Shown here: positions 1 through 61,199 of the stretch, piece after piece
How positions within the stretch are numbered: position 1 is the first letter of the stretch
How the letters are laid out: each line of letters starts with the position of its first letter
Virus record (IMG/VR): IMGVR_UViG_3300025141_000092
Location: 1-61,199 of that record
Length of the DNA stretch: 61,199 nucleotides
Reading direction: 5' to 3' (one strand)
DNA from: a virus
Lineage: Duplodnaviria; Caudoviricetes
Notes under the pieces: model-generated
Database searches by the model: none
Told to the model about the DNA's origin: nothing
Seen by the model: only the letters and a program-made list of their open reading frames with translations
Program-made: the position numbers and the translations under genes

Positions 1-1658
1 CCCGATTGTTCTTTTCGAGAAGCGGTGTCCCTTAAAGCGGTAGTTGCTGTAGCAGTAACATCCTTTCTCCTTTTGGGGTCAGGTCCTGGGTTTTTCTTTG
101 AATGAGACTCAATATCGGAAGCAGCTTTTCGGTAAACCTTAGCACTTGCAATATCTTTGGCTGCTCTTTGTCCGTGACCATGTGCACTTATTGATTGACC
201 TGCTTTCTGTCTCTTTTGAGCTTCTCCCTGTCTGCCTTTAGTTCCATGAAACTTTCTGCCTCTGGTCCTAGCACGGCTTTCAGGGCTTCTTGTTTCAACT
301 AACTTGTTAACATATGCATTTGTGTAGTTCATTTGTGTTTCGTCCTCCATGGATTTATCTTTTAATTTTTGAGCAATAGCAGCTTCACCAGCCTTGGCTG
401 CTGTAGCTCCGTGTTTCCTAACTGCGGCTCCTGCTCTACCTCTCAGCTTGCCTAACTTACTACCCTTTCTAGCAGCTTTCGTGCCTCTAACAGCCTTCCC
501 TGCTTTAGCAGCATATTGTGCTCCCCTAGTACCTAAACCTGCTCCAGGGACTAGAGCGGCTGCATCACCTGCCATTTCCTTACCAAGCTCCTTTCTTCTT
601 TCTGGGTCTTTTTCACCACTTCTCTGTGTTCCCGCAATCCCTAGTGCAGCAGCGTCTCCTGCGGCTCCAACCCCTGGAACCATTCCTGCTACTCTGGCAA
701 CTTCTTTAGTTCCACCTAAAACCTTTCGACCTAGTTTAGTTTTGTCTGCTTTCTGAATTAATTTTTTAGCAAGGGATTCGTCAACGTCTGTAATATTCTG
801 CTTTGCTGCAAGTTCTGCTTTACGCTTCTCTTCTGCTTTCTTCTTTTCGGACTTACCTAGAACTTTTTTAGCAGCCATCCCTCCAACAGCCGCAACAGCC
901 CCAGTAGCTAATGCTCCTAGAATTTCATCCATTCGATAAGCTAAGTCCTTATAAGCTAAGAACTTATGATCTCTGATGCTACCGTGCTCTCGCTTATCAT
1001 CAGTCTCTTTTTGCTTGATTCCAACCCTACTTATGCGTGGACCTCCCCCTTTACCTGCTCTATTGTACTCTCCACTCTTAAGCTTCCTTGTCAAGTAAGT
1101 GCTTTTCATCCCTTTAGAAGGTTTAGTTTGTTTTGGCATTGTTATTTCATCCTTTCTTTTCTTTTCCGCTTTGTTGGCTTTGTCTATTGCTGCTTGATCT
1201 CGTTGTCTCTTTTCTTCTCTTCCTCTAGCAACGTCATCAGCGTGTTTCTTATTTGATCTATCACTTCTTCTTATTACTACACTATGCTTTCTTCTTTTTT
1301 TACCCTCAGGTGAGTTATGGTCAGTAGATAAGGAGGGTGATCGTCTGGGGTCATCAGCTTGATTAGAAGCACTAGCTCCAACTGCGGTCTTCTCTTTGTC
1401 TAAGGCAATTCTTTTCTGCTTTTCTACGCCCTCGTCTTTGCGATCTGCTGCTTTATCCATACGAGCTTTTAACCACTTCATAGCGTTACTATTGGCTCCT
1501 CTAACCTCTTCATGCTGCTGGAAATCTTCATCCTTTAACTCTACGCCTTTGATTGTACCTTTGTTTTTAGAAGCATAGAAGACATTCTCTCCTTGCTTAG
1601 AGCCGTACTCTTTTTTCATGTTCTTCATAATCTTTTTTCCTTTCTTGTTTAGTGGCAT
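1..1658 (-). CDS. Lys/Glu/Ala-rich putative internal head protein, 3'-truncated by the window edge (not in ORF track)
   Basis: ATG at 1658, 10 nt after the gp13 stop. Translates MPLNKKGKKIMKNMKKEYGSKQGENVFYASKNKGTIKGVE. Spot checks stay in frame at 932 (MDEILGALATG) and at 480-780. Its absence from the ORF track fits an ORF running off the window. Confidence 0.75.
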   Translation of the reverse strand, partial: MPLNKKGKKIMKNMKKEYGSKQGENVFYASKNKGTIKGVELKDEDFQQHEEVRGANSNAMKWLKARMDKAADRKDEGVEKQKRIALDKEKTAVGASASNQADDPRRSPSLSTDHNSPEGKKRRKHSVVIRRSDRSNKKHADDVARGREEKRQRDQAAIDKANKAEKKRKDEITMPKQTKPSKGMKSTYLTRKLKSGEYNRAGKGGGPRISRVGIKQKETDDKREHGSIRDHKFLAYKDLAYRMDEILGALATGAVAAVGGMAAKKVLGKSEKKKAEEKRKAELAAKQNITDVDESLAKKLIQKADKTKLGRKVLGGTKEVARVAGMVPGVGAAGDAAALGIAGTQRSGEKDPERRKELGKEMAGDAAALVPGAGLGTRGAQYAAKAGKAVRGTKAARKGSKLGKLRGRAGAAVRKHGATAAKAGEAAIAQKLKDKSMEDETQMNYTNAYVNKLVETRSPESRARTRGRKFHGTKGRQGEAQKRQKAGQSISAHGHGQRAAKDIASAKVYRKAASDIESHSKKNPGPDPKRRKDVTATATTALRDTASRKEQS

Positions 1659-1667
1659 AATAAATTC

Positions 1668-2552
1668 CTAGTATGTGCTAAAGCACGGTGGTTCCTCTAT
1701 CTCTTTAAGAAGTTCTTCCTTGAGCTTATCTTTTTCTTGTAGACTTGCTTCATATAATTCTTTTCCATTCAACACGGCTCCTCCTCCAGGAGAAGGAAGG
1801 GTTCTATACTTACCTCTGATTTCTCCAAGAATTCCCTTAGCTGCAGCTAAAGCAAATCTTTGAATCCAATTCTTATAGTAGGGATGCATGGTAGCTGAGT
1901 CTAATCCCCTAAAAGAAAGGATTACCGCTTGCGTATCTAATACAGGAGTAGGATATAAGGTTAAAAGGTTTCCATTAATAATATCCCAAGAGCCTTCTTG
2001 GCTTAAAATCTTTCTAACCATCTCAAGATGCTGTTGTATGAGATAGAAATCAGAAACACTAAAGTTACTGAATAAGAAATTATCTTGGAAATACTTAATG
2101 AAGAAATCAAACTCCAGAGTTCCTGCCATATTTTGAATGCTTAGGAGACTCTTCTTGTATACAACATAATTTAAGTTCGTAGCTATGTGAGTAGGAAGAA
2201 TATAAGCATTCACACCACCTGAACATTGAAAAGAAGCTAATTGATTACACCAAAAGGGAGCATGATAATCAAGATTAGTGATAGCCTCATCAATAGCTGT
2301 TTTAATTTGAAAGTCTGTGAGTTCAACACGAATAACAGGGTGACCTAATCTTCCCAAAATAAAGCTTCTTATTGTTTCTTCGAAGGGATTGAACTCAATA
2401 GGATCCCCTAGTTTACTTATATTTAATGTACTATTATCTATAGCGGTGGACCAAATATCAGTATCACCTAACCTATTACCTCCGTACTTGCCGAAGGTAT
2501 CTCCAAATCCTAATAAAATAGGATCTACTTTAGGTGCTGCTGCTGCTGCCAT
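1668..2552 (-). CDS. gp13: Neck protein (T4 gp13-like)
   Basis: RLGHPVIRVELTDFQIKTAIDEA and WIQRFALAAAKGILGEIRGKY...LPSPGGGAVLNG motifs; lies downstream of the capsid gene. Confidence 0.85.
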   Translation of the reverse strand: MAAAAAPKVDPILLGFGDTFGKYGGNRLGDTDIWSTAIDNSTLNISKLGDPIEFNPFEETIRSFILGRLGHPVIRVELTDFQIKTAIDEAITNLDYHAPFWCNQLASFQCSGGVNAYILPTHIATNLNYVVYKKSLLSIQNMAGTLEFDFFIKYFQDNFLFSNFSVSDFYLIQQHLEMVRKILSQEGSWDIINGNLLTLYPTPVLDTQAVILSFRGLDSATMHPYYKNWIQRFALAAAKGILGEIRGKYRTLPSPGGGAVLNGKELYEASLQEKDKLKEELLKEIEEPPCFSTY

Positions 2553-2757
2553 TTAATTCCTCATCAAAAACGGACTGTACTTTAGGCTTTTTAGGTCTAC
2601 CTTTTTTTATAATCTTAGGAGGAGCCGTTAATTCCTCTAAAAAGCGTGAGGTCACCAAGGAGATTGAAGTAAACTCCTCTCCTGGTCGTATCTCAACGAT
2701 TTCATTATCCACATGTAGTAACATGTTCCAACGGCATTTACTTCTATACTTGTGCAT
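2530..2757 (-). CDS. Small hypothetical protein
   Basis: GAGG RBS and a late-promoter-like motif upstream; fills the gap between gp23 and gp13. Confidence 0.6.
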   Translation of the reverse strand: MHKYRSKCRWNMLLHVDNEIVEIRPGEEFTSISLVTSRFLEELTAPPKIIKKGRPKKPKVQSVFDEELNGSSSST

Positions 2758-2786
2758 GTAGTACCTCTAATATATATAGAGAAGAG

Positions 2787-2822
2787 AAGAGGGCCAGAGG
2801 AGTAGAAACCTCTGGCCCTCTT
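2787..2822 (-). terminator. Intrinsic terminator after the major capsid gene (possibly bidirectional)
   Basis: Perfect 14-bp stem AAGAGGGCCAGAGG/CCTCTGGCCCTCTT with an 8-nt loop, 20 nt past the gp23 stop; pyrimidine runs follow on both strands. Confidence 0.8.
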
Positions 2823-2842
2823 ATTTTTTACCTACTTAGCTC

Positions 2843-4543
2843 TTAGACATAGCTAGGAACAGTAGTACCGTTGAAGGCAGTGTTCTTAGCGAATGGCTCG
2901 TAGAGGAAGTTAGAGGTGGGACCGATGATCCTGATAACACGATAGAAGTTGTTGTATGGTTCAATCGTGACCTTACCGTAGCGGGTAAGGATACCCTTCC
3001 TGGGCTGGAATGATTCGGGATCAACGATGGTGGGCAACTGCTGAAGTGGGATGTATGGAGCGTAAACATACCCAGCATCCATAGCGTTATCACCTTTGTA
3101 GCCCATGAGAATCTCATCAGTGGGGAACATTGGATCAACATAAAGATCGTAGCGACCCATGAACTTACCTTTGAATGCGATAGCACTCTTAGAGATGTTC
3201 GTAGGACCATCATTAGGCAGGATACCTCCCTCAAGCTTAGAAGCACTTTCGAGAAGTGAAGCAACTAAGGGTGAAGTAAGAATCCAGTTACCAGGACCAC
3301 GCATCGTTGTCTTGTAGATGTCTTGCGAAGCAAGGTTGATCACAGCAAGAAGGTTTGCGTACATCTCGCCAACGTGACGGGGGTACAAGGTCGCGCCTTG
3401 GCTTCTGCCGAAATCAATCGTATAAATGTTTGATTTTTGGGCAAATGCACCAAGCTCAGTGTTGGTTCCTGCACCTTCGGCTCCATCAAAGTCGTAGGTG
3501 AACTGCTTAGGAACGAAGAACCCAGCACTATCGGAGTCCTGGATACCAGCGAATGAAGATCCAGCAGTGCTGACTCCACCCATGTTGATGTAGTCGTTAT
3601 CCATTTGACCGATAGCAGCACCACCGTTGAGAGTCTTATGATAACCATAAGCAATCATGCGGAGGTCTTCAATAAGTTCACGGTCAACCTCAAGAGCAAG
3701 TTCCTTCGAAAGAAGGGTAGTAAGCTCTTTTTCAAGATCGAGGTTGTGATAAGCCTTAAGGTCTTGAGAAGCCTCAAGAGTCCAAAGGGCTCTCATCTTA
3801 CGAGTGTTTGCAACGACTGCTTCCTGCTCAATGTGGAAGGTCATCTCTGGAATACCAGTACCAGTTAAACGCTCACCAGCCGAAAGCTGATAACCGTAAA
3901 TAGCACTAGCGTTAGGGAAGGCAGCAATCTGACCACCCATGGTACCAGAAGGGGCACCAACACCAGCTACCTGACTTTCACCACCAAGCGCCGTGTCGTT
4001 AAGACCACTAACGGTATCAAGGACGTTAGAAACGTCGAAGCCATCATCAGCGTTATCACCGTCAAGGCCACCAGTTGTGCCTCGGGCACCGTTGATGCCG
4101 AAGGTGTTAGTACCTGCGACTGTTTGCTGGTCGTGATTTCCTTGAGAACCAATAGCCGAAGCGGTGAGACCTTTGTAAGTAAGGTTGAACTTACTGTACA
4201 CAGTTTCAACAGTGCTACCGTTCTTAACACGGTCGTTACCAAGATAGAAAACTTGGCTTACTGGGCCTTGCATGGGCTGAACACCAACAAGGTTGTTGGC
4301 AATCAGATTAGGGTAGACCCGACGAACAAGAGGGAAAGCGAACTTTTGGAAAGTACCGAGTTGACCAGTTGTGGTTGCTCCTGCGGTAATTGCCTCGTTC
4401 ATTTTCTCCTCTACAATAGACTTTGCTTGGTTCTCAAGAAGTTGTGCTGTAACTCGACGGGTATACTCGTTATCGATACCCTCAAGGACAGGCTCCCACT
4501 TTTGGACCAGCGTTTCATCAGTTTGATGCATTACATCTAGCAT
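2843..4543 (-). CDS. gp23: Major capsid protein (T4 gp23-like)
   Basis: KWEPVL, LLENQ, PLVRR...VGVQPMQGP, RKMRALWTLEASQDLKAYH and YAPYIPL...DPESFQPRKGILTRYG motifs. Confidence 0.97.
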   Translation of the reverse strand: MLDVMHQTDETLVQKWEPVLEGIDNEYTRRVTAQLLENQAKSIVEEKMNEAITAGATTTGQLGTFQKFAFPLVRRVYPNLIANNLVGVQPMQGPVSQVFYLGNDRVKNGSTVETVYSKFNLTYKGLTASAIGSQGNHDQQTVAGTNTFGINGARGTTGGLDGDNADDGFDVSNVLDTVSGLNDTALGGESQVAGVGAPSGTMGGQIAAFPNASAIYGYQLSAGERLTGTGIPEMTFHIEQEAVVANTRKMRALWTLEASQDLKAYHNLDLEKELTTLLSKELALEVDRELIEDLRMIAYGYHKTLNGGAAIGQMDNDYINMGGVSTAGSSFAGIQDSDSAGFFVPKQFTYDFDGAEGAGTNTELGAFAQKSNIYTIDFGRSQGATLYPRHVGEMYANLLAVINLASQDIYKTTMRGPGNWILTSPLVASLLESASKLEGGILPNDGPTNISKSAIAFKGKFMGRYDLYVDPMFPTDEILMGYKGDNAMDAGYVYAPYIPLQQLPTIVDPESFQPRKGILTRYGKVTIEPYNNFYRVIRIIGPTSNFLYEPFAKNTAFNGTTVPSYV

Positions 4544-4559
4544 TTTATAAAATCCTTAT

Positions 4560-5201
4560 TTATAGATTTGAGAAAGGCATGTATTTCATGACCTCATCTG
4601 TTAAGAACTCATTATCTTTTTGAGTTCTTTCTTCGTTAATTTCTTTTTCTGAATTAGAAATAACAATAGCTTTTTCAGATGAGACAAATGCCTCCTCTTT
4701 TGAAGCTTCAAGATTAGCAACCTCTTCCTGAAGATGCTTATTGTCCTCTTCGGTCTCATAAAGTTGAGATTCCGTAAGGGATACTTTGTCACTGAGTACT
4801 TTAACAGTACTCTCTAACTTCTCATTTTCGTCAACAACTATGTTGATCTGCTCCGAAAGAACATCAAATTCCTCCTGAAGCTCACCGTACTGAGAAGTGA
4901 TATCGTTAACTGCGTTCTCTTCGTCGGCTTCAGAAAGTTCTAAAGCCATAAGGGAACGGACAGATTCAAACAGTCTAGCGTTTCTGAATACTTCGCTTTC
5001 TTCCGAAAGCTCAGTAAGAGCTTGTTGTTTAAGATCATCAACTTTAGTTCTAAGGTAAGCTGTTACTTTAGACTCTAAAAGGCGTACTTGTGATTGAACC
5101 TGCTCATTAATGGTAGAGTCCACGAGCTTGAAAATTGATTCAACTGTGGACTCATCAAGACCTTCGGGAAGAAGGTCGGCTATCTTTTTAATATTACTCA
5201 T
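4560..5201 (-). CDS. gp22: Prohead core scaffold protein (gp22-like)
   Basis: Acidic coiled coil lying between the prohead protease and the major capsid gene, as in T4. Confidence 0.7.
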   Translation of the reverse strand: MSNIKKIADLLPEGLDESTVESIFKLVDSTINEQVQSQVRLLESKVTAYLRTKVDDLKQQALTELSEESEVFRNARLFESVRSLMALELSEADEENAVNDITSQYGELQEEFDVLSEQINIVVDENEKLESTVKVLSDKVSLTESQLYETEEDNKHLQEEVANLEASKEEAFVSSEKAIVISNSEKEINEERTQKDNEFLTDEVMKYMPFSNL

Positions 5202-5283
5202 GAATAAAATCTCCTATAGATTCATATATATCTACAATATATATCTGTACTTTATACTTTTTTTTTAAAAATGTAGGCGTTTC

Positions 5284-6633
5284 TTACTTATTAGCTCGCT
5301 TCGAGCCGTAGTCAGTAGCCCACTTATGAATCTTCTTGCTTGCTTCGGCTCCTTTTGAGATACCCTCACCTGTCTTCTTAACAAGCCCCTTAACAGCGTC
5401 TCTTGTTGGTCCATGAATCGCTCTAGTAGTATGAGAAGTTCCTCTCTTCAAGGGGCTCGCAGTCTTATCATAAGCTCTCTGCTCTTCACCAGCCATTGTG
5501 GACCGTGCCTTTGCGCTCTTAGATTTTTCTCGTTTTCCGTGAGTCTTAGTTGCCTGCTTTATACCCTCTCGACCCTGTGCTCCTTTGGCTTTAACATCTT
5601 TCAATTCTTCGCCTCGTCTGGCCTTACCTGCAATCTTAGAACCTTCGGCTTCACCTTTAGCTTTTGCGATTGCCATACCCTTGGCTGATTTCTCTGCGTG
5701 TTTACGCTCTGATCTCTGACGTAATGCGCGGGATACGTGACCCTCTTTCTTTTCTTTACGAGTAACAGTTACATTTTTGGTGTCTGTGTCCTCAGAATCC
5801 AAGAAATCTGACGTAGCCTCATCAATCTCGTGACCCATAGCTACTGCAAGAGCTTCCGCAATCCTGTGCCAGTGACCATCAGCCTTAACTAGTTCGAAGT
5901 GGTCTTTCATACTAGTCCGCTTAAAGGCTTCAGTTTCCGCTTGCGCTTCTTGTGCCTCTGCTTTCTTTTTAGCTTCGGCTTTTTCTCTAGCGGCTTTAGT
6001 TTTTTTAGACTCTCTAGACTCTTCAATCCAAGGCTGATAAGCATTCCGCATCTTAGACTCAAGCATAGTAATAAAGTTGCTCTCTTTTTCCAACTTACCT
6101 TGAGTAGTTTTAGCAAACGCCGCTTCTCTAGATTCAGAAAGACCAGGGAAAGCTCCTCTGGTGGAAGGATCAGCAACGAGATCAAAGGTTACAAGGTTAA
6201 AGTCTTCGTTTACAATCTTAGATCCATTTGCATCCTCGGAAAGAGTGCCCATTCCACGAGATGAAATACCTATCTTAACTCCACCATTTACTAATGCCTG
6301 GGCAGTTAAGCCAGCAGGAGTTTTAAGAATTTCAGCTTCTCCGATTACCTCATTACCTTCCATATGGAGTTTGGTAACTAAGTGCGAAGCATTCGAAAGC
6401 TTAACTGTATCATTCTGTGGGTGATCTAACTCCCCACACAACCTACGCTCCTCGATAAGAGGCTGCATCTTCTTGATCTGACCTTCAAGGACTTTAGTAG
6501 GATAAATTCTCCCATTATTATTAGCTTCTTCGGCTCTCTGAAAAGTTCCTCGAATTTTCATCTTACTCTTACCCGAACCCTCTTCAATTATTTGAAGATT
6601 ATCCATAATATAAACGTCTTGTATTAGTTGCAT
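5284..6633 (-). CDS. gp21: Prohead protease (gp21-like) with a long Lys/Arg-rich C-terminal extension
   Basis: NNNGRIYP, GELDHP, GISSRGMG and FDLVADPST motifs. Start moved to MQLIQD (6633), which abuts the upstream stop. Confidence 0.9.
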   Translation of the reverse strand: MQLIQDVYIMDNLQIIEEGSGKSKMKIRGTFQRAEEANNNGRIYPTKVLEGQIKKMQPLIEERRLCGELDHPQNDTVKLSNASHLVTKLHMEGNEVIGEAEILKTPAGLTAQALVNGGVKIGISSRGMGTLSEDANGSKIVNEDFNLVTFDLVADPSTRGAFPGLSESREAAFAKTTQGKLEKESNFITMLESKMRNAYQPWIEESRESKKTKAAREKAEAKKKAEAQEAQAETEAFKRTSMKDHFELVKADGHWHRIAEALAVAMGHEIDEATSDFLDSEDTDTKNVTVTRKEKKEGHVSRALRQRSERKHAEKSAKGMAIAKAKGEAEGSKIAGKARRGEELKDVKAKGAQGREGIKQATKTHGKREKSKSAKARSTMAGEEQRAYDKTASPLKRGTSHTTRAIHGPTRDAVKGLVKKTGEGISKGAEASKKIHKWATDYGSKRANK

Positions 6634-6634
6634 T

Positions 6635-7075
6635 TTACTTTCCTTTTTCTCCTTTGTCAAGGACGCCATCGGCTCCCCCGATACCTTTTGCTTTTTTCAT
6701 GGATCTGCTTCCATGCCTTGCGGCTAATTCTTTTGAGCCTTTGCCGTGTCGTAGTTCAGTTCGGGCTGCATGTTTTTTAATGCTACCCCAATCGGAACTA
6801 GGCGTAGAGCTTCCAGGCGTAAACCCTTTAGCAATTTTACCTCTGCCACTTTTCTTACCCCACTTTCCTTTTGAGATTACATAAGTTCTAGCTGCTCCTT
6901 TTGTCGAAAAGATCTCACCCACTTTACCAGCACTCAAAGCATCGCGTATAGTATTATAAGTTTTTACTCTACCTTTTTGTGATTTCGACTGCTCTTTGCT
7001 TTTTTCTTCCTCTTCGTATACCTCTTCCCCTGATTGGTACTCTTTTAGTCTACGAAGAAGAGCAGCTATTTTCAT
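6635..7075 (-). CDS. Basic hypothetical protein (prohead core/internal protein candidate)
   Basis: Lys/Gly-rich; coupled to neighbours by overlapping or adjacent start/stop codons; occupies the T4 gp67/gp68 position. Confidence 0.65.
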   Translation of the reverse strand: MKIAALLRRLKEYQSGEEVYEEEEKSKEQSKSQKGRVKTYNTIRDALSAGKVGEIFSTKGAARTYVISKGKWGKKSGRGKIAKGFTPGSSTPSSDWGSIKKHAARTELRHGKGSKELAARHGSRSMKKAKGIGGADGVLDKGEKGK

Positions 7076-7563
7076 GAGTGCCTACGAACTTTTGAGCGTA
7101 ACGATTCTTTAAGAACATCCTTTCGTGATTTCTTTCGTTTAGATTTGGGCTTAGTAGCCTCGGGTCCAGCGAAATTAACACCCCCCATTCCTGAAAAGGT
7201 TCCAGTCATTTCTTTAATAAGTCCCTTTACTTCTAAAAGCAAATCAATGATTTCATTACCTTGGCTTTCTGTAAGAAGTCCTGCAGAAGGTAAAGGCTCA
7301 CCTGTTAAGGCATTTGTAGGCTCTACCTCTGGTTCTTCATATTGCTCAAGCTCTTGAGAAGGCCAAGGGTTAGGGTTGTATGATTCTCCAAACAATACTG
7401 CTTTTCGGAAATCTTCAGGGACTTCTACCTCACTAATATCGCGCTGATTAGCTTCAACCTTAGGACTATTCTTATCTCGTCGTGGAGGCAAAGCCTTACC
7501 AGTTTTGATTTGTTGAATGTCTTCTTCGATTAAGCTCGCAGCAAAATCGCCAATGCCCTTCAT
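7072..7563 (-). CDS. Hypothetical head-module protein
   Basis: Translationally coupled; acidic N-terminal half and basic C-terminus. Confidence 0.65.
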   Translation of the reverse strand: MKGIGDFAASLIEEDIQQIKTGKALPPRRDKNSPKVEANQRDISEVEVPEDFRKAVLFGESYNPNPWPSQELEQYEEPEVEPTNALTGEPLPSAGLLTESQGNEIIDLLLEVKGLIKEMTGTFSGMGGVNFAGPEATKPKSKRKKSRKDVLKESLRSKVRRHS

Positions 7564-7934
7564 TACTCTTCTTCTTCTTCCTCTACGGAACCTAGAAGAA
7601 GCTCCGCTAAAGCTGAGTCAATAACCTCGTCAATATCTTCGTCGCCCTCATTGATTTGAGAGAGACGATCAACAAGACCTAAGACAACATCAAGGTGCTC
7701 AAGAAGGGACTCTTCTGAAATCTGCTCTTCAAGCTCAGAGGTGCAAAGAGGACAAACATGGCAGGCTTCTTGGAGTTCTTGGAGTTCTTCTACTTCCTCA
7801 GTCTCTGCGGCCTCAGTCTCTTGTTTAACAGTCTCGGTTGCCTCGCTTAAAACAGGGGTAATACCAGCCTTGCCCCAGGCAGCGGCTTCTAGTAGCTGGT
7901 TACGAAGTTCGTCACTTAATTTTGTGTGATCCAT
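7563..7934 (-). CDS. Acidic hypothetical protein with a CHVCPLC...H possible Zn finger
   Basis: AAGGA RBS; first gene after a late-promoter-like motif at 7981. Confidence 0.65.
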   Translation of the reverse strand: MDHTKLSDELRNQLLEAAAWGKAGITPVLSEATETVKQETEAAETEEVEELQELQEACHVCPLCTSELEEQISEESLLEHLDVVLGLVDRLSQINEGDEDIDEVIDSALAELLLGSVEEEEEE

Positions 7935-8025
7935 AATATTATTCCTTAATAAATATAAGATTAGAATTAATCTCTATTCTTATCTAGCATTTTCCTCGGT
8001 AGAAGCGAGTTTTTTTTATTTTTTG

Positions 8026-11000
8026 TTACTTAGTTCGTTCCTTTTTAGCCTCATTAGCGTTAGGTTTAGGCACCTGTTCTGTCTTAGTAAAGCCTCCCAT
8101 AGTAGATGACCATGGATCCGAAGTTGTAGGAGGAATGACGTATTGCCCAGTCAGAGTAGCCTTAATAGGGAAATATATGTCGGCAGGAGCCCCCTCTATT
8201 CTACTCTTAATTTTCGTTTTCTTTGTAAAAGATATACCATCATTTCTAGTGGGACTAGCAATCCGAACATTCATTAAAAGACCATCCCGCATTCGAGGCA
8301 TTAAGTATTTTGAATTTTCTAAGAATACAAATTTATTAAACTCAGTCTGTGTCATTCTAGAGAATAAATCAAAGGTTGTAATCTCAGGTACATTCTTTCT
8401 TACTTCGTATAGCTTATAATTGGTTACTAATTCACTTATAATATTATACGCTAAACGTAAAGAAGTCCCTTTTCGAGCAGGCTGTTTTGTAATTTTAGGA
8501 CCTATCTTTCCTGAAGCCTCATAACCCTCTTTAAATAATTTATTAGTGGTGTAGTTAATTTTAACTTCCCGTGCTTGAGAATCATACTTTCCTAAAATAT
8601 TAGTCTTAGTGGGGGCTATATCATAGGTAATAAAATCATGGCTCATCGCTTTTCCTGGCTTGGGATTTAGGGAGGGGGAGTAAGTTAGCTCCCGTGACAC
8701 TACCCCGTCATCTGTGAAGGAAGTAATTGAAGATTTAGTATTCGATAACATAAACTTTTGCCTATTAGTGGGGAAGATAATAATGTAATACGGAATTTGT
8801 CTAGTTAATAAAGGAATATTCTTAGCCTTTTTTGCTCCCTCCACAATAATATCATGCTGCTTCATCACTAACTGCTGAGTAGCGATAATATGATCTAGCA
8901 TTACATCATCGTAACTCATGTAGAAAACTTTATGATTTATTTTATGCTTGACCCAATCATTTATCTCTCTCAAGGAGTCCGTGCTACTAGTTCCTAATAA
9001 ACTATAAACTGCGCTACTTTCAATAACATGCTTAAACGAAGTGTGAGTACTCTCAATAGCACTAGGCACAAGCTTTAAGATGTAAGCATTATTTCTAGGA
9101 TCTTCTCCACTTAAATTCAAGGAGTGGGTGAACTCTACGGCACTAGTTGATTCCGTATGCAGAGTTCTATAAGTATTTCCTCCTAACAGATGAAGAGCTT
9201 GTTCTTTCGCTCCTCTAGGAATAATAAAGGCGTGACCCCTTTCCGAACAAAGCTTAAGCTTCCTTTCAGCCCCCTTAATACGGACGTTAATATAGTCACC
9301 GTCCTGGATTTCAAAATTTCTCCCTGCTACCTTTACTATATCTCCATCATCTATAGGGAAACAATAATCTCCTTTAGTTTCCTCCACTGTTTGAACTTTA
9401 TTTTTACAGTAGATAGGATTCATTATAGTCTGGGGTTTATTAATCTTAATAGGAAGCCCTTTATCCAAATCAGTTGGTAGAGTTTTCCATAACTCCATCA
9501 TATTCCTATCCCTTCCTGCTTCATTTTTAGCAGGATCTAAGGGGATCATCGCGTTCTCAATAAGACCTAAGGCTACTGTCTCATTTAAGATTTTATCATT
9601 GGAGGGAACAATTGTGACTGCTTTTATTTTACTATTCTCTCTTACTAAATTTCTAAAGGCTAACATATCAAATTTGCCAATAGTACCGTCTAAAATTCTA
9701 GCCATAACCATCTTTAACATACTCGAAAGAGGTATAGGAGTTCCTCCCACACTCCTCAACCTACCTAGTCGTTGAAGAAATTGAAGGTTTAAGCTTTTTT
9801 CTAAGATATTAGCGGTTACAGCCTTACCTAAATTAGAATCCCAGTCTTTATAGGTATTATTTACTTTTAATAAATCATAAAGAGGCTCAAAGATTCGTCG
9901 CCTAAAGATCTTAGTATTTCCACTCTGAACTTTAGAAGTTCTACTTACATCAGGAGAGATAAGAGTAATTGCAGTATTTCTATCTGTGCTTGCTGTAGGT
10001 CTTTTTTTAGTTCCATACTGCGCTAAGCTTGCATCATTTAAATCAAGAGTTCTCCTTTTGTGGGTTCCCTTTCTACTAATAAAGTGGTCTTTTAAATTTA
10101 ATTGAGGGTCAACTCCTGGGCGATTACGAATGCCCTCGCCTGCTATTGTAGGTAAATTAGTTGGACCATAAACAATTGTCCCTGAATGAAGTTTTCCTGT
10201 ATCTTCAAGGGTTGCCTCAGGACGATCACCTCTATCTTCGCGCCCACTACAAAGAGGATCCCGCTTACATTGCGCTTCTGATTTATGCATATTACGGTCC
10301 GCCTGAAATTCCCACTCTGGGAGTCCACCAGGGATCTCGTGGCATCTCGGTTCAGTCTCTGTGCTAAGTTGAGGAATTCCACAGTACCAGGCGTCGAACA
10401 GTTCCTCATGCTCCTCTCCTACACCACAGGCTTCCTTACATTCGTCCTCAGAGTCGTGCCTGACCTCCCACTCCCTAAAATCGTATATAGGAAATTCTTT
10501 ACAGCACGGGACCTCCACAGTGTTCGTCTGGCCTGCAATCGGCTCCTCACAGGTAACACATTTCCATTTCATCGGAATATGGTCAGGAGCACCTGGGCCT
10601 CCTGGGCCTCCCGAGTTTGGACCACCATCATCACCACCACCCCCAGGTTGATTAGGGTGAGAAAACCCACCGAATCCAGTAGAACCTGTACATCTAATGG
10701 TAGTAGCACTAGCGTCAGGACAGCAGGGCCTCCAGAAAGTATCTTTACAGCAAGTGGTGATATCGGCCCAGTCGTAGCCGCAACCTCCCTCGGAATCAGT
10801 GTCTACAACCGAGCAATTAGGATCCTGTTCGCATTCTTCAACATCGTCAGTATAATCACTGTCAAAATTCTCATTCGTCCAGCACGTACCCTGTCCTGGG
10901 CACGGCTCGTATTGTGTCCAGCCATCATCTTCTAAATCTTCTTTATCTTCTTCTGACGTTCCTGGAGGCAAGTATTTTCTGTGAATAAACTTACATTCTT

Positions 11001-14000
11001 GTTTCCAGGATTTTGTAGTTACAAGACAATGATTTCCATTATCATCTATATAAGACCCCGTTGCTACTAAAGTAGAGTCTCCTTTAACCTTACATTTACA
11101 TTCAGTGTCTTCAGGACCACCCCCTGGCCCTGGCCCTCCAGGCCCTCCTGGTCGAGGAGGTGCAGGAGCGACATCCCCAACCTTGCATCCCGCTTCGCAA
11201 GCAGCTAAAGCTGCAGCTTGTGTGTTTCCTTTATACTCTCCGCTGTTCCCAGGCGTTTGCACACACTGCCACTCATAGGTGGTTTGACCTCCCCCCACTT
11301 CTCCTAGGCCACCGTCTTCCGATAAAGTGGGTTCACACCTATAAGAATACAACGGAGGGGGATCTGTCGTCGGCGGCGATGGAGGAACCTCGCCCCCTGT
11401 TGTGGGGGGATCTGCATCTAATGTATATCTCCACTTTATACATCTTTCATCACAGCAATGAATTCCTGTGCAACACCCTACCTTCGCAGCAGATTGTGCC
11501 GCACAAGCTCCCCCAGGTGCCTCAACGCTCGTTTGACCCTCCCCCGTATAATTATCCTCCCCATACGGGTTTGTCCACCCGTCAGGACCATCCTCCAGAG
11601 AGCCCATTTCGTCATTCCAGGAGTCGGAATTAACGTCATTATCTGGATCCGAGCTTGGTCCAGTATAAATACATCTCTGCTGCCAACATTTTTCAACTTC
11701 AATTGTTTTAGGAAATCCTGATTCTGAAATAACTTCCCCAAGAATAACTACATCATCAGGGAAAGATACCTCAATGGTTGGTCCTCCTCTAATTCGACAA
11801 TTACAGAACCCCTCATTAGGAGTATTAGCACTTCCACCACCTCCACCACCTCCAGGAGGAGGAGTGTCAGGTTGAGGTCCCTGAATATCGGGAACACAAA
11901 TCGCTCGACATTGGTTCGCAGTGGGGTAAGCTCCTAACGTATTCGGGGGTGCAGGGAAACACGACCAGAGCCCAGCCGCATAAGCGCACGCCCACCAAGG
12001 ATCTACAGAAGGCGGCCCTGGGTCTCCAGTGGTTGGACCAGGGGGCTCTGGCTCGCGTACACATTCTAAATGGCAATCCGCTGCTTTATCATAACTACCA
12101 GGAGGAGGAGGTTGCTCCGTAGGTAATGTTACCTTTTGGCATTCTTCATTAATAGGCAACCCACAAGTCCACCAATCAGTATACCCCGTTAAAGTCCCTC
12201 CTCCCGTAGTGGGAGGCGTAGGAGAAGTTGGAAAAGTTGGTGCAGTTGGTGCAGTACGACTACCAGGTGTGAATACCGCATCAGGCAAACATATTTTCAT
12301 GCAATCTTCGTAGTTTGCACCATCTGCCATTACAGAAGGTATATTTTGATCATAAGCGCAACCTAAGGCTATGTTTTGAGAATTCCTCATACAAACATAA
12401 CCGCCGAAACTGTGTGTTCCTCCTCCTCCCCCTCCTGGAGTAGTGGGACCAGTAGCTACTATGCATTGTCCATCACAAGCAGCTTTGCTTCTCCATACGG
12501 TAGGATCAGTAGGCTCAGCCAACACACTCCACACACACTGAGTTCCAGGAAAGGGACATACGTATCCACCTAATTCCCAAGTCGGTCCCGTTGGCCTAGG
12601 AGAAGTGGGAAAAGTTGGTGTTGTAGGATCTGTAGGTACTGTGAACGGTCCTCCTCCTGGAGTAGTTCTTGGCCTGCCCCCAGGATCCCAATCATTACTA
12701 CATATCTTCTCACAAGCTTTTCGTGATGGTTGACCTGGGTAAGGGCCTCCAGTGTCTGCATATGATTTACGAACACATTCCCTTCGAACTCCTAAATAAG
12801 GTACAGATCCTACCTCCTCACATTTCCATCTCACTACTGAATCAGGGGTAACAGGACCAGTTGGGAGAGGTCGAGTACCAGGGGGAGTGGGAGGGGTGGG
12901 AGGGAGCGTAGGAGGGCGAGGGCTTATTGGCCCAGGGTCAAGATCACTATCACACTGAGCCTCACATTCACTCTTCTTCTCGTGCCCAGGAAGATTAAAA
13001 CCATCAACATACCACCTACGAATACATCTGCGCTGAACTCCTAAGTAAGCTACAGTTCCAATCGCCTCACACACCCAACGAGAAACGGTCACTTTCCCTG
13101 GAGTATCGGGTCCAGGCAGGGTAGGCTTGCCTGGGCCAGGAGTTGTGGGAACTGTCCTCGGTCTTGTAGGATCGGGATCGGGATCTTCTCCACCTGTAGT
13201 GGGAACTGTCTTCGGCTTTGTGGGCATCGGAGGCGAAGGGGGGGTGGGGCTTGTAGGTACCGTCCCTATTCCTGGATCATCAGGTCCAAAGCAATCTTGT
13301 TCACATAATTCTCTTGAAGGATAGCCTTGATTAGGATCACCCAAATAAGATTCACAGCGCCGATTTACGCCTCCTAAAGGTGTTCGTCCTCCAGTGACGG
13401 GTCCTCCCTGCACACATCGCCAGCGTTCCGAAAAATTACCTCCTCCTGGGTCTGTATCAGGTCTTCCTTTGTCGCCTCGCGGACCACAGTTTGTTTGACA
13501 CACACCTAATTCAGCCCAAGATGTAACGCCATCAGCCTCCAAGTTACTTACAAAATAACAGTTCCAATAAGGATCCATTCGACATTTATAAGCTCCTGGA
13601 CCTTGTGTAGTAGGTCTTCTTACCCCAGGAGTAGGAGTGGTAGGAGGAGGTTTGCAAGCTTCTTCGCACTCTCTCGGAGTTGCCCAAATCTCAGGTTCAT
13701 TAGGGTCTCCATCAGGAGAATGAAAACAATACCAGTAAGGTGCCCTCCTGCACTTATACCCTCCGTCGCCTCCACCCGTGGTAGGGCCTGGAACTTTAGT
13801 GGCTGGTCTTGTGCCAGGGCCAGTAGGTGTTGTACGAGGAGGTCGAGAAGGTCTCGTAGGCCCATCATTTCTACACAACCTCCTGCACTTCTCTGGGGTA
13901 TCATGCCCGTCATCTCCGTGAGCAAGTTTGCGTACACAGTGTCTTGTGGGGGTTACCTCAGCCCCTCCTACTCCTCCCGTTGTTATAGGTCCAGTATGCA

Positions 14001-15531
14001 CATCTTCGCAATACCACTTATATAGACTCTCCTCCGTGCCTGGGCCTCCTCTCGGGCGTGTAGGATCTCCGTCATCTCTGCATTCTTTCTGGCACTCCTC
14101 TACACTTCTATATCGTTTTTGTCCTGGACCAGCAGGAAGGTTTGTATAAACACAATCCCTCGTAGTGCCTGCTGTGGGCTCCATTCCTCCTGCCGTTGTA
14201 GGTCCTGATTCCTCACAAACATATGCCCCACTTTCAGGAACAATAGGCCCACCAGTCTCACAACTCTTTTTACATTCAGCTTGAGAATTATACTTACGAT
14301 CATTAGGGCCAAAAGCAGATTCAGGTAAGAGAATACACTCCCGTAGTTGATTCGCAGCAGGGGCAGGCCCTCCCCCTCCCGTAATGGGACCTCCAGACTC
14401 ATTTTCTACACATTTCCAATACGAATTAGGTGATACAGGTTTAGGTCGCCCAACATCTCTATAGCAAACACGCTCACATGCCTGCCTAGAGGGATATCGT
14501 ACCTCATTAGGGCCAAAAAAGGTACTGTATATACATCCCATCACCCCTTGGGAGTCTACACATCGCCAACCATCGGTAGGTCCAGGAGTTGTAGGTGGAC
14601 GCCGACCTCCATCCTGGTCCATATAGCAAACACGCTCACATGCCTGCTTAGAGGGGTACTGTATCCCAGCAGGGTTTGTAGTGTACATACATCCCATCAC
14701 CCCTTGGGTGTTTACACATCGCCAACCATCAGTAAGTCCAGGAGTTGTAGGTGGACGCCTAGTCCCTCTAAAGCAAACAGCCTCACATGCCTGCCTAGAG
14801 GGATATCGTACCTCATTAGGGCCAAAAAAAGTACTATATATACATCCCATATGCCCTTGGGTGTCTACACATCGCCAACCATCGGTAGGTCCAGGAGTGG
14901 TGGGGAATGTTCGAGGTCTTGTGGGAGGGGTTCCGCTGGGGTCTATTCCACCGTCTGGTACAGTGGGTCTGTCCCGTGGAATACAAACATGAATAGGAGG
15001 ACAGCACGGCTCATCATCTGGATTCCGAGTGTCCTCACAACATGCTGGAGCAATTCCTGTACATGCTCCTCCTGCCTTTCCGCTAACCCCTCCTCCACTA
15101 TTAGCTGCATCCGCTGCCGCTTGTTCAAAACCCCCAGAATGATCAGGTGCGCCCTGCTCAGGAAAACATTTCTGTTCAAAAGTGAGACAAGTCTGACCTA
15201 CATCTCCCCCAGGAGGTTCAGGGATTCCTCCTCCTCCTCCCGTAGTGGGGCCTCCACCACCGCTACTTCCACCTTGACCGTCCCCCCCTGTTGGTGTTCC
15301 GTCTCCGACTACTCTACAAACACACCCAGGAAGCTTATCTCCAGGTCTTGTCTCTGGCGTAGTAGGTGGGGAAGGAAGGGTAGGTCTTTCTCCATCAATA
15401 CCATCGGGATCAACAACAGTAGGAAGCGTAGGCTCCTCAGGACCGCAATCAGGGCAACCCCTGTTGATGGATCCAGGCCCGTGCCCTCCTGCGAATTCAC
15501 CGCATTGAAAACTAATAACCTCTTGGGGCAT
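8026..15531 (-). CDS. Giant Cys/Pro/Gly/Thr-rich repeat protein (2501 aa), probable virion fibre/adhesin
   Basis: About 18 [WY]xC...C...CxxxC modules in PT-rich linkers plus a ~700-aa non-repetitive C-terminal domain; last gene of the baseplate/fibre run. Confidence 0.8.
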   Translation of the reverse strand: MPQEVISFQCGEFAGGHGPGSINRGCPDCGPEEPTLPTVVDPDGIDGERPTLPSPPTTPETRPGDKLPGCVCRVVGDGTPTGGDGQGGSSGGGGPTTGGGGGIPEPPGGDVGQTCLTFEQKCFPEQGAPDHSGGFEQAAADAANSGGGVSGKAGGACTGIAPACCEDTRNPDDEPCCPPIHVCIPRDRPTVPDGGIDPSGTPPTRPRTFPTTPGPTDGWRCVDTQGHMGCIYSTFFGPNEVRYPSRQACEAVCFRGTRRPPTTPGLTDGWRCVNTQGVMGCMYTTNPAGIQYPSKQACERVCYMDQDGGRRPPTTPGPTDGWRCVDSQGVMGCIYSTFFGPNEVRYPSRQACERVCYRDVGRPKPVSPNSYWKCVENESGGPITGGGGPAPAANQLRECILLPESAFGPNDRKYNSQAECKKSCETGGPIVPESGAYVCEESGPTTAGGMEPTAGTTRDCVYTNLPAGPGQKRYRSVEECQKECRDDGDPTRPRGGPGTEESLYKWYCEDVHTGPITTGGVGGAEVTPTRHCVRKLAHGDDGHDTPEKCRRLCRNDGPTRPSRPPRTTPTGPGTRPATKVPGPTTGGGDGGYKCRRAPYWYCFHSPDGDPNEPEIWATPRECEEACKPPPTTPTPGVRRPTTQGPGAYKCRMDPYWNCYFVSNLEADGVTSWAELGVCQTNCGPRGDKGRPDTDPGGGNFSERWRCVQGGPVTGGRTPLGGVNRRCESYLGDPNQGYPSRELCEQDCFGPDDPGIGTVPTSPTPPSPPMPTKPKTVPTTGGEDPDPDPTRPRTVPTTPGPGKPTLPGPDTPGKVTVSRWVCEAIGTVAYLGVQRRCIRRWYVDGFNLPGHEKKSECEAQCDSDLDPGPISPRPPTLPPTPPTPPGTRPLPTGPVTPDSVVRWKCEEVGSVPYLGVRRECVRKSYADTGGPYPGQPSRKACEKICSNDWDPGGRPRTTPGGGPFTVPTDPTTPTFPTSPRPTGPTWELGGYVCPFPGTQCVWSVLAEPTDPTVWRSKAACDGQCIVATGPTTPGGGGGGTHSFGGYVCMRNSQNIALGCAYDQNIPSVMADGANYEDCMKICLPDAVFTPGSRTAPTAPTFPTSPTPPTTGGGTLTGYTDWWTCGLPINEECQKVTLPTEQPPPPGSYDKAADCHLECVREPEPPGPTTGDPGPPSVDPWWACAYAAGLWSCFPAPPNTLGAYPTANQCRAICVPDIQGPQPDTPPPGGGGGGGSANTPNEGFCNCRIRGGPTIEVSFPDDVVILGEVISESGFPKTIEVEKCWQQRCIYTGPSSDPDNDVNSDSWNDEMGSLEDGPDGWTNPYGEDNYTGEGQTSVEAPGGACAAQSAAKVGCCTGIHCCDERCIKWRYTLDADPPTTGGEVPPSPPTTDPPPLYSYRCEPTLSEDGGLGEVGGGQTTYEWQCVQTPGNSGEYKGNTQAAALAACEAGCKVGDVAPAPPRPGGPGGPGPGGGPEDTECKCKVKGDSTLVATGSYIDDNGNHCLVTTKSWKQECKFIHRKYLPPGTSEEDKEDLEDDGWTQYEPCPGQGTCWTNENFDSDYTDDVEECEQDPNCSVVDTDSEGGCGYDWADITTCCKDTFWRPCCPDASATTIRCTGSTGFGGFSHPNQPGGGGDDGGPNSGGPGGPGAPDHIPMKWKCVTCEEPIAGQTNTVEVPCCKEFPIYDFREWEVRHDSEDECKEACGVGEEHEELFDAWYCGIPQLSTETEPRCHEIPGGLPEWEFQADRNMHKSEAQCKRDPLCSGREDRGDRPEATLEDTGKLHSGTIVYGPTNLPTIAGEGIRNRPGVDPQLNLKDHFISRKGTHKRRTLDLNDASLAQYGTKKRPTASTDRNTAITLISPDVSRTSKVQSGNTKIFRRRIFEPLYDLLKVNNTYKDWDSNLGKAVTANILEKSLNLQFLQRLGRLRSVGGTPIPLSSMLKMVMARILDGTIGKFDMLAFRNLVRENSKIKAVTIVPSNDKILNETVALGLIENAMIPLDPAKNEAGRDRNMMELWKTLPTDLDKGLPIKINKPQTIMNPIYCKNKVQTVEETKGDYCFPIDDGDIVKVAGRNFEIQDGDYINVRIKGAERKLKLCSERGHAFIIPRGAKEQALHLLGGNTYRTLHTESTSAVEFTHSLNLSGEDPRNNAYILKLVPSAIESTHTSFKHVIESSAVYSLLGTSSTDSLREINDWVKHKINHKVFYMSYDDVMLDHIIATQQLVMKQHDIIVEGAKKAKNIPLLTRQIPYYIIIFPTNRQKFMLSNTKSSITSFTDDGVVSRELTYSPSLNPKPGKAMSHDFITYDIAPTKTNILGKYDSQAREVKINYTTNKLFKEGYEASGKIGPKITKQPARKGTSLRLAYNIISELVTNYKLYEVRKNVPEITTFDLFSRMTQTEFNKFVFLENSKYLMPRMRDGLLMNVRIASPTRNDGISFTKKTKIKSRIEGAPADIYFPIKATLTGQYVIPPTTSDPWSSTMGGFTKTEQVPKPNANEAKKERTK
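14461..14905. repeat. Three near-identical ~135-145 bp intragenic tandem repeats
   Basis: Copies at about 14461-14603, 14623-14759 and 14771-14905 share AGCAAACA...CTCACATGCCTGC...CACATCGCCAACCATC...GTCCAGGAGT. Confidence 0.9.
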
Positions 15532-15537
15532 TTAAAT

Positions 15538-18054
15538 TTAGGTTTGCGGCTTGAGAGTGATGGTGGGGTTGGTAGTATTTAAGTTTCCGTATAGATACTG
15601 AGAGTCTGAGGTAGGAATTCCTATCATTTTCCAAGTAACTGTGGGGTATGTACATTTACCTACCCTAGGGTTGCCAGTGTACCCTAAGCCATTTAATTCA
15701 CTAATAGGAGTAGTATTAGATTTCAATAAATCCTCAACAGGAACAATAAAGCTACTAAACCTGCCTCCACCTCGCTCAGATACCGATAAAGTTTGAGTCG
15801 TTTTCTTTTTCTTACCTGTTGTGGTGAAGGATAAGGAGTGAGGTGAGGGGAACCGAGGAACGTTAGGTCCTTGATAAACATCATTTGCGGCAAATGCAAC
15901 ATATACAACAAACTCATCATACCCCTTTTCTACCCAAATACCTGCGTACTGAGAAGGCATAGGATTGTTATCATCTCTAGAGAATCCTCTTTGTGTCTGA
16001 GGAAGACAATTAGCTAATTCAACATCAATCATGTAATCGGCTAACCATGCAGCAGCTTCCCGATTAAATCTAACACGTTTAGAAATGTAATGGAAGTTAA
16101 CTCTACTATACGCCTCACCTGTCTCTGAGTTATCAAAACTCGATAATCTACTGGGAGGGTTAATAGAATCAGGACCTGTCCCGTTCGCATTAGTAATCTG
16201 ACTATAGCTTCCTGCAACAATAGATCCATCACCTGCACCCGCATCTTCAGTAGTGCCTAGGAAAGTATTAATATAATCGTTAGGATATAATCCTTTATCG
16301 CTAAGATCTTGTAACTGGCACCACTGCGCTTGATCCCAATCAGGATAAGCGGGAATACTAATTTGCGCTCCGTTACTTCCTATTCCATATTTACTAGTGA
16401 TATACTGTCGAATATACTGTAAGCTATCGTTGGATGTAACATCATCCCCCGCAAACTGTGATTGATAGAAATCATAAAGCGCTCCTTCAGGGCCAAAGTT
16501 CCATCCTCCAAAGATGTATCCTGCCGCAACAACACTTACATTATCTGGCTGGTTTTCTTCGTCCGCAATAAACCCATTCACATGATTCACTACCTTCCTC
16601 AGTTCCATATCCAACTGTGCTTTACCTACTGCTGGGTTAGCAATAGACAACTGAGGCATGGCTGCTGCGATACCTGCTCGTTCATTGTAAGTAAGCTCTG
16701 CAGTGCGGAAGAAAGGTCGAATATCTACAACATCCTGTGCTCCAATAATTTGGGCTCCCTCTAAATCGCGTCCACCTGCTCTTTGAACAAAGACATAAGC
16801 AACAGGAAGGATGGACTGTCCGATTAGCTCTATCGCATTTGCTTCTAAGTTTTCTGCGATAAGAGGTGCTAAGTTAAGGAGATCGTCAGGAGATGGGAAG
16901 GACCCTCGAACATCCTGCCCAAGCTCATTCCCAGACGTAGCTAAGAAGCCTAGGTTTGCAGCATTATTATCAGCCGCATGAGCCATAATCATTGAGTTAC
17001 CAAACTCGTCTATCGCTGACTGTGGAGTATATGTTGATGCTAGATCTGTTAATCCTTGGTAAGAAGGTCCAATACCTGCACCTCGAACTACTCCAAGAAC
17101 GGGGGTAGTAATGTCCTGCACAGCCCCGCCTCGTAAAATCTTTGCGCTTTCAGCATCAATAGGCTTAGTATATAAGAAAATTAAATCAATCCGACTCTCA
17201 ACCCCAGGAATTATTTGTCTAGCTCCCTGCTCGTCAATGTAATAAAAATCGTTATCACTAAATGCTGGGATTTCAACAGATAGTTCATTAGGAACGTCAA
17301 CTACTGCGAGCCTGCTAACCCCTCTCCATTTTTTAACGAACGTAGTTTCAGCTAAAGGAAGCTTTCCGAACCCAGTAATTTCGTTGGTAGTAGAATAACT
17401 AGGAATTAAAAAACTATCAACAGTGTTGCCATAACTCTTAGCCCAAAGAAGAGCTTGTGTAATTACAAAAGGACCAAAGCCTCCTGCTCCCGTAGTACCT
17501 GTATATGCTTTCCTATCCCCTGTTGTTCCTGCTGCGTCCGTTGCAGAATCACTACTCCGAACAGCCCAAGTAAAAGCTCTTTCAGCCAAACCATTCATGT
17601 TAAGCGCATCTGCTGCAAGGGTCGATTGGAAACGAGCAAGAGCCGTAATTAATAAGTTGTTATAGGAAGTTCCAAAGGTCCCAGGGTTATTGGTAGCTGC
17701 ACTCCACGCATCTACATCCCCTACCGCAGTCCCCATTACCTGTTGTAAGTATTGAAGAGGTTGTTTAGTAGTTGCATCATTTACTCTAGCCGTAAATCTT
17801 CCAGGCTTCACCCTAACAAGGCGATCTCCTCCTGTCGAATAAGGTTTTAACTCTGCAATATCTTGTCTTTTAATATCTTGAACAGCGTTTTCTGTTAGAG
17901 ATTGTTGTAACTGATCTCTAAGCCATAAGCAGTTTTCCTGTAGCTGCTTAATGGGGATGTTATCCACCTCGAAATAATAAGGATCATTTTGTTTAAATAA
18001 TCTAATAGGTTCCGTGAACCGAAATGAGCTTTCTGTATATCTAATTTGTGCCAT
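15538..18054 (-). CDS. Putative baseplate/tail-fibre protein
   Basis: 838 aa in the tail block; N-terminal DNIPIKQLQE motif shared with the adjacent spike protein. Confidence 0.6.
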   Translation of the reverse strand: MAQIRYTESSFRFTEPIRLFKQNDPYYFEVDNIPIKQLQENCLWLRDQLQQSLTENAVQDIKRQDIAELKPYSTGGDRLVRVKPGRFTARVNDATTKQPLQYLQQVMGTAVGDVDAWSAATNNPGTFGTSYNNLLITALARFQSTLAADALNMNGLAERAFTWAVRSSDSATDAAGTTGDRKAYTGTTGAGGFGPFVITQALLWAKSYGNTVDSFLIPSYSTTNEITGFGKLPLAETTFVKKWRGVSRLAVVDVPNELSVEIPAFSDNDFYYIDEQGARQIIPGVESRIDLIFLYTKPIDAESAKILRGGAVQDITTPVLGVVRGAGIGPSYQGLTDLASTYTPQSAIDEFGNSMIMAHAADNNAANLGFLATSGNELGQDVRGSFPSPDDLLNLAPLIAENLEANAIELIGQSILPVAYVFVQRAGGRDLEGAQIIGAQDVVDIRPFFRTAELTYNERAGIAAAMPQLSIANPAVGKAQLDMELRKVVNHVNGFIADEENQPDNVSVVAAGYIFGGWNFGPEGALYDFYQSQFAGDDVTSNDSLQYIRQYITSKYGIGSNGAQISIPAYPDWDQAQWCQLQDLSDKGLYPNDYINTFLGTTEDAGAGDGSIVAGSYSQITNANGTGPDSINPPSRLSSFDNSETGEAYSRVNFHYISKRVRFNREAAAWLADYMIDVELANCLPQTQRGFSRDDNNPMPSQYAGIWVEKGYDEFVVYVAFAANDVYQGPNVPRFPSPHSLSFTTTGKKKKTTQTLSVSERGGGRFSSFIVPVEDLLKSNTTPISELNGLGYTGNPRVGKCTYPTVTWKMIGIPTSDSQYLYGNLNTTNPTITLKPQT

Positions 18055-21000
18055 TAATCCATCCTCTTAAGATCAAAAATGTTTGCTGATCTAAATCCTT
18101 TAATTGCAGAGCCATCATAAGCTTCAGCCCCAAGTTCTGTATTGTCTCCCGACCTATAAATCGTAGCTCTTTTAGGTCTTCCCGAGCCTCCTAAAGCGGC
18201 ATTTTTAGCATTCGCAAACGTATTAGCTGCAGACTCATCTAACATACATTGAGTTGGGTTATCATCTAAGAACTCTTTACAGTAATAAAATCCCGACATC
18301 GCAAGCCCCGTAGGGACAGCACCTAAAGGCGTAGCATCCCAATCACTAATTTTTAATAAATTCGGATATAGAGAGCTAAGAGAAGTACTTCCTACAGGGA
18401 CAATTGCTGACACTGGCGCAGACATATTGTAGCCCTGAGCAAACACTTGGTTTGCAGCCCCCGTCATCCAAGTTACGGGAACACCGTCGTGAGGGAAGGC
18501 TCCTTTATTGTAACCAAAAGTAGCATCATGTGCTAAGAATTTAGTGCATGAATTAGGTGAGAAGTAAATCCTAAAGACTCCTTGATTAAGGAAACTAGAT
18601 CCTGATGCTCCATACACAGTCTTTGGATTGAGAGTAAGGTTTCCTGCTGTTGCTAATCCTGCGCCACCTAAAAGTTTTTCAGTCTCATCATTTATATGTC
18701 CACTGACGGGGAAATATCGACCAAAAGGATCATTTACTCCCACTCCGCTAGGAACTAACCATAAACCAGACACAGAACCTCGACCAAAGGTGTCTAAAAC
18801 ACTCAATCTTCCTGTGTCTGGAGTCCCTGATGGAGCCCCAGAAGCAGGAACAGGAAGAAGCCCAGGGGATGTATAATCATCAGGGGCGAGGGCCGAGGTC
18901 CAGACCGCACTAGGGCCATGATAACCTACATCTGAAGGGTAACATCCACTTACAGAAGTAAAGGCTACCTTTAGTTCTGAATTATCAGCAATATTCCAAA
19001 TCATTAATCGGCTACAAGTGTCTCCGCTCGCATTGTAGTATGCCCCGTCCAGAGGACTATTAGCAGTTCCTATAGGGAAGTGAACGTTCGTAACATTTAC
19101 CTTGCTGCCATCCACTGCTCTAATACATACGCCACCCTGGGTAACATCTTCCAACTCTTCAGTGGACATTACCGCACCAGCTAAGAAATCTGTAGTAATA
19201 AGGTATTGATTGTTTCGTGTTTTTTCGGTAAACGTGGGGAACGGCATCCAACTGAATGCTCTCGCCGCATTTCCTGTTAAATCGTCTAAATAGTTGCTCG
19301 TAATTCCTGTTCGTATTTGAGGGTTAGGATAGAATTGAATGGAGCCATTCTTAATAAGACCACTTATATCAAGATTGTCATTAGTCTTATAATCTTGTGT
19401 CATAGTCATAAGCATTGTACGCCCATGAGAATATTCTCCCCAGAAATTGTGGTAATCCCCACAATCATTCATGTTAATAACAGAGTTGTGATTAGCAACC
19501 AAGCAGGCCCTAGTAGAATGAAGCTCTACGGAAGTGTGATTACCTGGAGCACTTAAATCGAATCCACTACCGTCTAATGCGTAAGTATCCCTAACGCGAG
19601 GTGGCCCAATATCGAGTACAGAATTATTTTCTACTAATGCATCCACTCCAAATTGAGCGATACAAGTGGGACCGTGCAAGCCTAGCTTTGAATTATTTTC
19701 TGCCGCAATACCTGCAACATACTGCTGCTTTTGGTACGCCGCAGGCCCAACTAAAACAGTAGCTCCATTTTTTGTGCCAAAGAATTCAGCTTCGGAGGAA
19801 TCTTTAGAGCGTAACAACATTCCAGGAGACACAGTTTTTAGAGCTACTTCTGCTGCGTCTCGGTACATTGTAGAGTGAATAAAGTTTGCATAAGAGTTGC
19901 TTTCTAGCGAAATCGCAGGAAGAATTCCAAACCCTATCCCCGTAGCATTGTTAACAACTCCATGGGCTCCACTAAAAATCATATGCCCATACTTTTCTGG
20001 AAGATGATTTTTTCTTTTTAATTCAAAGCTGGAGTTATTTCGCAGAACAATGTGCTGTCCATTCGCTCGGAAATCATACTGTTTTCTAGTAGCTTGGCCT
20101 GTGGTTATTCCAGGGCTTACGGAGTTTCCGTTAATAACAAATGTATTGTAAAGAATTTTTGAATTATCACAAACAAACCCTTCACTAGTATGATCTTCTA
20201 CGCAAATCTGCTCAACCTGTAGCTCTGTATTGTTAAGTTGAGAGCCTTTTTTGTTTCCGTAGATATCAAAAAGACCCTTGATATTTAACGAAGAGTTTTT
20301 AGCTATTAGACCATAGCCTGTATTAAGCTCCGTATTAATCATCCCCCCAGTGTATGGAAGAGCAGCAGCAGATCTAGCCAACCCGCCCTCCATTCGGCTA
20401 TTATGTAGATCAAATCCTACATAGTTTCTAGACATAGAAAACACAGTATCATACCCTGACGCAGGAAGGTCTAGTCCTGGGTTGTGTGCGTATGGTGGAC
20501 GTAGCTCAGTATTAGTAGCGTGAGTACCTGAGACCACAGCACTTAAAGTAATATGGCTATTAAACGCTTGTAAGCCTGCACCTTTTTCAGTAACTCTAGT
20601 GTTAGTCGTATCTCGGGAATAATTTCTATAAGAAAATGCAGATCTAGATAAAGTTACATTAGAATTTTGCAAGTAGAAGCCTGCATTGTTACATCTTACG
20701 GCTGTGCAATTCTCTAGTACAACATCCGAATCGCTGACCTCAATTCCATTATCTCGGCCTCCTCCTCCAATCGCTGATTCTCCGTCTACAAAGAAATTTC
20801 TAATATAGATAGGACCTACGCAATTTCGTATACTTAACTTATAAAGAGAATTACCATAAATATTTCCTCCTGCCTTCGTTGTATCTACAACAGGGACGCT
20901 TCGTAATAATCGCGCACCTGTAAACTGATTGACCGCACTAACATCATTGATAGCTAATTGGGTGTCTGTGTCTGATTGCTCGTATGTTTGAATCCCAAAT

Positions 21001-21716
21001 ACTCCCGCTGTACCAGGAAGGAACGTAGCTGAAGCATTTTTAATGCCTACATTTAAGCATCCAACTCTATCAGTGAATTGTGGGTAAAGAACACTGTTCA
21101 CAGCACTATAGCGATAAAGGGCATCCCTCCCCCCTCCATTATTAACAGTACTGCTAATACTAAGTGCTGAAATGGAACAATCTTCGGAGGTCCCAGAGAA
21201 TAGAGTTCCACTAACATCTCCTGATTCATAAGAAGTAAGTAGTGTATTACCTCCAACACTAGCTACTGATTTTACTAAAGAAGATGAGGTGTAGTCTCGT
21301 ACAAAGTTTCTATTTATAATTTCAATAGACCCCTTCTCCTCAAGTCGGAAATCATGTAGCTCTAAAGCTCCCAGATCCCCAAAGTTAGCCACTTCTATAA
21401 GGACGGGAAATCTAATAACTTTAGGGAGCGCGGCAATACATGAGCTTACTGTTGTGAATATTCTTGAATTTGCTTGGAGATCTGCCGTGGGTGCGCTTCC
21501 CGAAACAACTAAAGACATTCCAGGAACGGCAGACGTTGGAAAGCCTTGTTGCTCCCAAAGCTCATAAGTCCTCTCCTCTAGGTCATACAAAGGAACATTA
21601 TCTTCTTCCCAATTGTAAAAGGTACTAGTATCAAACTTGGACACATAAGGAGTCCAAGAATTAAATAAGGGAGTGCTTCCGCTTGATGTGTATATGTCAC
21701 CTCGTATAAATACCAT
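18054..21716 (-). CDS. Putative tailspike with right-handed beta-helix repeats
   Basis: Periodic G-hydrophobic...N-S pattern (GIEVSDSDVVLENCTAV, GFYLQNSNVTL, GLQAFNSHITL); located in the tail module. Confidence 0.65.
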   Translation of the reverse strand: MVFIRGDIYTSSGSTPLFNSWTPYVSKFDTSTFYNWEEDNVPLYDLEERTYELWEQQGFPTSAVPGMSLVVSGSAPTADLQANSRIFTTVSSCIAALPKVIRFPVLIEVANFGDLGALELHDFRLEEKGSIEIINRNFVRDYTSSSLVKSVASVGGNTLLTSYESGDVSGTLFSGTSEDCSISALSISSTVNNGGGRDALYRYSAVNSVLYPQFTDRVGCLNVGIKNASATFLPGTAGVFGIQTYEQSDTDTQLAINDVSAVNQFTGARLLRSVPVVDTTKAGGNIYGNSLYKLSIRNCVGPIYIRNFFVDGESAIGGGGRDNGIEVSDSDVVLENCTAVRCNNAGFYLQNSNVTLSRSAFSYRNYSRDTTNTRVTEKGAGLQAFNSHITLSAVVSGTHATNTELRPPYAHNPGLDLPASGYDTVFSMSRNYVGFDLHNSRMEGGLARSAAALPYTGGMINTELNTGYGLIAKNSSLNIKGLFDIYGNKKGSQLNNTELQVEQICVEDHTSEGFVCDNSKILYNTFVINGNSVSPGITTGQATRKQYDFRANGQHIVLRNNSSFELKRKNHLPEKYGHMIFSGAHGVVNNATGIGFGILPAISLESNSYANFIHSTMYRDAAEVALKTVSPGMLLRSKDSSEAEFFGTKNGATVLVGPAAYQKQQYVAGIAAENNSKLGLHGPTCIAQFGVDALVENNSVLDIGPPRVRDTYALDGSGFDLSAPGNHTSVELHSTRACLVANHNSVINMNDCGDYHNFWGEYSHGRTMLMTMTQDYKTNDNLDISGLIKNGSIQFYPNPQIRTGITSNYLDDLTGNAARAFSWMPFPTFTEKTRNNQYLITTDFLAGAVMSTEELEDVTQGGVCIRAVDGSKVNVTNVHFPIGTANSPLDGAYYNASGDTCSRLMIWNIADNSELKVAFTSVSGCYPSDVGYHGPSAVWTSALAPDDYTSPGLLPVPASGAPSGTPDTGRLSVLDTFGRGSVSGLWLVPSGVGVNDPFGRYFPVSGHINDETEKLLGGAGLATAGNLTLNPKTVYGASGSSFLNQGVFRIYFSPNSCTKFLAHDATFGYNKGAFPHDGVPVTWMTGAANQVFAQGYNMSAPVSAIVPVGSTSLSSLYPNLLKISDWDATPLGAVPTGLAMSGFYYCKEFLDDNPTQCMLDESAANTFANAKNAALGGSGRPKRATIYRSGDNTELGAEAYDGSAIKGFRSANIFDLKRMD

Positions 21717-21717
21717 A

Positions 21718-22344
21718 TCAGAAATTAATTGTCCATCTAAATATTAAACTAAAATCACTAGTTTTTTCTATTGCAGTAAATGTTCGATATGCCGCTAACA
21801 TAGAACTATCGGCATCCGTTGTCCCAAAAGGATTCTTTAAAAATAGTCCCACTTCAGATAAATATCCTGTATTCCCTAATGAATCTACTAAACCATTTGC
21901 ACATTCTTCATCCGCTACTAAAGTATACCTCACGGAAGTATCACTAATTTTAGTAATCTTACCTGCTGGTACTAACGCGAATGCTATATTATTACCCCAA
22001 GCACCTATAGGACGAATTAAATTTGCTTCCTCTATAAAGAGATTACTCCCTCCTCCATATTGAGATTTAGTAATAGCCCCTGAAAGTTGATAAGTACTAC
22101 TAACCTCTAAAACATCCGTTGCTACTCCAGTAGCTCGACCTGAAGTGCCTAACTGAAATCTATCAATTTGATAATCTAAAATTGAGTTAGAACCAGATCC
22201 TGTAAACAATGCAGCTAATCCCGTCCCCATTCCTGAAACAATAATATTATGATCATCAAATACCACTTCTTCCTGACCATCAGTATATTGTTTAATGATA
22301 GTAAGGTGTCCTGTAATTCCCATTTCTTCTGTAAAACTTTTCAT
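21718..22344 (-). CDS. Baseplate wedge/tail-collar-like protein
   Basis: HNIIVSG, SEVGLF and RTF...KTSDFSLIFRWTINF pattern typical of myophage baseplate/fibre-attachment proteins. Confidence 0.6.
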   Translation of the reverse strand: MKSFTEEMGITGHLTIIKQYTDGQEEVVFDDHNIIVSGMGTGLAALFTGSGSNSILDYQIDRFQLGTSGRATGVATDVLEVSSTYQLSGAITKSQYGGGSNLFIEEANLIRPIGAWGNNIAFALVPAGKITKISDTSVRYTLVADEECANGLVDSLGNTGYLSEVGLFLKNPFGTTDADSSMLAAYRTFTAIEKTSDFSLIFRWTINF

Positions 22345-23534
22345 GTGGCTAATTGATTAAAATATATTCTCCATTTTATAACTAGGTTTTCGTAGTTATC
22401 TAAGGCAGGATAGATAGTTCCTGCGGTACCTGTTTGAACAGTTCTAGCATAACCCAGATTTTTTGTCAACGATTTAGTAGAAAACAGTCTATACTTCCTA
22501 GGATTATTTAGGGGATCAAAGGAATAAGGGGGAGTATTTCCTTCTTGAAGTGTTTTACCTACATCAATAGTCCAAAGTCCCATATTATATATGCCTCCAT
22601 ACAATGTTGCCATAGCCAAATCATCTGCGCCTATACCAACGATATGAACAACCTCTCCTGTGCTGGACCACGACATATTGGAGTCTACACTTGCGGATAA
22701 GGTGAGCCCACTAAAAGCACTACTTAAACCGTATCCGTCTGGATGCCCTCCGTCTGTATTAGGTACACTGGACATAATCATATTCACAAAGCCTGAAGTG
22801 TCCATAGACGATGCTTCATTGAAATGACCAGTAAAGGTTCGACTATAACACACATCCCCAGGAACGAAGTCTGTACCCGAAAATCCAGATACCCCCGTAC
22901 CTCCTGCCCCGCTCCCTTCGGGCCAACAGCCTATAAATGATGCAGCTACACTAGAAAGAGAAGAAAGATCTGTGTTTAGGAGTCGAGCGTAGTGATACTC
23001 TCTAGGGATGAGATTTAAGTTCTGTCCATTACCTGCGATAACCGAACTGACTGGGATAGCTCCTACGATTGCGGATACATCACTTTGTACTTCAAGCCCA
23101 GACAGAGCGGGGTTAGGAGGACTTGTTAACGCTGGAACAGGGTTATATGATTGTGCTAAACCACCTACTGGATCACCGTCATTATTTGCGCTATCTCCTC
23201 CATATTGAAGATATAAGCAGAGAGCCGAGGCTCCTCTAAACCGTGAGCCAGTATTTCCTGAAAGTAAAAGAGCTTTATTTTCCAAGTACTCGTGAGCGTT
23301 ATTTTGATAAGAACTAGCAGCAGTACCAAAAGATATTGCAGCAATTCGATAGTTTGATGCATCCAATATAGAGCTAGTATTTTTATCTGTGTTCCAATCA
23401 GAATTGCCTAAAGAAGACACTGACGGGGATATACTCATTATGTCAGCTAGGAGTTCACTAGCTCCATCCATGATGAGATTACTCTCCCTTAAAAGAAGCT
23501 TGTCTCCTGAGTAAACTTCAATCTGGCCTCTCAT
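22341..23534 (-). CDS. Baseplate wedge/tail-collar-like protein (paralogue of the neighbouring gene)
   Basis: NLIMDG...ISFGT...MGLW...LVIKWRIYF parallels 21718-22344. Confidence 0.55.
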   Translation of the reverse strand: MRGQIEVYSGDKLLLRESNLIMDGASELLADIMSISPSVSSLGNSDWNTDKNTSSILDASNYRIAAISFGTAASSYQNNAHEYLENKALLLSGNTGSRFRGASALCLYLQYGGDSANNDGDPVGGLAQSYNPVPALTSPPNPALSGLEVQSDVSAIVGAIPVSSVIAGNGQNLNLIPREYHYARLLNTDLSSLSSVAASFIGCWPEGSGAGGTGVSGFSGTDFVPGDVCYSRTFTGHFNEASSMDTSGFVNMIMSSVPNTDGGHPDGYGLSSAFSGLTLSASVDSNMSWSSTGEVVHIVGIGADDLAMATLYGGIYNMGLWTIDVGKTLQEGNTPPYSFDPLNNPRKYRLFSTKSLTKNLGYARTVQTGTAGTIYPALDNYENLVIKWRIYFNQLAT

Positions 23535-26500
23535 CAGTTACGCACCTCCAAATCAATTAGTTGGTCGGTCTTAGGCGTAGCGTGAGCCTTGGCATCGGCG
23601 ACTGCATAAGGCATCCAGTAAGGATGAAGTCTGTAGTTGATGCGGCTTCCTCCACGATGCTCCATAATGGTAGACGTAATATCCTTATCCCTAGATGCAT
23701 ACGTAGTAGCGTACATACCTACCCCTGACCCCATAAGCCCTGTAAAGAATTTTAATACGTTTTGCACTTCGTCTCTCTCTAACTCTAATTTATCTTCTTT
23801 TACAAATGGACGCAGCGGCGTCCCTTTGGTTTTAATCCCATACCCCGTTCCTATCCCTGCGTTATCCCTTTGAGTCTCATCATATAATTGAATATTATCA
23901 ATTAATAGATATTTATTATAATCAACTGTAGGCATCAGAAAAACTTCCACATAATAGTTGGTCGCAGAAGTATGAACCCCATCATCGAATTTGTACACCT
24001 CTTCAGGAACAGGAATAACCTGTGAATATTCCATATTATTATAGATGGAATAGTTTCTAGTATCAAATTTAATTTTTATCTTACTTAAATCTCTGCTTGT
24101 TAGATCAAGTAAAGACGCATTATTCACAGTATCCGAGCCGTAAACATCTATATTTCCCAAACACCTGTACGTTTCGTCCTCTCTTTCTCTCTTTCTCTTA
24201 TATTCAAATGAATGGATGAAAGCTAGATTTTGTGTTACTTCTCTAATACTTAAATCTGATTCTTTATGGAAAATCCATCTACCATCTACGAGGCGATTAC
24301 TTTCAGTAACATAAGGAGAACTGTTAGGCACAAAACTCCACATATACCCAGAGGTAGCATTAGTGTGGATCCAAACACCCATACGTTCCCCTCCTGTATC
24401 GTATCTATTATCATCTCCTACTAAAGCACTAATGCATAAAGAGAATGTGTGATCTTGAATAAAGTAATTCCTTCTTGGACCATAAGACGATAAATCAAAT
24501 CTTACTCTCGGTAATCCTCCATGAGACTTTTGCTTAATTACTGTATTCTGAATTAAAAAATTCTCTTGCTCTGGTACAGCAAAAGAGGGATCTAATTTAA
24601 AGATTCTAAATTCATTAGACGAAGGGGCTCCTGAAGTTTGTACAAATTCAATACCGCTAAGAATCTTAGCATTTCTAAACTCTGCGTTAAGATCTTTTCC
24701 TGGGATAAACGTCCCCGACATAGGAAGAACGTATTGGTCACTAGCACTAGCAATGTAAGTTCCAGAGGCATAACCATTAGGCGTATCCACGGCGTACACA
24801 GCAGATGTGGAGAATACCCCTGAAGCTCCTCCGTTAATAGGGATCGACGAGTTTATGCTAGAAGCTATAAAGCTTCCCTGCAGCGTCGGAGAAACATATT
24901 TTCCCTTTATAGAGAAATCACAATTGTATAAACCCTGTCCAAATATGTGGGCAAAGATATTAGGACCTGTATTATACATCTCATTTCTACCTAAAGCATG
25001 TCGATTATAGTAGAAGCAGTAGTCAGCAAAGGTTTTATGAAGTCCTCTACCGAACTTGAAGTCTCTATAGATATCAAAAGTGTCCCCAGTATACCCACTT
25101 GCGATTCCCGAATTTGCTAGAGATTGCTCCATATTACGCCAATCTGCGCTCGCAGAATATGCCGAGGGGTCACTAGCAATTAGATTCTTTGCCATCTCCA
25201 GAGCTTGACGCTCATATAGCTTATGCATGGTTGCGTATATTGGAGGTAGTTGGCCTCTATCTTGATGATGCGCTTGGCCTCCCTCTGTGGTTATGATGTA
25301 CACATCAGCATAATCACTTGAGTGATTCCAGAAGTTAGAATCATCTCCATACGCATAGGAAACAGGTAAATTAAAGTAATTCGCGGCTGAGGTAGCTGTA
25401 CCAGTAACATCAAATACAAGCCTCTCAGATGCATTAGTCGTAGGGGCTGTGCTAATTATTGCTATCTTATCTCCACTCTTTAAGTTGATTGGATTAAAGG
25501 TTCCATTTGGATTAGTATGTAAACTTGTTCCCGCTTGGTTAGTAGTACTGACACGGATAATGGTAGAATCCATATCAGTAGAATCATTCATGTTTAAACC
25601 CCCAGCCGCAGGTGTTCCCCATGCCGCAAATTTAAAGTTTCCTATGTTTGTCCACCTCTTCTCACCCAGTCCAAGAAGGGGAGAAGAGCTTAGTCCACGG
25701 TAGGGGTACGTCCTGCTCGTAGGAGCCCCTGAGAAGCTCCGTGGTGAGCCCAAATCCTCACACTGATGCCAAACGCCTGACAGAGTTCCTACGTCGTGGA
25801 TGGGATAGAAGGCGTTAGCTGAGTAGAGATACCCAAGAGTAAGTTCTCCTAAGCCTGACGCTGGTTCCTCTCCTCCTCGTAGACCAAATTCCATAGTGGA
25901 AGTATCCCAATTGACGGGACCGTTAAATCCTCCTCGATCATGGTATCCCTCCTGAGGTAAGAGGAACCTATAATTTCTTCGCCTTAAAGCTCTGCGGGGA
26001 ACATTGGTAAGTGCTAAGGAAGACGAGATTAAATCGTCAGGAAATACATCAACATCTCCTCGCTTAAAGGTATTGAATTGATCTCTTCCATGATGTGATC
26101 CTGGAGGGCCTCCCATATCAACACCACTCGTTTCAAAACCTGCCAAAACAGAAGAGGTACCTAGTTTAGGAAATCCGTTATCCCCTTTATTTAAAGAAAC
26201 ATAATCCCAGTTCGTAGCGGAAAAAGATAGAGTCTCAGAAGCACTTGCATTAATATTGATGCGAGGAATAGCGTGCGCAGGAACAAACCTCTTTATAATT
26301 CTAGCAGCCTCATAAAGAGCAGTCTTAGAGTCTCCTTCTAAGGTAGTCTTAGCAAAATTAAAGTCCGTATTATCATAATCAACGAAAAGGTGAGAAGATT
26401 TTCCATTCCACAATCCTAAAACATTATAAGTATACTTAGAAATGTTCCATAAAATCTTATCATAGTTTGGAGGTAAGTGAGAAGAAGTATCAAAGAAGAG

Positions 26501-28393
26501 CCACTCATTAAGACTGCCTAAATTAGAACTCGCTGTGACCGTACTGCTTAAAATATAGTCATGCATTTGGTCCCTAAACGGATTCTGTACACCGAAACAT
26601 TTTAAGCGATTCATTAAAAACGCCAACATGTCCGCAGTCATAGAACAATCACGGTAATATTTCTCCTCCTCAAACGGGGGAATGGGAAAGTTCTTTTGTT
26701 GACGGAAAGAAAAAACAAAATAAGGATCACCCGTTGCTGATAAATACGTGGGTCTAGTATCGGTGGGGTGTTCTTCCCCTGCCATGTAAACTCCAGGTCC
26801 GAAAGGTCCGTAACTTATTGCGGCTTGAAACTGTCTCCACTCTTTGTGCTGTTTTGCTTGCTCTCCTAAAGCCTTAAAGCGTCTACTTGAGCGCGGATGA
26901 AAGTGATACGGTTTAGCGTTTGGTTCATAAATTGTAGTATACAAGTCTCCTGCGGTGCCGTCTTTATTAACCGTTACAAACCTATAGACTGGAAACTTAT
27001 CTCCAAAGAAGATAAAGTGGTCTGGGTATGCCTTATAAAGATCTAGAAGAATATAATCAACAGTAAGTTTGATATTATCCACTAAGCTACTAGGAGAGAA
27101 TGTATACACTCCTGCCCTATTGGCTTTAGCTTGCGTCCAACTCGTCATCTTGGAGAAATGAGGACTTTCCGTTGCGAGCGCGTACCAACATAAGAAAGGA
27201 ATATAGGATTCCCATAACTCCTGCACGTTTCCTGAAACATCAAATACTGAATTTTTGATTAGAGAATTTACTACATACTGAATACTATCTAAAGTTCCCT
27301 TTCTCTTATAAACCTCTACCGCATTCCGTAACTGCTGTCGCCACTTATCAGTTGAGTGTCCAAATAACTTCCACCCAATTAACTGAGCCGTATACTCTAA
27401 AAAGTTATCAGGGACATTTTCAATGTCATAGATCAAGCCTAGGCTATCCACTTGATCCATAATATCTGTCATACTATATCCGATAGCTTCTAAAAATTTA
27501 CGATGGGGGCCTTTGGAGGTTTGATCTACAATGTAAGTCCCCGCATCCATAAAATCGTTAAAAGTATTCTGGACCTTATAGTCCTGCGAATCGATATACA
27601 GGGGTGAATATACGATGTCTGCCATCGTCTCTAACTTCTCTAATTGCTGGTTTCCGCTAGTGTATAAAGCCGTACCAGAAATAAGATCAGGAGGTATAGC
27701 AGTAATTTCTCCAAAGAGAGAACTCATGCCGTAGTTTCTCCAAATCAGATTCATTAATCCCTTCACCCCATCTACAGTAGTGAACGAGTCTCCTAAATAC
27801 ACTCTATTAAATGCGGACAGAACATAGGAAGAGGGATCCCAATCTCTATTAAGATCAGCCCCTCCTGAGGTATTAAGGAAATAAAACCACCCTAAAGCAT
27901 CCGTTAAATAATTATGAACCGCACTAGGCTCAGAGTTTCCATTTAACGCTGAAACAACTGTAATGTTCTCAATTAAACTGTTGGTGTCATTTTGGATAAT
28001 GGGAAGGAGGGTCCCAGAGAGGTATTCCTCAAATCCCGCGCTCGTTGTGAACTCGGTAATACTTCTTCCTAAGGGATTTAGAATTTTAGTCTCTAAAATA
28101 TAAGGAGATAGTTTAGTAAGCTCATTTTGTTTTACAAAATATTGCGATATACCTGAGATATTATTTAGACTAGAGGTTTGTGAATACGGGACCGCTGAAA
28201 TGGGAAGAATTTGTGATATATTATTTGCAACTCTAACATTTGCATTAATTAATTGAGAAGCTACGCCTACTCCCTTCCCACTCATAGTGAGGTCTTCTGT
28301 TTGATAAACCTCGGGAGTAAGCTGTTCGAGAATATCAACAAAATTTCTTTTTGCGTATGTTCTCTTATTGGGAGTAAATCGACTCTCGCCCAT
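23534..28393 (-). CDS. Large baseplate wedge protein (gp7/P2 gpI-like domain)
   Basis: IYDIENVPDNFLEYTAQLIGW, YKRKGTLDSI and IKRFVPAHA motifs; follows gp6. Confidence 0.7.
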   Translation of the reverse strand: MGESRFTPNKRTYAKRNFVDILEQLTPEVYQTEDLTMSGKGVGVASQLINANVRVANNISQILPISAVPYSQTSSLNNISGISQYFVKQNELTKLSPYILETKILNPLGRSITEFTTSAGFEEYLSGTLLPIIQNDTNSLIENITVVSALNGNSEPSAVHNYLTDALGWFYFLNTSGGADLNRDWDPSSYVLSAFNRVYLGDSFTTVDGVKGLMNLIWRNYGMSSLFGEITAIPPDLISGTALYTSGNQQLEKLETMADIVYSPLYIDSQDYKVQNTFNDFMDAGTYIVDQTSKGPHRKFLEAIGYSMTDIMDQVDSLGLIYDIENVPDNFLEYTAQLIGWKLFGHSTDKWRQQLRNAVEVYKRKGTLDSIQYVVNSLIKNSVFDVSGNVQELWESYIPFLCWYALATESPHFSKMTSWTQAKANRAGVYTFSPSSLVDNIKLTVDYILLDLYKAYPDHFIFFGDKFPVYRFVTVNKDGTAGDLYTTIYEPNAKPYHFHPRSSRRFKALGEQAKQHKEWRQFQAAISYGPFGPGVYMAGEEHPTDTRPTYLSATGDPYFVFSFRQQKNFPIPPFEEEKYYRDCSMTADMLAFLMNRLKCFGVQNPFRDQMHDYILSSTVTASSNLGSLNEWLFFDTSSHLPPNYDKILWNISKYTYNVLGLWNGKSSHLFVDYDNTDFNFAKTTLEGDSKTALYEAARIIKRFVPAHAIPRININASASETLSFSATNWDYVSLNKGDNGFPKLGTSSVLAGFETSGVDMGGPPGSHHGRDQFNTFKRGDVDVFPDDLISSSLALTNVPRRALRRRNYRFLLPQEGYHDRGGFNGPVNWDTSTMEFGLRGGEEPASGLGELTLGYLYSANAFYPIHDVGTLSGVWHQCEDLGSPRSFSGAPTSRTYPYRGLSSSPLLGLGEKRWTNIGNFKFAAWGTPAAGGLNMNDSTDMDSTIIRVSTTNQAGTSLHTNPNGTFNPINLKSGDKIAIISTAPTTNASERLVFDVTGTATSAANYFNLPVSYAYGDDSNFWNHSSDYADVYIITTEGGQAHHQDRGQLPPIYATMHKLYERQALEMAKNLIASDPSAYSASADWRNMEQSLANSGIASGYTGDTFDIYRDFKFGRGLHKTFADYCFYYNRHALGRNEMYNTGPNIFAHIFGQGLYNCDFSIKGKYVSPTLQGSFIASSINSSIPINGGASGVFSTSAVYAVDTPNGYASGTYIASASDQYVLPMSGTFIPGKDLNAEFRNAKILSGIEFVQTSGAPSSNEFRIFKLDPSFAVPEQENFLIQNTVIKQKSHGGLPRVRFDLSSYGPRRNYFIQDHTFSLCISALVGDDNRYDTGGERMGVWIHTNATSGYMWSFVPNSSPYVTESNRLVDGRWIFHKESDLSIREVTQNLAFIHSFEYKRKREREDETYRCLGNIDVYGSDTVNNASLLDLTSRDLSKIKIKFDTRNYSIYNNMEYSQVIPVPEEVYKFDDGVHTSATNYYVEVFLMPTVDYNKYLLIDNIQLYDETQRDNAGIGTGYGIKTKGTPLRPFVKEDKLELERDEVQNVLKFFTGLMGSGVGMYATTYASRDKDITSTIMEHRGGSRINYRLHPYWMPYAVADAKAHATPKTDQLIDLEVRN

Positions 28394-30003
28394 CAGTCTA
28401 GGTAATTAAATACGATTGTTAAGTTGTTAAGTTGGATAATCTCATTAAAATCTACTAAAATATTATCACTAATATTATCAATAGATGACATTCTAACACT
28501 TTCTACTTCAAAAATAGTTCTATTTAAGTCGCTAATAACAAGAGGCTCTCCAAAATCTCTATTATCAGCGTTCATATATTTTAAAATCTTACCTCTAACT
28601 TTTGAGATAATAGAGGATTGATTTAGTTTCTCTTCCTTATCAACACTAACCGTAATTACCAAATCTAGTGTTCTAATTAAACCATCAACAATCACAATCT
28701 CATCTGTTGCCATTTTCTTTTTATTAATAGCAGTTAAAAGATCCCTCTTAAAGGAGGGAGTGGCCTTTTGTAATTGAAGATCAGAGGCTTTTTCTAAAAT
28801 ATAAATATCAATAACATTCGCTGATGAGTACGCTTTTCGTGTAACCGCATTTGCTTTTCCTACAGTTCCTACACTTGCAATATGAGTATTTGCAAAAACT
28901 TTATAATCCTCTAAAGTTACTAAACGATCTTGTCTAGCAAATGTGAGAGGCGCATACTTTTTAGCATTAGCTATACTTTCTGCATTCGCACCACCCGCCG
29001 CGACTGAGATATTTTGAACCTGGGCAGTCAGGGGGGTCGAGTCTGTAGTAGCGTTCATAGATATATCTACAGCGTGAGGTAGAAGATTTCCTCGGGATCC
29101 ACCACCTACACGATACGTCACAAAATAAGAGGCAGTAGCATTAGGAGAAACCCCTACCGTACCATCTCCAAAAACGACTGTGGCACCGTAACTATCATCA
29201 TACACAATTTCAAAAATTTTATCCCCTGCTCCTGAGGCAAAATAAACATTATCGACCTCAGTATACGCTCCTGACGCTGCAGACTGGGAATCTTGAAGAA
29301 ATACAGATACACTCCCTTCAATTACAGGAGACTGAGTAAGGGGAATTGTTTTTATTCCCTCAGTAGCAGCAAAATCACCTGTATCCGTTACGAATGCACC
29401 TTCTTGAATTACTAGGTTAGTGTATACGCTGCTAGGGTTAGATGCGGCTGCGGGGTTATCAGACTCATTCCAATATAAGGTTACATCTCCCGTAGCATTT
29501 GCATCTTCTACATAACCATTAACCGTTTTATAGAGAGTATACGTTAACTGCGCTCCATCTTCTGGGGAATTTATCGTAAATGTTCTCTGGCTCGGTGTAA
29601 GAACATACCTAGGGGTAGTTCCTGTTGGAGATGCAGTGAAGGTTGCCTTAGCGTCTGCTGCAGCAGAAAGGGGGCCTCTCATTCTAACTCCGATAAGCTC
29701 TAAAAGCTTTTTTACGCTACTCTTTTGTCTAGCAGTAGCAAAAAAGTTTTCATTTGCAAGCATATCAGCTTTCATTGACATGACGGCACCCATATATGCT
29801 GTACACTCAATAAGCATCATCCCTAAATCGGATTCCGCAAAATAATCGTACTCCCGTGGGTAAACTGCTTTAATATAGTTAATTAACGAATCTCTTAGAG
29901 AAAGAAAATCACTCGCAGCAAAATCAATGTACTGAGGCTTTTTCCATGTCGGCACTTTAGCCAACTTCATAAAATCAGATGCTACGGTTCCTGAAAAACT
30001 CAT
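28393..30003 (-). CDS. gp6: Baseplate wedge protein gp6-like
   Basis: DFLSLRDSLINY...ESDLG, VVFGDG, YRVGGGSRGN, GGANAES and QDRLVTLEDY motifs. Confidence 0.9.
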   Translation of the reverse strand: MSFSGTVASDFMKLAKVPTWKKPQYIDFAASDFLSLRDSLINYIKAVYPREYDYFAESDLGMMLIECTAYMGAVMSMKADMLANENFFATARQKSSVKKLLELIGVRMRGPLSAAADAKATFTASPTGTTPRYVLTPSQRTFTINSPEDGAQLTYTLYKTVNGYVEDANATGDVTLYWNESDNPAAASNPSSVYTNLVIQEGAFVTDTGDFAATEGIKTIPLTQSPVIEGSVSVFLQDSQSAASGAYTEVDNVYFASGAGDKIFEIVYDDSYGATVVFGDGTVGVSPNATASYFVTYRVGGGSRGNLLPHAVDISMNATTDSTPLTAQVQNISVAAGGANAESIANAKKYAPLTFARQDRLVTLEDYKVFANTHIASVGTVGKANAVTRKAYSSANVIDIYILEKASDLQLQKATPSFKRDLLTAINKKKMATDEIVIVDGLIRTLDLVITVSVDKEEKLNQSSIISKVRGKILKYMNADNRDFGEPLVISDLNRTIFEVESVRMSSIDNISDNILVDFNEIIQLNNLTIVFNYLD

Positions 30004-30464
30004 TGTACAGTTATCTCCTCACTAAAAATAGTGCCGTCTTCAGTTAGTTTAAGAACTAATAAAATAAAAATTGAAGCAGTTCCGAAATTTCCAACATTCG
30101 ATCCTTTAAGGACTCTAATTTTCTGAACAGTCGCTCCTTGTAAATAATTATAACAAGAGAATAAAACTTCCTCTTTAATCTGCTGAAACGTTATTGCATC
30201 AAGTGGTTGAAATAAAAACTTTTTCAAATTACACCCAAATTTAGGAAGCATTAACCTCTCCCCCCGCTCTGTTTTTAGCAATTGATGAAGCGCGTCTTTT
30301 ACCTTCGTTACTCCTGTATTTGCAGCACAAAAACCCGACTTGGTTTTGAGTCTTCCCGTAGGAAATGCAATCCCCCTTCCTCCTCTTAACTTATCAGAAA
30401 TATACTCTTTAGTTAGTGGAGAGTAAGGTGTTCCATAATAATTTACTGTTGTGTTTGCTCCCAT
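30000..30464 (-). CDS. gp25: Baseplate wedge/sheath initiator gp25-like
   Basis: LLKTERGERLMLPKFGCNLKKFLFQP motif. Confidence 0.9.
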   Translation of the reverse strand: MGANTTVNYYGTPYSPLTKEYISDKLRGGRGIAFPTGRLKTKSGFCAANTGVTKVKDALHQLLKTERGERLMLPKFGCNLKKFLFQPLDAITFQQIKEEVLFSCYNYLQGATVQKIRVLKGSNVGNFGTASIFILLVLKLTEDGTIFSEEITVQ

Positions 30465-33245
30465 TTAATTACCTGATGTTTGTATAGTCTTAAAGTACCC
30501 CTTCTGAGCTTTATAGTTTTGATCTACCTCTTCATTATTTAGGGCTCGTGAGTAGAATTTTAAACTACCTAAGAACCCACGTAATCCACTTGTTTTTCCT
30601 CCGTAATCTCCTCCCATAAAATTACCCCACTTATACATTCCATCAGTATACCCTCCTCCTACAATCCACGGAGTATAGAAGGGATTTAGGCGTGGCCCAT
30701 CATGTAACGTAGTTGGTCCATCTACTGTAGTGGAAGAATACTCGAAACTATTACTCTTAATAAAGCTAGGTAATTGAGGGGGCGAATAATCTTTAACTCC
30801 AAATACTTTATGTATACCTGAAGTTCCCATGAGTTGTCCGTCTGCATACATTCGAACCTCGTTAAGCGGAGGATCTACTACCAAATCAACTAAAACAAAT
30901 TGAGAAGATACATCCCCAAAGGTGCATCCTCCTGAAACACTACTTACAGGAATCTGCATTCCGAAATATTCCTCATCATTTTGACACTCCTCACTATTAA
31001 TAAACGATAAAGAAGAGAAGTCTCTAGATTGCGTTGGGGCTACAAAGAAACTTAGCGATGAAGTCGGCAAGTTATGAGAGGATAGGTTACTAGCTGGGAA
31101 TCCTGGGTGGGTAATCCTTACGTCTCGCGTAAAGCCCATAAGCATTCCCTTCACAAAAGAATCTCCTCCATCGGGAGCTAGTTTATCTTGAGTTCGGAAA
31201 TTTCCTAAAGTATCTATTGCGGAGGCCCCTGGCTTACTCCCCACATTCTCACACCCTAAAATTACTTTAGTAAGGGAAGAAGGGGATGAGGTACCTTCAA
31301 ATCCATTCTCTAACCATCCCTCATGCTGATCTTGAATTTGTGGTATATGAACCCAGCACTCCACACTAAAGCCTTCTCGGTTGTATGTTAGATCTCTAAA
31401 TTCCCTATTATCAGGCAAGCGGACAAAGGAGCCCATAGCGGAAGCAGCGGCAGAATCTGATGATTTATTCTTTACAATCCCCTCCAAATACGGAATGGAT
31501 AACCCAGAAAAGAATACATTTCTATTGTTAGTAGCCACCAACTTACTTGTATTATACATATCATTAGTAGCGCAATTGGTTACTTGGTATTCGGTAGACG
31601 AGGGGGTAACTACATCAGAATTTAAGAAGTTATAAATAGCAAATAACTCATCAGACTCAATAAGGTCCATAAGAGAAAGCATTGTTCCTGAGCCTGTTCC
31701 TGACGGTGTATAGATAATACTTCCTTTCCCTATTTCGGGAACAGTTAAATGTTCAGCACTAATTGAAGGAGGACGAGGAGGGGCGACAACAAAGGAGGGT
31801 CTCAAAGGAAGAACTACTCCCGTCACCTCACCTTCTTTAAAAATTAATCGCCTTTGTTTTTCTAAATCTACTACAATATTAAAACGTTCTAAATACGCAA
31901 AATTGTTAATGGGAACTTGTCCTGAAGCAAACAAAGGTTGAGATCGTCTTCCTCCGAATACTTGAGGAGCTTTCATCGCAATTTCAATTTGTTTCTTTCT
32001 TCTACGAATCTTACCGTTATGATTTGCAATCTCTGATATAATCAACTGCCTTTGATTAGCTACTATAGAGGAGTCTGCAGTGTAGTCTTGGATGTAATCC
32101 TGTAGATTAGACGATAAATCGAACACATGCTTATCTCGTTGCTGAATTATGGTAGCCAAGAAGTGATCGGCATCATATTCTCGCTGTAAAACTTTATTAT
32201 CATCAATTAAATCAGGATCAAACAAACTCTCCGTATAATCATTTAGAGAATTGATTGAGATAGAGGTTCCTTTGCCTCCAATATTAGGATCGTAATCATA
32301 CTTCCACAAATCTCCAGCCTCTACTGTAGCCGAGATTGCGAGGTAGACGGGATCTAGCCCTCCTTGCTGCGAATCATAATATAAACCATCCTTAGTTAAA
32401 AGGTAATGACCTTGGTTTGTGCGAGGAGGTCCATATACAAGCCTAAATATTTCGCTCTGATCAAGTCCTGCTGTTATTCCTGCTCCCCTAAGACCAGGAT
32501 CGTCCGCACTAACACGCTTCTCATTATAAGTGGTGCCCACTAAGAACCGATCAAGCTCTCTCGTATCTAAGAATTTAGGTTCTAAGGAGGGGTTTGCGGC
32601 TCTAGCTGCCATAACACTACCGATATTGTTTAAACCTTTTTCGCAACTCCTAATAAAATCCACTGCGCCCTGAACTTTAGCAGCTTGTGCGGCGTATTTC
32701 TGATCTAAAAAAGCTTGAACTTCAGCGGGAGCCATAGTTGCGCGTTGTTTTGCAGCATTTCCACTCTGGAATTCTTGGGCAGTTTTATACTTATCCAAAC
32801 AATCCGTAATTGCACCTACTTGGTTAGCTATAGATTGATAATTAGCGTATAATTGTCCTGCGAAAGCAGCAGCCCAGTTAAAAGCAGCTAAGATTCCTGC
32901 TAAGTCGTTACCAAACTGGCTCTCGTCGTTCTCCAATCCAAACCAATTAAAGTCGGAAGCAAACTTAAAGCGACCCGTTTCACTGTCCCACTCCATAATT
33001 CCCGTCCCCAGCATCATATACTTAAAAATCCACTGCGTAACATCGTTAGCTTTAGCCTGAGCATCAGCCATTACTTGCTGCATATCCATAAGGACATTCG
33101 TAGGGAGAAGATTCAATAACCCTAAATCATTGACCATATTAAGCAGACAACTAGGGAGCCCATAAGCCATCCCCACTGCATCGAAAAATCCAGTGCCTGT
33201 TTGTCCCGTTACTTTTAAGAAAGTTTCTGCGTCAAAAGTTGCCAT
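30465..33245 (-). CDS. Baseplate-associated protein with a C-terminal LamG/concanavalin A-like domain
   Basis: FSVECWV, VRMYADGQL and GFLGSLKFYSRALNNEEVDQNY are LamG-like motifs. Confidence 0.65.
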   Translation of the reverse strand: MATFDAETFLKVTGQTGTGFFDAVGMAYGLPSCLLNMVNDLGLLNLLPTNVLMDMQQVMADAQAKANDVTQWIFKYMMLGTGIMEWDSETGRFKFASDFNWFGLENDESQFGNDLAGILAAFNWAAAFAGQLYANYQSIANQVGAITDCLDKYKTAQEFQSGNAAKQRATMAPAEVQAFLDQKYAAQAAKVQGAVDFIRSCEKGLNNIGSVMAARAANPSLEPKFLDTRELDRFLVGTTYNEKRVSADDPGLRGAGITAGLDQSEIFRLVYGPPRTNQGHYLLTKDGLYYDSQQGGLDPVYLAISATVEAGDLWKYDYDPNIGGKGTSISINSLNDYTESLFDPDLIDDNKVLQREYDADHFLATIIQQRDKHVFDLSSNLQDYIQDYTADSSIVANQRQLIISEIANHNGKIRRRKKQIEIAMKAPQVFGGRRSQPLFASGQVPINNFAYLERFNIVVDLEKQRRLIFKEGEVTGVVLPLRPSFVVAPPRPPSISAEHLTVPEIGKGSIIYTPSGTGSGTMLSLMDLIESDELFAIYNFLNSDVVTPSSTEYQVTNCATNDMYNTSKLVATNNRNVFFSGLSIPYLEGIVKNKSSDSAAASAMGSFVRLPDNREFRDLTYNREGFSVECWVHIPQIQDQHEGWLENGFEGTSSPSSLTKVILGCENVGSKPGASAIDTLGNFRTQDKLAPDGGDSFVKGMLMGFTRDVRITHPGFPASNLSSHNLPTSSLSFFVAPTQSRDFSSLSFINSEECQNDEEYFGMQIPVSSVSGGCTFGDVSSQFVLVDLVVDPPLNEVRMYADGQLMGTSGIHKVFGVKDYSPPQLPSFIKSNSFEYSSTTVDGPTTLHDGPRLNPFYTPWIVGGGYTDGMYKWGNFMGGDYGGKTSGLRGFLGSLKFYSRALNNEEVDQNYKAQKGYFKTIQTSGN

Positions 33246-34387
33246 TAGGGATACACTCCTTGTGAGTAGTAGCTAGTAAGTGTTTGAGAAACATCATCAT
33301 TTGATGAGTTAGAAGTTCCCGTTTGTAAATAAGTTTTAGATCCATCAACATTCACATTTCCAGAGCTTTTAAGGCTAATCTGGCCACCTGATTCTATATT
33401 AACATCACCTGCCGCTTTCATATTTATCTCTCCACCCGAAACTAAGTCCATATTTCCATCTGAGATTACCTCAACCTTTCCTGTTGATTTGATTCGGATC
33501 ACACTAGATGTTCCACCTTTTGTTTCAATATCTATTACTTGATTATCTCCCTCTGGATCTATGCATTGAATAAAGATCCGACCCTCATCCTTACGAGACA
33601 TAATATTTACATCATTTGTTTTTGTTTCTATATTGATATTTCCATATCTGTCAGGCTCATCAGGGTTTCTATTAAATCCCGTAGATTCATTAGTGATATT
33701 TAAATCCCGACCATCCTTGATCATAATGTCCGTTTGCCCTTCTTTATTTATATACTGCTGAGGGCCTCGTGATTGAACTGTTATAGCTTGTGAGCAAACT
33801 CCCATATCCTTTGGATGTGTTGAAATCCTAATTCCATCCCCGAACTCATTTTTTAAGATAATGCTGTCAACGCCAGGGCTATCAACAATAGACATCTTTT
33901 TTCCTGACTGCCCTACAAGCTCTGTCTTAATATTTGCTTGCATAGGCTTTGGCCCTTCAAACTCCTCCGAAATGGAAAGTCCACTTCCTCTTGTACCCCT
34001 AAAGCAAAGCTTCATAGGCTTTCCCTGCATTCGATATAAATTTGGCTCTACACGTTGAATAGGCTCTTTAGGTTCAGCAGAGTCTCCGATTGCTTTATTG
34101 GAGGTCTCTGGATTAGCAATTTGCGGATCATCAGGTAAGAAAGTGGATCCTACATAAAAAAGTTCGGTTGATGCTTGTGGGCTGCAGACCATTACCCTGC
34201 TGCCTTCTTCAGGAATGGCAATAATAGCTCCCTCTGTTCGAGAAGTATAAGGGCTTGTGTAGTTAACAGGGAACGCATCGTTACCTAGAGCGTCTAGAAC
34301 TGCCCAAAAGGTTCCATTATTATCAAAATTAGCAGTGTTAACTATTGTGCCTAATGAGAAAAAAGTTGTGTTTTTTGATACTACCAT
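33245..34387 (-). CDS. Baseplate central spike (gp5/gpV-like)
   Basis: OB-fold-like IPEEGSRVMV...YVGS followed by beta-strand repeats (INMKAAGDVNIESGGQISLKSSGNVNVDGS). Confidence 0.75.
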   Translation of the reverse strand: MVVSKNTTFFSLGTIVNTANFDNNGTFWAVLDALGNDAFPVNYTSPYTSRTEGAIIAIPEEGSRVMVCSPQASTELFYVGSTFLPDDPQIANPETSNKAIGDSAEPKEPIQRVEPNLYRMQGKPMKLCFRGTRGSGLSISEEFEGPKPMQANIKTELVGQSGKKMSIVDSPGVDSIILKNEFGDGIRISTHPKDMGVCSQAITVQSRGPQQYINKEGQTDIMIKDGRDLNITNESTGFNRNPDEPDRYGNINIETKTNDVNIMSRKDEGRIFIQCIDPEGDNQVIDIETKGGTSSVIRIKSTGKVEVISDGNMDLVSGGEINMKAAGDVNIESGGQISLKSSGNVNVDGSKTYLQTGTSNSSNDDVSQTLTSYYSQGVYP

Positions 34388-34399
34388 AATACTATTAAA

Positions 34400-37000
34400 T
34401 TATATACTATTTTTAACCATTTTAAATTGAGATTCTACTTTTTTAGGTGAAATAGTATGTTTAAATCCAGATAATCGGTAGACTCCAGATAGGAAGGTGT
34501 CTAGGGGAGAGTCTGGTCGGGCTGTTGTTTGTCTCATATTAGGAAATTGAGCAAGGAGAATAGCTTCTTTAAATAAGAAAGAAGCATCTGAGTATGCAAA
34601 CATAGGTAAAGTACTTACTGAAACTTGATTTACCATTCTAAAGAGAGCTTGAAGCAATTCTCCCTGTGCTGTAACCATATCTTGGTCCGAAGAAGCTATT
34701 TGGTTAACCCACAGGGAACCAAATAGTGGATTATCTACGTTCTCCAATTGGTGCGCCATAAGAATCTGGAGATCCTCAATCATTTCTTGGCTCTGAAATG
34801 CGGCCCCCACATCAGAATTCTTTGCCTCTTCTGTTAGCCCTGCTAAAATCGCCTCCCTAATGCTACCCTCACCTGCTCCTTGGCTAATTTGAGCTACTCT
34901 AGATCTAGCTTTTAATTTATCGACACTGAGTTCAGAAAAAGGCTTCCTCAGTTCTCCCTCAAGGTCTTCGGGAGTTGCAAATAGGTCCATCTTCACCATA
35001 GGCTGCATCCTCTGTAGCGCAGCCCAATACCCTGGATTATAATTTGCAATAAGCTTAGTGACATTAGGGGACTGTGTATTATATTTAAACATAGGTACTC
35101 CCTCTTGTTTGATACGATCAAGCGCAGCCTCCCCCTCCTTGCCCTCACTAAAAGCGAAGTAGTCAGGAGACCTAAAAGCTCCTGCAAATCCTGCATTATC
35201 TTCCATCATTTTTTTATGTCTCTCAAATGTCTGTTCTCTGAGTTTTTTATTATTTTCTGGTTCGCCTAAAATGTAATCAGCTTTGTGTAAGGGATAATGA
35301 GCAAATCCTATCATAACATCATTAAAGTTATCGGAGAGATACTCATCAGTAATGTCCTCCTTATGTTTAGTACTAAGCCGTTTTTGTCCGTAAATAAACT
35401 GAGTAATCATTGACATGCTTCCTACTATAGTTACTCCATGATCCAAAGCCTTCTCATGTAAGAGCGCATCAAATGTTGCGGCTACACCTCCATAATGCTC
35501 CTCAGCGTTATTCGCAGGAGAAGGATCGCTCTCTTTTTGTAGTTGCTGCCACAGAGCTACTTTTTCACTAGTAGACTCAGTTATCACTCCATATTGAGCC
35601 GAGTATAGGGCCGCTCCCCATTTATTTAAGTTGGAAAAAAGCTCCTGAAGCTTCTTATGTACAGATACATTCTCCCCGTCCCCTGCGCCAAGCACACCAA
35701 GCATGTTAGCGTAATATACTTTCCACTTGCTATTAGTTGGACTTTTCTTAAATCGGTTGAGGTCTCCCGCAGGGATAACAGGCTGCGTTCCCTCTTCAGT
35801 ATCCTGGACATCAGAAGACAGCCCGAAACCTAAACCAATCTTACTTAGGATAGCATTTATAACGTTAGCCGTTTTCCTAAAATGCGTTTGAATTCCCTCT
35901 TGGCTTCCTTTAGCCCAGTCTTCAGATGTCCACCCCAGCTCCATTATTTGTTTCTCAATTAGAGGTGCAAGAATAATATTTAGATTAGGAAAAAGGACCA
36001 CAACATTTGGATTGGCTGTAGCTTTTTGTACGAAGTCCTTCACCGTATCAGTAACAACTCTATGAATATCCACAGAGGCTATAAACTCTTTTACCTCCCC
36101 TCCTAGATGAGGATGTTCATCAGAAATAATAGCAAAATTATCAGTCCTCCATGCTGCCATATAGTCCCCTAGATCTCCATAAAAAAGATTAGGGTAACGA
36201 GCCTCCGTTTTTAGGTCTTCGGCTTGAGCATCGGTGACACCCCGAACAACATATCCATCAGCTACCTTACCTGCCGTCAGTCTTAGATTTGTAAATCTCT
36301 TAGAATAACCAACTATGGTTGTCTTTGCCAACTCAGGCAATCTCATCCGAGTCCCATAAGAAGTAGGGTTTTGAGAAGGAACGACTCCCATAGGTACGCT
36401 CACAAGTCTTAGCTTAATTTTTCGAATATCTTTAGCTTCTATTTTAGCATTCACTACCGTCATCTTATGAGGACCGCTCCACGTATTGGGGTCTTTACCG
36501 ATCCCATAGACTACATATACCGTCTTACCTGGTTTTTCTTTTGCCTCACGAAGAAGCTTGAATTGCGGATCTAATTGCCCCTTTACGCTATCAGGAACAT
36601 TCAGTAAATATAGGTATCTCTGCGCCTGCATAGGATCGAGAAGTCCATCGGAAAATCCTGGAAACTCCTCACCATATGCGGCCAATTCCGAAATAAGACT
36701 TCCTACAAAAATTCGTTTTTCAAATTCTCTCTTAGGATCTAAGAGAGTAATATTCATCGTATTTCCCCCTTCATACCCTATTTCGTGTGAAAAATCAGAG
36801 ATCTGAAGGCTTCCTTCATCCTCTAAATTACTATTAGAAAAAGTAAATACGTCTTTCTCATCAGGCATCCCCGCTTCCTGAAATTCCTCTACTGACATCC
36901 CTGTGCTCTTCTTTACCGCAAGCTCAGATCCTTTAAGAAACTGAAGCATCGGTGTCTTAGAAAAACTAATGTACACGTTCGCTGTGGGAATAATGGTCAT
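34400..37000 (-). CDS. Putative baseplate hub (gp27-like)
   Basis: Sits between gp53 and the spike; C-terminal SGVYRLSGFKHTIS...SQFKMVK resembles hub protein C-termini. Confidence 0.55.
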   Translation of the reverse strand: MTIIPTANVYISFSKTPMLQFLKGSELAVKKSTGMSVEEFQEAGMPDEKDVFTFSNSNLEDEGSLQISDFSHEIGYEGGNTMNITLLDPKREFEKRIFVGSLISELAAYGEEFPGFSDGLLDPMQAQRYLYLLNVPDSVKGQLDPQFKLLREAKEKPGKTVYVVYGIGKDPNTWSGPHKMTVVNAKIEAKDIRKIKLRLVSVPMGVVPSQNPTSYGTRMRLPELAKTTIVGYSKRFTNLRLTAGKVADGYVVRGVTDAQAEDLKTEARYPNLFYGDLGDYMAAWRTDNFAIISDEHPHLGGEVKEFIASVDIHRVVTDTVKDFVQKATANPNVVVLFPNLNIILAPLIEKQIMELGWTSEDWAKGSQEGIQTHFRKTANVINAILSKIGLGFGLSSDVQDTEEGTQPVIPAGDLNRFKKSPTNSKWKVYYANMLGVLGAGDGENVSVHKKLQELFSNLNKWGAALYSAQYGVITESTSEKVALWQQLQKESDPSPANNAEEHYGGVAATFDALLHEKALDHGVTIVGSMSMITQFIYGQKRLSTKHKEDITDEYLSDNFNDVMIGFAHYPLHKADYILGEPENNKKLREQTFERHKKMMEDNAGFAGAFRSPDYFAFSEGKEGEAALDRIKQEGVPMFKYNTQSPNVTKLIANYNPGYWAALQRMQPMVKMDLFATPEDLEGELRKPFSELSVDKLKARSRVAQISQGAGEGSIREAILAGLTEEAKNSDVGAAFQSQEMIEDLQILMAHQLENVDNPLFGSLWVNQIASSDQDMVTAQGELLQALFRMVNQVSVSTLPMFAYSDASFLFKEAILLAQFPNMRQTTARPDSPLDTFLSGVYRLSGFKHTISPKKVESQFKMVKNSI

Positions 37001-37305
37001 AATGATTTGGGAATAAGCAATCTCTCTCTTACGTTAAATGATTCATTTGGGTCAGGTTTATTGTTAATCAACATCAACAACCAAAACTTATCAGGAGTTC
37101 CATTAAATACATTTGCAATAAGGTCAGGTCGATGCGCGAATCCGTTAGGGATATACCCTACCTCATAATTATAGGCGACATCCATATTTTTTATCATGTT
37201 ATCAAATATTGGAGTATTTAAAATCGTGCGAACTTTGCAGTTCCTATGAGATATATCTTGATAAGCAACCGAATAAGGCCCTCGATTTTTTCCTAATGAT
37301 GTCAT
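36997..37305 (-). CDS. gp53: Baseplate wedge gp53-like (LysM-like)
   Basis: HRPDLIANVFNGTPDKFWLLMLINN...LLIP. Confidence 0.8.
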   Translation of the reverse strand: MTSLGKNRGPYSVAYQDISHRNCKVRTILNTPIFDNMIKNMDVAYNYEVGYIPNGFAHRPDLIANVFNGTPDKFWLLMLINNKPDPNESFNVRERLLIPKSL

Positions 37306-37306
37306 G

Positions 37307-38362
37307 TTATAAAGTACCTGGATCCATTGTTCCTTGAACGATTACAGCTTCCCACCCCGCTAAGTTGTCTCGTTGAATCATCGTAGCATTATTATCTTTA
37401 CCAATCCCTCTAAATTCTCCGAAGTTCCCTGTTCGAATCTCCTCTAACTGCATTGTTACGCTTATTTGATGAGGTAAAAGTGTATCTATATCCATAGGAC
37501 TCGCATCGGGGATAGAAAAGGAGTACTGAGTGCAGATGCAAGGAACATCCTGGTACATAATACCGTGATTCAAGCGAATTATAGGAGGTCCCAATGTAGG
37601 GTCCATAGCGTTATTAACTACACTTGTCCTAATAATATTAATCCAATAAATTACTAAATCTACTATTCTAATTTTTGCGTCTAAAATCTCACTCTGAGCA
37701 GCAGCAATATAATCGTCATCTATTGCTAAGATTGATGATTGGTTATTTTCTGAGGGCAACGCATCAGTGGGCCATGAATCTGGGTACGGAGCATCTAAAT
37801 CAGCTATACCGTACCGCGCAGCCAAATAAGTTGACTCCTCGACGCTTAAGTATGCTAACCAATTTTGATAAACAGTATGAGCAATATCAAAAACCTCCTC
37901 TAAATATTTTGTTGCTATCTTACCTGTCTGAGAAGGAGGAGGCTCTGTTACCTCCCCTTTAAATTTCTTTCTTATTTGGGTATAAGTTTCTTCCTCAGTG
38001 ATCGCCGCAAGATATCCCTCTAAAGGAGGCCCTTCAGCCTCAATATGCTTCATCGAAAGATTAAACTGTAAGTTTAATTTTCGTGATTCTGATCCTAAGT
38101 AAGTATAAAGCTCACTAGATCGCCCAAGAGGCGAATATTTTTGATATTTAGCTCTCTTTCTTTCTGTAATTTTAACATTTTCTACGAACGGAAGTCTTAC
38201 ATTAAAGTCGGGTCCACCTTCCTCTTTTCTAGGAAACTTAAAATCAAGATAAGATCTATCATAAAGATTTCTATCTATAATCCCTTGGCCTGATCTAGAC
38301 TTTGCCGTAGGAGCGTTCCCCTGGTCCACTGTAAATTGATCAAAATAATCTAATAATCCCAT
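37307..38362 (-). CDS. Tail tube initiator (gp48/gp54/CIS-tube-like)
   Basis: LGRSSELYTYLGSESRKLNLQF and PPIIRL...VPCICTQYSFS...LPHQISVTMQL motifs; follows the tape measure. Confidence 0.65.
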   Translation of the reverse strand: MGLLDYFDQFTVDQGNAPTAKSRSGQGIIDRNLYDRSYLDFKFPRKEEGGPDFNVRLPFVENVKITERKRAKYQKYSPLGRSSELYTYLGSESRKLNLQFNLSMKHIEAEGPPLEGYLAAITEEETYTQIRKKFKGEVTEPPPSQTGKIATKYLEEVFDIAHTVYQNWLAYLSVEESTYLAARYGIADLDAPYPDSWPTDALPSENNQSSILAIDDDYIAAAQSEILDAKIRIVDLVIYWINIIRTSVVNNAMDPTLGPPIIRLNHGIMYQDVPCICTQYSFSIPDASPMDIDTLLPHQISVTMQLEEIRTGNFGEFRGIGKDNNATMIQRDNLAGWEAVIVQGTMDPGTL

Positions 38363-40291
38363 TTAAAACTCCCCTACCTCCACTGGTCGGTTCTCCCACA
38401 TATCTGCCCCACCTGGGTAGGTCTTTAGTGCGTCTCTAATTTCTACTAACAACTCGTGAGTTGTCTCCTCTCGCTCTTTTGCGCCACCAAGAGTATCTGC
38501 CTCTAAAGGAATACCAGCCACCGTAGCCACATCCCGCACTAATTGACTAGCAAAGAACCCCATTCGTGTAGGAGAAGTATCCCACCCCTCATTATCTACT
38601 TTATCAGCAACCTTTCCCGTATTTTCCGCAGTCCGCCCTAAAAGCTGTGCGACTATATCGGGCCAAGTACCAAATAATTTCGTACCTAAATCTCCCTTCC
38701 CAAGTCCCTCTATAAAACCCTCACCTACTGATTTTCCGTACTTCTCCCCGAACTTATCGCCCGTCATACCTAACATAGTGTCTGGGCCTGCCCAGTCGGA
38801 GAGGGTAGGTAAATTCATGCCCATAGGACCCATAGAACTTCCTAATCCCTTTCGCGCTCCTCTAGCTTGATCCAACTGCGTCTGTAGGCCCTTAAGCTCC
38901 CATTCCATAAACTCCTTATTCTTATACTCGTCGGTACCGAAAGGGAGTCCTGAGGGGAGCCTCTGTCCCATATGTGATCTCGGATCTAAGGAGGCAATAG
39001 CTATGCTTAGTTTTTGTGAGCCTACATCAAACGCAGAAGTTAGTACGTCTACGCTTGCTGAAATCTTGTCCACGATTAGTGAGATTCGTGCGCTTACATC
39101 ACTAAAGATTACAGACATCGTATCCCCTGCAAATACGAAAATCTCTTTTGTGCGATCCCATATAGATGCAGCGCCGACCTTAAATTGCATCCACAGGTGT
39201 CCCCAATCAATAGCCGTTAAACCTTTCCACACTCCATCTACCGCATTAGTGAAATCTATGAGAACTCCTGGGAGAAGTGCTACCCACCCTATAAGAACAT
39301 TTATTGCCATTTCAAGCCACTGCCCAAATTTAGGAAGTAGATCATCACTCATTAGTTTAAATTTTTCAGCAACTTTAACAAGGATAGGAGTGAGCTTCTC
39401 CATAAAAACAAGCTCGAATTCGGCAAGAATATCATTCTTAATAACAGACCACGCTGCTCTGAAGTCTGCCGTTGTCTCTCTACGCACACGTACTTCTTCT
39501 GTTAAGGCTCGATTAATAGCGGGCATCATAGCTGCCGTAGTTCCAAGAGCGTTTTTAGCTGCAGCAATAGCGACAGTACTTCCTTTACCCATAGATTCAA
39601 AGACCCCAGTACCTACCCCTATATTTCTAATGAATATCTCAACGGCTGTCGCAGTATTTAGAGAGTTTATAAGCTGCTGTTGGGCTCCCTCCATACCTAA
39701 AGCTGTCCGTTGCTGCAGGGCTTTCATGCTAGTGCCTAAGATAAGATCAGTAACCTTTTTAAATTGCCCATGTAGCGCAGGTGGGAGCATCGCAGTTACT
39801 TCGACTATAGCATCGACAACATGCCCAGGCATCCCCAGTAAATCTATATCAATCATATTGTCCGATAACCCGTCAACAGCTTTAACCAGGAGATCGGTAC
39901 TCATCCCGTACTCAGCCCCTAAATCTTCCATCCCCCTAAAGAGTCGGTTGTTAGCCTCTCGGCTCATGCCCATCACAGCATCTAATTTAGCAAACGCCTT
40001 CATTGTTCCTCTGAAGGCTGTTTCTGTTACTTTTTGCTGGTTAACAAGTGAGGCAACCCCTGCGATATTTCCTTGAAGTCCTGCCTGCATTCCCAGCAAA
40101 AGAGGAGCCATACGATCACTTATAGTGCCATTAAGACCTCGCAACTGATCTGAAATCTCTTTCCCGTCTAATGCAAAAGAAGTACCAAACCCACGAAGAG
40201 ATTCATCTATTTGTGTGCCTATACGCACACTATTCTTCATCACATCAGTAAGTGCTACAGTGGCTTGTGTTAGTGACTCCAGTATTACCAT
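38363..40291 (-). CDS. Tape measure protein
   Basis: 642 aa, helical, Ala/Gly/Met-rich with spaced Trp/Phe; lies upstream of the tube initiator and gp53. Confidence 0.7.
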   Translation of the reverse strand: MVILESLTQATVALTDVMKNSVRIGTQIDESLRGFGTSFALDGKEISDQLRGLNGTISDRMAPLLLGMQAGLQGNIAGVASLVNQQKVTETAFRGTMKAFAKLDAVMGMSREANNRLFRGMEDLGAEYGMSTDLLVKAVDGLSDNMIDIDLLGMPGHVVDAIVEVTAMLPPALHGQFKKVTDLILGTSMKALQQRTALGMEGAQQQLINSLNTATAVEIFIRNIGVGTGVFESMGKGSTVAIAAAKNALGTTAAMMPAINRALTEEVRVRRETTADFRAAWSVIKNDILAEFELVFMEKLTPILVKVAEKFKLMSDDLLPKFGQWLEMAINVLIGWVALLPGVLIDFTNAVDGVWKGLTAIDWGHLWMQFKVGAASIWDRTKEIFVFAGDTMSVIFSDVSARISLIVDKISASVDVLTSAFDVGSQKLSIAIASLDPRSHMGQRLPSGLPFGTDEYKNKEFMEWELKGLQTQLDQARGARKGLGSSMGPMGMNLPTLSDWAGPDTMLGMTGDKFGEKYGKSVGEGFIEGLGKGDLGTKLFGTWPDIVAQLLGRTAENTGKVADKVDNEGWDTSPTRMGFFASQLVRDVATVAGIPLEADTLGGAKEREETTHELLVEIRDALKTYPGGADMWENRPVEVGEF

Positions 40292-40294
40292 TAA

Positions 40295-40723
40295 TTACTC
40301 TCTAGGTGCTCTACGAATTCGATAGATATTTCCCCACACATTATTTCCTGGTCCTTTAGTTAAAATGTAAGTTCTATATCCATGCGCAGGTTGGGCTAAT
40401 AAACTGGTCAAAGTTGTAATTTTCTTCTTCTTCCAATCATCGGCCCTCTGTTTATATAGATTATCTAGCTCTTGTTGGTCAAAATCCATGTCTGGGAGCT
40501 TAAAGCAGGTCAACAATAGATTACCTGTTTTAGCATCTTTAACCACGGGGGTTACTGCCATGACAAAGCGAAACTCTCGGGATCTTTCCATCTCATATCG
40601 AAAGAATAGTATATCCCCAGGTCTGGCAGCAGATATAGAGCGTGTGACGATGGATACGTCGGTATCCTCATCCTTTGAGGCTGTTACCAAAAAATTTCTA
40701 ACTTTCTCACTGAATAATCCCAT
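40295..40723 (-). CDS. Hypothetical protein, weak resemblance to gp2 DNA-end protector
   Basis: PGDILFFRY...GYRTY pattern only. Confidence 0.45.
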   Translation of the reverse strand: MGLFSEKVRNFLVTASKDEDTDVSIVTRSISAARPGDILFFRYEMERSREFRFVMAVTPVVKDAKTGNLLLTCFKLPDMDFDQQELDNLYKQRADDWKKKKITTLTSLLAQPAHGYRTYILTKGPGNNVWGNIYRIRRAPRE

Positions 40724-40758
40724 ACCTTTATATATTATATATTAGAATAGGCTTAAAC

Positions 40759-41058
40759 ATGTACAATGAAAATACGGATATAGATATTATTGATTTTCTG
40801 GATCTTATAAACGACACCCTTAGTTCCTCCTTTGTAGAAAGATGGAGATATAAATATTCAGAAAAATTTATAAAGCACTTTCAGCTTAAACTTCTCGCTT
40901 CTCTTAATAAACAAAAGCCCATAAAGATAGAGATGCTTTATAACTACTTAACTAAGAAATGTAAGTACTCGCCTGACCAAGTACTTCAGTTTTTTGAATC
41001 TATAGAAATAGAGATTTTCTCCCCGTTTATTTTCGGGAAGTTGAAGCTTTCTTCTTAG
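40759..41058 (+). CDS. Hypothetical protein
   Basis: Intact 99-aa ORF filling the gap. Confidence 0.6.
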   Translation: MYNENTDIDIIDFLDLINDTLSSSFVERWRYKYSEKFIKHFQLKLLASLNKQKPIKIEMLYNYLTKKCKYSPDQVLQFFESIEIEIFSPFIFGKLKLSS

Positions 41059-41812
41059 CTTTAAGCTCTGTAACTTTTTTAGTTACGTCTTCGGTAGTGC
41101 AGTATTCGGGGCAAGCACCCTTATAAGGGCACCAGTTACAGAAATCATTCCTACTGGGTCGAAGGTCTTCTTTTTTTGCCTTTCTAATCTTCCAGACATG
41201 ATCCACAATGGTTCGTAAATGTTGATTAATTTGAGGCACTGAATATTGAACAGTAACTAGGTTATTTGTTAAGGGGTAGTAATGAGCGGCTACAATTTGA
41301 TTATACGGTACATTGTATAATTTACTGATTGCATACACGTACCCTTTTAGTTGGCTATCTTGGTAAAGCTCTACTTTTGATTTTTCTCTTTTAGAAGTCT
41401 TATAATCAATAACAAGGTACCCTCCGTCTGTGCCTTTTACTACACGGTCAATAATTCCATTAAGAGTGATATCATCTTTAATAGGAACTTCGAAGACTTG
41501 CTCCGTAGACACCGACTCTGACAGTTGGGAATTAAATTTTAGAAAATTCTCTATACAGATAACATCTTTGCCTGTATATTTTTTTGTAATTTTATAAGTC
41601 CCTCGGGTCTCTTCTGCAATTTTAAGGAGTTGATCCTTTGTTGTAGCGTTTACCCCTTCTTCAAGGACTTTGTGGATGTAGGACCCAAAGTGAAGGGCTT
41701 CTGTGTTGGTCTCAGTGGGCTCAGGGAGCCTCTCGACATAGCGATAGCGATATTTCAGGCCGCATTGCCGAAAAGTCTGGTACTTCGACTCTGATATAGT
41801 AGATATGAACAT
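41027..41812 (-). CDS. PD-(D/E)xK exonuclease (RecB/AddB/Cas4-like, probable Fe-S cluster)
   Basis: ISES...C (N-terminal), GSYIH, GIIDR, VIDYKTS, QLKGY and CNWCPYKGAC motifs; GAGGTG RBS. Confidence 0.88.
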   Translation of the reverse strand: MFISTISESKYQTFRQCGLKYRYRYVERLPEPTETNTEALHFGSYIHKVLEEGVNATTKDQLLKIAEETRGTYKITKKYTGKDVICIENFLKFNSQLSESVSTEQVFEVPIKDDITLNGIIDRVVKGTDGGYLVIDYKTSKREKSKVELYQDSQLKGYVYAISKLYNVPYNQIVAAHYYPLTNNLVTVQYSVPQINQHLRTIVDHVWKIRKAKKEDLRPSRNDFCNWCPYKGACPEYCTTEDVTKKVTELKAKKKASTSRK

Positions 41813-42794
41813 TGTGTCACCTCAATACATTAGAGACTACCTCCTTGAGAATTTTGGAGATAGCGGCAAACTATCGGCAAATAATGCCGAATTCATCATG
41901 CCCTCTTTATTTATACCTGATGACTGGAAAAGACATCTCAGCATCAATATAGAGACTGGGCTGTGGCAGTGCTTCAAATCTGGTAAAAAGGGAAATTTCG
42001 TAGGATTTTATGCCGAAGTAGAGGGGATAAGTTACCTTAAAGCTCAAACTGATTTGATCCTAAAAAACTTTGATTTCATAGGTGTAGAGCCTATTGCCGA
42101 AGAAAAAGTACCTAAAAAGAACGCAGAGATAGACCCTTCTTCTCTTACACCTATCAATATCGAGTCGGCTTACAGCGAAGATGCAGCCGTTCAAAACGCA
42201 TGGTCCTTTCTTTTTGGAAGAAAATTATTTAACGAGGAGACTTTTGAATCTGAGCCGTTTTATCTTTGTTCCGAAGGGAGATTCGCAGGAAGGCTAATAA
42301 TTCCCTTTGCTAAAGATGGCAGCGTATACTACTTCCAGGCTAGAGCACTAGGAGATCAAAGTCCCAAGTATCTTAACCCTGCTTCTGAAGGGGCTGTAAG
42401 GTCCTCTGACGTACTTTACCCCTTCGATGAGTCCCAAGACTATGTGGTGGTCTGTGAAGGCCCCCTGGACGCTGTAGCGCTTCTCAGGCAACGTATTAAC
42501 GCCACCTGCACCATCGGCAGTAGTTGCTCTAAAGCGCAGGCAGAAATACTTCGTGATTTTGGAGGGAAAATTATCCTAGGATACGATAATGACGCTGCAG
42601 GGCAAAAAGGTATTAGATCATTCGAGCGTCTTAGAAAAGAAATGAGGATGACAGGATTTGCGGTCTGCCCACCACCCTCGGGATACAAGGATTGGAATGA
42701 AGCTCATATTGATGGGGAGAACCTCAACTCCTGGGTTGTTAATAATTCAGTACCTTATGATTTCGAGTACCAAATTAAAGCTGGACTAAACTAA
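41805..42794 (+). CDS. DNA primase (TOPRIM)
   Basis: IIPF...YFQAR, PKYLNP, VCEGPLDA, YDNDAAGQKG and KDWNE motifs; the Zn-binding domain is degenerate (WQCFKSG only). Confidence 0.9.
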   Translation: MNIVSPQYIRDYLLENFGDSGKLSANNAEFIMPSLFIPDDWKRHLSINIETGLWQCFKSGKKGNFVGFYAEVEGISYLKAQTDLILKNFDFIGVEPIAEEKVPKKNAEIDPSSLTPINIESAYSEDAAVQNAWSFLFGRKLFNEETFESEPFYLCSEGRFAGRLIIPFAKDGSVYYFQARALGDQSPKYLNPASEGAVRSSDVLYPFDESQDYVVVCEGPLDAVALLRQRINATCTIGSSCSKAQAEILRDFGGKIILGYDNDAAGQKGIRSFERLRKEMRMTGFAVCPPPSGYKDWNEAHIDGENLNSWVVNNSVPYDFEYQIKAGLN

Positions 42795-43356
42795 TATCAA
42801 AATTCGGGCACTGAGTTTGCGCTGCTTCCGCAACTTTCATAAAGTTTGAATTAAATTGACTAGAAGTGTCGAGGGGAGTATTTAGCGTATACGCTCCTGG
42901 AATTCTGCTTGTTACAACATTAGCATTTCGTGAACAATTACTTGCAACATCTGTAATTAGTGCTTTTCGTCTCGTTATTCCCGCTGCCGTAGTCCAGAAA
43001 GTTCCTGATAAGCCCCATCCGCCAACGTCACTGTCAGAGATGTAATCTATATCCATAGCAGAAAACCCACCGCTACAATAGGAAGCAGGTATAATTGATT
43101 GATTTACTTGTACGTCGAAATTTACGTCAACATAAGTAAAAGAAATTGAGGGACACCCAGAGAGTGCCCCGCCCCCTGCTGCTTGTGGAGTACTATTAAA
43201 AACCCAAGCTCGTGTCCACATCCCCGTTAGGTTTTGAATGCTAAAGAACCAATCAATAAATTCGCATGAAGATGAGTCTCCTGATGCATTAAGTTGGTTA
43301 AAACTGGGGTTAAAAGCTGAATTTTCTTTTGCTGTTCTTGAGCCTGCTAGTGCCAT
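42775..43356 (-). CDS. Hypothetical (probably virion) protein
   Basis: GAGGA RBS; late-promoter-like GTACATA upstream. Confidence 0.6.
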   Translation of the reverse strand: MALAGSRTAKENSAFNPSFNQLNASGDSSSCEFIDWFFSIQNLTGMWTRAWVFNSTPQAAGGGALSGCPSISFTYVDVNFDVQVNQSIIPASYCSGGFSAMDIDYISDSDVGGWGLSGTFWTTAAGITRRKALITDVASNCSRNANVVTSRIPGAYTLNTPLDTSSQFNSNFMKVAEAAQTQCPNFDISLVQL

Positions 43357-43419
43357 AAAAAATGTCCTCTAACTTATGTACCGTGCAGAGAACCTTTTTT
43401 GGTTATTCTTTTTATAAAA

Positions 43420-44427
43420 TTATTTTATAACAAAGTAGAAGGGACCTTGAATATAATTTTGATCTAAAATCGAGTATGCACAATTTATAGCATATGTCCC
43501 CACTGGTCCTCCCAAAGTATCGGCATTGGCTGCTGTAGCGATAGCTTGGGTATCAAAATTGTATAGCATGGTGTTATCTGATGTTACTGTAATGCTGCCT
43601 TCGCTATCACTATACTCAACTACGGTCACTCGTGCAGGTAAATTAACAGAACCGTCATTAAGTTTTTGAACCCTAAATTGCGCGTTTCTTAAAGCAGAGT
43701 CCTCTAGGATAGCTTTTGTTGCATTATCTAAACTGCCATTTTGGACTGTAATATCGGTTGTTACTTTTAAGTCTGTCTGTGAGCCTAAATTAACATGTTT
43801 ATTTATTAAGCGACTTGTAGCCGTAAATATAACGGGCTCTGTTATAGTTTGAAATACATCATTATACAGATGAAAACCATTTATCATAACTTGATATTCA
43901 GAGGCTTGAGCAAACTTAACCGTCCAAGCATCAAGGTAATCTAAAACAGCCGAAGCAGAGTTCTGCACTTCGATAGAACTACTATTCAAGTAGTAAGCGC
44001 CAGAAAGATCTAACTGCCCATCAAGAACGCATAAATAATCCCCAACCCCTAGTCGTATAATACCACTAGCTTCGGGAGAGGGGACATAAGCGGGAAACCA
44101 CCCAACATCCGCTAAGAAATTCGACGTAACTCTATATCGTTCATTAGTAGCATCATACCCTCCATCATGGGGATCCAAGGCTGTTCCTGAGATTCCATAC
44201 GACATTTTAATCATATCGGACGTTAGAGTACTTTTGAGTAACCCAGTAGAGCTATCTATTAAGCTGTCAGGAGCTAAATTATCTAATTTAGAGAAGATTA
44301 CTACACTACTAACATCGTAGGGATCAACATATTCTCCTCCATTAAGAAAAAAAGTTCTAAGTGCTACTTTTTGAGTAACGCTTGGCCTATTCTGCCTGTC
44401 AGCTAAATCTTCACCGTTTAATCGCAT
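43420..44427 (-). CDS. Hypothetical (probably virion) protein
   Basis: 335-aa beta-rich ORF downstream of the gp26/gp51-like pair. Confidence 0.6.
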   Translation of the reverse strand: MRLNGEDLADRQNRPSVTQKVALRTFFLNGGEYVDPYDVSSVVIFSKLDNLAPDSLIDSSTGLLKSTLTSDMIKMSYGISGTALDPHDGGYDATNERYRVTSNFLADVGWFPAYVPSPEASGIIRLGVGDYLCVLDGQLDLSGAYYLNSSSIEVQNSASAVLDYLDAWTVKFAQASEYQVMINGFHLYNDVFQTITEPVIFTATSRLINKHVNLGSQTDLKVTTDITVQNGSLDNATKAILEDSALRNAQFRVQKLNDGSVNLPARVTVVEYSDSEGSITVTSDNTMLYNFDTQAIATAANADTLGGPVGTYAINCAYSILDQNYIQGPFYFVIK

Positions 44428-44596
44428 CGTTTTGTCTCTCTATATCTTCTTTTAAAAGCTTTATGAAGGAACTTCTCTCCAATCTAGTCATGCTCTTAAC
44501 GTCACTGTAGGAGAAAAAACCTTTGTTCACAAGTATATAGGCTTCTTGTAGAAGAGACTCTACATCAATAACTCCCTCTAATTCGCGTCGAAAAAA
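44411..44596 (-). CDS. gp51-like frame, probably reached by -1 frameshift from gp26 (not in ORF track)
   Basis: The -1 frame reads FFRRELEGVIDVESLLQEAYILVNKGFFSYSDVKSMTRLERSSFIKLLKEDIERQNDAIKR* and has no well-placed start codon. Confidence 0.65.
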   Translation of the reverse strand, partial: FFRRELEGVIDVESLLQEAYILVNKGFFSYSDVKSMTRLERSSFIKLLKEDIERQNDAIKR

Positions 44597-45321
44597 TTTG
44601 CGTCGATAGGCAACTCCATAACTGATTGAGTATTGCAGGAATTACAGTCAAATCGAATTTTTGTTTCAACTCCATAATCGGTTTTCATAGCATTTAAAAT
44701 AGTCCTCATATCCTTAATGGGGAGTTTTTTCAAAACTTCAACAATGATCTGCTTATCTGTATAATCTTCAATCTGAACTACAAATCTCCAAATATTGGAT
44801 AATGCGTCTGAAGTAGTTTTCATGTATTTTTCGTCTCGAAGCCTAGGAATACGAACTTTTACATTTTTTTGAAGAGTAGGAAGTATAACTTCTATAGGGT
44901 CAGTAAAATCGTCTGGCACAGGATTAACATTTAAATCTGATAATGTAATAGTTGTGGGATTTTCCGATTTACAGGAAGGACAAATTAAAAGTGTATTATA
45001 ATCATCTCCATAAGAAATTTCTCTTAATTTCATTATGATATATAATTTATCCATAGGAAGAAGATCCCCAATATTTATATTTGTGGTACATCTTTCAATA
45101 ATTAAATTAATTGGATCTTGATTAGGAGAAGCACTTACTAACGCTTTCTCATCTTCAAACGTCATCGGACGTAATGTGATAATTCCGTCTGGGTCAGGTA
45201 AGGTGTATACTCTGTTTTCAGAAGGTAGCTCGATCTCTACCGCTGTTTCAGGGGGCAAGTTTTTTAATAACTCTTCAATAATATCTTGCTTCGCAGCATG
45301 GTCAGGCGCAATAGGTTTCAT
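44578..45321 (-). CDS. gp26: Baseplate hub assembly/tail chaperone gp26-like
   Basis: IELPS, LRPMTFEDEK, LREISYG, CPSC, CNSC and the C-terminal NFF. Confidence 0.8.
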   Translation of the reverse strand: MKPIAPDHAAKQDIIEELLKNLPPETAVEIELPSENRVYTLPDPDGIITLRPMTFEDEKALVSASPNQDPINLIIERCTTNINIGDLLPMDKLYIIMKLREISYGDDYNTLLICPSCKSENPTTITLSDLNVNPVPDDFTDPIEVILPTLQKNVKVRIPRLRDEKYMKTTSDALSNIWRFVVQIEDYTDKQIIVEVLKKLPIKDMRTILNAMKTDYGVETKIRFDCNSCNTQSVMELPIDANFFDAN

Positions 45322-45370
45322 ATAAGTTTCTCCAATAAATAGAAATGTTCCTATTACTATAATAGTAAGG

Positions 45371-46741
45371 ATGAAAATATATGTAAAAAATTTAAAGTCT
45401 AGACTAGAGACCGATAACCCCGACCTATTTAAAGCTCTTTATGACCTGTACTCCCATAGAGTGCCAGGTGCGTCGTATTCTCCTGCGTATAAACGCAGGC
45501 AGTGGGACGGAAAGATCCACTTTCTTTCCAGAAATGGAGCGTTTAGAACAGGGCTACTTTCAAAATTACTTGAAGATCTTAAAAAAATTGATTGCATTCC
45601 TGAAATTATAGAAGAAGAGATTTTTAATAAAAGTACTCCCAGCACCCCTAAAATCAAAGGATTCGAGTATTATTCATATCAAAAACAGCTAATAGACATC
45701 GCCCTAAAAGAGAAACGAGGAATTGTTAAGTCTCCCACGGGGTCTGGTAAAACCTTAATTATGGCGGGAATAATCAAGGCATTGCGTGGAAAAAAGATGG
45801 TGATCCTATTTAATGCGAAACAACTACTTACCCAAACTCATTCGTTTCTAAAGAACTCTTGTGGTATAAAGAATTTGGGTATTTGTTATGGGGAAGGTTA
45901 TGAGTACGGAGATATTATGCTGTGTACTGTTCAAAGTATAGAAAAAATACTTGAAACCCATTTAGAAGATACCGAAGTCCTTTTAATTGATGAATGCCAT
46001 GAATTCGCCAACGGTAAAACTACACTTCCCGCAATACAATCGTTTTCTAAAGCGCAGTATAGAATGGGCTTTACAGCTACCCCTCCTTCCGAAGATATCC
46101 CACGAAAAAATCTAGAGGGAGCTTTGGGGCCTGTATGGCAGGTCGTTGATACTGCTTCGTTAGTCGATGAAGGGAAGCTTAGTAAGCCCATAATTCAATT
46201 AATTAATCGCTCATACACCGCAAGCGGCTTAGACGAGGACTTAGGGTACCTGGATATATACAATGAATATATCGTCTATAATACAGAGAGAAATGAGATT
46301 ATTAGGAATATCGTAAATGACATCAAAACAAAACACCCAGAAGCTCGTATACTTATACTTACCAAATCACTTGATCATGGAAGAGCCCTGGAAGACTTAT
46401 TTGGAGGCGAATGCCAGTTCCTGGAGGGGGCTGATTCGATTGAAGAAAGGTATGAAGCTATATCTAGATTCAGAGGATGTAGAGAATCTAGCATCCTCAT
46501 TGGTACTAAAATACTCCAAACAGGGATTAACATTGAAGAAATCACCCACTTCATAAATGCTAGGGGAATGAAATCAGAAATAGCTACTTTACAAGCATTA
46601 GGAAGAGCGTTGCGGCGTCATGCTTCTAAAGACAAAGTATATGTATATGATTTTTTAGATAAAGAGAAATATCTTAGAGAGCATTCTATAGCAAGAAGAC
46701 GGCATTACGAGAGAGAGGGACACACCGTAGAGGTATTATGA
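45371..46741 (+). CDS. uvsW: SF2 DNA helicase (UvsW-like)
   Basis: WDGKIHF, PTGSGKT, DECH, GFTATP, TGINI and QALGRALR motifs. Confidence 0.9.
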   Translation: MKIYVKNLKSRLETDNPDLFKALYDLYSHRVPGASYSPAYKRRQWDGKIHFLSRNGAFRTGLLSKLLEDLKKIDCIPEIIEEEIFNKSTPSTPKIKGFEYYSYQKQLIDIALKEKRGIVKSPTGSGKTLIMAGIIKALRGKKMVILFNAKQLLTQTHSFLKNSCGIKNLGICYGEGYEYGDIMLCTVQSIEKILETHLEDTEVLLIDECHEFANGKTTLPAIQSFSKAQYRMGFTATPPSEDIPRKNLEGALGPVWQVVDTASLVDEGKLSKPIIQLINRSYTASGLDEDLGYLDIYNEYIVYNTERNEIIRNIVNDIKTKHPEARILILTKSLDHGRALEDLFGGECQFLEGADSIEERYEAISRFRGCRESSILIGTKILQTGINIEEITHFINARGMKSEIATLQALGRALRRHASKDKVYVYDFLDKEKYLREHSIARRRHYEREGHTVEVL

Positions 46742-46965
46742 AACATATTAATGATATTAAAAAATTAGAATTTTCTATTGTAGAAGAAGAGCGAAAGATA
46801 TTTCAAACTTGTAAAGAAGAATTAGATATCTTAGAAAAACAAGGAAAAGTTAATGAAGAATTAGTAAAAAAATTAGGAGTACTTATAACTCAACTAAATT
46901 CATTAAGAGAAGGGTACCTATGGAGAGTTATTAACTCAGCCAAACAAAATCATATGCTAAACTAG
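46738..46965 (+). CDS. Small hypothetical protein
   Basis: ATGA overlap with the helicase stop. Confidence 0.6.
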   Translation: MKHINDIKKLEFSIVEEERKIFQTCKEELDILEKQGKVNEELVKKLGVLITQLNSLREGYLWRVINSAKQNHMLN

Positions 46966-47026
46966 CATACTTAGGCACCTTTTCAGCAGTGCGCGGTTCT
47001 AGGCCACATCCACTTTTTCATTATTA

Positions 47027-47266
47027 TTATTCTATTACTCCTGGGACTATAATATCTGGGTTCTCTAATTTAAGTTTTAGTCCCCAATTCTCCATATCTC
47101 GTTGAGTCCACTGTTCGTCCAGACTATTCTCTAACATATCTAGCTTATAATTAATATTAGTAAGCTGGCTACTTATCCAAACTACACCTCCACAAAGGGC
47201 AATCACCATACCCATCGGCATTAATGTTTCTTTCGAGAGTACGTTTTTTTTATCTTGTGTAGCCAT
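47027..47266 (-). CDS. Small membrane protein (one TM segment plus coiled coil)
   Basis: LMPMGMVIALCGGVVWIS hydrophobic segment; coupled to the upstream gene. Confidence 0.6.
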   Translation of the reverse strand: MATQDKKNVLSKETLMPMGMVIALCGGVVWISSQLTNINYKLDMLENSLDEQWTQRDMENWGLKLKLENPDIIVPGVIE

Positions 47267-48792
47267 TATTTTAATCTTTTAACCGTCATTGTCGAACCTG
47301 TGATAGCGTTTACTGTTGCCGCTCCTGTAGCTTCATATGTAATATTAGTGTTCGAGTCCGCAGTCATAGTGAAAACCGCTCTAATTGTATGTTCCAATGG
47401 ATCGACAGTGCCATGAACTCTAGGGGACCCTACCAAAACATCAGATCCATTTCTCTTAACTGAAAGGTCAACTAGAGAGGATCCCCCCTCTAAAATAACA
47501 ACCCCAACAACTTCATAGGTTCCCGCTGCTGCGCAAACAAAGTATTTGTTAGTATCATCCCAAGTAATATCATCTGTGTTAGAAATAATGGAAGTTGGAG
47601 TATTGGAATAGGCTAAATTCTTTTCGTCGGATGAGGCAACATCATCTGAATCTAATTGAATATATCCAAAGGGATTAGGAATAGGACACGCAGTAGGTTC
47701 CCCTACTTCTAAGGCATACGCACTAACCGTAATATTCCCAACACCTAGAGCCACTGATGTAGCATTGGAGGTAAAAGTACCTGTCTCAATAGACTTAGCC
47801 TCTATCCCACTAGCTATAAGATTACTCTTTCCGCCACTCGTTAAATTAAACGATAAATTATTATCCCCACCAGGAATAGTGATATTTGCACCGTCTCTGA
47901 TGAGCGCAGGTAACCTCCACGCAATCTTTTCTGCTCCGTGATCAAAAGAAGGAACAGAATAATTCAAAGTACTATCTCCTGTAGAACTTATAGCAATAGC
48001 AGAGAAGCTTCCTCCTCCATTAAGTTGCATTGAGCCAGAAAGAGCCCCATAGCCGTGTGTAACGCCGCTTGCGGCTGTGGTCGCAGCGTAGTCCCAATCG
48101 GCCTCCTTAGCGTCTACCGTACTCTTTGTTGAGTTCCACGCAGCCGAAGTAGAGAAAACTCTATACCATGCTCCCATCCACCCAGCACCTCCATAAGGAT
48201 CGAAACCAGACCACGATGCTACGGAATCATGTGCCGCTCCATATTCGTCAGCACTAGCTGTAGATCCTATATTAGCTGATACAGGGCTAAGGTTATTAAT
48301 TACACCTCCAACTAAAGTAGTATTAGTAGCAATATTTCCTGATACACCCCCAACTACTGCTACGTTATCAGCGTTATCGCTGATATTAGCTGCGTTAGTA
48401 GTAATGTTACCTGTATTAGTAGCGATATTAGCTGATACAGGCCCAACATTATCAATTACGCCTGTTATCTTTTGCCATGTTCCTGAATAAGCCTGAACAG
48501 TATCGTGCGCTGCTCCATACTCGTCAGCACTTGCGCCTCCACCCCAGCCACCCGAGTTATTATAAACCGTCGAGGAAGTACTCATTACAGACGCAACTAC
48601 TCCAGCACTTACTGAATGAGTTCCCCACGAACCTGAGTTATCAAAAACGGTTTCCCTTAAGAGGAGAGTTTGTGGATCAAGATTCGTTGGATCCATAAAC
48701 TCAGAAGAGCCTGTGTCAATTGCAGCAAATTCTGTGGGATTATTCTCACTGTCTAATATAAAATAGACAATGTTTGTCTTATTATTTCCCAT
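47266..48792 (-). CDS. Fibre protein with coiled-coil repeats and a C1q-like C-terminal domain
   Basis: NIATNT-type heptads, duplicated ASADEYGAAHD, and a C-terminal WDDTNKYFVCAAAGTYEV motif. Confidence 0.6.
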   Translation of the reverse strand: MGNNKTNIVYFILDSENNPTEFAAIDTGSSEFMDPTNLDPQTLLLRETVFDNSGSWGTHSVSAGVVASVMSTSSTVYNNSGGWGGGASADEYGAAHDTVQAYSGTWQKITGVIDNVGPVSANIATNTGNITTNAANISDNADNVAVVGGVSGNIATNTTLVGGVINNLSPVSANIGSTASADEYGAAHDSVASWSGFDPYGGAGWMGAWYRVFSTSAAWNSTKSTVDAKEADWDYAATTAASGVTHGYGALSGSMQLNGGGSFSAIAISSTGDSTLNYSVPSFDHGAEKIAWRLPALIRDGANITIPGGDNNLSFNLTSGGKSNLIASGIEAKSIETGTFTSNATSVALGVGNITVSAYALEVGEPTACPIPNPFGYIQLDSDDVASSDEKNLAYSNTPTSIISNTDDITWDDTNKYFVCAAAGTYEVVGVVILEGGSSLVDLSVKRNGSDVLVGSPRVHGTVDPLEHTIRAVFTMTADSNTNITYEATGAATVNAITGSTMTVKRLK

Positions 48793-48803
48793 CTAGATTG
48801 TTC

Positions 48804-50441
48804 CTACTCTTCTTCTTCTTCTTCAGTTTTTTTAGGGGAGTTTCCACTTAATTCTTGTGTAATATCTGCAACCATGTTCTCCAGAGAAGCAATATCCGTA
48901 ATTACATCGTTCTGAGTCATAGCTGAAGGCTCTTCTTTGGAGCCTGGAGCGTCCTCCGCAGCAGTCTCCTCAGGCTGCTCTAGAGGTCCTGATGATGCAG
49001 CCGCTTTGTCTTGTACAGGCGACTTAGGCTCTTCAGAAGCTGTATCTTCTTTCTCGGATTTAGCAAGTTTCTTCTGATCAACATTCTCATCAGACGAGTA
49101 CTCTGGCTCCTCATTATTTTTTACTTGATCTTTTAACGAGTCCATAGTCTTTTTCATATCTCCTAAGTCCTTGGAAACTCTTTTAAAATCAACTTTAGAG
49201 TAACGACCTAAGGTTTTTGTAGCTTCTAAAAGCTCACTATAAGAAGCTTCCGTAAAGAGTTGCTGTAAGTACTCATTAACATCGATACTCTCAACCCCTC
49301 CTTTATTTTTCATAGAAGTGGCTACTTCAGAGAGAACTTGTTTTAAAATACTTCGTTTAGGAGTAAGCCGTGATAAAGCTTCAAAAATAACAACTTGAGT
49401 ATTCACTAAACTTTTAAAGCTAGGAACTTCTTGAAGATTTTGAATATTTACTCCATACTTCTCATTAATGCTTTGAATAAAGTTATCTTTTACTTCTTTT
49501 TTATATTCAAAGATTTTTGCTGAAAACTGTTGAACGTCCTTTTCCGACACCCCTAGACCATCCGCATCTCCTAAACAGTTAGAAAATGTTTCAAATAAAG
49601 ATTTTTTAGAAGCAATTGCAATGTATGGAACTTCCTGAAAAACTTCACACATAGTTTCTACAATTTTTTCATCACTTTCAAAAATCATACTTGCAAGTTT
49701 TTTAACTGAAGAATTAGAAGCCCATACAAGATTAAATTCTTGCTTAGATTCTAATAATTCTCGTTTAACCAGTTCTTGACGGCAAATCATCTCATAGATT
49801 GACTCACTAACTCCGTCTTTAAGAATATAACTCTTTTTTTCCTCTAACTCTTCGTGAGTTAGTGCTGGGAAATCGAAGGCTTCGGCGACAGTGTTTGATA
49901 AGGTAATCCCGTTTCTAATTTCAGGTACTGTAATAATCTCATCTCTGTTTTCTTTCAGAAAATCTACAAGTTGAGGAGTAATTTCAAGTAAGCGAGCAAA
50001 TTCAGGAGCAGAAGTAATGCTAGTATTTTCTGATAATTTTTGAGATTTATTATGTAATTTAACTTGAAGATTATCTAATTTAATACGATTCTCCCACAAA
50101 GAGAGAAGGTCACTAAATGCCGTCTCCGCAGAGTTAAACTCTGTATAGTGAACATTTTCAATCAATGTATGTATTTTTTCATTTACATACTGATCGTATA
50201 ACGTCTCATCCTCAAAAATAGAAGAGTCTTGGACTTTAATCTCTTCAAAGACTACATCTTTTCCGATATTATATCTCCCTGTTATAACTTTATCACTTTC
50301 AGTAAGATAGCTTACTTCTTCGTTTGCTCCATCTAAGGAAAACAAAGTTACATTCTCTCTGAGGGATCTACCTAAGCAGTCCCCTAACTTAACCAAAATT
50401 GAAATCTTTTTATCTCTTTCTTCAAAAATATTCGAAAACAT
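48804..50441 (-). CDS. Acidic hypothetical protein downstream of portal (prohead core candidate)
   Basis: GGAG RBS, late-promoter-like motif, acidic tail. Confidence 0.6.
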   Translation of the reverse strand: MFSNIFEERDKKISILVKLGDCLGRSLRENVTLFSLDGANEEVSYLTESDKVITGRYNIGKDVVFEEIKVQDSSIFEDETLYDQYVNEKIHTLIENVHYTEFNSAETAFSDLLSLWENRIKLDNLQVKLHNKSQKLSENTSITSAPEFARLLEITPQLVDFLKENRDEIITVPEIRNGITLSNTVAEAFDFPALTHEELEEKKSYILKDGVSESIYEMICRQELVKRELLESKQEFNLVWASNSSVKKLASMIFESDEKIVETMCEVFQEVPYIAIASKKSLFETFSNCLGDADGLGVSEKDVQQFSAKIFEYKKEVKDNFIQSINEKYGVNIQNLQEVPSFKSLVNTQVVIFEALSRLTPKRSILKQVLSEVATSMKNKGGVESIDVNEYLQQLFTEASYSELLEATKTLGRYSKVDFKRVSKDLGDMKKTMDSLKDQVKNNEEPEYSSDENVDQKKLAKSEKEDTASEEPKSPVQDKAAASSGPLEQPEETAAEDAPGSKEEPSAMTQNDVITDIASLENMVADITQELSGNSPKKTEEEEEE

Positions 50442-50484
50442 AATAATCTCCCCAAAAAATGGGCTACTGTTTTATATAGATAAG

Positions 50485-52257
50485 CTATTTATTTATTTTT
50501 TCTAAATTACTTCTCTGTTTTTCAAGGATTCTATATAGGATCGCTTCTTTTTTTTCATTTAGAGTTTTTTTACCAATAAGCGACTCTATTCCTTGTGTTC
50601 GTTCTTCTGCCGTAGTAGTTGTTGGGGGTTGATTTTCCGCAGGCTCTTGTCCTCCTGCCTCTCCGTACCCTGGCCCAGCCATCTGTGCCGCTCCGACATC
50701 AGCCGATTGTTGATCTTGTTCTTCTTTCGTTTGTTGTTCCATTTCGTCTTTCATTCGTTCAATTTCTTCGTCTGTCATATCATAGTACTCTCTGTAGATC
50801 TCATCTTTAGAGAAAAGTCCTAGTTGCTGTACTGCTGCTATAACTCTAGTTTTTTGTTCGTCTAAATCGAGCTTTCTCTTTGCAGACATATCAGAAGGCT
50901 CGGGTAGTCTAATCCTTAGTTCTCTAATCAATAAAGCAGGAAATCCCTTTAATTGAAGATGGCGTTTAGCTATATTTTCTAATCCAACTTGTATATTTAC
51001 TTGAACTCTTTGAATTGTTCTTGCAAACTTAACATCAAGTTGAGAGAGGTTAGCCTTGCGCTCAGGAGAAGAGTCCTTCTCTACAATATAATCTTTAGGA
51101 ACCTTTAACGCCGCAAGAAGCTTATCACGATAATACCGCACATCTTCAATCTCACCTAAGTTTTGAGCACCAGGGAGCGTGTCAATCTTTGTCCCTGCTC
51201 CGTTCCTAGTAGGAACAAAGAAATCCTCGTCCATAGATAAGGGGTTATATCTTGCATCTATAGTACCTTGTCCTGAGTTATAAAATTTTTCTTTCTTAAA
51301 TTTCTGCTTAATGCGCTCAATAAACATCTCAGCTTTGCTTGTAGGAAGATTACCTGTATCTACATAAAAAATCCGTCTTTCGGGGGCTCTAGAAAGACGG
51401 TAAATCATCATAGCATCTTCCATCATTTTTAACGATCTAAAAACTCTATGACATAAAGCGGCAATCGATTTGCCGTATGGATAGAATACAGGATCTGAAG
51501 TATGAAGACGGAAATGAGCAATTTGATTTTTGTCTAAGCGAATATACTTAATAGGCTCTTCTGTATTATAAGTAGATTTATAATTAAATGTTTCATTATT
51601 GGGAACTTCTTGAAGAAAGTTTTTTAAGTAACCAAACTCATTTTCTACTCTCAAAACAAAGCTAGGATTAAGAATTTTAATTTTCCTAATACCCTGTTGT
51701 GGTTCATTTACATCTAAAATAAGCTCTGTAAAACAATCCCCATATTTCACAGTATTTCTTACGATATCCCATAAAAAAGTGTCTAATCTAATTTTATCAA
51801 ATAAAGCATTTATCTCATCTACTACCATCGAATTTTCAGAATTAATAGTCCATCTTTCATTTCTTGGACCTCTTTGAGTAGCGTCATCAGCATAAATATC
51901 AAAAGCTGCTCCAATTTCGGGATACTCATCCATCTCCTCATACTCTTTGTACCGTCTCTTACGGTTCATCTCCATTTGAGGAAGAACAGGATTTCTAGCT
52001 ACTCCTCCTACAGCAGGATGAGAAGGATCATTATCTTTTATTACATCTGTACTGGTAATAGTGTCCCCACCAAGAGAGGCACCACCTTGGTCCATTAATT
52101 TAAGGGCTTTTGCCTGCGCTGTTGATGCAAAGAATTTAGCAAAGAACTTCCCTAAAGGACCTGTAGGAGTGAAAAATGAGCCTCCTCGCGCTGCGGTTCC
52201 ACCAAACTCAGTATAACCTTCTTCTAATAATTCTTCTTTTTTTATTTCATCAGCCAT
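50485..52257 (-). CDS. gp20: Portal protein (gp20-like)
   Basis: MMEDAMMIYRLSRAPERRIFYVDTGNLP, EDFFVP, IDTLPGAQNLGEIEDVRYY and ALKVP motifs. Confidence 0.97.
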   Translation of the reverse strand: MADEIKKEELLEEGYTEFGGTAARGGSFFTPTGPLGKFFAKFFASTAQAKALKLMDQGGASLGGDTITSTDVIKDNDPSHPAVGGVARNPVLPQMEMNRKRRYKEYEEMDEYPEIGAAFDIYADDATQRGPRNERWTINSENSMVVDEINALFDKIRLDTFLWDIVRNTVKYGDCFTELILDVNEPQQGIRKIKILNPSFVLRVENEFGYLKNFLQEVPNNETFNYKSTYNTEEPIKYIRLDKNQIAHFRLHTSDPVFYPYGKSIAALCHRVFRSLKMMEDAMMIYRLSRAPERRIFYVDTGNLPTSKAEMFIERIKQKFKKEKFYNSGQGTIDARYNPLSMDEDFFVPTRNGAGTKIDTLPGAQNLGEIEDVRYYRDKLLAALKVPKDYIVEKDSSPERKANLSQLDVKFARTIQRVQVNIQVGLENIAKRHLQLKGFPALLIRELRIRLPEPSDMSAKRKLDLDEQKTRVIAAVQQLGLFSKDEIYREYYDMTDEEIERMKDEMEQQTKEEQDQQSADVGAAQMAGPGYGEAGGQEPAENQPPTTTTAEERTQGIESLIGKKTLNEKKEAILYRILEKQRSNLEKINK

Positions 52258-53786
52258 CGTAAATCTTCTACTTCTATTTGTCCATTTGAACCTCTATATG
52301 CATATTTCGTTTGCTTGGAAGGCATAGGTAATCCATCTTTGTGTGGAATTTTTGAGATATGCTCAAGAGGTGTAGTTTCTAATAAATTTCTATATAAATA
52401 TATAGCTAAGGCTAAACTCATAACCAAATCATCATGCTTTCCTCTTTCTGCCGTGGGCTTTCCTCCCTCATTAATAATAAAGGTTAAAAGCTCATCTGCT
52501 GTTCTTCCTGAGTTAATTTTAATTTGATTAGTTCGTATAGACTCTTCTAAAGTTGCTAGTAGTTGTTCTCGGTTTTGTGCTGTAACCTGAAATCCAAATA
52601 ACCCCCGATCATCAGCCCATATGTTTTCGTATTCTAAGTTCGTGTATAACCAATCAATCAGGTTATTTCCAATAGTATTTCGCTCACAAATTACGTGCGC
52701 TATATTATATAGCATCGCTTCAGTGCCTATAATTTCCGCAAACGTATTAATAGGAGTTTTATTTGAATAAAACTCAGCTACCTGTTGACCATTATAGGCG
52801 TTAATAATATGAAACGCTGAATAATCTCTGTCTCGACCTAACGCGACATCGCAAGCTAAAACATAAGTATAGTAAGGTTTTGGGTCTTGCCAAACCCTCA
52901 TTCGATTATTATATTTGGAGTAATAATCTTCACTTACATTTTCTACTACATCTTTTAAAATTTCTCCATCGATATAAGTATCCCCTGTACCTAAAAACGA
53001 GCACTCATACTCCTGGAGCCATTGTTTAACAGGCATGTTTGCTCGCGTAGTCTTTTCCCAAGCGTCCACGTTCAACCCCTTTTCTTCCATCTCTTTATAA
53101 AGTTCAGAGAAGCCTTCTTGTTTCTTATACTCTGGGTGATCGATCCATTCTATGTCAATCGCATTAAAAGAATTTTTATTTTCTAAAGCTTTGGTGTATA
53201 CATCATGATACCAATTACCAATACCGTTAACTGTAGAAAGTACAAATGCGCGACCACCCGTGGAGATAATTGGATAAACTGCAGCCCAGATAGTGTCAAT
53301 ATTTTCAATAAATGCAGCTTCGTCAATAATCAGCAACGATCCCGCAAGAGATCGACCTGACTGCTTTCCAGAAGGTCTGGATTTAATTATTGACCCAGTA
53401 TTCAGTTTTAACGTGTGCTTGTTATCTTCAGCTATTCCAGGTTTAAAAACTTTCGGTAGCTCATCATACATAAGTTTAATTCTATCTAACACCTCAGTAG
53501 CTTCTGTATCTCCTTTAGAGAGAATAACAACTTGCTTGTGTTTCTGGAAAATAATCATCCACAATGCGTAACTAGCTGCAATTGTGGTACACCCAGCCTG
53601 CCTAAATTTTCGAAGAATATTGAATCTATTAGTCTCTAGTGCATTTAGAATTGAGTGCTGGAAGGGGTACAGCTTAAAAGGTACTAATCCCCGAATAGGA
53701 TGGACCACCTTGATATAATTAGATATGAAGTAGATTGGGTCCTCTTTACATCTCTTAAATTCTTCGATTAATTCTTGTTTTTCCAT
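52242..53786 (-). CDS. gp17: Terminase large subunit (gp17-like)
   Basis: CKEDPIYF, PFKLYPFQ, KFRQAGCTT, IIDEAAF, STVNG, QEYECSF, CDVALG and HDDLVMS motifs; start moved to MEKQE (53786). Confidence 0.95.
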   Translation of the reverse strand: MEKQELIEEFKRCKEDPIYFISNYIKVVHPIRGLVPFKLYPFQHSILNALETNRFNILRKFRQAGCTTIAASYALWMIIFQKHKQVVILSKGDTEATEVLDRIKLMYDELPKVFKPGIAEDNKHTLKLNTGSIIKSRPSGKQSGRSLAGSLLIIDEAAFIENIDTIWAAVYPIISTGGRAFVLSTVNGIGNWYHDVYTKALENKNSFNAIDIEWIDHPEYKKQEGFSELYKEMEEKGLNVDAWEKTTRANMPVKQWLQEYECSFLGTGDTYIDGEILKDVVENVSEDYYSKYNNRMRVWQDPKPYYTYVLACDVALGRDRDYSAFHIINAYNGQQVAEFYSNKTPINTFAEIIGTEAMLYNIAHVICERNTIGNNLIDWLYTNLEYENIWADDRGLFGFQVTAQNREQLLATLEESIRTNQIKINSGRTADELLTFIINEGGKPTAERGKHDDLVMSLALAIYLYRNLLETTPLEHISKIPHKDGLPMPSKQTKYAYRGSNGQIEVEDLRWLMK

Positions 53787-53818
53787 AAAATTTACTGTCT
53801 TACTATTATAATTATAGT

Positions 53819-54511
53819 ATGAACATCTATGCATATATATGTACTCGATCAATAGAGGATATGACGGAGACTACAGATAAATTACTCTCTTATTTTGCCA
53901 AATGTGAAATTCAGTCATTCCTTCTTCCTAAAGCTTCCTCCATCTTTATCGCTTACCAACATGCATACTTAACTACTGCTCCTAAAGAAGACGATATCAT
54001 CATCATGTGTCATGACGATATAGAAATTAGAGAAAAACCAGAAATCTTTAAATCAAAATTGATTAAGTTATTATCCGAAGATAAAATTGGTTTTGTAGGC
54101 CCCGCAGGAACGTCACTTTTAGGTAGAGACGCTGTTTGGTGGAACCAGCAGCACTGGGCGATGAAGAAGCACCACGGACGAGTCTACCACTTAGACCCAC
54201 AGGGAAAAGAATACGAAACTTATTATGGAAAACCTAGCGAAGTTGTTGTTTTAGATGGATTATTTTTAGCAACAACAGGAAAAGTTATAGAATCTGTAAG
54301 TCTTACAAAGCCCCCCTACTTTTCAGGGGAATGGGACTTCTATGATCTCCACTATACCTCTTCTGCCTTCTTACAAGGCTATAAAAATAAAATAATTGAT
54401 ATAAATATATTACATAACTCCAGAGGAGAACTTGTTGGCCGAGATTCGTGGCATAAAAATCGAGATTCCTTCATAAGACATACAAAACTTCCTTTAAGTG
54501 TTGAAAAATGA
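53819..54511 (+). CDS. Glycosyltransferase family 2-like protein
   Basis: MCHDDIEI (DxD-type), IGFVGPAG, VVVLDGLFLAT and WDFYDL motifs. Confidence 0.8.
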   Translation: MNIYAYICTRSIEDMTETTDKLLSYFAKCEIQSFLLPKASSIFIAYQHAYLTTAPKEDDIIIMCHDDIEIREKPEIFKSKLIKLLSEDKIGFVGPAGTSLLGRDAVWWNQQHWAMKKHHGRVYHLDPQGKEYETYYGKPSEVVVLDGLFLATTGKVIESVSLTKPPYFSGEWDFYDLHYTSSAFLQGYKNKIIDINILHNSRGELVGRDSWHKNRDSFIRHTKLPLSVEK

Positions 54512-55089
54512 GTAAATTCCTTTGGCCTCATCCTACAAATGCGGAATTTAATGAAAAAATCCGCTCTATCGTTAAATTATATGGGAGTGCTCCTCCTAGA
54601 GATAAAGAACTTCTTCAAAAAGCTAAGGATTTTTTGTCTGGATGTGTTAAAAACCTGCTAACTCACAAAGTAAAACGAGATACAGAAAAATATTTTCAAT
54701 TAATGAACCTAGAAATGGAGCACTGTTACGAAAAAAATATTTCAGAACGAAATCAGGCGATTTATAAATCAAGTGTGCTATTTTTTACAGGCGATTGGAG
54801 GGAACACCCAGACTGCATGGAGGATTACAAGTACGCAGCGTTGCTAGAGAAGCCAAAACTTGAAATAATACATAAATCAAATCTCCCGCTTAAGAATATT
54901 ATTCGGTTTTTAGAACCAATTAGACCTATAGAAGACACTTCCTGGGACGCTAGAAAAACTTCTGATATTCTAGTCTACGAAAATTCAGACGGAGAATATG
55001 AAGTAATAGATGGCAACCATCGAGTAGAGTTTGCTCAACGCCTAAAATCAGTTGAAACACTTAGCGGATGGATAATTAAAGATATTTAA
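54508..55089 (+). CDS. Protein with a C-terminal ParB/Srx-like domain
   Basis: ILVYE...YEVIDGNHRV motif; ATGA-coupled to the glycosyltransferase. Confidence 0.6.
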   Translation: MSKFLWPHPTNAEFNEKIRSIVKLYGSAPPRDKELLQKAKDFLSGCVKNLLTHKVKRDTEKYFQLMNLEMEHCYEKNISERNQAIYKSSVLFFTGDWREHPDCMEDYKYAALLEKPKLEIIHKSNLPLKNIIRFLEPIRPIEDTSWDARKTSDILVYENSDGEYEVIDGNHRVEFAQRLKSVETLSGWIIKDI

Positions 55090-55268
55090 TCTTTTTTAGC
55101 CGCTTTCTTCGTAGTCTTTTTCTTCTTCTTTGGAGCAGCCTTTACTTCTTCCACAACAGGAACACTTCGCTTCAATTTTCCAAGTTTAGCTTCTATAACT
55201 CTTTTATGACCACCTCTCGCATTGGTAAGCCTGTTCTCTAATTTTTTTATTCTAGCACTAATATCCAT
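55086..55268 (-). CDS. Small basic protein
   Basis: AGGAG RBS; Lys-rich C-terminus. Confidence 0.6.
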   Translation of the reverse strand: MDISARIKKLENRLTNARGGHKRVIEAKLGKLKRSVPVVEEVKAAPKKKKKTTKKAAKKD

Positions 55269-55405
55269 GTTTATCTCCTAAAGTTTTTACCATGTATTCT
55301 TTTTGATTCTTCTATAAACAACCTCTTAATAAGTTTACGTTTTATAGAAAGCTTCTCACAGTATCTAGGGTCTTTGTTTCGAAATCCGTTCTGTTTTTTC
55401 AAATC

Positions 55406-56083
55406 TTAAGGTTTAAGAGGTCTAGTTGGCCTTGGCGTCCCAGGGGGCCTCGTTGGAGGTGGCTTTCTTAGCGGTCGCGTAGGTACGGTAATCCTATCCC
55501 CAACTCCTCCTCTAGGGGTAGTTGGAAGAGGGGTTGGAATTCTATCTTCTTGTACAGGCTTCGCTGATCTAGTGGGAATTATTGGTCTACGTTCAATTAT
55601 TCTAGTAGAAGGCTCCTGACATACACGAACACAATCAGCTAAAGTATTATAAATCCCATTAGGGTCTTTTGTACATACTAAGTCCCGTACATTGCAGGCC
55701 CATTTCTGTATAGAACCATGGCCTTGGGGAGTGGTTGGGGGAGCAAACGCAGGAAAATCATTAGACCCCATATCTTCGGGGACAGGCCGAGGGGTGGTCC
55801 CCGTTGGTTGCGGACTCCCGCACCTCGCGTTGCAGGCCCTAAGATCCTTATACGTCGCACCATCCGCCACTTTTACACATTCATAGTAAGTTAGATCAAC
55901 TCCCGACTGCCTGCAAATATACCCAGGGGTGCGCGGTGGAGGCGGCGGAGGCTCAATACAAACCCTCTCACAACCTTCTTTAGTGTTATGAACGCCACCC
56001 ACTCCGTCCGCAGGCACACAGGCCCAGGTGCTCTCATCGCACCACCAACCGTGATTCCCAGGCCACTCAGCACTATGACTCAT
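55406..56083 (-). CDS. Free-standing protein with three four-Cys modules and a Pro/Thr/Arg tail
   Basis: WWC...C...CERVC, YIC...C...CNARC and WAC...C...CVRVC; same module as in 8026-15531. Confidence 0.75.
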   Translation of the reverse strand: MSHSAEWPGNHGWWCDESTWACVPADGVGGVHNTKEGCERVCIEPPPPPPRTPGYICRQSGVDLTYYECVKVADGATYKDLRACNARCGSPQPTGTTPRPVPEDMGSNDFPAFAPPTTPQGHGSIQKWACNVRDLVCTKDPNGIYNTLADCVRVCQEPSTRIIERRPIIPTRSAKPVQEDRIPTPLPTTPRGGVGDRITVPTRPLRKPPPTRPPGTPRPTRPLKP

Positions 56084-56649
56084 CCTGTCCTTGGAGGGAT
56101 TGTAGGCCTGGGAGAGTCCCTCCTCTCATAGTCAGATTGACAGTTTTCTTGACATTCAGCTAAAGTACTGTATACTCCACTAGGAGGTATAGCGCCATAG
56201 TTCACGAACACTTTTTTACATGTTCGGAACTTGCCGATGAATCCTCCTGTCACAGGGGACTCCTTACAGACCCAATATTCCCTAGCTGCGCCACCTGTGA
56301 TAGGAGATGTTGGTGGAAGACAAAAGCTCTCGCATGCATCTTTAGTGTCATATTGACTTTCGTTAGGTCCAAAGAGTTCTGCTGGTTGTGCTATGCATCC
56401 CCATACACCCTGCGTATTTACACAACGCCACTTATCTCCCCTCCTTGGCAATCTGATTTGGTTTTCACAAAACGTCTGGCATTCACTCAAAGTCGCATGA
56501 CCGTCAAATCGAGACCCGTACTTCCCAACACAACGTCTCTCCAGAACGTTTGACTGCGCGTTGAAGCCCCAGTCCACGCAGTGATACCTAAACGCGCCAC
56601 CTAAGCCTTGCCCCCCTGGCCCTTGAGGAAATTGAGGAAATTGAGCCAT
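56080..56649 (-). CDS. Free-standing protein with three four-Cys modules
   Basis: WRCVNTQGVWGC...FGPNESQYDTKDACESFC is close to modules 1-3 of the giant protein. Confidence 0.75.
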   Translation of the reverse strand: MAQFPQFPQGPGGQGLGGAFRYHCVDWGFNAQSNVLERRCVGKYGSRFDGHATLSECQTFCENQIRLPRRGDKWRCVNTQGVWGCIAQPAELFGPNESQYDTKDACESFCLPPTSPITGGAAREYWVCKESPVTGGFIGKFRTCKKVFVNYGAIPPSGVYSTLAECQENCQSDYERRDSPRPTIPPRTG

Positions 56650-56654
56650 ACGAA

Positions 56655-56849
56655 TTAACCTTTGATTGCGCTTTCAGCCGTAACAGATTTTTCTACTTGT
56701 GGTATAAGACTTTTTATTCCTAAAGTAGCTCCGCATCCTATTCCAAAAATCATACTACCTAAAATAAGTAATTCAGCAAAACTCATTTTATAAACACTAA
56801 ACGGTGTTCTATATTTATCTTTAAACCAAAAACCCCAAAACCAATTCAT
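56655..56849 (-). CDS. Small membrane protein
   Basis: One hydrophobic segment; ATGA-coupled. Confidence 0.55.
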   Translation of the reverse strand: MNWFWGFWFKDKYRTPFSVYKMSFAELLILGSMIFGIGCGATLGIKSLIPQVEKSVTAESAIKG

Positions 56850-57232
56850 TTCAATAATCCTCTCTTTTTAGCTTCGTCATGAAGCGCTTCTTCCTTAGCG
56901 TCTCCATTCTCTACGATTCCTTTAAGAATGGTCGATAAATTCGTTACAACAAGCGTAATTAACCCTGCGACAACTGCAATACTCGTTTCAGGCACAAATT
57001 GTATTGAAAAAATGAACATGCAAACAAGGAAAGTTAGGTAAAAACCTGCGAACTTTGCTAAGTGTTTTGATGCAGTTTCTTTTGCACTCTCTTTAATAAG
57101 AAGTTCTCTGAATTTTGCATCAGATTCAGCATTCATTTTCTCTACCTCGACGCGCCCCTCAGCTTCCTTAAGCTTTAAAGCTGAATTAACGTCTATATAA
57201 CCTTTATCATTAATCATTGGTTTATCACCCAT
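56846..57232 (-). CDS. Two-TM membrane protein (holin-like topology, unproven)
   Basis: Two hydrophobic helices, charged termini, AAGGA RBS. Confidence 0.55.
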   Translation of the reverse strand: MGDKPMINDKGYIDVNSALKLKEAEGRVEVEKMNAESDAKFRELLIKESAKETASKHLAKFAGFYLTFLVCMFIFSIQFVPETSIAVVAGLITLVVTNLSTILKGIVENGDAKEEALHDEAKKRGLLK

Positions 57233-57329
57233 GGTGTAATCCTTTTATTCCACACGCCTCATATTTATATAGTGCCCCGTAGGGGCTCCCAAATTTTTTT
57301 TTAGCCATAGGAGCTTTTCATCCCAGCGC

Positions 57330-58277
57330 TCAAAATCCGAGCCCCGCACGCATGCTACACCAACAAGGTTGTACATTTTGTCCATCAGACCCCTCGTTAT
57401 AACCTCTACTTCGCAGCCCAGGGGGCGTATAATCACCCAAAGGATTCCGATACCGTTCGGCAATACCTAATCCAGGAACCACATCTTCAAGAACATCTCC
57501 TAGACCAGGATCCTCACTACCCTGCATATCAGGCATCTCCATATCCCTATCTTTGCCCTCCCACTTACACAAACAATTAACTAACTTTCCCATCATACCT
57601 TTCATAGCAGGATTTTTAACCACTTCTTGCATAAAATCAGTTCCACAACTGTCAGTAATGATTCTCCCGACATGACCAATTACGCCGAATGTTCCTCCGC
57701 CCTGTCCAATAACACCTGTAAGATCAGCCAAATCTCTCCTAAATGTAATCTCAAAATCTACGTCTTTAACTTCTCTTTTGAAACAACAACAATTTGGTCT
57801 AGGGTCACCAGTGTACTCCCAACCAGGGGCAGTCTCAGGAGGTTGGTAATTAGGACAATCCTCAATTTCACTCACATCTGCTTCGCATGGTTGAGCACAC
57901 TGTTCCCAGTTAACATGATACCATGACATATCACACTGAGCGACGGCGACCTGCGGTCCGCCACCAAAGTGAACTAAAGGTTTTACTTTTCCTTTTTCAG
58001 ACTCAGGATACTCACCACCCATACAATCAAGTGTTATCCCTTTAAATGCGTTAGGCCAGGGTGTAAATTGAGGTCGTATTGTTTCTCCCGACTCAGGAAT
58101 GCACATCTTACTCCCAGTAATAACTGAAAACCCCGCGATTTTATATCGTTTTTCCCCTCCTATATCGTATATGTTATGAAGAGGATAGATCTTCAAGTCT
58201 CCTTCAACTTCTGTTACTATTACACAACACTGATTCGTGGATTCTGCTTCCGTTGTTGGTATATCTCCAAATGCCAT
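57330..58277 (-). CDS. Cys-rich hypothetical protein
   Basis: AGGAG RBS; CTACATA motif upstream; many Cys including CC, CCC and CxC. Confidence 0.65.
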   Translation of the reverse strand: MAFGDIPTTEAESTNQCCVIVTEVEGDLKIYPLHNIYDIGGEKRYKIAGFSVITGSKMCIPESGETIRPQFTPWPNAFKGITLDCMGGEYPESEKGKVKPLVHFGGGPQVAVAQCDMSWYHVNWEQCAQPCEADVSEIEDCPNYQPPETAPGWEYTGDPRPNCCCFKREVKDVDFEITFRRDLADLTGVIGQGGGTFGVIGHVGRIITDSCGTDFMQEVVKNPAMKGMMGKLVNCLCKWEGKDRDMEMPDMQGSEDPGLGDVLEDVVPGLGIAERYRNPLGDYTPPGLRSRGYNEGSDGQNVQPCWCSMRAGLGF

Positions 58278-58304
58278 AATAAGCTCCTACTTTATGTAGG
58301 AACT

Positions 58305-58634
58305 CTATTCAAAAATAAATTTAAATAACTCAGGATTAAGTCCTGCTAACATTTGAACCATGTTGGATGTTACTGTGGTTAAATATTCATTACTTACCTG
58401 GGGCATCTCGTCATCATCACCTAATCCAAACAGGTCAAAACCAATGTGACAAATTTCGTGGAGAAGGGTCCATTTATAATCTTCTAAAGATTGGTTTGGA
58501 TCTATTGTGAGCGTGTTCTTAGGAAATTCTACACAACCATACAAACTATCCTTGGTTAATGATTTCTGAATAATTTGGAATTTTTTGAAACCGAGATTTA
58601 CTTCTAAAGGATGTTGTGGGAGTTTTGGTGCCAT
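58305..58634 (-). CDS. Small HExxH zinc metallopeptidase-like protein
   Basis: LYGC...LTID...TLLHEICH...NEYLT minimal zincin pattern. Confidence 0.7.
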   Translation of the reverse strand: MAPKLPQHPLEVNLGFKKFQIIQKSLTKDSLYGCVEFPKNTLTIDPNQSLEDYKWTLLHEICHIGFDLFGLGDDDEMPQVSNEYLTTVTSNMVQMLAGLNPELFKFIFE

Positions 58635-58800
58635 ATTTTATTATAGTAATTTTTTTTGGGACCCCTTTAATGATAATAAGGTTCCATGTGTGGGGGGATT
58701 GGGGGTAGCCCTAGGAGTCCCTTTTACGCGAAATTTTCCGCAAGCCTTTGTCCCATAAGCACTTACACTCGCGCCCTAGGATGACCCAATATAAATCATG

Positions 58801-58837
58801 GAAATCACCTTCGGTTGGCCGAGTTTTGCCCCTTATA
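58801..58837 (+). repeat. 37-bp dispersed repeat, copy 1 (copy 2 at 61163-61199)
   Basis: GAAATCACCTTCGGTTKGCCGAGTTTTGCCCCTTATA, one mismatch between copies. Confidence 0.9.
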
Positions 58838-58842
58838 CCTAT

Positions 58843-58908
58843 ATGAGACAAGTACTATTAGACATGCTCTTCTTCGCGCTCCTATTTGCTGCCTGCCTGA
58901 TTGTGTGA
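58843..58908 (+). CDS. 21-aa hydrophobic micropeptide MRQVLLDMLFFALLFAACLIV
   Basis: ATG 5 nt after the 37-bp repeat; TM-like composition. Confidence 0.45.
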   Translation: MRQVLLDMLFFALLFAACLIV

Positions 58909-58926
58909 ATAAATCACAGAAAAGGC

Positions 58927-58955
58927 TTGCACTCTAACCCCAAACAAGGTACAAT
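58927..58955 (+). promoter_or_regulatory. sigma70-type early promoter, leaderless
   Basis: TTGCAC-N17-TACAAT-N6-ATG (58962). Confidence 0.8.
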
Positions 58956-58961
58956 ACACAC

Positions 58962-59192
58962 ATGAACAGAACGCTCACCATCGACGCTCTCCCCTCTGAC
59001 CCTAAAGGCATCTGCTCTGTCTGGGTCTCACAGGACAACATCGTGATCCACTCAGTCGATTGGGTCAACTACGGAATCGCAATCACTAACATCATGCAAG
59101 AGTGGGACGCTTCTTCCCTGAAGTACACCAACAGAGCCAAGAGAAAATTTCTTGGAGATTCTTCTTGCACCCTCACCCCAAACAAGGTATAA
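58962..59192 (+). CDS. Small early hypothetical protein
   Basis: ATG falls at the predicted +1 of the promoter. Confidence 0.65.
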   Translation: MNRTLTIDALPSDPKGICSVWVSQDNIVIHSVDWVNYGIAITNIMQEWDASSLKYTNRAKRKFLGDSSCTLTPNKV

Positions 59193-59193
59193 T
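59165..59193 (+). promoter_or_regulatory. sigma70-type early promoter, leaderless
   Basis: TTGCAC-N17-TATAAT-N6-ATG (59200); spacer shares ACCCCAAACAAGG with the 58927 promoter. Confidence 0.85.
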
Positions 59194-59199
59194 AGACGC

Positions 59200-59415
59200 A
59201 TGACCAAGAACGACTACACCGCAGAGATGGGCTTCATCCTTGGAGATGCCATCTCAGAATTCGAGGAGTGCGCGGTCCTCGACGCTATGGCTGACGAGAC
59301 AGAGATGACCGAGGAGGTTGTCGATGACTGGTATCAAACTCTCTTGGACCAAGCTCTCGCCTATGAAGAGCGTGAGGCTTGGGCTGATTTCTGGAACGAC
59401 AAGGAGCGAGCATGA
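59200..59415 (+). CDS. Small acidic early protein
   Basis: Start reassigned to MTKNDY at the predicted +1; strongly Asp/Glu-rich. Confidence 0.7.
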   Translation: MTKNDYTAEMGFILGDAISEFEECAVLDAMADETEMTEEVVDDWYQTLLDQALAYEEREAWADFWNDKERA

Positions 59416-59504
59416 ATCGCACTCAATACGACGCTGCACACAACGCAGCCTTTCTTCTTATCCTTTGCGCCTTCGTGGCAGTCACCCTTCTCTGGACTCT
59501 CTAA
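59412..59504 (+). CDS. 30-aa membrane micropeptide MNRTQYDAAHNAAFLLILCAFVAVTLLWTL
   Basis: AAGGAG RBS; ATGA overlap upstream and TAATG overlap downstream. Confidence 0.65.
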   Translation: MNRTQYDAAHNAAFLLILCAFVAVTLLWTL

Positions 59505-59827
59505 TGCAACTACTCACTGACAAAATCAAAAAGGCTTTGCCTTCTCTCTACTCCACTGAAGACATTCCTTGCGAGGATAAGCAGATCGTGGTGAAATTCT
59601 TCAACCCCCTGGGCTCTCAGACTTGGGAGATCACAGAGGGATCATACCAAGAGGACATGGACACATGGCTGCTCTTTGGTAAGTGCGACCTTGGCTATGG
59701 TGCTGAGTGGGGATATGTTACCCTCTCTGAGCTTGAGTCCGTAGATGTTGGCTTAGGTATGGGCATTGAGCGTGATATCTGCTGGAACTCTCACCTCCAC
59801 GATGAATGGAACACGATGGAGGCTTGA
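59504..59827 (+). CDS. DUF2958-like protein
   Basis: VVKFFNPLGSQTWEITE, LFGKCDLG, EWGYVTLSEL and IERD motifs; start reassigned to MQLLT. Confidence 0.8.
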   Translation: MQLLTDKIKKALPSLYSTEDIPCEDKQIVVKFFNPLGSQTWEITEGSYQEDMDTWLLFGKCDLGYGAEWGYVTLSELESVDVGLGMGIERDICWNSHLHDEWNTMEA

Positions 59828-59871
59828 ATTAGCCAATAACCCCCCAATCATGGCTCTATTGCCCGATTGGC

Positions 59872-59913
59872 GGCCGCCCCGCCCGTCCTAACCCCTTGTG
59901 GATCAACAACTTA
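59872..59913 (+). repeat. Dispersed repeat, copy 1 (copy 2 at 61081-61122; degenerate copy near 58740-58766)
   Basis: GGCCGCCCCG-N5-CCTAACCCCTTGTGGATCAACAACTTA, with the last 27 bp identical. Confidence 0.9.
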
Positions 59914-59946
59914 CGATACCGTACCCACATTTCTTTTATTTAGTGC

Positions 59947-59975
59947 TTGCAAGTGCTCCCAGCCCGTGGTATAAT
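59947..59975 (+). promoter_or_regulatory. sigma70-type promoter
   Basis: TTGCAA-N17-TATAAT with an extended -10 TG. Confidence 0.8.
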
Positions 59976-59986
59976 GTGTCCTGTTG

Positions 59987-60008
59987 ATGAGGGTCGTACC
60001 TCATTTTT
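59987..60008 (+). terminator. Small terminator-like hairpin
   Basis: ATGAGG-GTCGTA-CCTCAT followed by TTTT. Confidence 0.5.
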
Positions 60009-60020
60009 CCCCTTTTCTGC

Positions 60021-60049
60021 TGGACAGCCAGCCCACCATTTGGTATAAT
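60021..60049 (+). promoter_or_regulatory. sigma70-type early promoter, leaderless
   Basis: TGGACA-N17-TATAAT-N6-ATG (60056), extended -10. Confidence 0.85.
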
Positions 60050-60055
60050 ACACCC

Positions 60056-60424
60056 ATGGAAAAACGAACTCAAAGAACTCCGCAAGAGATCATCGCGGAG
60101 ACAGAGGCCAAGCTGGCTCGCCTTCAAATGAAGGCAGCAAAGGCTGAAGCCAAATCAAACCCCGCAGTTGCTGATCTCTACGAGCAACTGGACACCGTCA
60201 ACAAGGACATTCGTGAGGCCAAGAAGGGCCTTGGGTCTGGTCCCCAATCGTTCGATGCTCGGATTGAGAAGCATCAGGTCTGGATCGAGAAGATCGAATC
60301 AGCCCGTGAGGACGCGCAGGAGCTTCTTGGCTTGGCCGAGGCGCAAAAGACTGCTCTCACCTCTGAGATCCAAACGGTGATCTCTTCAATCGTCACCCCT
60401 AAAGAAATCTCCGAAGGGGCTTGA
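60056..60424 (+). CDS. Coiled-coil early hypothetical protein
   Basis: Start reassigned to MEKRTQRT at the predicted +1. Confidence 0.75.
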   Translation: MEKRTQRTPQEIIAETEAKLARLQMKAAKAEAKSNPAVADLYEQLDTVNKDIREAKKGLGSGPQSFDARIEKHQVWIEKIESAREDAQELLGLAEAQKTALTSEIQTVISSIVTPKEISEGA

Positions 60425-60449
60425 ATTCTCCGAGGGGCCATGGTATAAT
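60421..60449 (+). promoter_or_regulatory. sigma70-type promoter driving the 60476 gene and the ribozyme locus
   Basis: TTGAAT-N17-TATAAT, extended -10. Confidence 0.8.
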
Positions 60450-60475
60450 GGTCCCTCACAACAACAAAGGAAAAG

Positions 60476-60694
60476 ATGCTCAACAACATCACCAACATCG
60501 TGCGCTCGAATCAGAACGCAGTCATGGTCAAGGTCGGTAGTGCTACGAATTCGGTGTACACGATCTTTGATCTCCGCTCACGTAGCAACAGCTACACAGG
60601 CACTCTTTCAGGGGCCAAGTCCGCTTGGAATCGGAAATACAAAAACTCTAGGCAATTCGTTGCCAAGGGTAACCACAGGTATCTTACAGCCTAA
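60476..60694 (+). CDS. Small basic early protein
   Basis: AAGGA RBS; own promoter. Confidence 0.7.
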   Translation: MLNNITNIVRSNQNAVMVKVGSATNSVYTIFDLRSRSNSYTGTLSGAKSAWNRKYKNSRQFVAKGNHRYLTA

Positions 60695-60702
60695 AGGGTA
60701 AG

Positions 60703-60799
60703 ACTCGTCTGGGCGAGTATAAACAGCCATCAGGCCCAGAGCGTCCCAAAGGGAATGGAGAGAATTGCGATAACGCTACCTCTTCCCTGCGGGGGTTGG
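60703..60799 (+). ncRNA. Pistol self-cleaving ribozyme
   Basis: P1 ACUCG/CGAGU; loop UCUGGG pairs with CCCAGA (pseudoknot); AUAAACAG linker; P2 CCA/UGG; GCG core; P3 UCCC/GGGG extended by AGGGAA/UUCCCU; G-U cleavage site at 60795/60796. Confidence 0.88.
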
Positions 60800-60804
60800 A
60801 AATT

Positions 60805-60980
60805 CGGAGAGGCATCGAGAGGCATCTTGATGCGGGTCGCATAATAAGAGTTTTATGGCTCTCTAGTGCATCGTAGCCTGAACCCAGAGCGGAATCCCGT
60901 GAGGTATGGCGCGAGTTGTGATCGAACCAGTCATATGGTAGCTTGCAGGTAATACATTAAACCCTGTCCCTTTCTCTCCG
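60805..60980 (+). ncRNA. Candidate structured tRNA-like RNA
   Basis: Closing stem CGGAGAG/CUCUCCG; arms GCAUC/GAUGC, GGGU/ACCC, AGAGUU/GGCUCU, CC-GUGA-GG and GCAGG/CCUGU; no ORF listed in the track. Confidence 0.5.
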
Positions 60981-60990
60981 TCTTTCCTTT

Positions 60991-61065
60991 CCCCTTCACT
61001 GCTCCCGCTCTTTTTCTACGCATTATCAATTGAAAAAGAAAACGAGCAGTCGAGGGGTTTTCTTC
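60991..61065 (+). terminator. Long imperfect hairpin followed by a U-rich tract
   Basis: CCCCT/AGGGG, ACTGCTC/GAGCAGT and TCTTTTTC/GAAAAAGA stems, then TTTTCTTC. Confidence 0.55.
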
Positions 61066-61080
61066 TTGACAGATTTCGGG

Positions 61081-61199
61081 GGCCGCCCCGAGCCCCCTAA
61101 CCCCTTGTGGATCAACAACTTAGGTGCTGAACCAATCTTAGGACTACCCAAAAGAAATCAGAGAAATCACCTTCGGTTTGCCGAGTTTTGCCCCTTATA
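61081..61199 (+). repeat. Second copies of both dispersed repeats
   Basis: 61081-61122 matches 59872-59913; 61163-61199 matches 58801-58837. Confidence 0.9.

Follow-up and report, generated by a model that had tools for sequence, protein, structure and literature searches.

Tail fibers, Ig arrays and small disulfide domains

Phage tail fibers are trimeric, anchored to the baseplate by their N-terminus, and carry a distal receptor-binding domain. T4 Hoc and the phage Ig arrays associate tandem small domains with one anchoring domain and are thought to be exposed on the particle. Among small Cys-stabilized domains, Kunitz domains display six Cys engaged in 1-6, 2-4, and 3-5 disulfides, and their N-terminal segment carries the P1 binding loop as well as Cys5 and Cys14. 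Virion disulfides have a precedent in the myophage Pam3, where an N-terminal Cys disulfide-bonds the fibers to the baseplate wedge and DTT sets them free (PMC9942802).

Gene context and family

The window analyzed here is a stretch of 61,199 nucleotides of a tailed virus (IMG/VR record IMGVR_UViG_3300025141_000092). On its minus strand, which carries all the features located below, a single ORF (8026..15531) encodes a protein of 2,501 aa and 269 kDa. This product is a member of a core syntenic structural family belonging to an uncultured lineage of marine T4-like myoviruses. Around the gene, PHROG matches identify the portal, terminase, prohead protease, major head protein, and baseplate wedge (E 1e-10 to 1e-85). 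The T4-like block includes a gp23-like head protein, a gp21-like protease, a gp20-like portal, gp6- and gp25-like wedge proteins, and a terminase, together with a T4_baseplate Pfam match in the neighborhood of the giant gene. The major capsid protein (MCP) and the portal are ~30% identical to those of cyanophage and other T4-like records. The giant gene stands downstream of the wedge genes and of two large conserved genes, and is immediately followed by small ORFs and the prohead protease gene. Its attribution to a structural module, made by an earlier sequence-only reading of the same DNA, is thus borne out, the gene lying inside a T4-like myovirus structural block. The neighboring 838-aa and 1,220-aa proteins have no PDB sequence relative and no Pfam or PHROG match.

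The family was found by alignment-based scans of IMG/VR, a single-protein scan of the same resource having given nothing. Its 41 loci place the gene between fiber-like genes and head genes in strict synteny. The 838-aa gene lies directly upstream in 37 of the 41, the other four beginning inside the family gene, and a 123-aa gene lies downstream in 33, the other eight ending at the family gene; the protease, scaffold, and MCP genes also follow wherever these 33 loci extend far enough. Across loci, the best segment of the family protein is 29-47% identical, whereas the MCP is 62-84% identical. Lengths range from 812 to 2,137 aa (37 loci with the gene start, three running off the 3' end), versus 2,501 aa here.

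The gene is real and its reading frame is kept open, since it is nearly unchanged in independent marine runs and its variants preserve the frame: they consist of substitutions, in-frame indels, and one 1-base deletion offset by a 1-base insertion three bases on. No RNA run carrying the gene is listed among the 24 runs.

Architecture of the giant protein

Members of the family share an architecture of two conserved ends flanking a hypervariable middle. In this sub-lineage, that middle has expanded to ~1,700 aa, made up of 18 four-Cys modules (A modules), three larger Cys domains (B domains), and Pro/Thr/Gly linkers. The whole protein matches no Pfam family at E ≤0.1, including the Ig, fn3, and Big domains, no fiber family is detected by Pfam or PHROGs, and a signal peptide is absent. 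Cys residues represent 4.6% of the sequence. Among the other 39 listed ORFs, three small ones located at 55.4-58.3 kb reach 5.1-6.4% Cys, and the rest do not exceed 2.6%. Out of 114 Cys, 111 fall within aa 1-1761, the last three being at positions 2042, 2057, and 2095. The charge is similarly divided, with a pI of 4.7 for aa 1-1763 versus 9.6 for the C-terminal 738 aa, which hold these three Cys.

The protein opens with a conserved N-terminal peptide (aa 1-30; 15442..15531) that includes an invariant Cys in the motif F-x-C-[GN]-x-[FLY]-x-P-G. This peptide, of about 25 aa in the family and with invariant alignment columns, begins all 37 of the 37 complete family members. B domains of ~120 aa with the pattern CxC...C...CC...CC...C are found at aa 66-190 (14962..15336), aa 1239-1370 (11422..11817), and aa 1474-1620 (10672..11112), the same type being also present in distant family members. 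The sequence-only reading mentioned neither the N-terminal peptide, nor the three B domains, nor two small module ORFs at 55406-56649 that are described further below.

The conserved C-terminal region (aa 1825-2501; 8029..10059) is an alpha/beta region of pI 9.7 with no recognizable fold, confidently folded from about aa 1860 and including a conserved domain of ~650 aa (AF2 with 14 sequences: pLDDT 66.9, pTM 0.66). For this domain, Foldseek gave a best E of 0.12 against the PDB and 0.08 against BFVD, and a wide VIA structural scan reached at best Z 3.9, on a helical piece of ~55 residues only. Profile searches returned nothing below E 0.1 in the PDB or below E 0.05 in PHROGs, and no tblastn match was obtained among 50,697 GenBank phage records. 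Viral capsid clusters proposed by the ESM Atlas reached only 0.88-0.90 at low recognition and were counted as no result. As no fold or family match was obtained, nothing links the C-terminal domain to fibers, baseplates, or capsids. Its description as a basic domain of ~700 aa suits this protein, with its pI of 9.6, but does not extend to the family, where 37 relatives have pI values between 4.6 and 9.6 for the region.

Cys frame and loops of the A modules

The modules occupy residues 217-1763. Modules 1-15 form an array (aa 217-1214; 11890..14883) in which each obeys [WY]xC-loop-C-x(16-21)-CxxxC and is separated from the next by an 8-67-aa linker in which Pro, Thr, Gly, and Arg abound. Module 16 (aa 1395-1451; 11179..11349) and modules 17 and 18 (aa 1654-1763; 10243..10572) follow. 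The regular expression C-x(5-30)-C-x(8-30)-C-x3-C retrieves 16 strict modules, and two variants bring the total to 18, one with six Cys (module 17, aa 1658-1702) and one ending in Cx5C (module 18, aa 1717-1761). The count of 18 four-Cys modules on Pro/Thr linkers, made by hand at 10250-14880 (aa 218-1761), was therefore correct. Such a series is not expected by chance, as the [WY]xC-anchored pattern occurs 16 times, whereas 2,000 shuffled versions of aa 218-1763 contain it 0.07 times on average and twice at most.

The modules measure ~35-55 aa with the spacing C-x(6-24)-C-x(15-21)-C-x3-C. All four Cys are invariant across 24 modules, W or Y precedes the first Cys by two residues in 18/18, and [YHWF]-x-[ST] stands ahead of CxxxC in 12/18. 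The constancy of the Cys frame and the variability of the loops, both pointed out in the sequence-only reading, are confirmed in three orthologs, in which 93 of 100 aligned Cys are invariant versus 285 of 1,283 other aligned residues. A unit of ~153 nt is tandemly triplicated over modules 1-3 (14444..14904), two copies matching the reference copy at 89% and 61% identity; the triplication emerged from a separate repeat search, TRF having reported no tandem repeat. At this site, orthologs have a single copy, and independent assemblies break within the stretch. A natural variant of the stretch of modules 17-18 has 162 nt in place of 171 nt, the differences lying within module 17.

This diversity invites the proposal, already made from the sequence, that the modules are a library of independent binding domains. 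The array would adhere multivalently, in the manner of Hoc, to glycans of the host surface, to marine particles, or to gels, and the C-terminal domain would fix it to the capsid. The strong variation of the inter-Cys loops between modules and between orthologs, the recent triplication of module 1, the variants differing within module 17, and the proximity of the head genes are all in line with it. We nevertheless regard this proposal as rather unlikely because the long variable loops are rich in Gly, Thr, and Pro and similar to the linkers, and so fit spacers at least as well as binding sites. Furthermore, module order and loop class are retained in orthologous modules, which resembles a conserved stalk more closely than a library assembled by shuffling.

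A predicted fold resembling the Kunitz core

The AF2 model of a single A module (pLDDT 91.2) is a beta-hairpin followed by a helix (strands 2-8 and 11-17, helix 30-37), a confident prediction that agrees with the earlier image of small Cys-stabilized domains as beads on a string. In a VIA structural scan of the whole PDB with this model, 23 of the 27 rows at Z ≥2 are Kunitz/BPTI domains (Z 2.2-4.6, rmsd 1.7-2.8 Å, 33-37 residues aligned). Module residues 1-39 align to Kunitz/BPTI residues 19-57, residues 1-18 having no counterpart, and the last two module Cys coincide in ungapped register with Kunitz Cys51 and Cys55. A Foldseek comparison of the module with Kunitz domains was not significant (E about 5). 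Searched as a profile, the tail G-x-N-x-[YF]-x-[ST]-x3-C-x3-C has Kunitz chains as top matches, all weak (E 0.14-1.2). The hunch of a Kunitz C-terminal helix, noted from the residues ahead of CxxxC, thus agrees with both the fold search and these weak profile matches. Pfam, NCBIfam, and PHROGs have no model for the module, in agreement with the earlier impression of an unrecognized scaffold, and an Atlas search with modules 1-9 gave no usable match. In its predicted structure, the A module is an uncatalogued domain type resembling the core of Kunitz inhibitors, with modest similarity. Membership of the Kunitz family itself was rejected, since the module has four Cys, lacks an inhibitory loop, and matches no Pfam family.

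The same resemblance could suggest an array of Kunitz-type inhibitors blocking host or environmental serine proteases, and the fold and the weak profile matches of the C-terminal motif speak for it. This function is extremely unlikely: the alignment covers BPTI residues 19-57 only, therefore without the P1-loop segment, Cys5, and Cys14, and PF00014 matches neither the whole protein (E ≤0.1) nor any of 24 modules (E ≤10).

The same module in small phage proteins and in bacteria

Two other ORFs of the window encode three A modules each, without a signal peptide and without an obvious virion-anchoring domain. They are a 189-aa ORF (56080..56649; homolog P0006) and a 225-aa ORF with a Pro/Arg/Thr-rich tail (55406..56083; homologs P0008, P0016, and P0044). 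One small module-only ORF is also present in a sister phage. These proteins raise the possibility that the giant protein is likewise released at lysis and acts outside the particle, e.g., as a matrix binder or decoy, all the more as its virion association is deduced from gene context. We judge this very unlikely in view of the strictly conserved place of the gene inside the structural operon (41/41 loci) and of the conserved terminal domains, which are of the kind used in assembly contacts.

The search with a module HMM, which had been suggested on the basis of the sequence, was run and retrieved 59 representative proteins at E ≤0.001, including exported Bacteroidota proteins. Bacterial module proteins comprise type IX secretion system (T9SS) cargo of Bacteroidota and DUF11 surface proteins of Paceibacterota, in which the modules are repeated in tandem, often on Pro-rich linkers. 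They carry Sec signal peptides and T9SS sorting domains, and DUF11, fn3, PKD, GH16, and LamG domains are found alongside. Such modules in proteins that are secreted or displayed on the surface, next to domains of the carbohydrate-active and adhesin types, would suit binding domains, but the bacterial modules are near-identical tandem copies sited between functional domains, as for spacers. Seven loci of named genomes are related to the T9SS protein P0030; the module motif is present in one of the seven, a Flavobacteriales MAG (regular expression on the fetched stretch), while the module HMM matched none at E ≤0.01. A PDB sequence search with two bacterial module proteins found no module relative. 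An HslU match of P0017 was discarded, as it arises through a fused C-terminal piece only and is probably a misassembly. A full-text search of the literature turned up no description of the A module or of the giant-protein family.

Disulfides or zinc

The A modules are inferred to contain disulfides rather than zinc because their profile finds T9SS cargo of Bacteroidota with signal peptides. In the predicted fold, the four thiols converge on one spot, and a Cys4 metal site would be geometrically possible. With zinc sites in a reducing compartment, the giant protein could be a component of the head interior, an ejected protein, or a factor for assembly in the cytoplasm. Such a role would be compatible with the absence of a signal peptide, with particle assembly in the cytoplasm, and with the position of the gene just ahead of small ORFs and the prohead protease. 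It would also accord with the searches for oxidoreductases: thioredoxin, DsbA, and glutaredoxin were found in 0/5 related records (this window and four others, one of the five being 95% complete), as was Erv1/ALR, for which the control matched in no control genome, so that this particular negative carries no information. The phage thiol oxidase that the sequence-only reading had proposed to look for elsewhere in the genome was thus not retrieved in these five records.

Zinc is nonetheless highly doubtful here. The module lacks the two CxxC (or CxxxxC) knuckles of zinc ribbons and Cys4 zinc fingers, and displays a cross-strand pair and a helical CxxxC. Homologous modules are present in Sec- and T9SS-exported proteins, where Cys4 zinc sites would not be anticipated. 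Extracellular stalks typically display Pro/Thr linkers and acidic arrays rich in Gly and Pro, as here, and an extended chain of ~1,700 aa is hard to square with an internal protein. As for the earlier remark that so much Cys is odd for a virion, it loses weight with the Pam3 fibers, disulfide-bonded to the baseplate (PMC9942802).

A proposed long disulfide-hardened fiber or tether

With a probability of roughly one in two, the gene product is a core, fast-evolving structural protein forming a long, disulfide-hardened fiber or tether at the virion surface. The giant protein would extend outside the particle as a long flexible element. Once the particle leaves the reducing cytoplasm, two disulfides would join the two hairpin Cys of each A module to the CxxxC face of the helix. 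The oxidized modules would then constitute a stiffened, protease-resistant string of beads, holding one conserved end far from the end fixed to the virion. The beads would mainly be spacers, perhaps with a weak multivalent stickiness. By analogy with Pam3 (PMC9942802), anchoring may be the role of the N-terminal peptide, and the C-terminal domain of variable charge may form a host-facing head. The conservation of both ends does not tell which of them anchors. Against the fiber or tether, no cultured relative turned up among the 50,697 GenBank phage records, and the correct formation of >50 disulfides would have to be achieved without a signal peptide or a detected thiol oxidoreductase.

A broader scenario, which we consider unlikely, would make the A module a domain related to the Kunitz/BPTI core but existing on its own in prokaryotes and phages, as a minimal four-Cys hairpin-helix family spread across Bacteroidota T9SS cargo, candidate-phyla bacteria, and marine phages. 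The phage chain would stay reduced in the cytoplasm and harden by >50 disulfides only after lysis, giving a tentacle of at least 100 nm that extends the capture radius.

The A modules define a small disulfide-type domain family outside Pfam, NCBIfam, and PHROGs, with a confident predicted fold, found both in structural proteins of marine phages and in surface proteins exported by bacteria. If its resemblance to Kunitz domains reflects ancestry, a BPTI-like core would be placed in bacteria and phages. The giant gene belongs to the core of a recurrent marine T4-like lineage without cultured member, and it is a structural gene of the hypervariable kind that often houses host-range determinants. 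It also raises the question of how dozens of disulfides would form in a cytoplasmically assembled particle without a recognized oxidoreductase of its own.

Comparison with known systems

Like Kunitz/BPTI domains (PF00014), the A module is predicted to have a beta-hairpin and then a C-terminal helix with CxxxC. It differs from them by spanning only residues 19-57, without the N-terminal segment or inhibitory loop, by having four Cys instead of six (module 17 alone has six), and by a hairpin Cys pair at other positions, with 6-24 residues in the loop that joins the first Cys to the second.

Bacteroidota T9SS cargo and Paceibacterota DUF11 proteins share the same module by profile, in tandem. Their modules are shorter (4-8 residues between C1 and C2) and almost the same throughout a given protein, and signal peptides direct their export, whereas phage modules are diverse, with long loops and without export signals.

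The Pam3 gp24 tail fiber likewise belongs to a contractile-tailed phage, and its structural virion disulfides (PMC9942802) would have a counterpart in those proposed for the giant protein. The Pam3 disulfides are intersubunit anchors and not intradomain knots, and the fiber is a short trimer with a TNF-like head (PMC9942802).

With T4 Hoc, the giant protein, a putative virion component, shares tandem small domains and a conserved end domain, although the latter measures ~650 aa and has no known fold. Its modules are of the predicted hairpin-helix type and Cys-stabilized, with no Ig, fn3, or Big match, and they number 18 on long Pro/Thr linkers, whereas Hoc aligns 3-4 contiguous Ig domains.

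Genome setting and authenticity of the giant gene

The window (61,199 bases of an IMG/VR virus record, estimated 55% complete) carries on its minus strand a T4-type morphogenesis set recognized by PHROG matches. This includes terminase (52242-53852), portal (50485-52257), baseplate hub and wedge proteins (44578-45321, 33245-34387, 30000-30464, and 28393-30003), prohead protease (5284-6669), and major head protein (2843-4543). The closest GenBank phage among 50,697 records shares only about 30-35% identity in head protein and portal. The giant protein of 2,501 aa is encoded on the same strand by a single ORF (8026-15531). Two large unannotated genes of 1,220 and 838 aa precede it, and three small ORFs come between it and the prohead protease. 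The 838-aa and 1,220-aa genes, directly upstream (15538-21716, minus strand), are 37-80% and 43-74% identical, respectively, in all related loci reaching them; their products match no family, PDB entry, or PHROG and probably serve as baseplate or fibre parts in this lineage. The G+C content at 10.2-15.5 kb, 0.51 vs 0.42 for the whole window, goes with the Gly/Pro/Thr-rich array encoded there.

The giant gene is genuine. Its DNA is nearly unchanged across independent marine metagenome runs, at least half of the sampled words being present in 13 of the 24 listed runs, and a single contig of run X3 spans 8026-14502 gap-free and with 6 differences. In independent marine runs, contigs stop at 14502-14869, where about 153 nt of module 1 occur in three copies (modules 1-3); because the contigs end in this triplicated region, its copy number is unreadable from these assemblies. 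Runs X7 and X12 contain more distant variants with substitutions and frame-keeping indels (3 nt, 1+2 nt, 1+2+3 nt, and 3 nt), including one single-base deletion compensated three bases later by the insertion of one base. In an X7 contig, 171 nt are replaced by 162 other nt at 10317-10489, within module 17; both lengths are multiples of three, and the swap is a natural in-frame variation of one module. A 6,031-base IMG/VR contig, L002, matches the giant gene over its first 275 nt alone (positions 1-275, 99% identity), beyond which unrelated sequence closes the reading frame; it is probably a chimeric assembly.

Architecture of the giant protein

The giant protein (269 kDa) combines 18 plus 3 domains. 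Sixteen stretches match C-x(5-30)-C-x(8-30)-C-x3-C, and two variant modules, one containing six Cys and the other closing with Cx5C, bring the A modules to 18. All of these carry W or Y two positions ahead of the first Cys, and 12 of the 18 have [YHWF]-x-[ST] ahead of CxxxC, whereas shuffling aa 218-1763 2,000 times yielded a mean of 0.07 anchored modules and a maximum of 2. The linkers between modules 1-15 (8-67 aa) are rich in Pro, Thr, Gly, and Arg. Of 114 Cys, 111 fall within aa 1-1761; the array half is acidic (pI 4.7), and the last 738 aa, with three Cys, are basic (pI 9.6). The sequence-only reading had thus described modules, Pro/Thr linkers, and basic C-terminal part correctly; its inventory of 18 modules stands, but it missed three larger B-type domains, CxC...CC...CC...C, at aa 66-190, 1239-1370, and 1474-1620, a conserved N-terminal peptide, and two small minus-strand ORFs of three A modules each (56080-56649 and 55406-56083). 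When all 24 modules are aligned, only the four Cys columns are invariant. A signal peptide is absent from the phage copies, in giant protein and small ORFs alike.

The sister phage G001, the record of locus L003, also encodes two A modules at 73548-73781 in a small ORF (156-aa frame), so small module-only proteins are conserved in the sub-lineage. Slightly upstream of the two small ORFs in the window, a 315-aa ORF (57330-58277, minus strand) has 16 Cys (5.1%), arranged differently (CC, CCC, CxC, and one CxxxC), and matches nothing in Pfam, NCBIfam, or PHROG.

The motif P-x-T-[GTA]-G occurs nine times in aa 1-1763 vs 0.9 expected from shuffles, in linkers and long C1-C2 loops alike, and recurs in orthologues; a role as modification sequon is possible. 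The plus strand carries a glycosyltransferase-like gene at 53819-54511.

Fold of the module

The AlphaFold2 model of module 1, with the 24 paralogous modules as alignment input, reached a mean pLDDT of 91.2, with strands at 2-8 and 11-17 and a helix at 30-37. Read from residue numbers, the hairpin Cys pair would be cross-strand neighbours and the CxxxC pair would lie on a single helix face. Foldseek returned nothing significant for module 1, its best rows being Kunitz domains (E about 5, TM 0.53-0.56). An all-against-all structural scan of 48,161 PDB chains gave 27 rows with Z >= 2, among which 23 were Kunitz/BPTI domains (Z 2.2-4.6, rmsd 1.7-2.8 A, 33-37 residues); in most rows, module residues 1-39 correspond to BPTI-type positions 19-57 or the equivalent part of the chain. 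Low absolute Z values are expected because the module has only 39 residues; the near-exclusive recovery of one fold is the telling point. The module profile searched against all PDB chains gave four weak matches (E 0.14-1.2), three to the C-terminal part of Kunitz chains.

The first 18 residues of Kunitz domains carry the inhibitory loop and two Cys. The module lacks these residues, has four Cys, and neither it, in any of its 24 copies, nor the giant protein matches PF00014, so that membership of the Kunitz family was rejected. Protease inhibition, which the fold might bring to mind, is highly improbable.

A fast-evolving gene family

Three orthologues (2,137-2,312 aa) have the complete domain layout and keep the module order; P0003 and P0004 are 40-41% identical to the giant protein, and P0005 is 36% identical over its best segment. 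Module 1 is present in three copies in this phage vs one in the orthologues. Over aa 1-1763, 93 of 100 aligned Cys are invariant vs 285 of 1,283 other residues. Relatives of the C-terminal domain (29-35% identical) were found in 10 further proteins and 41 IMG/VR loci. The N-terminal motif F-x-C-[GN]-x-[FLY]-x-P-G lies within the first 30 residues in all 37 loci that include the gene start, where lengths range from 812 to 2,137 aa. Gly/Pro-rich runs make up the middle at one extreme and B-type Cys domains at the other; a few A modules were seen by eye in some members, though the module HMM at E < 0.001 recovered the close orthologue alone among them.

The 838-aa gene is directly upstream in 37 of 41 loci (the other 4 start inside the family gene) and a 123-aa gene is next downstream in 33 (the other 8 end at the family gene); on loci that are long enough, the protease, scaffold, and head protein genes come next. 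Identity to the window's head protein is 62-84% in these loci; therefore, the family protein is among the fastest-evolving core genes of the block. That the family protein is not virion-bound is improbable.

The C-terminal pI spans 4.6 to 9.6 across the family, so the basic charge noticed earlier holds for this phage and is not a family trait. The C-terminal domain gave a moderate model (pLDDT 66.9, pTM 0.66) with no structural match in PDB or BFVD and no sequence relative in PDB, Pfam, or PHROG.

Modules in exported bacterial proteins

The profile search proposed by the sequence-only reading, run against 1.84 billion representative proteins, gave 59 proteins at E <= 0.001, 8 of them at E <= 1e-10. 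Among these are a giant-protein orthologue, proteins related to the two small ORFs, and others, some of them exported bacterial proteins, in which shorter and nearly identical modules stand in tandem arrays. Pfam matches place the arrays beside the T9SS sorting domain (6 proteins), DUF11 (4), fn3, PKD, GH16, LamG, BACON, and a metalloprotease domain, and seven module proteins among those examined start with a classical signal peptide. One cluster is annotated Candidatus Paceibacterota; relatives of one T9SS protein are located in Flavobacteriales and Bacteroidales genomes, although just one of 7 retrieved stretches shows the module. Pfam and NCBIfam contain no model for the module regions. P0017 has a signal peptide and five modules, and its last 60 residues match the C-terminal end of HslU (E 2e-15); the probable cause is misassembly or a wrongly joined gene call in the source data.

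Proposed role and known systems

A core structural-block gene with conserved ends, a hypervariable middle, and small Cys-rich domains on Pro/Thr linkers, whose modules have exported bacterial proteins as relatives, suggests a fibre or stalk, with a probability of about 0.5. Two disulfides per module would staple helix to hairpin, and the middle would form an extended, tough bead string exposed on the particle, holding one conserved end away from the anchored end. The variable middle could instead be a true library of binding domains, which we regard as rather doubtful.

The weakest link of the disulfide reading is the missing oxidation route. The phage thiol oxidase suggested earlier did not emerge: searches of the window and of four related records, including one that is 95% complete, gave no thioredoxin, DsbA, glutaredoxin, or Erv1, with the Erv1 control silent. 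Oxidation would therefore be spontaneous after lysis or host-dependent. The same result leaves alive a reading with zinc sites or an internal protein, itself quite unlikely.

Tandem-domain virion proteins are an already known kind; the module, its Kunitz-core-like fold, the 18 plus 3-domain scale, and the gene family have no description in the libraries and literature searched. For the fibre or stalk, the myophage Pam3 offers a precedent for disulfides in a cytoplasmically assembled particle: its fibres are disulfide-bonded to the wedge via an N-terminal Cys and released in DTT (PMC9942802). Purely by analogy, the invariant Cys of the family N-terminal peptide is a candidate anchor.

Follow-up and report, generated by a model that had tools for sequence, protein, structure and literature searches.

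In an uncultured marine T4-like phage, an active pistol ribozyme probably serves to process the transcript of a single early transcription unit from within. As judged by comparison of related sequences, it most likely cuts one transcript into two parts, the message of a small gene (o72) and a separate non-coding RNA (ncRNA). The ribozyme itself is an unremarkable pistol, detected by the model of its class. New is its context, in that it consistently starts 2–10 nt past the stop codon of one particular orphan gene and is followed immediately by a conserved structured RNA. This context recurs in about 90 independent marine contigs, with one ribozyme per phage genome located just after the same small gene, and in two thirds of the loci the pistol directly marks the 5′ boundary of a new RNA with strong structure.

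The window, i.e. the whole stretch of DNA analysed, is an entire IMG/VR virus record, linear and 61,199 bases long, with a CheckV completeness of 55%. Its minus strand carries T4-type structural genes (major head protein phrog_138, portal, baseplate wedge and the large terminase at 52242–53852). The rightmost part, beginning at about 58,960, is a block of small plus-strand genes preceded by sigma-70-like extended −10 promoters. For the window's terminase, the highest identity to that of a GenBank phage is 34%, and hundreds of relatives at 69–87% identity exist in uncultured viral contigs (576 of 590 candidates confirmed). A blastn search of 59700–61199 against GenBank phages gave no match. On the minus strand, three ORFs of 225, 189 and 315 aa (55406–56649 and 57330–58277) are rich in Cys, Pro and Trp and show recurrent C..C motifs as well as proline-rich linkers. 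No Pfam family was found for the 315-aa ORF, and among the fetched loci neither it nor the 189-aa ORF has a relative, while the 225-aa ORF has one weak match, in locus L011.

The features of the unit are located as follows.

60421..60449, plus strand: predicted sigma-70-type promoter, TTGAAT, 17-nt spacer and TG-extended TATAAT (consensus scan, 10 of 12 matches)
60476..60694, plus strand: o72, gene of a conserved orphan protein of 72 aa (ORF list; stop codon TAA at 60692–94)
60703..60800, plus strand: pistol ribozyme (full-length RF02679 match and covariation)
60703–07/60714–18, plus strand: P1, ACUCG/CGAGU, all standard pairs
60708–13/60735–40, plus strand: 6-bp pseudoknot, UCUGGG/CCCAGA, all standard pairs, joining the P1 loop with the P2–P3 junction
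60719–26, plus strand: linker AUAAACAG (AUAAA-type)
60727–29/60797–99, plus strand: P2, CCA/UGG
60733–34 and 60741–43, plus strand: G-G and GCG
60744–47/60791–94, plus strand: P3, UCCC/GGGG, enclosing 43 nt
60748..60790, plus strand: P3 interior, 43 nt, an imperfect extension with helices 60750–54/60784–88 and 60759–62/60780–83 and a GCG-AUAA-CGC hairpin at 60767–76 (MFE fold)
60795/60796, plus strand: 2-nt P3–P2 junction and predicted scissile site G60795/U60796 (position in the Rfam alignment)
60796..61067, plus strand: conserved structured ncRNA of about 270 nt (RNAalifold consensus, covariation)
60806–11/60974–79, plus strand: ncRNA helix H1, the closing helix
60812–20/60825–33, plus strand: H2, a fully covarying hairpin with an invariant GGCA loop at 60821–24
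60834–36/60968–70, plus strand: H3
60839–42/60866–69, plus strand: H4
60847–50/60861–64, plus strand: H5
60884–85/60903–04, plus strand: H6
60889–92/60897–900, plus strand: H7
60945–49/60963–67, plus strand: H8
about 60968–61000, plus strand: pyrimidine tract of the ncRNA
60991..61067, plus strand: terminator-like hairpin (helices 9 and 10), 60991–61002/61046–57 and 61009–16/61032–39, then UUUUCUUCUU at 61058–67

A first-pass annotation, made from the letters alone, had described a pistol ribozyme at 60703–60799 and had pointed to the Rfam pistol model as a check. Scanning of the whole window with cmscan yielded a single match at the gathering score, Pistol (RF02679) at 60703–60800 on the plus strand, with 60.1 bits against a cut-off of 34.5, an E-value of 1.8e-08 and coverage of model positions 1–68 of 68; the search of the record on its own likewise gave 60.1 bits. 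Searching 14 control genomes with RF02679 returned no match. The helices, linker, GCG and scissile site had all been placed correctly on the sequence, and so had the start of P1 8 nt past the TAA stop codon (60692–94) of the 72-aa ORF. By position in the Rfam alignment, G60734, G60741 and G60743 correspond to G33, G40 and G42 of env25, and G60795-U60796 to its G53-U54; structural work on env25 describes these as active-site residues (PMC7027511). At 60731 the conserved U of the Rfam consensus is replaced by C in the window; this position varies among the relatives. With the pistol class the window element shares the P1 hairpin, the 6-bp P1-loop pseudoknot, the AUAAA linker, P2, P3 and the 2-nt G-U junction. 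It differs in that P2 has three standard pairs plus one G-A, and in that P3 carries 43 nt of extra, partly conserved structure, at a place where the class model permits a variable loop.

For a comparative analysis we assembled a set of o72 loci from the window, 24 IMG/VR loci and the best 80 of 351 confirmed metagenome loci. The set comprised 105 loci with 89 distinct sequences, marine going by their names, and 96 of them have at least 110 nt 3′ of the stop codon. A simple pistol descriptor matched 90 of these 96 loci, and L116 was recognized as pistol by Rfam (63 bits), which gives 91 of 96. The five loci without an intact pistol are L099, L107, L109 and L113, which have plain hairpins, and L174, which has an internal deletion. 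The four with plain hairpins indicate that neither o72 nor the phage strictly needs the ribozyme. P1 begins 2–10 nt 3′ of the o72 stop codon in 93 of 94 loci. Four relatives were searched over their entire records, two of which are rated 100% complete at about 130 kb; in each, the o72-linked pistol is the only one, which makes it a dedicated element rather than general punctuation between genes. The deletion of L174 (2230–2265) starts within the pistol, after GACAUUA, and reaches as far as the 3′ strand of helix H2 in the ncRNA. Lost with it are the pseudoknot partner, P3 and the cut site, altogether two thirds of the ribozyme; L174 is either a naturally occurring defective variant or a product of misassembly.

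Three of the loci (L006, L197 and L213) proved to be one contig of 130,604 nt, a 130.6-kb relative with o72, pistol and ncRNA. The same contig is also filed in a species-genome collection under a Prochlorococcus single-cell assembly record. This hints, from one cell only, at Prochlorococcus as host of the phage group, which would be an ecologically important one. Another small RNA lies outside the window, 1–2.3 kb downstream of o72 in relatives: 81–83 nt long, it scores 55–76 bits against the Rfam tmRNA model (RF00023) in L006 (3956–4036, plus strand), L005 (10544–10624, minus strand), L093, L099, L103, L107, L108 and L113. These matches rest solely on tRNA-like acceptor and T-arm ends; in place of the mRNA-like part, about 300 positions of the model, there are 9–13 nt. 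From its sequence this RNA looks like a conserved mini tRNA-like element of the phage group.

Covariation was counted in 64 aligned pistols, 63 of them distinct, for the pairs of P1 and the pseudoknot and for three pairs each in P2 and P3. Among the 63 distinct relatives, 94.3% of the cells were paired and 12 of 17 pairs had changed on both sides, with compensatory changes in each of P1, the pseudoknot, P2 and P3. None of 500 shuffles reached any of the five observed measures, and controls with slid partners were paired at 49.1% at most. P1 was paired at 99.7%, with two pairs changed on both sides, and the pseudoknot at 95.8%, with four, percentages that are inflated for these two helices because the descriptor demands that they are paired. 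The informative part of the count is the alternation of pair types, such as one pseudoknot pair that is GC in 35 sequences and AU in 28. A19–A21 and G39-C40-G41 of the alignment are invariant in all 64 sequences. Most relatives have GU as junction and some have GA; this fits the rule, as given in the published class description, that its length is fixed at 2 nt while its identity varies (PMC4604425). Covariance model and compensatory changes in all four pairing elements thus bear out the first-pass annotation and support the assignment of 60703–60800 as a genuine pistol ribozyme.

In the Rfam alignment the window has a 41-nt insert in P3. This insert type is shared by 23 distinct sequences, which are 95% identical in it and have one covarying pair, G60751-C60787. 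The P3 interiors of other relatives, 10–49 nt long, are unrelated to it. In several of them P3 is cut off in the Rfam alignment and the real helix is long and covarying, as in UCCCCAAGGG/CCCUUGGGGG of L104 versus UCCCUGAGGG/CCCUCAGGGG of L101. Since the P3 loop is drawn as variable in the class consensus (consensus figure of PMC7027511), the long P3 of the window falls within the class. A short hairpin, UCCC-AAA-GGGA (60744–54), is also present in the sequence and had been proposed as a competing off state; the nested MFE fold favours the long P3. The z-score of that fold, −0.92, is not significant, as expected for a nested fold, which cannot include the pseudoknot. G60751 is replaced by A in seven sequences, and in six of these seven C60787 has changed to U. 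The resulting A-U pair preserves the long P3 and costs the short hairpin a pair, so that on this thin comparative evidence the off-state reading appears unsupported.

The gene upstream of the ribozyme belongs to a family with 24 IMG/VR loci and 351 confirmed metagenome loci out of 417 candidates, and 17 residues are invariant across 53 sequences. o72 has no Pfam or PHROG family and no tblastn match in GenBank phages, and in the ESM Atlas it falls in ‘hypothetical protein’ clusters only. Among 1.84 billion proteins, only 27 representative clusters matched at an E-value of 0.001 or better. An AlphaFold2 model (pLDDT 81.3) has four strands and one helix, and a Foldseek search against the PDB found no fold match for it (best E-value 1.4). 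We considered o72 as a mini GIY-YIG nuclease and rejected this assignment: in a comparison of the profile with PDB sequences I-TevI (1ln0_A) reached an E-value of 0.34 only, no GIY-YIG chain was among the Foldseek matches listed and there was no Pfam match. Relatives of the 146-aa protein encoded upstream of o72 were found by tblastn on the fetched loci; as sole query against IMG/VR this protein gave no confirmed relative.

Ahead of o72, the −35 sequence and TGGTATAAT of the predicted promoter are kept in L005 and L006. Among 68 distinct upstream regions from relatives, 55 have a TTGnnn-16..18-TAnnnT site 25–48 nt ahead of the o72 start. These data suggest that 60421–60449 acts as a promoter, and its sigma-70 type makes it plausible that o72 is an early gene. 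At the other end, the hairpin at 60991–61067 shows compensatory changes in 7 of 17 pairs, and the window and L005 differ compensatorily; the U run that follows is short in some relatives. Transcription probably terminates at this hairpin and U run, near 61067. Promoter and terminator-like hairpin would then frame a unit of about 610 nt with o72, the pistol and the ncRNA.

The stretch between ribozyme and terminator has the properties of a structured RNA. RNAalifold predicted 54 pairs from 24 sequences, of which 24 have compensatory changes. Counted on the same alignment from which the structure was derived, 98.6% of the cells were paired, against at most 59.6% paired and at most five covarying pairs in the slid controls. 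On four of five measures none of 500 shuffles reached the observed value; on the fifth, further pair types, 443 of 500 did. A profile search found the ncRNA in 66 of the 105 o72 loci and nowhere else in the fetched loci, and full-length matches begin at the cut site, except in the deletion variant L174. Mean pairwise identity across 23 loci was 91% for the 5′ core of the pistol, 62% for the P3 interior and 94% for the first 17 nt past the cut, compared with 81% for the o72 coding DNA. Conservation rises sharply at the predicted cut, and the stretch that follows is more conserved than the o72 gene.

The plus strand of 60800–61029 contains no ORF of at least 30 aa. In cmscan of 60400–61199 with E-values up to 5, no Rfam 15 family was found for the ncRNA; chance matches of the long hairpin to miRNA precursors scored 16–21 bits against cut-offs of 63–84. 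The ncRNA motif GGGTCGCATAAYAAGRG occurs 31 times in 185,579 species genomes. One of these matches is the 130.6-kb relative, and the other 30, in unrelated taxa, were judged to be chance because a rough estimate expects more by chance. Of six matches in IMG/VR, four are o72–pistol–ncRNA loci and two are chance occurrences inside coding sequence. In one marine RNA-library run, 0.05 of the sampled words were present. A single assembled 156-nt contig from this run covers 60819–60960 with 90–95% likeness and places a relative's copy of that stretch in an RNA library; it may stem from DNA in the library and cannot show ends. Pairing of the o72 ribosome-binding site with the pyrimidine tract of the ncRNA, a cis-repression that cleavage would relieve, was also considered and rejected, as no specific signal was obtained: the longest complementary run had a mean of 7.23 nt with the own RNA and 7.09 nt with the RNAs of other loci (26 loci).

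Downstream of the cut, the loci are not uniform. No match to the window-type ncRNA was found in 29 pistol-bearing loci; some of these contigs end early and others differ downstream. L100, L102, L103, L104, L110 and L116 have other short RNAs with strong terminators 6–314 nt past the cut. In L114 (2741–2803) and L198 (about 2120–2185) the 3′ strand of pistol P2 is AUGA and its ATG opens an ORF (86 aa in L114), so that cleavage would yield a message starting 1 nt ahead of the start codon. Since the downstream content varies while o72 stays, the general role of the ribozyme may be to end the o72 message and to start whatever follows. L170 and L183 (about 2320–2560) keep the ncRNA 5′ end (GGAAAUUCAGAGAGG), the 3′ tract and the terminator and have a different core. 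The motifs of this core, CAGGUAA..UUACUGGAA..GGUAGAAAGACG, are common to the post-pistol RNA of L101 and L104, and L104 also has a T-arm-like hairpin, GUCGGGGGUUCGAAACCUCGAC. By these variants, together with L106, the ncRNA may be modular.

A 35-nt element, GAAATCACCTTCGGTT(G/T)GCCGAGTTTTGCCCCTTA, is present in two copies on the plus strand of the window, at 58801–58835 and 61163–61197, with none expected by chance. Two 130-kb relatives each have a single copy of its 27-nt core, CACCTTCGGTT(G/T)GCCGAGTTTTGCCCC. The element contains a 5-bp hairpin followed by UUUU, and three inspected copies (58801–35, L005 and L006) each immediately precede the start of a small ORF; it may be a phage-specific control site.

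The following model, which covers cleavage in vivo, transcript limits and purpose, is what we infer from these data. Host RNA polymerase would initiate at the sigma-70-type promoter (60421–49) and produce one transcript with o72, the ribozyme and the multi-helix RNA of about 270 nt, stopping at the long hairpin and U run near 61067. Once the 3′ strand of P2 (60797–99) has been made, the ribozyme could fold into P1, pseudoknot, P2 and long P3. The predicted cut between G60795 and U60796 would proceed by Mg2+-assisted internal transesterification, with G60741 as the general base and a metal ion at G60734; residue roles and cleavage chemistry are taken here from what class work describes for pistol (PMC7027511 and PMC4604425). 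The upstream product would be the o72 mRNA with the ribozyme body and a 2′,3′-cyclic phosphate at its 3′ end. The downstream product would be the ncRNA with a 5′-OH at U60796, 10 nt ahead of its first helix. Pistol is suited to such a release because nearly the whole ribozyme lies upstream of the cut and only UUGG(A) is left on the downstream product. Message and stable RNA could thereby have separate fates, with different decay, independent lifetimes and folding of the RNA free of ribosomes and of the translated message. The 5′-OH of the ncRNA would be unlike the triphosphate or monophosphate ends sensed by bacterial decay enzymes. The first-pass annotation had already suggested that cleavage parts the mRNA from a downstream ncRNA, and the comparison argues for it, as a covarying, conserved RNA starts at the cut site.

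An extension of this model appears distinctly improbable. It would make o72, pistol and ncRNA a self-processing ribonucleoprotein operon in which the basic o72 protein binds the RNA freed from its own message and in which the terminating ribosome, via the gap of 2–10 nt between stop codon and P1, gates folding of the ribozyme, so that release of the RNA is timed by o72 translation.

Alternatively, the ribozyme might serve o72 itself, as a 3′-end-forming element that sets the stability of the message and hence its dose or timing, with the downstream content incidental and interchangeable. We consider this unlikely. It would agree with o72 being the constant partner of the pistol (91 of 96 loci, spacing 2–10 nt) and with the variable downstream content, which is the window-type ncRNA in 66 of 105 loci, or other short RNAs, or an ORF starting in P2; bacterial ribozymes have also been proposed to give transcripts differing stabilities, as a review puts it (PMC6765202). 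However, within the group of the window no part of the unit is conserved more strongly than the stretch starting at the cut (94% versus 81% for the gene), and the downstream RNA is under strong structural selection. Moreover, a plain terminator would suffice to form the 3′ end, as in the four o72 loci without pistol. Serving o72 and releasing the ncRNA are not mutually exclusive and could go together.

Quite improbable is the alternative that 60796–61067 is a cis-regulatory leader, attenuator- or riboswitch-like, of the following small zinc-ribbon-like gene and that the pistol only trims its 5′ end. The RNA does end in a hairpin and U run like an expression platform, the weak U run of several relatives would permit read-through, the hairpin loop is unusually conserved, and L005, L006 and L117 have a small Cys-rich ORF no more than about 100 nt further on. 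Yet no Rfam riboswitch or leader family was found at E-values up to 5, and a non-exhaustive search found no covarying antiterminator pairing. In addition, the 35-nt element lies as a separate conserved unit between the hairpin and the next ORF and its other copy (58801–35) precedes another small ORF, so that this element may be the next gene's own control site. Finally, it is extremely improbable that the pistol match is a decayed or inactive relic without function. Such a reading could point to the C at the consensus U (60731) and to the loss of two thirds of the ribozyme in L174. Against it stand a score well beyond the family cut-off, the retention of every catalytic position, compensatory changes in each of the four pairing elements among 63 distinct sequences and a single conserved copy per complete genome.

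The association of pistol ribozymes with phages has already been published, as stated by Harris and co-workers (Harris et al., 2015; PMC4604425), and the role of pistol and of most self-cleaving ribozymes of bacteria and phages is called unknown in reviews (PMC6765202). With release of the ncRNA as the preferred reading, the pistol class gains a concrete and testable candidate for a natural job, namely making the 5′-OH end of a phage ncRNA and uncoupling this RNA from the mRNA. Two orphan parts are added as well, an RNA family of about 270 nt without Rfam match and a family of 72-aa proteins without known fold. In a literature search by titles and abstracts, the present arrangement of gene, ribozyme and ncRNA was not found described; the gene-association data and supplements of Weinberg et al. 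2015, on the pistol class, may list this group.

The glmS ribozyme, mentioned in PMC6154101, resides in the 5′ UTR of a bacterial message, depends on a metabolite and sits ahead of a coding region, whereas the pistol of the window sits ahead of an ncRNA, and we know of no ligand dependence shown or suggested for pistol. The likeness between the two is that a 5′-OH generated by self-cleavage changes the fate of the downstream RNA, and would do so here. Closer in setting are the HDV-like theta ribozymes beside tRNAs in gut phages, in which, as far as the account in PMC10879173 goes, a self-cleaving phage ribozyme likewise frees a neighbouring structured RNA from a longer transcript. Theta ribozymes belong to another class, cut at their own 5′ end and have a tRNA as partner, whereas the partner of the pistol described here is an orphan ncRNA.

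Follow-up and report, generated by a model that had tools for sequence, protein, structure and literature searches.

The stretch of DNA analysed here (the window; 61,199 nucleotides of a viral genome) carries a compact series of elements on the + strand between positions 60421 and 61067. A promoter of the sigma-70 type is placed at 60421..60449 by 10 of 12 matches to the consensus only; its hexamers, TTGAAT and TATAAT, are 17 nt apart, and TG precedes the -10 hexamer. Shuffling led one to expect 1.0 site of this type in the region, and four were present. The promoter is followed by an open reading frame (ORF) for a small, basic and conserved protein of 72 residues (p72; 60476..60694, + strand), for which 18 relatives were aligned with identities from 54 to 85%. 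The protein has no Pfam or PHROG family. Its AlphaFold model contains four strands and a helix (pLDDT 77.5), and a Foldseek search of the PDB with this model gave no match at E <= 0.001 and no clue to RNA binding. A pistol self-cleaving ribozyme (60703..60800), a structured RNA (60796..60987) and an intrinsic terminator (60991..61067) come next, all on the + strand. The terminator is composed of a long hairpin at 60991-61057 and then UUUUCUUCUU; its stability is -29.1 kcal/mol (z = -4.72), and none of 200 shuffles folded equally well. It was overlooked by a simple scan because the loop is too long. Of 28 distinct sequences downstream of the RNA, 25 had a hairpin with a U-run. Judged by the loci compared, the predicted pistol, RNA and terminator stand in a fixed order, and the grouping of promoter, small ORF, pistol, RNA and terminator into one unit, made earlier from the window alone, appears sound in that all of its parts are present and conserved. 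Upstream, a coiled-coil ORF (60056-60421) has tblastn matches in most loci; a scan of viral contigs with its protein pattern gave 24 stretches, none of which was confirmed as a relative. The phages carrying the RNA are uncultured and marine, their portal protein is distantly T4-like, and the RNA lies in their early region. The same phage family has real tRNA-like RNAs of its own: four tRNAs, together with an RNA that mimics the tRNA-like domain of tmRNA and in relatives is located about 2.2 kb downstream with a G3-U70 pair and ACCA.

Rfam model RF02679 recognised the ribozyme with 60.1 bits (gathering score 34.5); this threshold was also exceeded by the pistols of all six related loci tested with the Rfam covariance model. 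In the window, P3 of the pistol carries a 41-nt insertion. Among 28 distinct family members, P3 varies in both sequence and length, and the pseudoknot of the P1 loop with the strand behind P2 covaries (CUGGGC/GCCCAG versus CUGAGC/GCUCAG); in locus L007 it reads UCGGGC/GCCCGA. By its score and the covarying pseudoknot, the predicted element is a member of the pistol class. In the Rfam alignment, G60795 and U60796 occupy the two junction columns of the pistol model, which lie between P3 and the 3' strand of P2, G-U as expected, with the modelled cut between them. Therefore, the 3' cleavage product would begin at U60796, in agreement with the start at the cut that had been assumed earlier. According to PMC4604425, many pistols occur in phages; their Mg-dependent self-cleavage proceeds, in physiological conditions, at a rate of about 10 per min, and the products end in a 2',3'-cyclic phosphate and in a 5'-OH. 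The same chemistry would be expected of the predicted ribozyme of the window by analogy with these other members, and the proposal of the earlier note that a 5'-OH RNA would be released is consistent with it.

The search for relatives of the sequence behind the cut gave 47 homologues, 36 of them distinct, in marine viral and metagenome contigs. Where a locus extended 90 nt or more upstream, the pistol core was directly 5' of the RNA (44 of 44 loci), and the remaining three loci are cut off. Two complete relatives of about 130 kb contain one pistol and one copy of the RNA each. Over 120 pairs from 16 loci, the mean pairwise nucleotide identity of the RNA is 72%, that of the neighbouring coding ORF is also 72%, and that of the stretch 3' of the RNA is 40%. 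The RNA was present in 41 of 42 loci of a metagenome pattern search; its match L168 was discarded as a chance match within a coding region. The DNA pattern TCGCATAAYAAGRGTT led to 35 loci, of which 28 were searched with the model, giving L019 as the sole new one, and the remaining seven are stretches of contigs already in the set. The DNA pattern CTCTCCGTCTTTCC led to 113 loci; model R1 gave no real match on 100 of them (best E 0.35), and the other 13 (L143-L155), scanned by regular expression only, held nothing new. A pattern scan of prokaryote genome contigs gave no match, and hence neither a prophage copy nor a host. The RNA was also absent from 37 of 37 other viral pistol loci searched; by reading of these loci, an ORF directly follows many of the pistols. 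Long ORF-free stretches behind other pistols were aligned with 47% column identity, which is uninformative, and an Rfam scan of L235 found no family.

The association with the small ORF is looser. The 72-aa ORF is missing in three of the 44 judgeable loci with pistol and RNA (L162, L181 and L166), where a different ORF lies upstream, and two relatives have the 72-aa ORF and the pistol without the RNA (L007/L214 and L207). In L207 a terminator stands directly behind the pistol. In L007 the sequence behind the pistol is unrelated, and model R2 with filters off detected no RNA homology downstream of the pistol, the best score being 9.8 bits elsewhere in the locus. From these comparisons, the ORF is apparently a frequent but dispensable neighbour of the RNA, and a partnership of the RNA with the 72-aa protein, as suggested before, would not be obligatory. 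Since the pistol also occurs at the same gene position without the RNA, its primary role may concern the upstream mRNA.

The approximately 190 nt after the cut (60796-60987, + strand, ending with the terminal helix) are a real structured RNA, as judged from covariation among the 47 homologues. Folded alone, the RNA sequence of the window has a minimum free energy of -61.5 kcal/mol (z = -1.82), which was matched by 12 of 200 shuffles. Therefore, the single sequence is insufficient and the evidence is supplied by the relatives. In 31 distinct full-length sequences, standard pairs occupy 94.5% of 1971 pair cells against 82.5% after shuffling. Changes on both sides were seen at 31 of 65 pairs, a count reached by none of 500 shuffles, many of these changes being inherited rather than independent because the homologue set is a single clade of marine phages. 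When the partners were shifted by one to three columns as a control, only 7-11 pairs were changed on both sides. The covariation score of the true pairing was 0.374 against 0.159 for shuffled alignments. The invariant G-U pairs 60842-60866 and 60889-60900 are compatible with the + strand only, and no ORF of at least 30 aa is present on this strand within 60796-60985. Compensatory changes are zero in P0, P1 and P4, so that complementarity is what supports these helices, and the invariance of P1 and P4 is inflated by the homologue search pattern, which partly fixed them. The earlier expectation of a structured RNA after the pistol, to be checked by collecting homologues behind phage pistols and by covariation, was borne out by these counts. 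In a marine RNA library (run X20), a 156-nt contig with a depth of 26 and nine differences falls on 60819-60960, inside the RNA. It is a hint of expression and could derive from DNA in the library. The ORF, the pistol, the terminator and the downstream region had no coverage in this run, to which no weight is given.

In the fold shown by the aligned relatives, the predicted P0/P1 stem leads into a three-way junction with P2 and then into a tight five-way junction of P3, P4-P5, P6-P8, P9 and P10. Altogether, 13 helices, two junctions and one covarying kissing loop are accommodated in about 190 nt, all on the + strand. The 5' strand of P0, GGAAA (60798..60802), is near-invariant and pairs with UUUCC at 60983-60987. 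According to the pistol alignment and the RNA structure, G60798-A60800 are common to P0 and to P2 of the pistol (UGGA, 60797-60800); therefore, the two structures are mutually exclusive. P1 is formed by CGGAGAG (60805..60811) and CUCUCCG (60974-60980) with 96.5% of cells paired and no both-side change; the GGAGAG noticed earlier about 10 nt after the cut is at 60806-60811, and its CUCUCC-G counterpart is at 60974-60980. P2 (60812..60833) is a hairpin of 9 bp (60812-20/60825-33) with the loop GGCA, 98.9% paired and with both-side changes at eight of nine pairs. The GCAUC/GAUGC helix described before is part of it. P3, which closes the five-way junction, pairs GGG (60834..60836) with CCC (60968-60970) in 100% of cells, and one of its pairs is G-C in 27 sequences, A-U in three and G-U in one. 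The GGGU/ACCC arm proposed earlier is thereby replaced by two pairings, GGG 60834-36 with CCC 60968-70 and ACC 60882-84 with GGU 60903-05. The GGG-CCC pairing is preferred because three sequences have A-U there while their ACCC site is unchanged.

The P4-P5 arm (60839..60869) consists of P4 (60839-42/60866-69), which is invariant, P5 (60847-50/60861-64), which is 100% paired with both-side changes at two of four pairs, and a 10-nt loop, L5. The L5 strand UAUGG (60854..60858) forms a kissing-loop pseudoknot of 5 bp with UCAUA at 60931-60935. This pseudoknot is 95.5% paired, is changed on both sides at four of five pairs, exists in six or more versions of complementary sequence and is the second strongest mutual-information signal of the whole alignment. 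The next arm (60870..60916) is made of P6 (60870-78/60908-16), P7 (60882-84/60903-05) and P8 (60889-92/60897-900). In the outer P6, 97.7% of cells are paired and four of five pairs show both-side changes; in P8, 100% of cells are paired and three of four pairs do so. In relatives P6 is the insertion site of an optional hairpin. The window itself is misaligned in the P6 columns of alignment A4, so its register there was assigned manually. The P9 hairpin (60927..60938) corresponds to the CCA/UGG hairpin of the earlier note; it is present at 60927-29/60936-38 but weak, with 74.2% of cells paired. Its loop, 60930-35, holds the 3' strand of the kissing loop. P9a, a short helix closing the P9 arm, is 81.1% paired with three of four pairs changed on both sides in relatives, its register in the window being uncertain. 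P10 (60945..60967) is the GCAGG/CCUGU helix with a 13-nt loop that had been read before; it has 5 bp (60945-49/60963-67) around UAAUACAUUAAAC, is 100% paired and is changed on both sides at two of five pairs. A GNRA hairpin, also proposed then, was not supported, as the loop closed by CGG/CCG is AAUC. A kink-turn at the loop 60885-88/60901-02 was considered and dropped, because five sequences have A and U at the would-be G-A positions.

Taken together, the element probably represents a new family of structured phage RNA that is co-transcribed with a small ORF, receives its 5' end from a pistol and is ended by an intrinsic terminator. Transcription would start from the sigma-70-type early promoter, and the RNA would be the tail of the small-ORF mRNA. 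Cleavage between G60795 and U60796 would leave an mRNA with a 2',3'-cyclic phosphate and an RNA with a 5'-OH. Some bases of UUGGAAA, the segment at this new 5' end, had formed the 3' strand of pistol P2; once free, the segment would pair with UUUCC at the 3' end of the RNA as P0. This strand swap from P2 to P0 may release the product and close the compact fold, in which the L5-L9 kissing loop would lock two arms, and transcription would end at the hairpin terminator 60991-61067. We infer transcription, cleavage, the strand swap and the stability of the RNA, and likewise its role. Most likely, the RNA would act in trans as a stable molecule binding a host or phage factor in early infection, which is a guess from its architecture and its early-region setting. 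It seems to be neither a mimic of tRNA nor the leader of a downstream gene. The best reading is that this conserved and intricately folded RNA, lying outside all described Rfam families, is an early phage RNA of a new class.

The pistol class has been known since 2015, and an RNA behind the pistol would give this ribozyme a concrete job. The fusion of pistol and RNA in all 44 judgeable loci yields a testable claim, namely that the 5' end of a non-coding phage RNA is generated by a pistol. Thirteen helices in about 190 nt is a complexity usual for aptamers, ribozymes and RNAs of ribonucleoproteins. An RNA in the early region, together with the nearby mimic of the tmRNA domain in relatives, makes RNA-based host takeover worth testing.

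The RNA might instead be an accessory in cis, which times the pistol cut or determines where the small-ORF mRNA ends at its 3' side and how long it lasts, with no further function after release. This is an unlikely reading, to which the demand of both P0 and pistol P2 for G60798-A60800 lends some weight, as does the persistence of the pistol behind the 72-aa ORF even without the RNA (L207, L007). However, a fold of about 190 nt and 13 helices with a covarying kissing loop far exceeds what is needed to sequester four bases. Moreover, the RNA is kept where the upstream ORF differs (L162, L181, L166), and its junction and loop sequences are conserved on a par with coding sequence.

A trans-acting RNA that binds a factor remains the preferred reading when catalysis or self-assembly is considered. 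Strongly conserved junction nucleotides lie next to covarying peripheral helices, and P0/P1 juxtapose both ends, so the RNA could be imagined to use its reactive 5'-OH for ligation or circularisation. It could also multimerise through intermolecular L5-L9 pairing, as loop-loop complementarity holds in its several versions and covariation is blind to the difference between intra- and intermolecular pairing. Such activity is rather improbable, since Rfam detected no second ribozyme or cleavage site at the 3' end (E up to 10), neither RtcB nor an Rnl2-type RNA ligase was found in two complete relatives (genomes G000-G003 searched), and no circular joint was seen among the contigs of RNA run X20. 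As the arms are similar in length, it is simpler to read the kissing loop as intramolecular. The bold view that the RNA is a working machine of T4-like marine phages and not a passive decoy, either a ribozyme using the 5'-OH or a loop-paired assembly like phi29 prohead RNA, is likewise a long shot. If it were true, the pistol would be a dedicated maturase, and this would be the first defined biological role of the class.

A riboswitch-like aptamer controlling the adjacent terminator, and hence read-through into the next small genes, is highly improbable. Its attraction lies in the junction fold with a closing terminal helix, in the intrinsic terminator within about 5 nt and in the aptamer-like design of a multi-helix junction with a kissing loop, which resembles that of the lysine and purine riboswitches. 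However, the terminator hairpins behind the RNA are unrelated in sequence between loci, which speaks against an expression platform co-evolving with it, and the downstream sequences are only 40% identical. By reading of the sequences, promoter-like TTGACA and TATAAT motifs stand ahead of the next genes, no Rfam riboswitch was matched (E up to 10), and to our knowledge a ribozyme-cut 5' end is no feature of known riboswitches.

Finally, we compared the RNA with known families. Rfam 15 (4227 models) gave nothing between 60801 and 60982 even at E up to 10, so that a described Rfam family did not account for the RNA; the weak matches in the region fall on the terminator hairpin. The search of 60400-61199 at the same E limit gave no tRNA, tmRNA or other tRNA-like match, and ARAGORN, one of the checks named in the earlier note, predicted no gene in the window and none in eight related loci, seven of them with the RNA. 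The supported structure has no anticodon arm, no 3' CCA and no 7-nt T loop, the first two as already noticed. Between P10 and the 3' strand of P1 stand P3 (3 bp) and UUU, and the 3' tail G-UCUUUCC folds back as P0. Like tRNAs and tRNA-like RNAs (RF00005, the tmRNA domain), the RNA ends in a 7-bp helix, here followed by a single G, and has a 5-bp hairpin near the 3' strand. Its phage family has the tRNAs and the tmRNA-domain mimic mentioned above, and pistols lie near tRNA genes in some other phages, but the RNA lacks every defining tRNA feature tested. The proposed mimicry of tRNA shape, by which anticodon nucleases, synthetases or other enzymes that bind tRNA would be decoyed, is thus very doubtful, given the empty searches, the 13-nt loop of P10 in place of 7 nt, the three-way and five-way junctions with a kissing loop in place of a cloverleaf and, by contrast, the 76 bits that the genuine mimic in relatives scores against the tmRNA model.

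The RNA at 60796-60987 is outside the pistol model RF02679. The aptamers of lysine and purine riboswitches also have a junction of several helices closed by a terminal helix, with two arms held together by a few covarying loop-loop pairs; phi29 prohead RNA likewise has covarying loop-loop pairs, together with a phage origin and paired ends. Only the design is shared with these examples. The kissing arms are not adjacent here, the Rfam models Lysine, Purine and Phage_pRNA gave no match at E up to 10, and there is no sign of a ligand, an expression platform or a function in packaging. In the accessible parts of the literature searched, including PMC4604425, PMC6765202 and PMC10879173, we found neither a conserved RNA cargo of pistols nor a biological role for these ribozymes described. 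A close likeness is provided by the theta (HDV-like) ribozymes of gut phages, which process tRNA 3' trailers as described in the available text of PMC10879173. A pistol making the 5' end of a non-coding RNA would parallel this trimming of phage tRNAs. As far as that text covers the theta units, both systems combine a non-coding RNA of a phage with a small self-cleaving ribozyme in direct fusion, and the ribozyme defines one RNA end without host nucleases, whereas an HDV-like ribozyme acts there on a tRNA 3' trailer and a pistol would act here on the 5' end of an unclassified multi-junction RNA of about 190 nt.

The Pistol ribozyme at 60703-60800 on the plus strand (60.1 bits) is the sole Rfam family at the gathering level in the window. 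In the Rfam alignment, G60795 and U60796 fill the two columns where P3 meets the 3' strand of P2, and the 3' product therefore starts at 60796, where the earlier note had placed it. A structured RNA (60796-60987, plus strand) comes directly after the ribozyme. On the upstream side, a sigma-70-type promoter match (60421-60449; TTGAAT, a 17-nt spacer and TATAAT, the -10 hexamer being preceded by TG) is followed by an ORF of 72 aa (60476-60694), and 8 nt separate its stop codon from the pistol start. On the downstream side, there is a terminator hairpin (60991-61057, then UUUUCUUCUU; -29.1 kcal/mol, z = -4.72). The proposed unit order of promoter-like site, ORF, pistol, RNA and terminator was thereby borne out in the window sequence. 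The IMG/VR record is the whole window of 61,199 bases, classed as linear with a completeness of about 55%. The portal protein, a distant gp20 of the T4 type, shares at most 35% identity with any cultured phage, and the sequencing runs containing the stretch are labelled as marine metagenome.

A search with the 72-aa protein confirmed six viral loci among 35 candidate stretches, and a pistol lay directly behind the ORF in all six. The downstream RNA was common to four of these loci and later also to locus L019, with obvious compensatory changes. A two-block pattern taken from the RNA was matched by 42 metagenome loci. A covariance model was built from five sequences and matched 47 places in 48 sources, corresponding to 36 distinct sequences from a single sampled clade, a set biased by our own search pattern. 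The sole pattern locus without a covariance-model match, L168, was rejected as a chance match within a coding region. No copy of the RNA was found in a pattern scan of one genome per prokaryote species. The pistol core stood directly before the RNA in 44/44 loci with at least 90 nt upstream, a count that leaves out three loci cut off upstream. Each of two complete relatives of about 130 kb contains exactly one pistol and one RNA. The pistol itself is under selection in the RNA-bearing family: its pseudoknot covaries, and pistol P3 is variable in sequence and length.

The single sequence taken alone is not convincing as a structured RNA: its minimum free energy of -61.5 kcal/mol (z = -1.82) is matched or beaten by 12 of 200 shuffles. 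In the model-based alignment, standard pairs occupy 96.5% of pair cells versus 86.6% in shuffled alignments. Both-side changes were seen in 20 of 51 pairs, a number reached by none of 500 shuffles, with slid controls giving 3-8. The full-length sequences were then realigned and scanned for mutual information. The second-highest signal was a non-nested contact of four adjacent P5-loop columns with four P9-loop columns. This kissing loop (60854-60858 with 60931-60935) occurs in at least six complementary versions by inspection: UAUGG/UCAUA in the window, UGUU/AACA, ACAAAA/UUUUGU, ACCAAA/UUUGGU, CACAA/UUGUG and GAUAAG/CUUAUC. A covarying pair that lengthens P6 outward emerged from the same scan (A-U 23, U-A 4, G-C 3; A-U 22, U-A 4 and G-C 3 on 31 sequences). 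The refined structure of 65 pairs was tested on 31 distinct sequences. Cells were paired in 94.5% versus 82.5% shuffled, and the covariation score was 0.374 versus 0.159 shuffled. The covariation for which the earlier note had called is present, with 31 of 65 pairs changed on both sides; no shuffle out of 500 reached this number, and slid controls gave 7-11.

All helix strings listed in that note are present in the window sequence. The fold starts with a terminal helix pair, P0/P1, leading to a three-way junction with P2 and then to a five-way junction closed by P3, with the arms P4-P5, P6-P7-P8 and P9a-P9 and the hairpin P10. The junctions have few unpaired bases, the kissing loop ties the first arm to the third, and the P6-P7-P8 arm bears an optional inserted hairpin in relatives. 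Both-side changes were found in 8/9 pairs of P2, 4/5 of the kissing loop, 4/5 of outer P6, 3/4 of P8, 3/4 of P9a, 2/4 of P5, 2/5 of P10 and 1/3 of P3; the registers of outer P6 and P9a in the window itself were read by hand. P9 (CCA/UGG) is weak, being 74% paired. P0, P1 and P4 have no both-side changes, so covariation is uninformative either way for these helices, and the invariance of P1 and P4 is partly an artefact because the search pattern fixed parts of both. Invariant G-U pairs are compatible with the plus strand only. Two further signals were observed. The column pairs 60887-60888 and 60895-60896 cross P8 and change together (GA..UC, n = 27; AU..AU, n = 5), for which alternative pairing, tertiary contact and common descent are candidate explanations. 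A lone contact joins 60853 (L5, before the kissing strand) to 60956 in the middle of the 13-nt P10 loop (U-A 21, A-U 5, G-C 3); as it is limited to three clades, it may have arisen by chance, given the many column pairs.

The RNA had been proposed to be tRNA-like, and this claim failed. ARAGORN found no tRNA or tmRNA in the window, and an Rfam scan of 60400-61199 with E up to 10 returned nothing but Pistol and, at the terminator hairpin, weak matches attributable to chance, with no tRNA match. None of the testable defining features of a tRNA-like element was found. Relatives encode four ordinary tRNA genes. A further RNA of 81-82 nt is found in relatives beyond the position of the window end, about 2.2 kb 3' of the pistol RNA (L002 5528-5609; G001 3956-4036; G002 42768-42848; G003 13803-13884). 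It aligns with both ends of the tmRNA model (64-76 bits) and has no messenger part. The L002 copy has the G3-U70 pair, a T arm and ACCA, and just 13 nt in place of the 306 nt of messenger and pseudoknot in tmRNA. This small RNA may mimic the tRNA-like domain of tmRNA and might interact with AlaRS or SmpB. True tRNA-like elements are therefore readily detected, and the RNA at 60796-60987 is not one of them.

Mean identity is 72% for the RNA and 72% for the ORF versus only 40% for the sequence after the RNA. Of 28 distinct downstream sequences, 25 have a hairpin with a U-run behind the RNA, and these terminators are of unrelated kinds. Upstream of the RNA, 41 of the 44 judgeable loci have the 72-aa ORF; in the other three (L162, L181 and L166) a different ORF runs straight into the pistol. 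Such an RNA is absent from L007/L214 and L207, where both ORF and pistol are present. Protein and RNA are therefore separable. The RNA is also absent from all 37 other viral pistol loci gathered by a pistol-core pattern, many of which, in our reading, have an ORF directly 3' of the pistol. Some other viral pistols sit in tRNA-rich regions, and that of L222 precedes a tRNA array by 290 nt. Behind the pistols of L212 (4566-5465), L235 (716-1616, minus strand) and L237 (29-929, minus strand), at least 900 nt are devoid of a 60-aa ORF. Short motifs are common to L232 (207 onward) and L235 behind their pistols, and no Rfam family was found behind the L235 pistol. Pistols may thus head other uncharacterised phage RNAs.

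For the pistol class, PMC4604425 reports a physiological cleavage rate of about 10 per min, with a 2',3'-cyclic phosphate and a 5'-OH as product ends. G60798-A60800 belong to both pistol P2 (UGGA, 60797-60800) and P0 (GGAAA 60798-60802 with UUUCC 60983-60987). The pistol would fold and cut while the polymerase still copies the roughly 190 nt up to the 3' strand of P0. Once made, this strand would capture the new 5' end, free the product from the ribozyme and close the fold; the terminator would then stop the transcript. The released RNA would begin with a 5'-OH. Such a start spares an RNA from 5'-monophosphate-dependent nucleases.

Twenty runs contain part of the stretch, one of them an RNA library with a single 156-nt contig (depth 26, nine differences) on 60819-60960, within the RNA. 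This contig is a weak hint of expression, as presence alone does not show transcription. In run X5, one DNA contig (depth 36.6) passes from 60812 to 60974 and omits 161 bases of the RNA core, the intervening letters not being known; it may represent a variant whose core was replaced or lost. In DNA runs the locus is split among contigs of roughly 100 nt, and several related contigs also stop there, which suggests a microdiversity hot spot. A conserved leader-like motif (61172-61197) lies inside a larger conserved region (about 61117-61199) that is cut by the contig end. Of 254 fetched loci, 21 have the motif, once each and 180-400 nt behind the RNA; several of the 21 duplicate one place. It directly precedes a small Cys-rich ORF in relatives and might constitute a common 5' leader or promoter module.

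Four promoter-like sites were found versus 1.0 expected. Three TG-extended -10 sites fall within 500 nt (59947-75, 60021-49 and 60421-49), and an ORF with DUF2958 is at 59579-59824 (E 8e-16). Together, they look like an early-gene cassette of small ORFs (59947-60449 and 59579-59824). A cassette of small ORFs with their own strong promoter matches is typical of an early phage region. This early-type setting therefore favours a trans-acting RNA, most likely one that binds a factor of the host or the phage during early infection.

Upstream of the RNA stands an ordinary pistol. In the Rfam comparison named in the earlier note, no described family matches the RNA, none of 4227 families giving a match. 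A conserved RNA behind pistols is undescribed in the open full text covered, including parts of PMC4604425, PMC6765202, PMC10879173 and one preprint; an earlier description may exist elsewhere. Among known systems, the gut-phage units of theta ribozyme and tRNA (PMC10879173) are the closest in kind; the present unit differs from them in ribozyme class, processed end and cargo. It belongs to a known kind, ribozyme-matured phage non-coding RNA, and the RNA fold that it carries is new.
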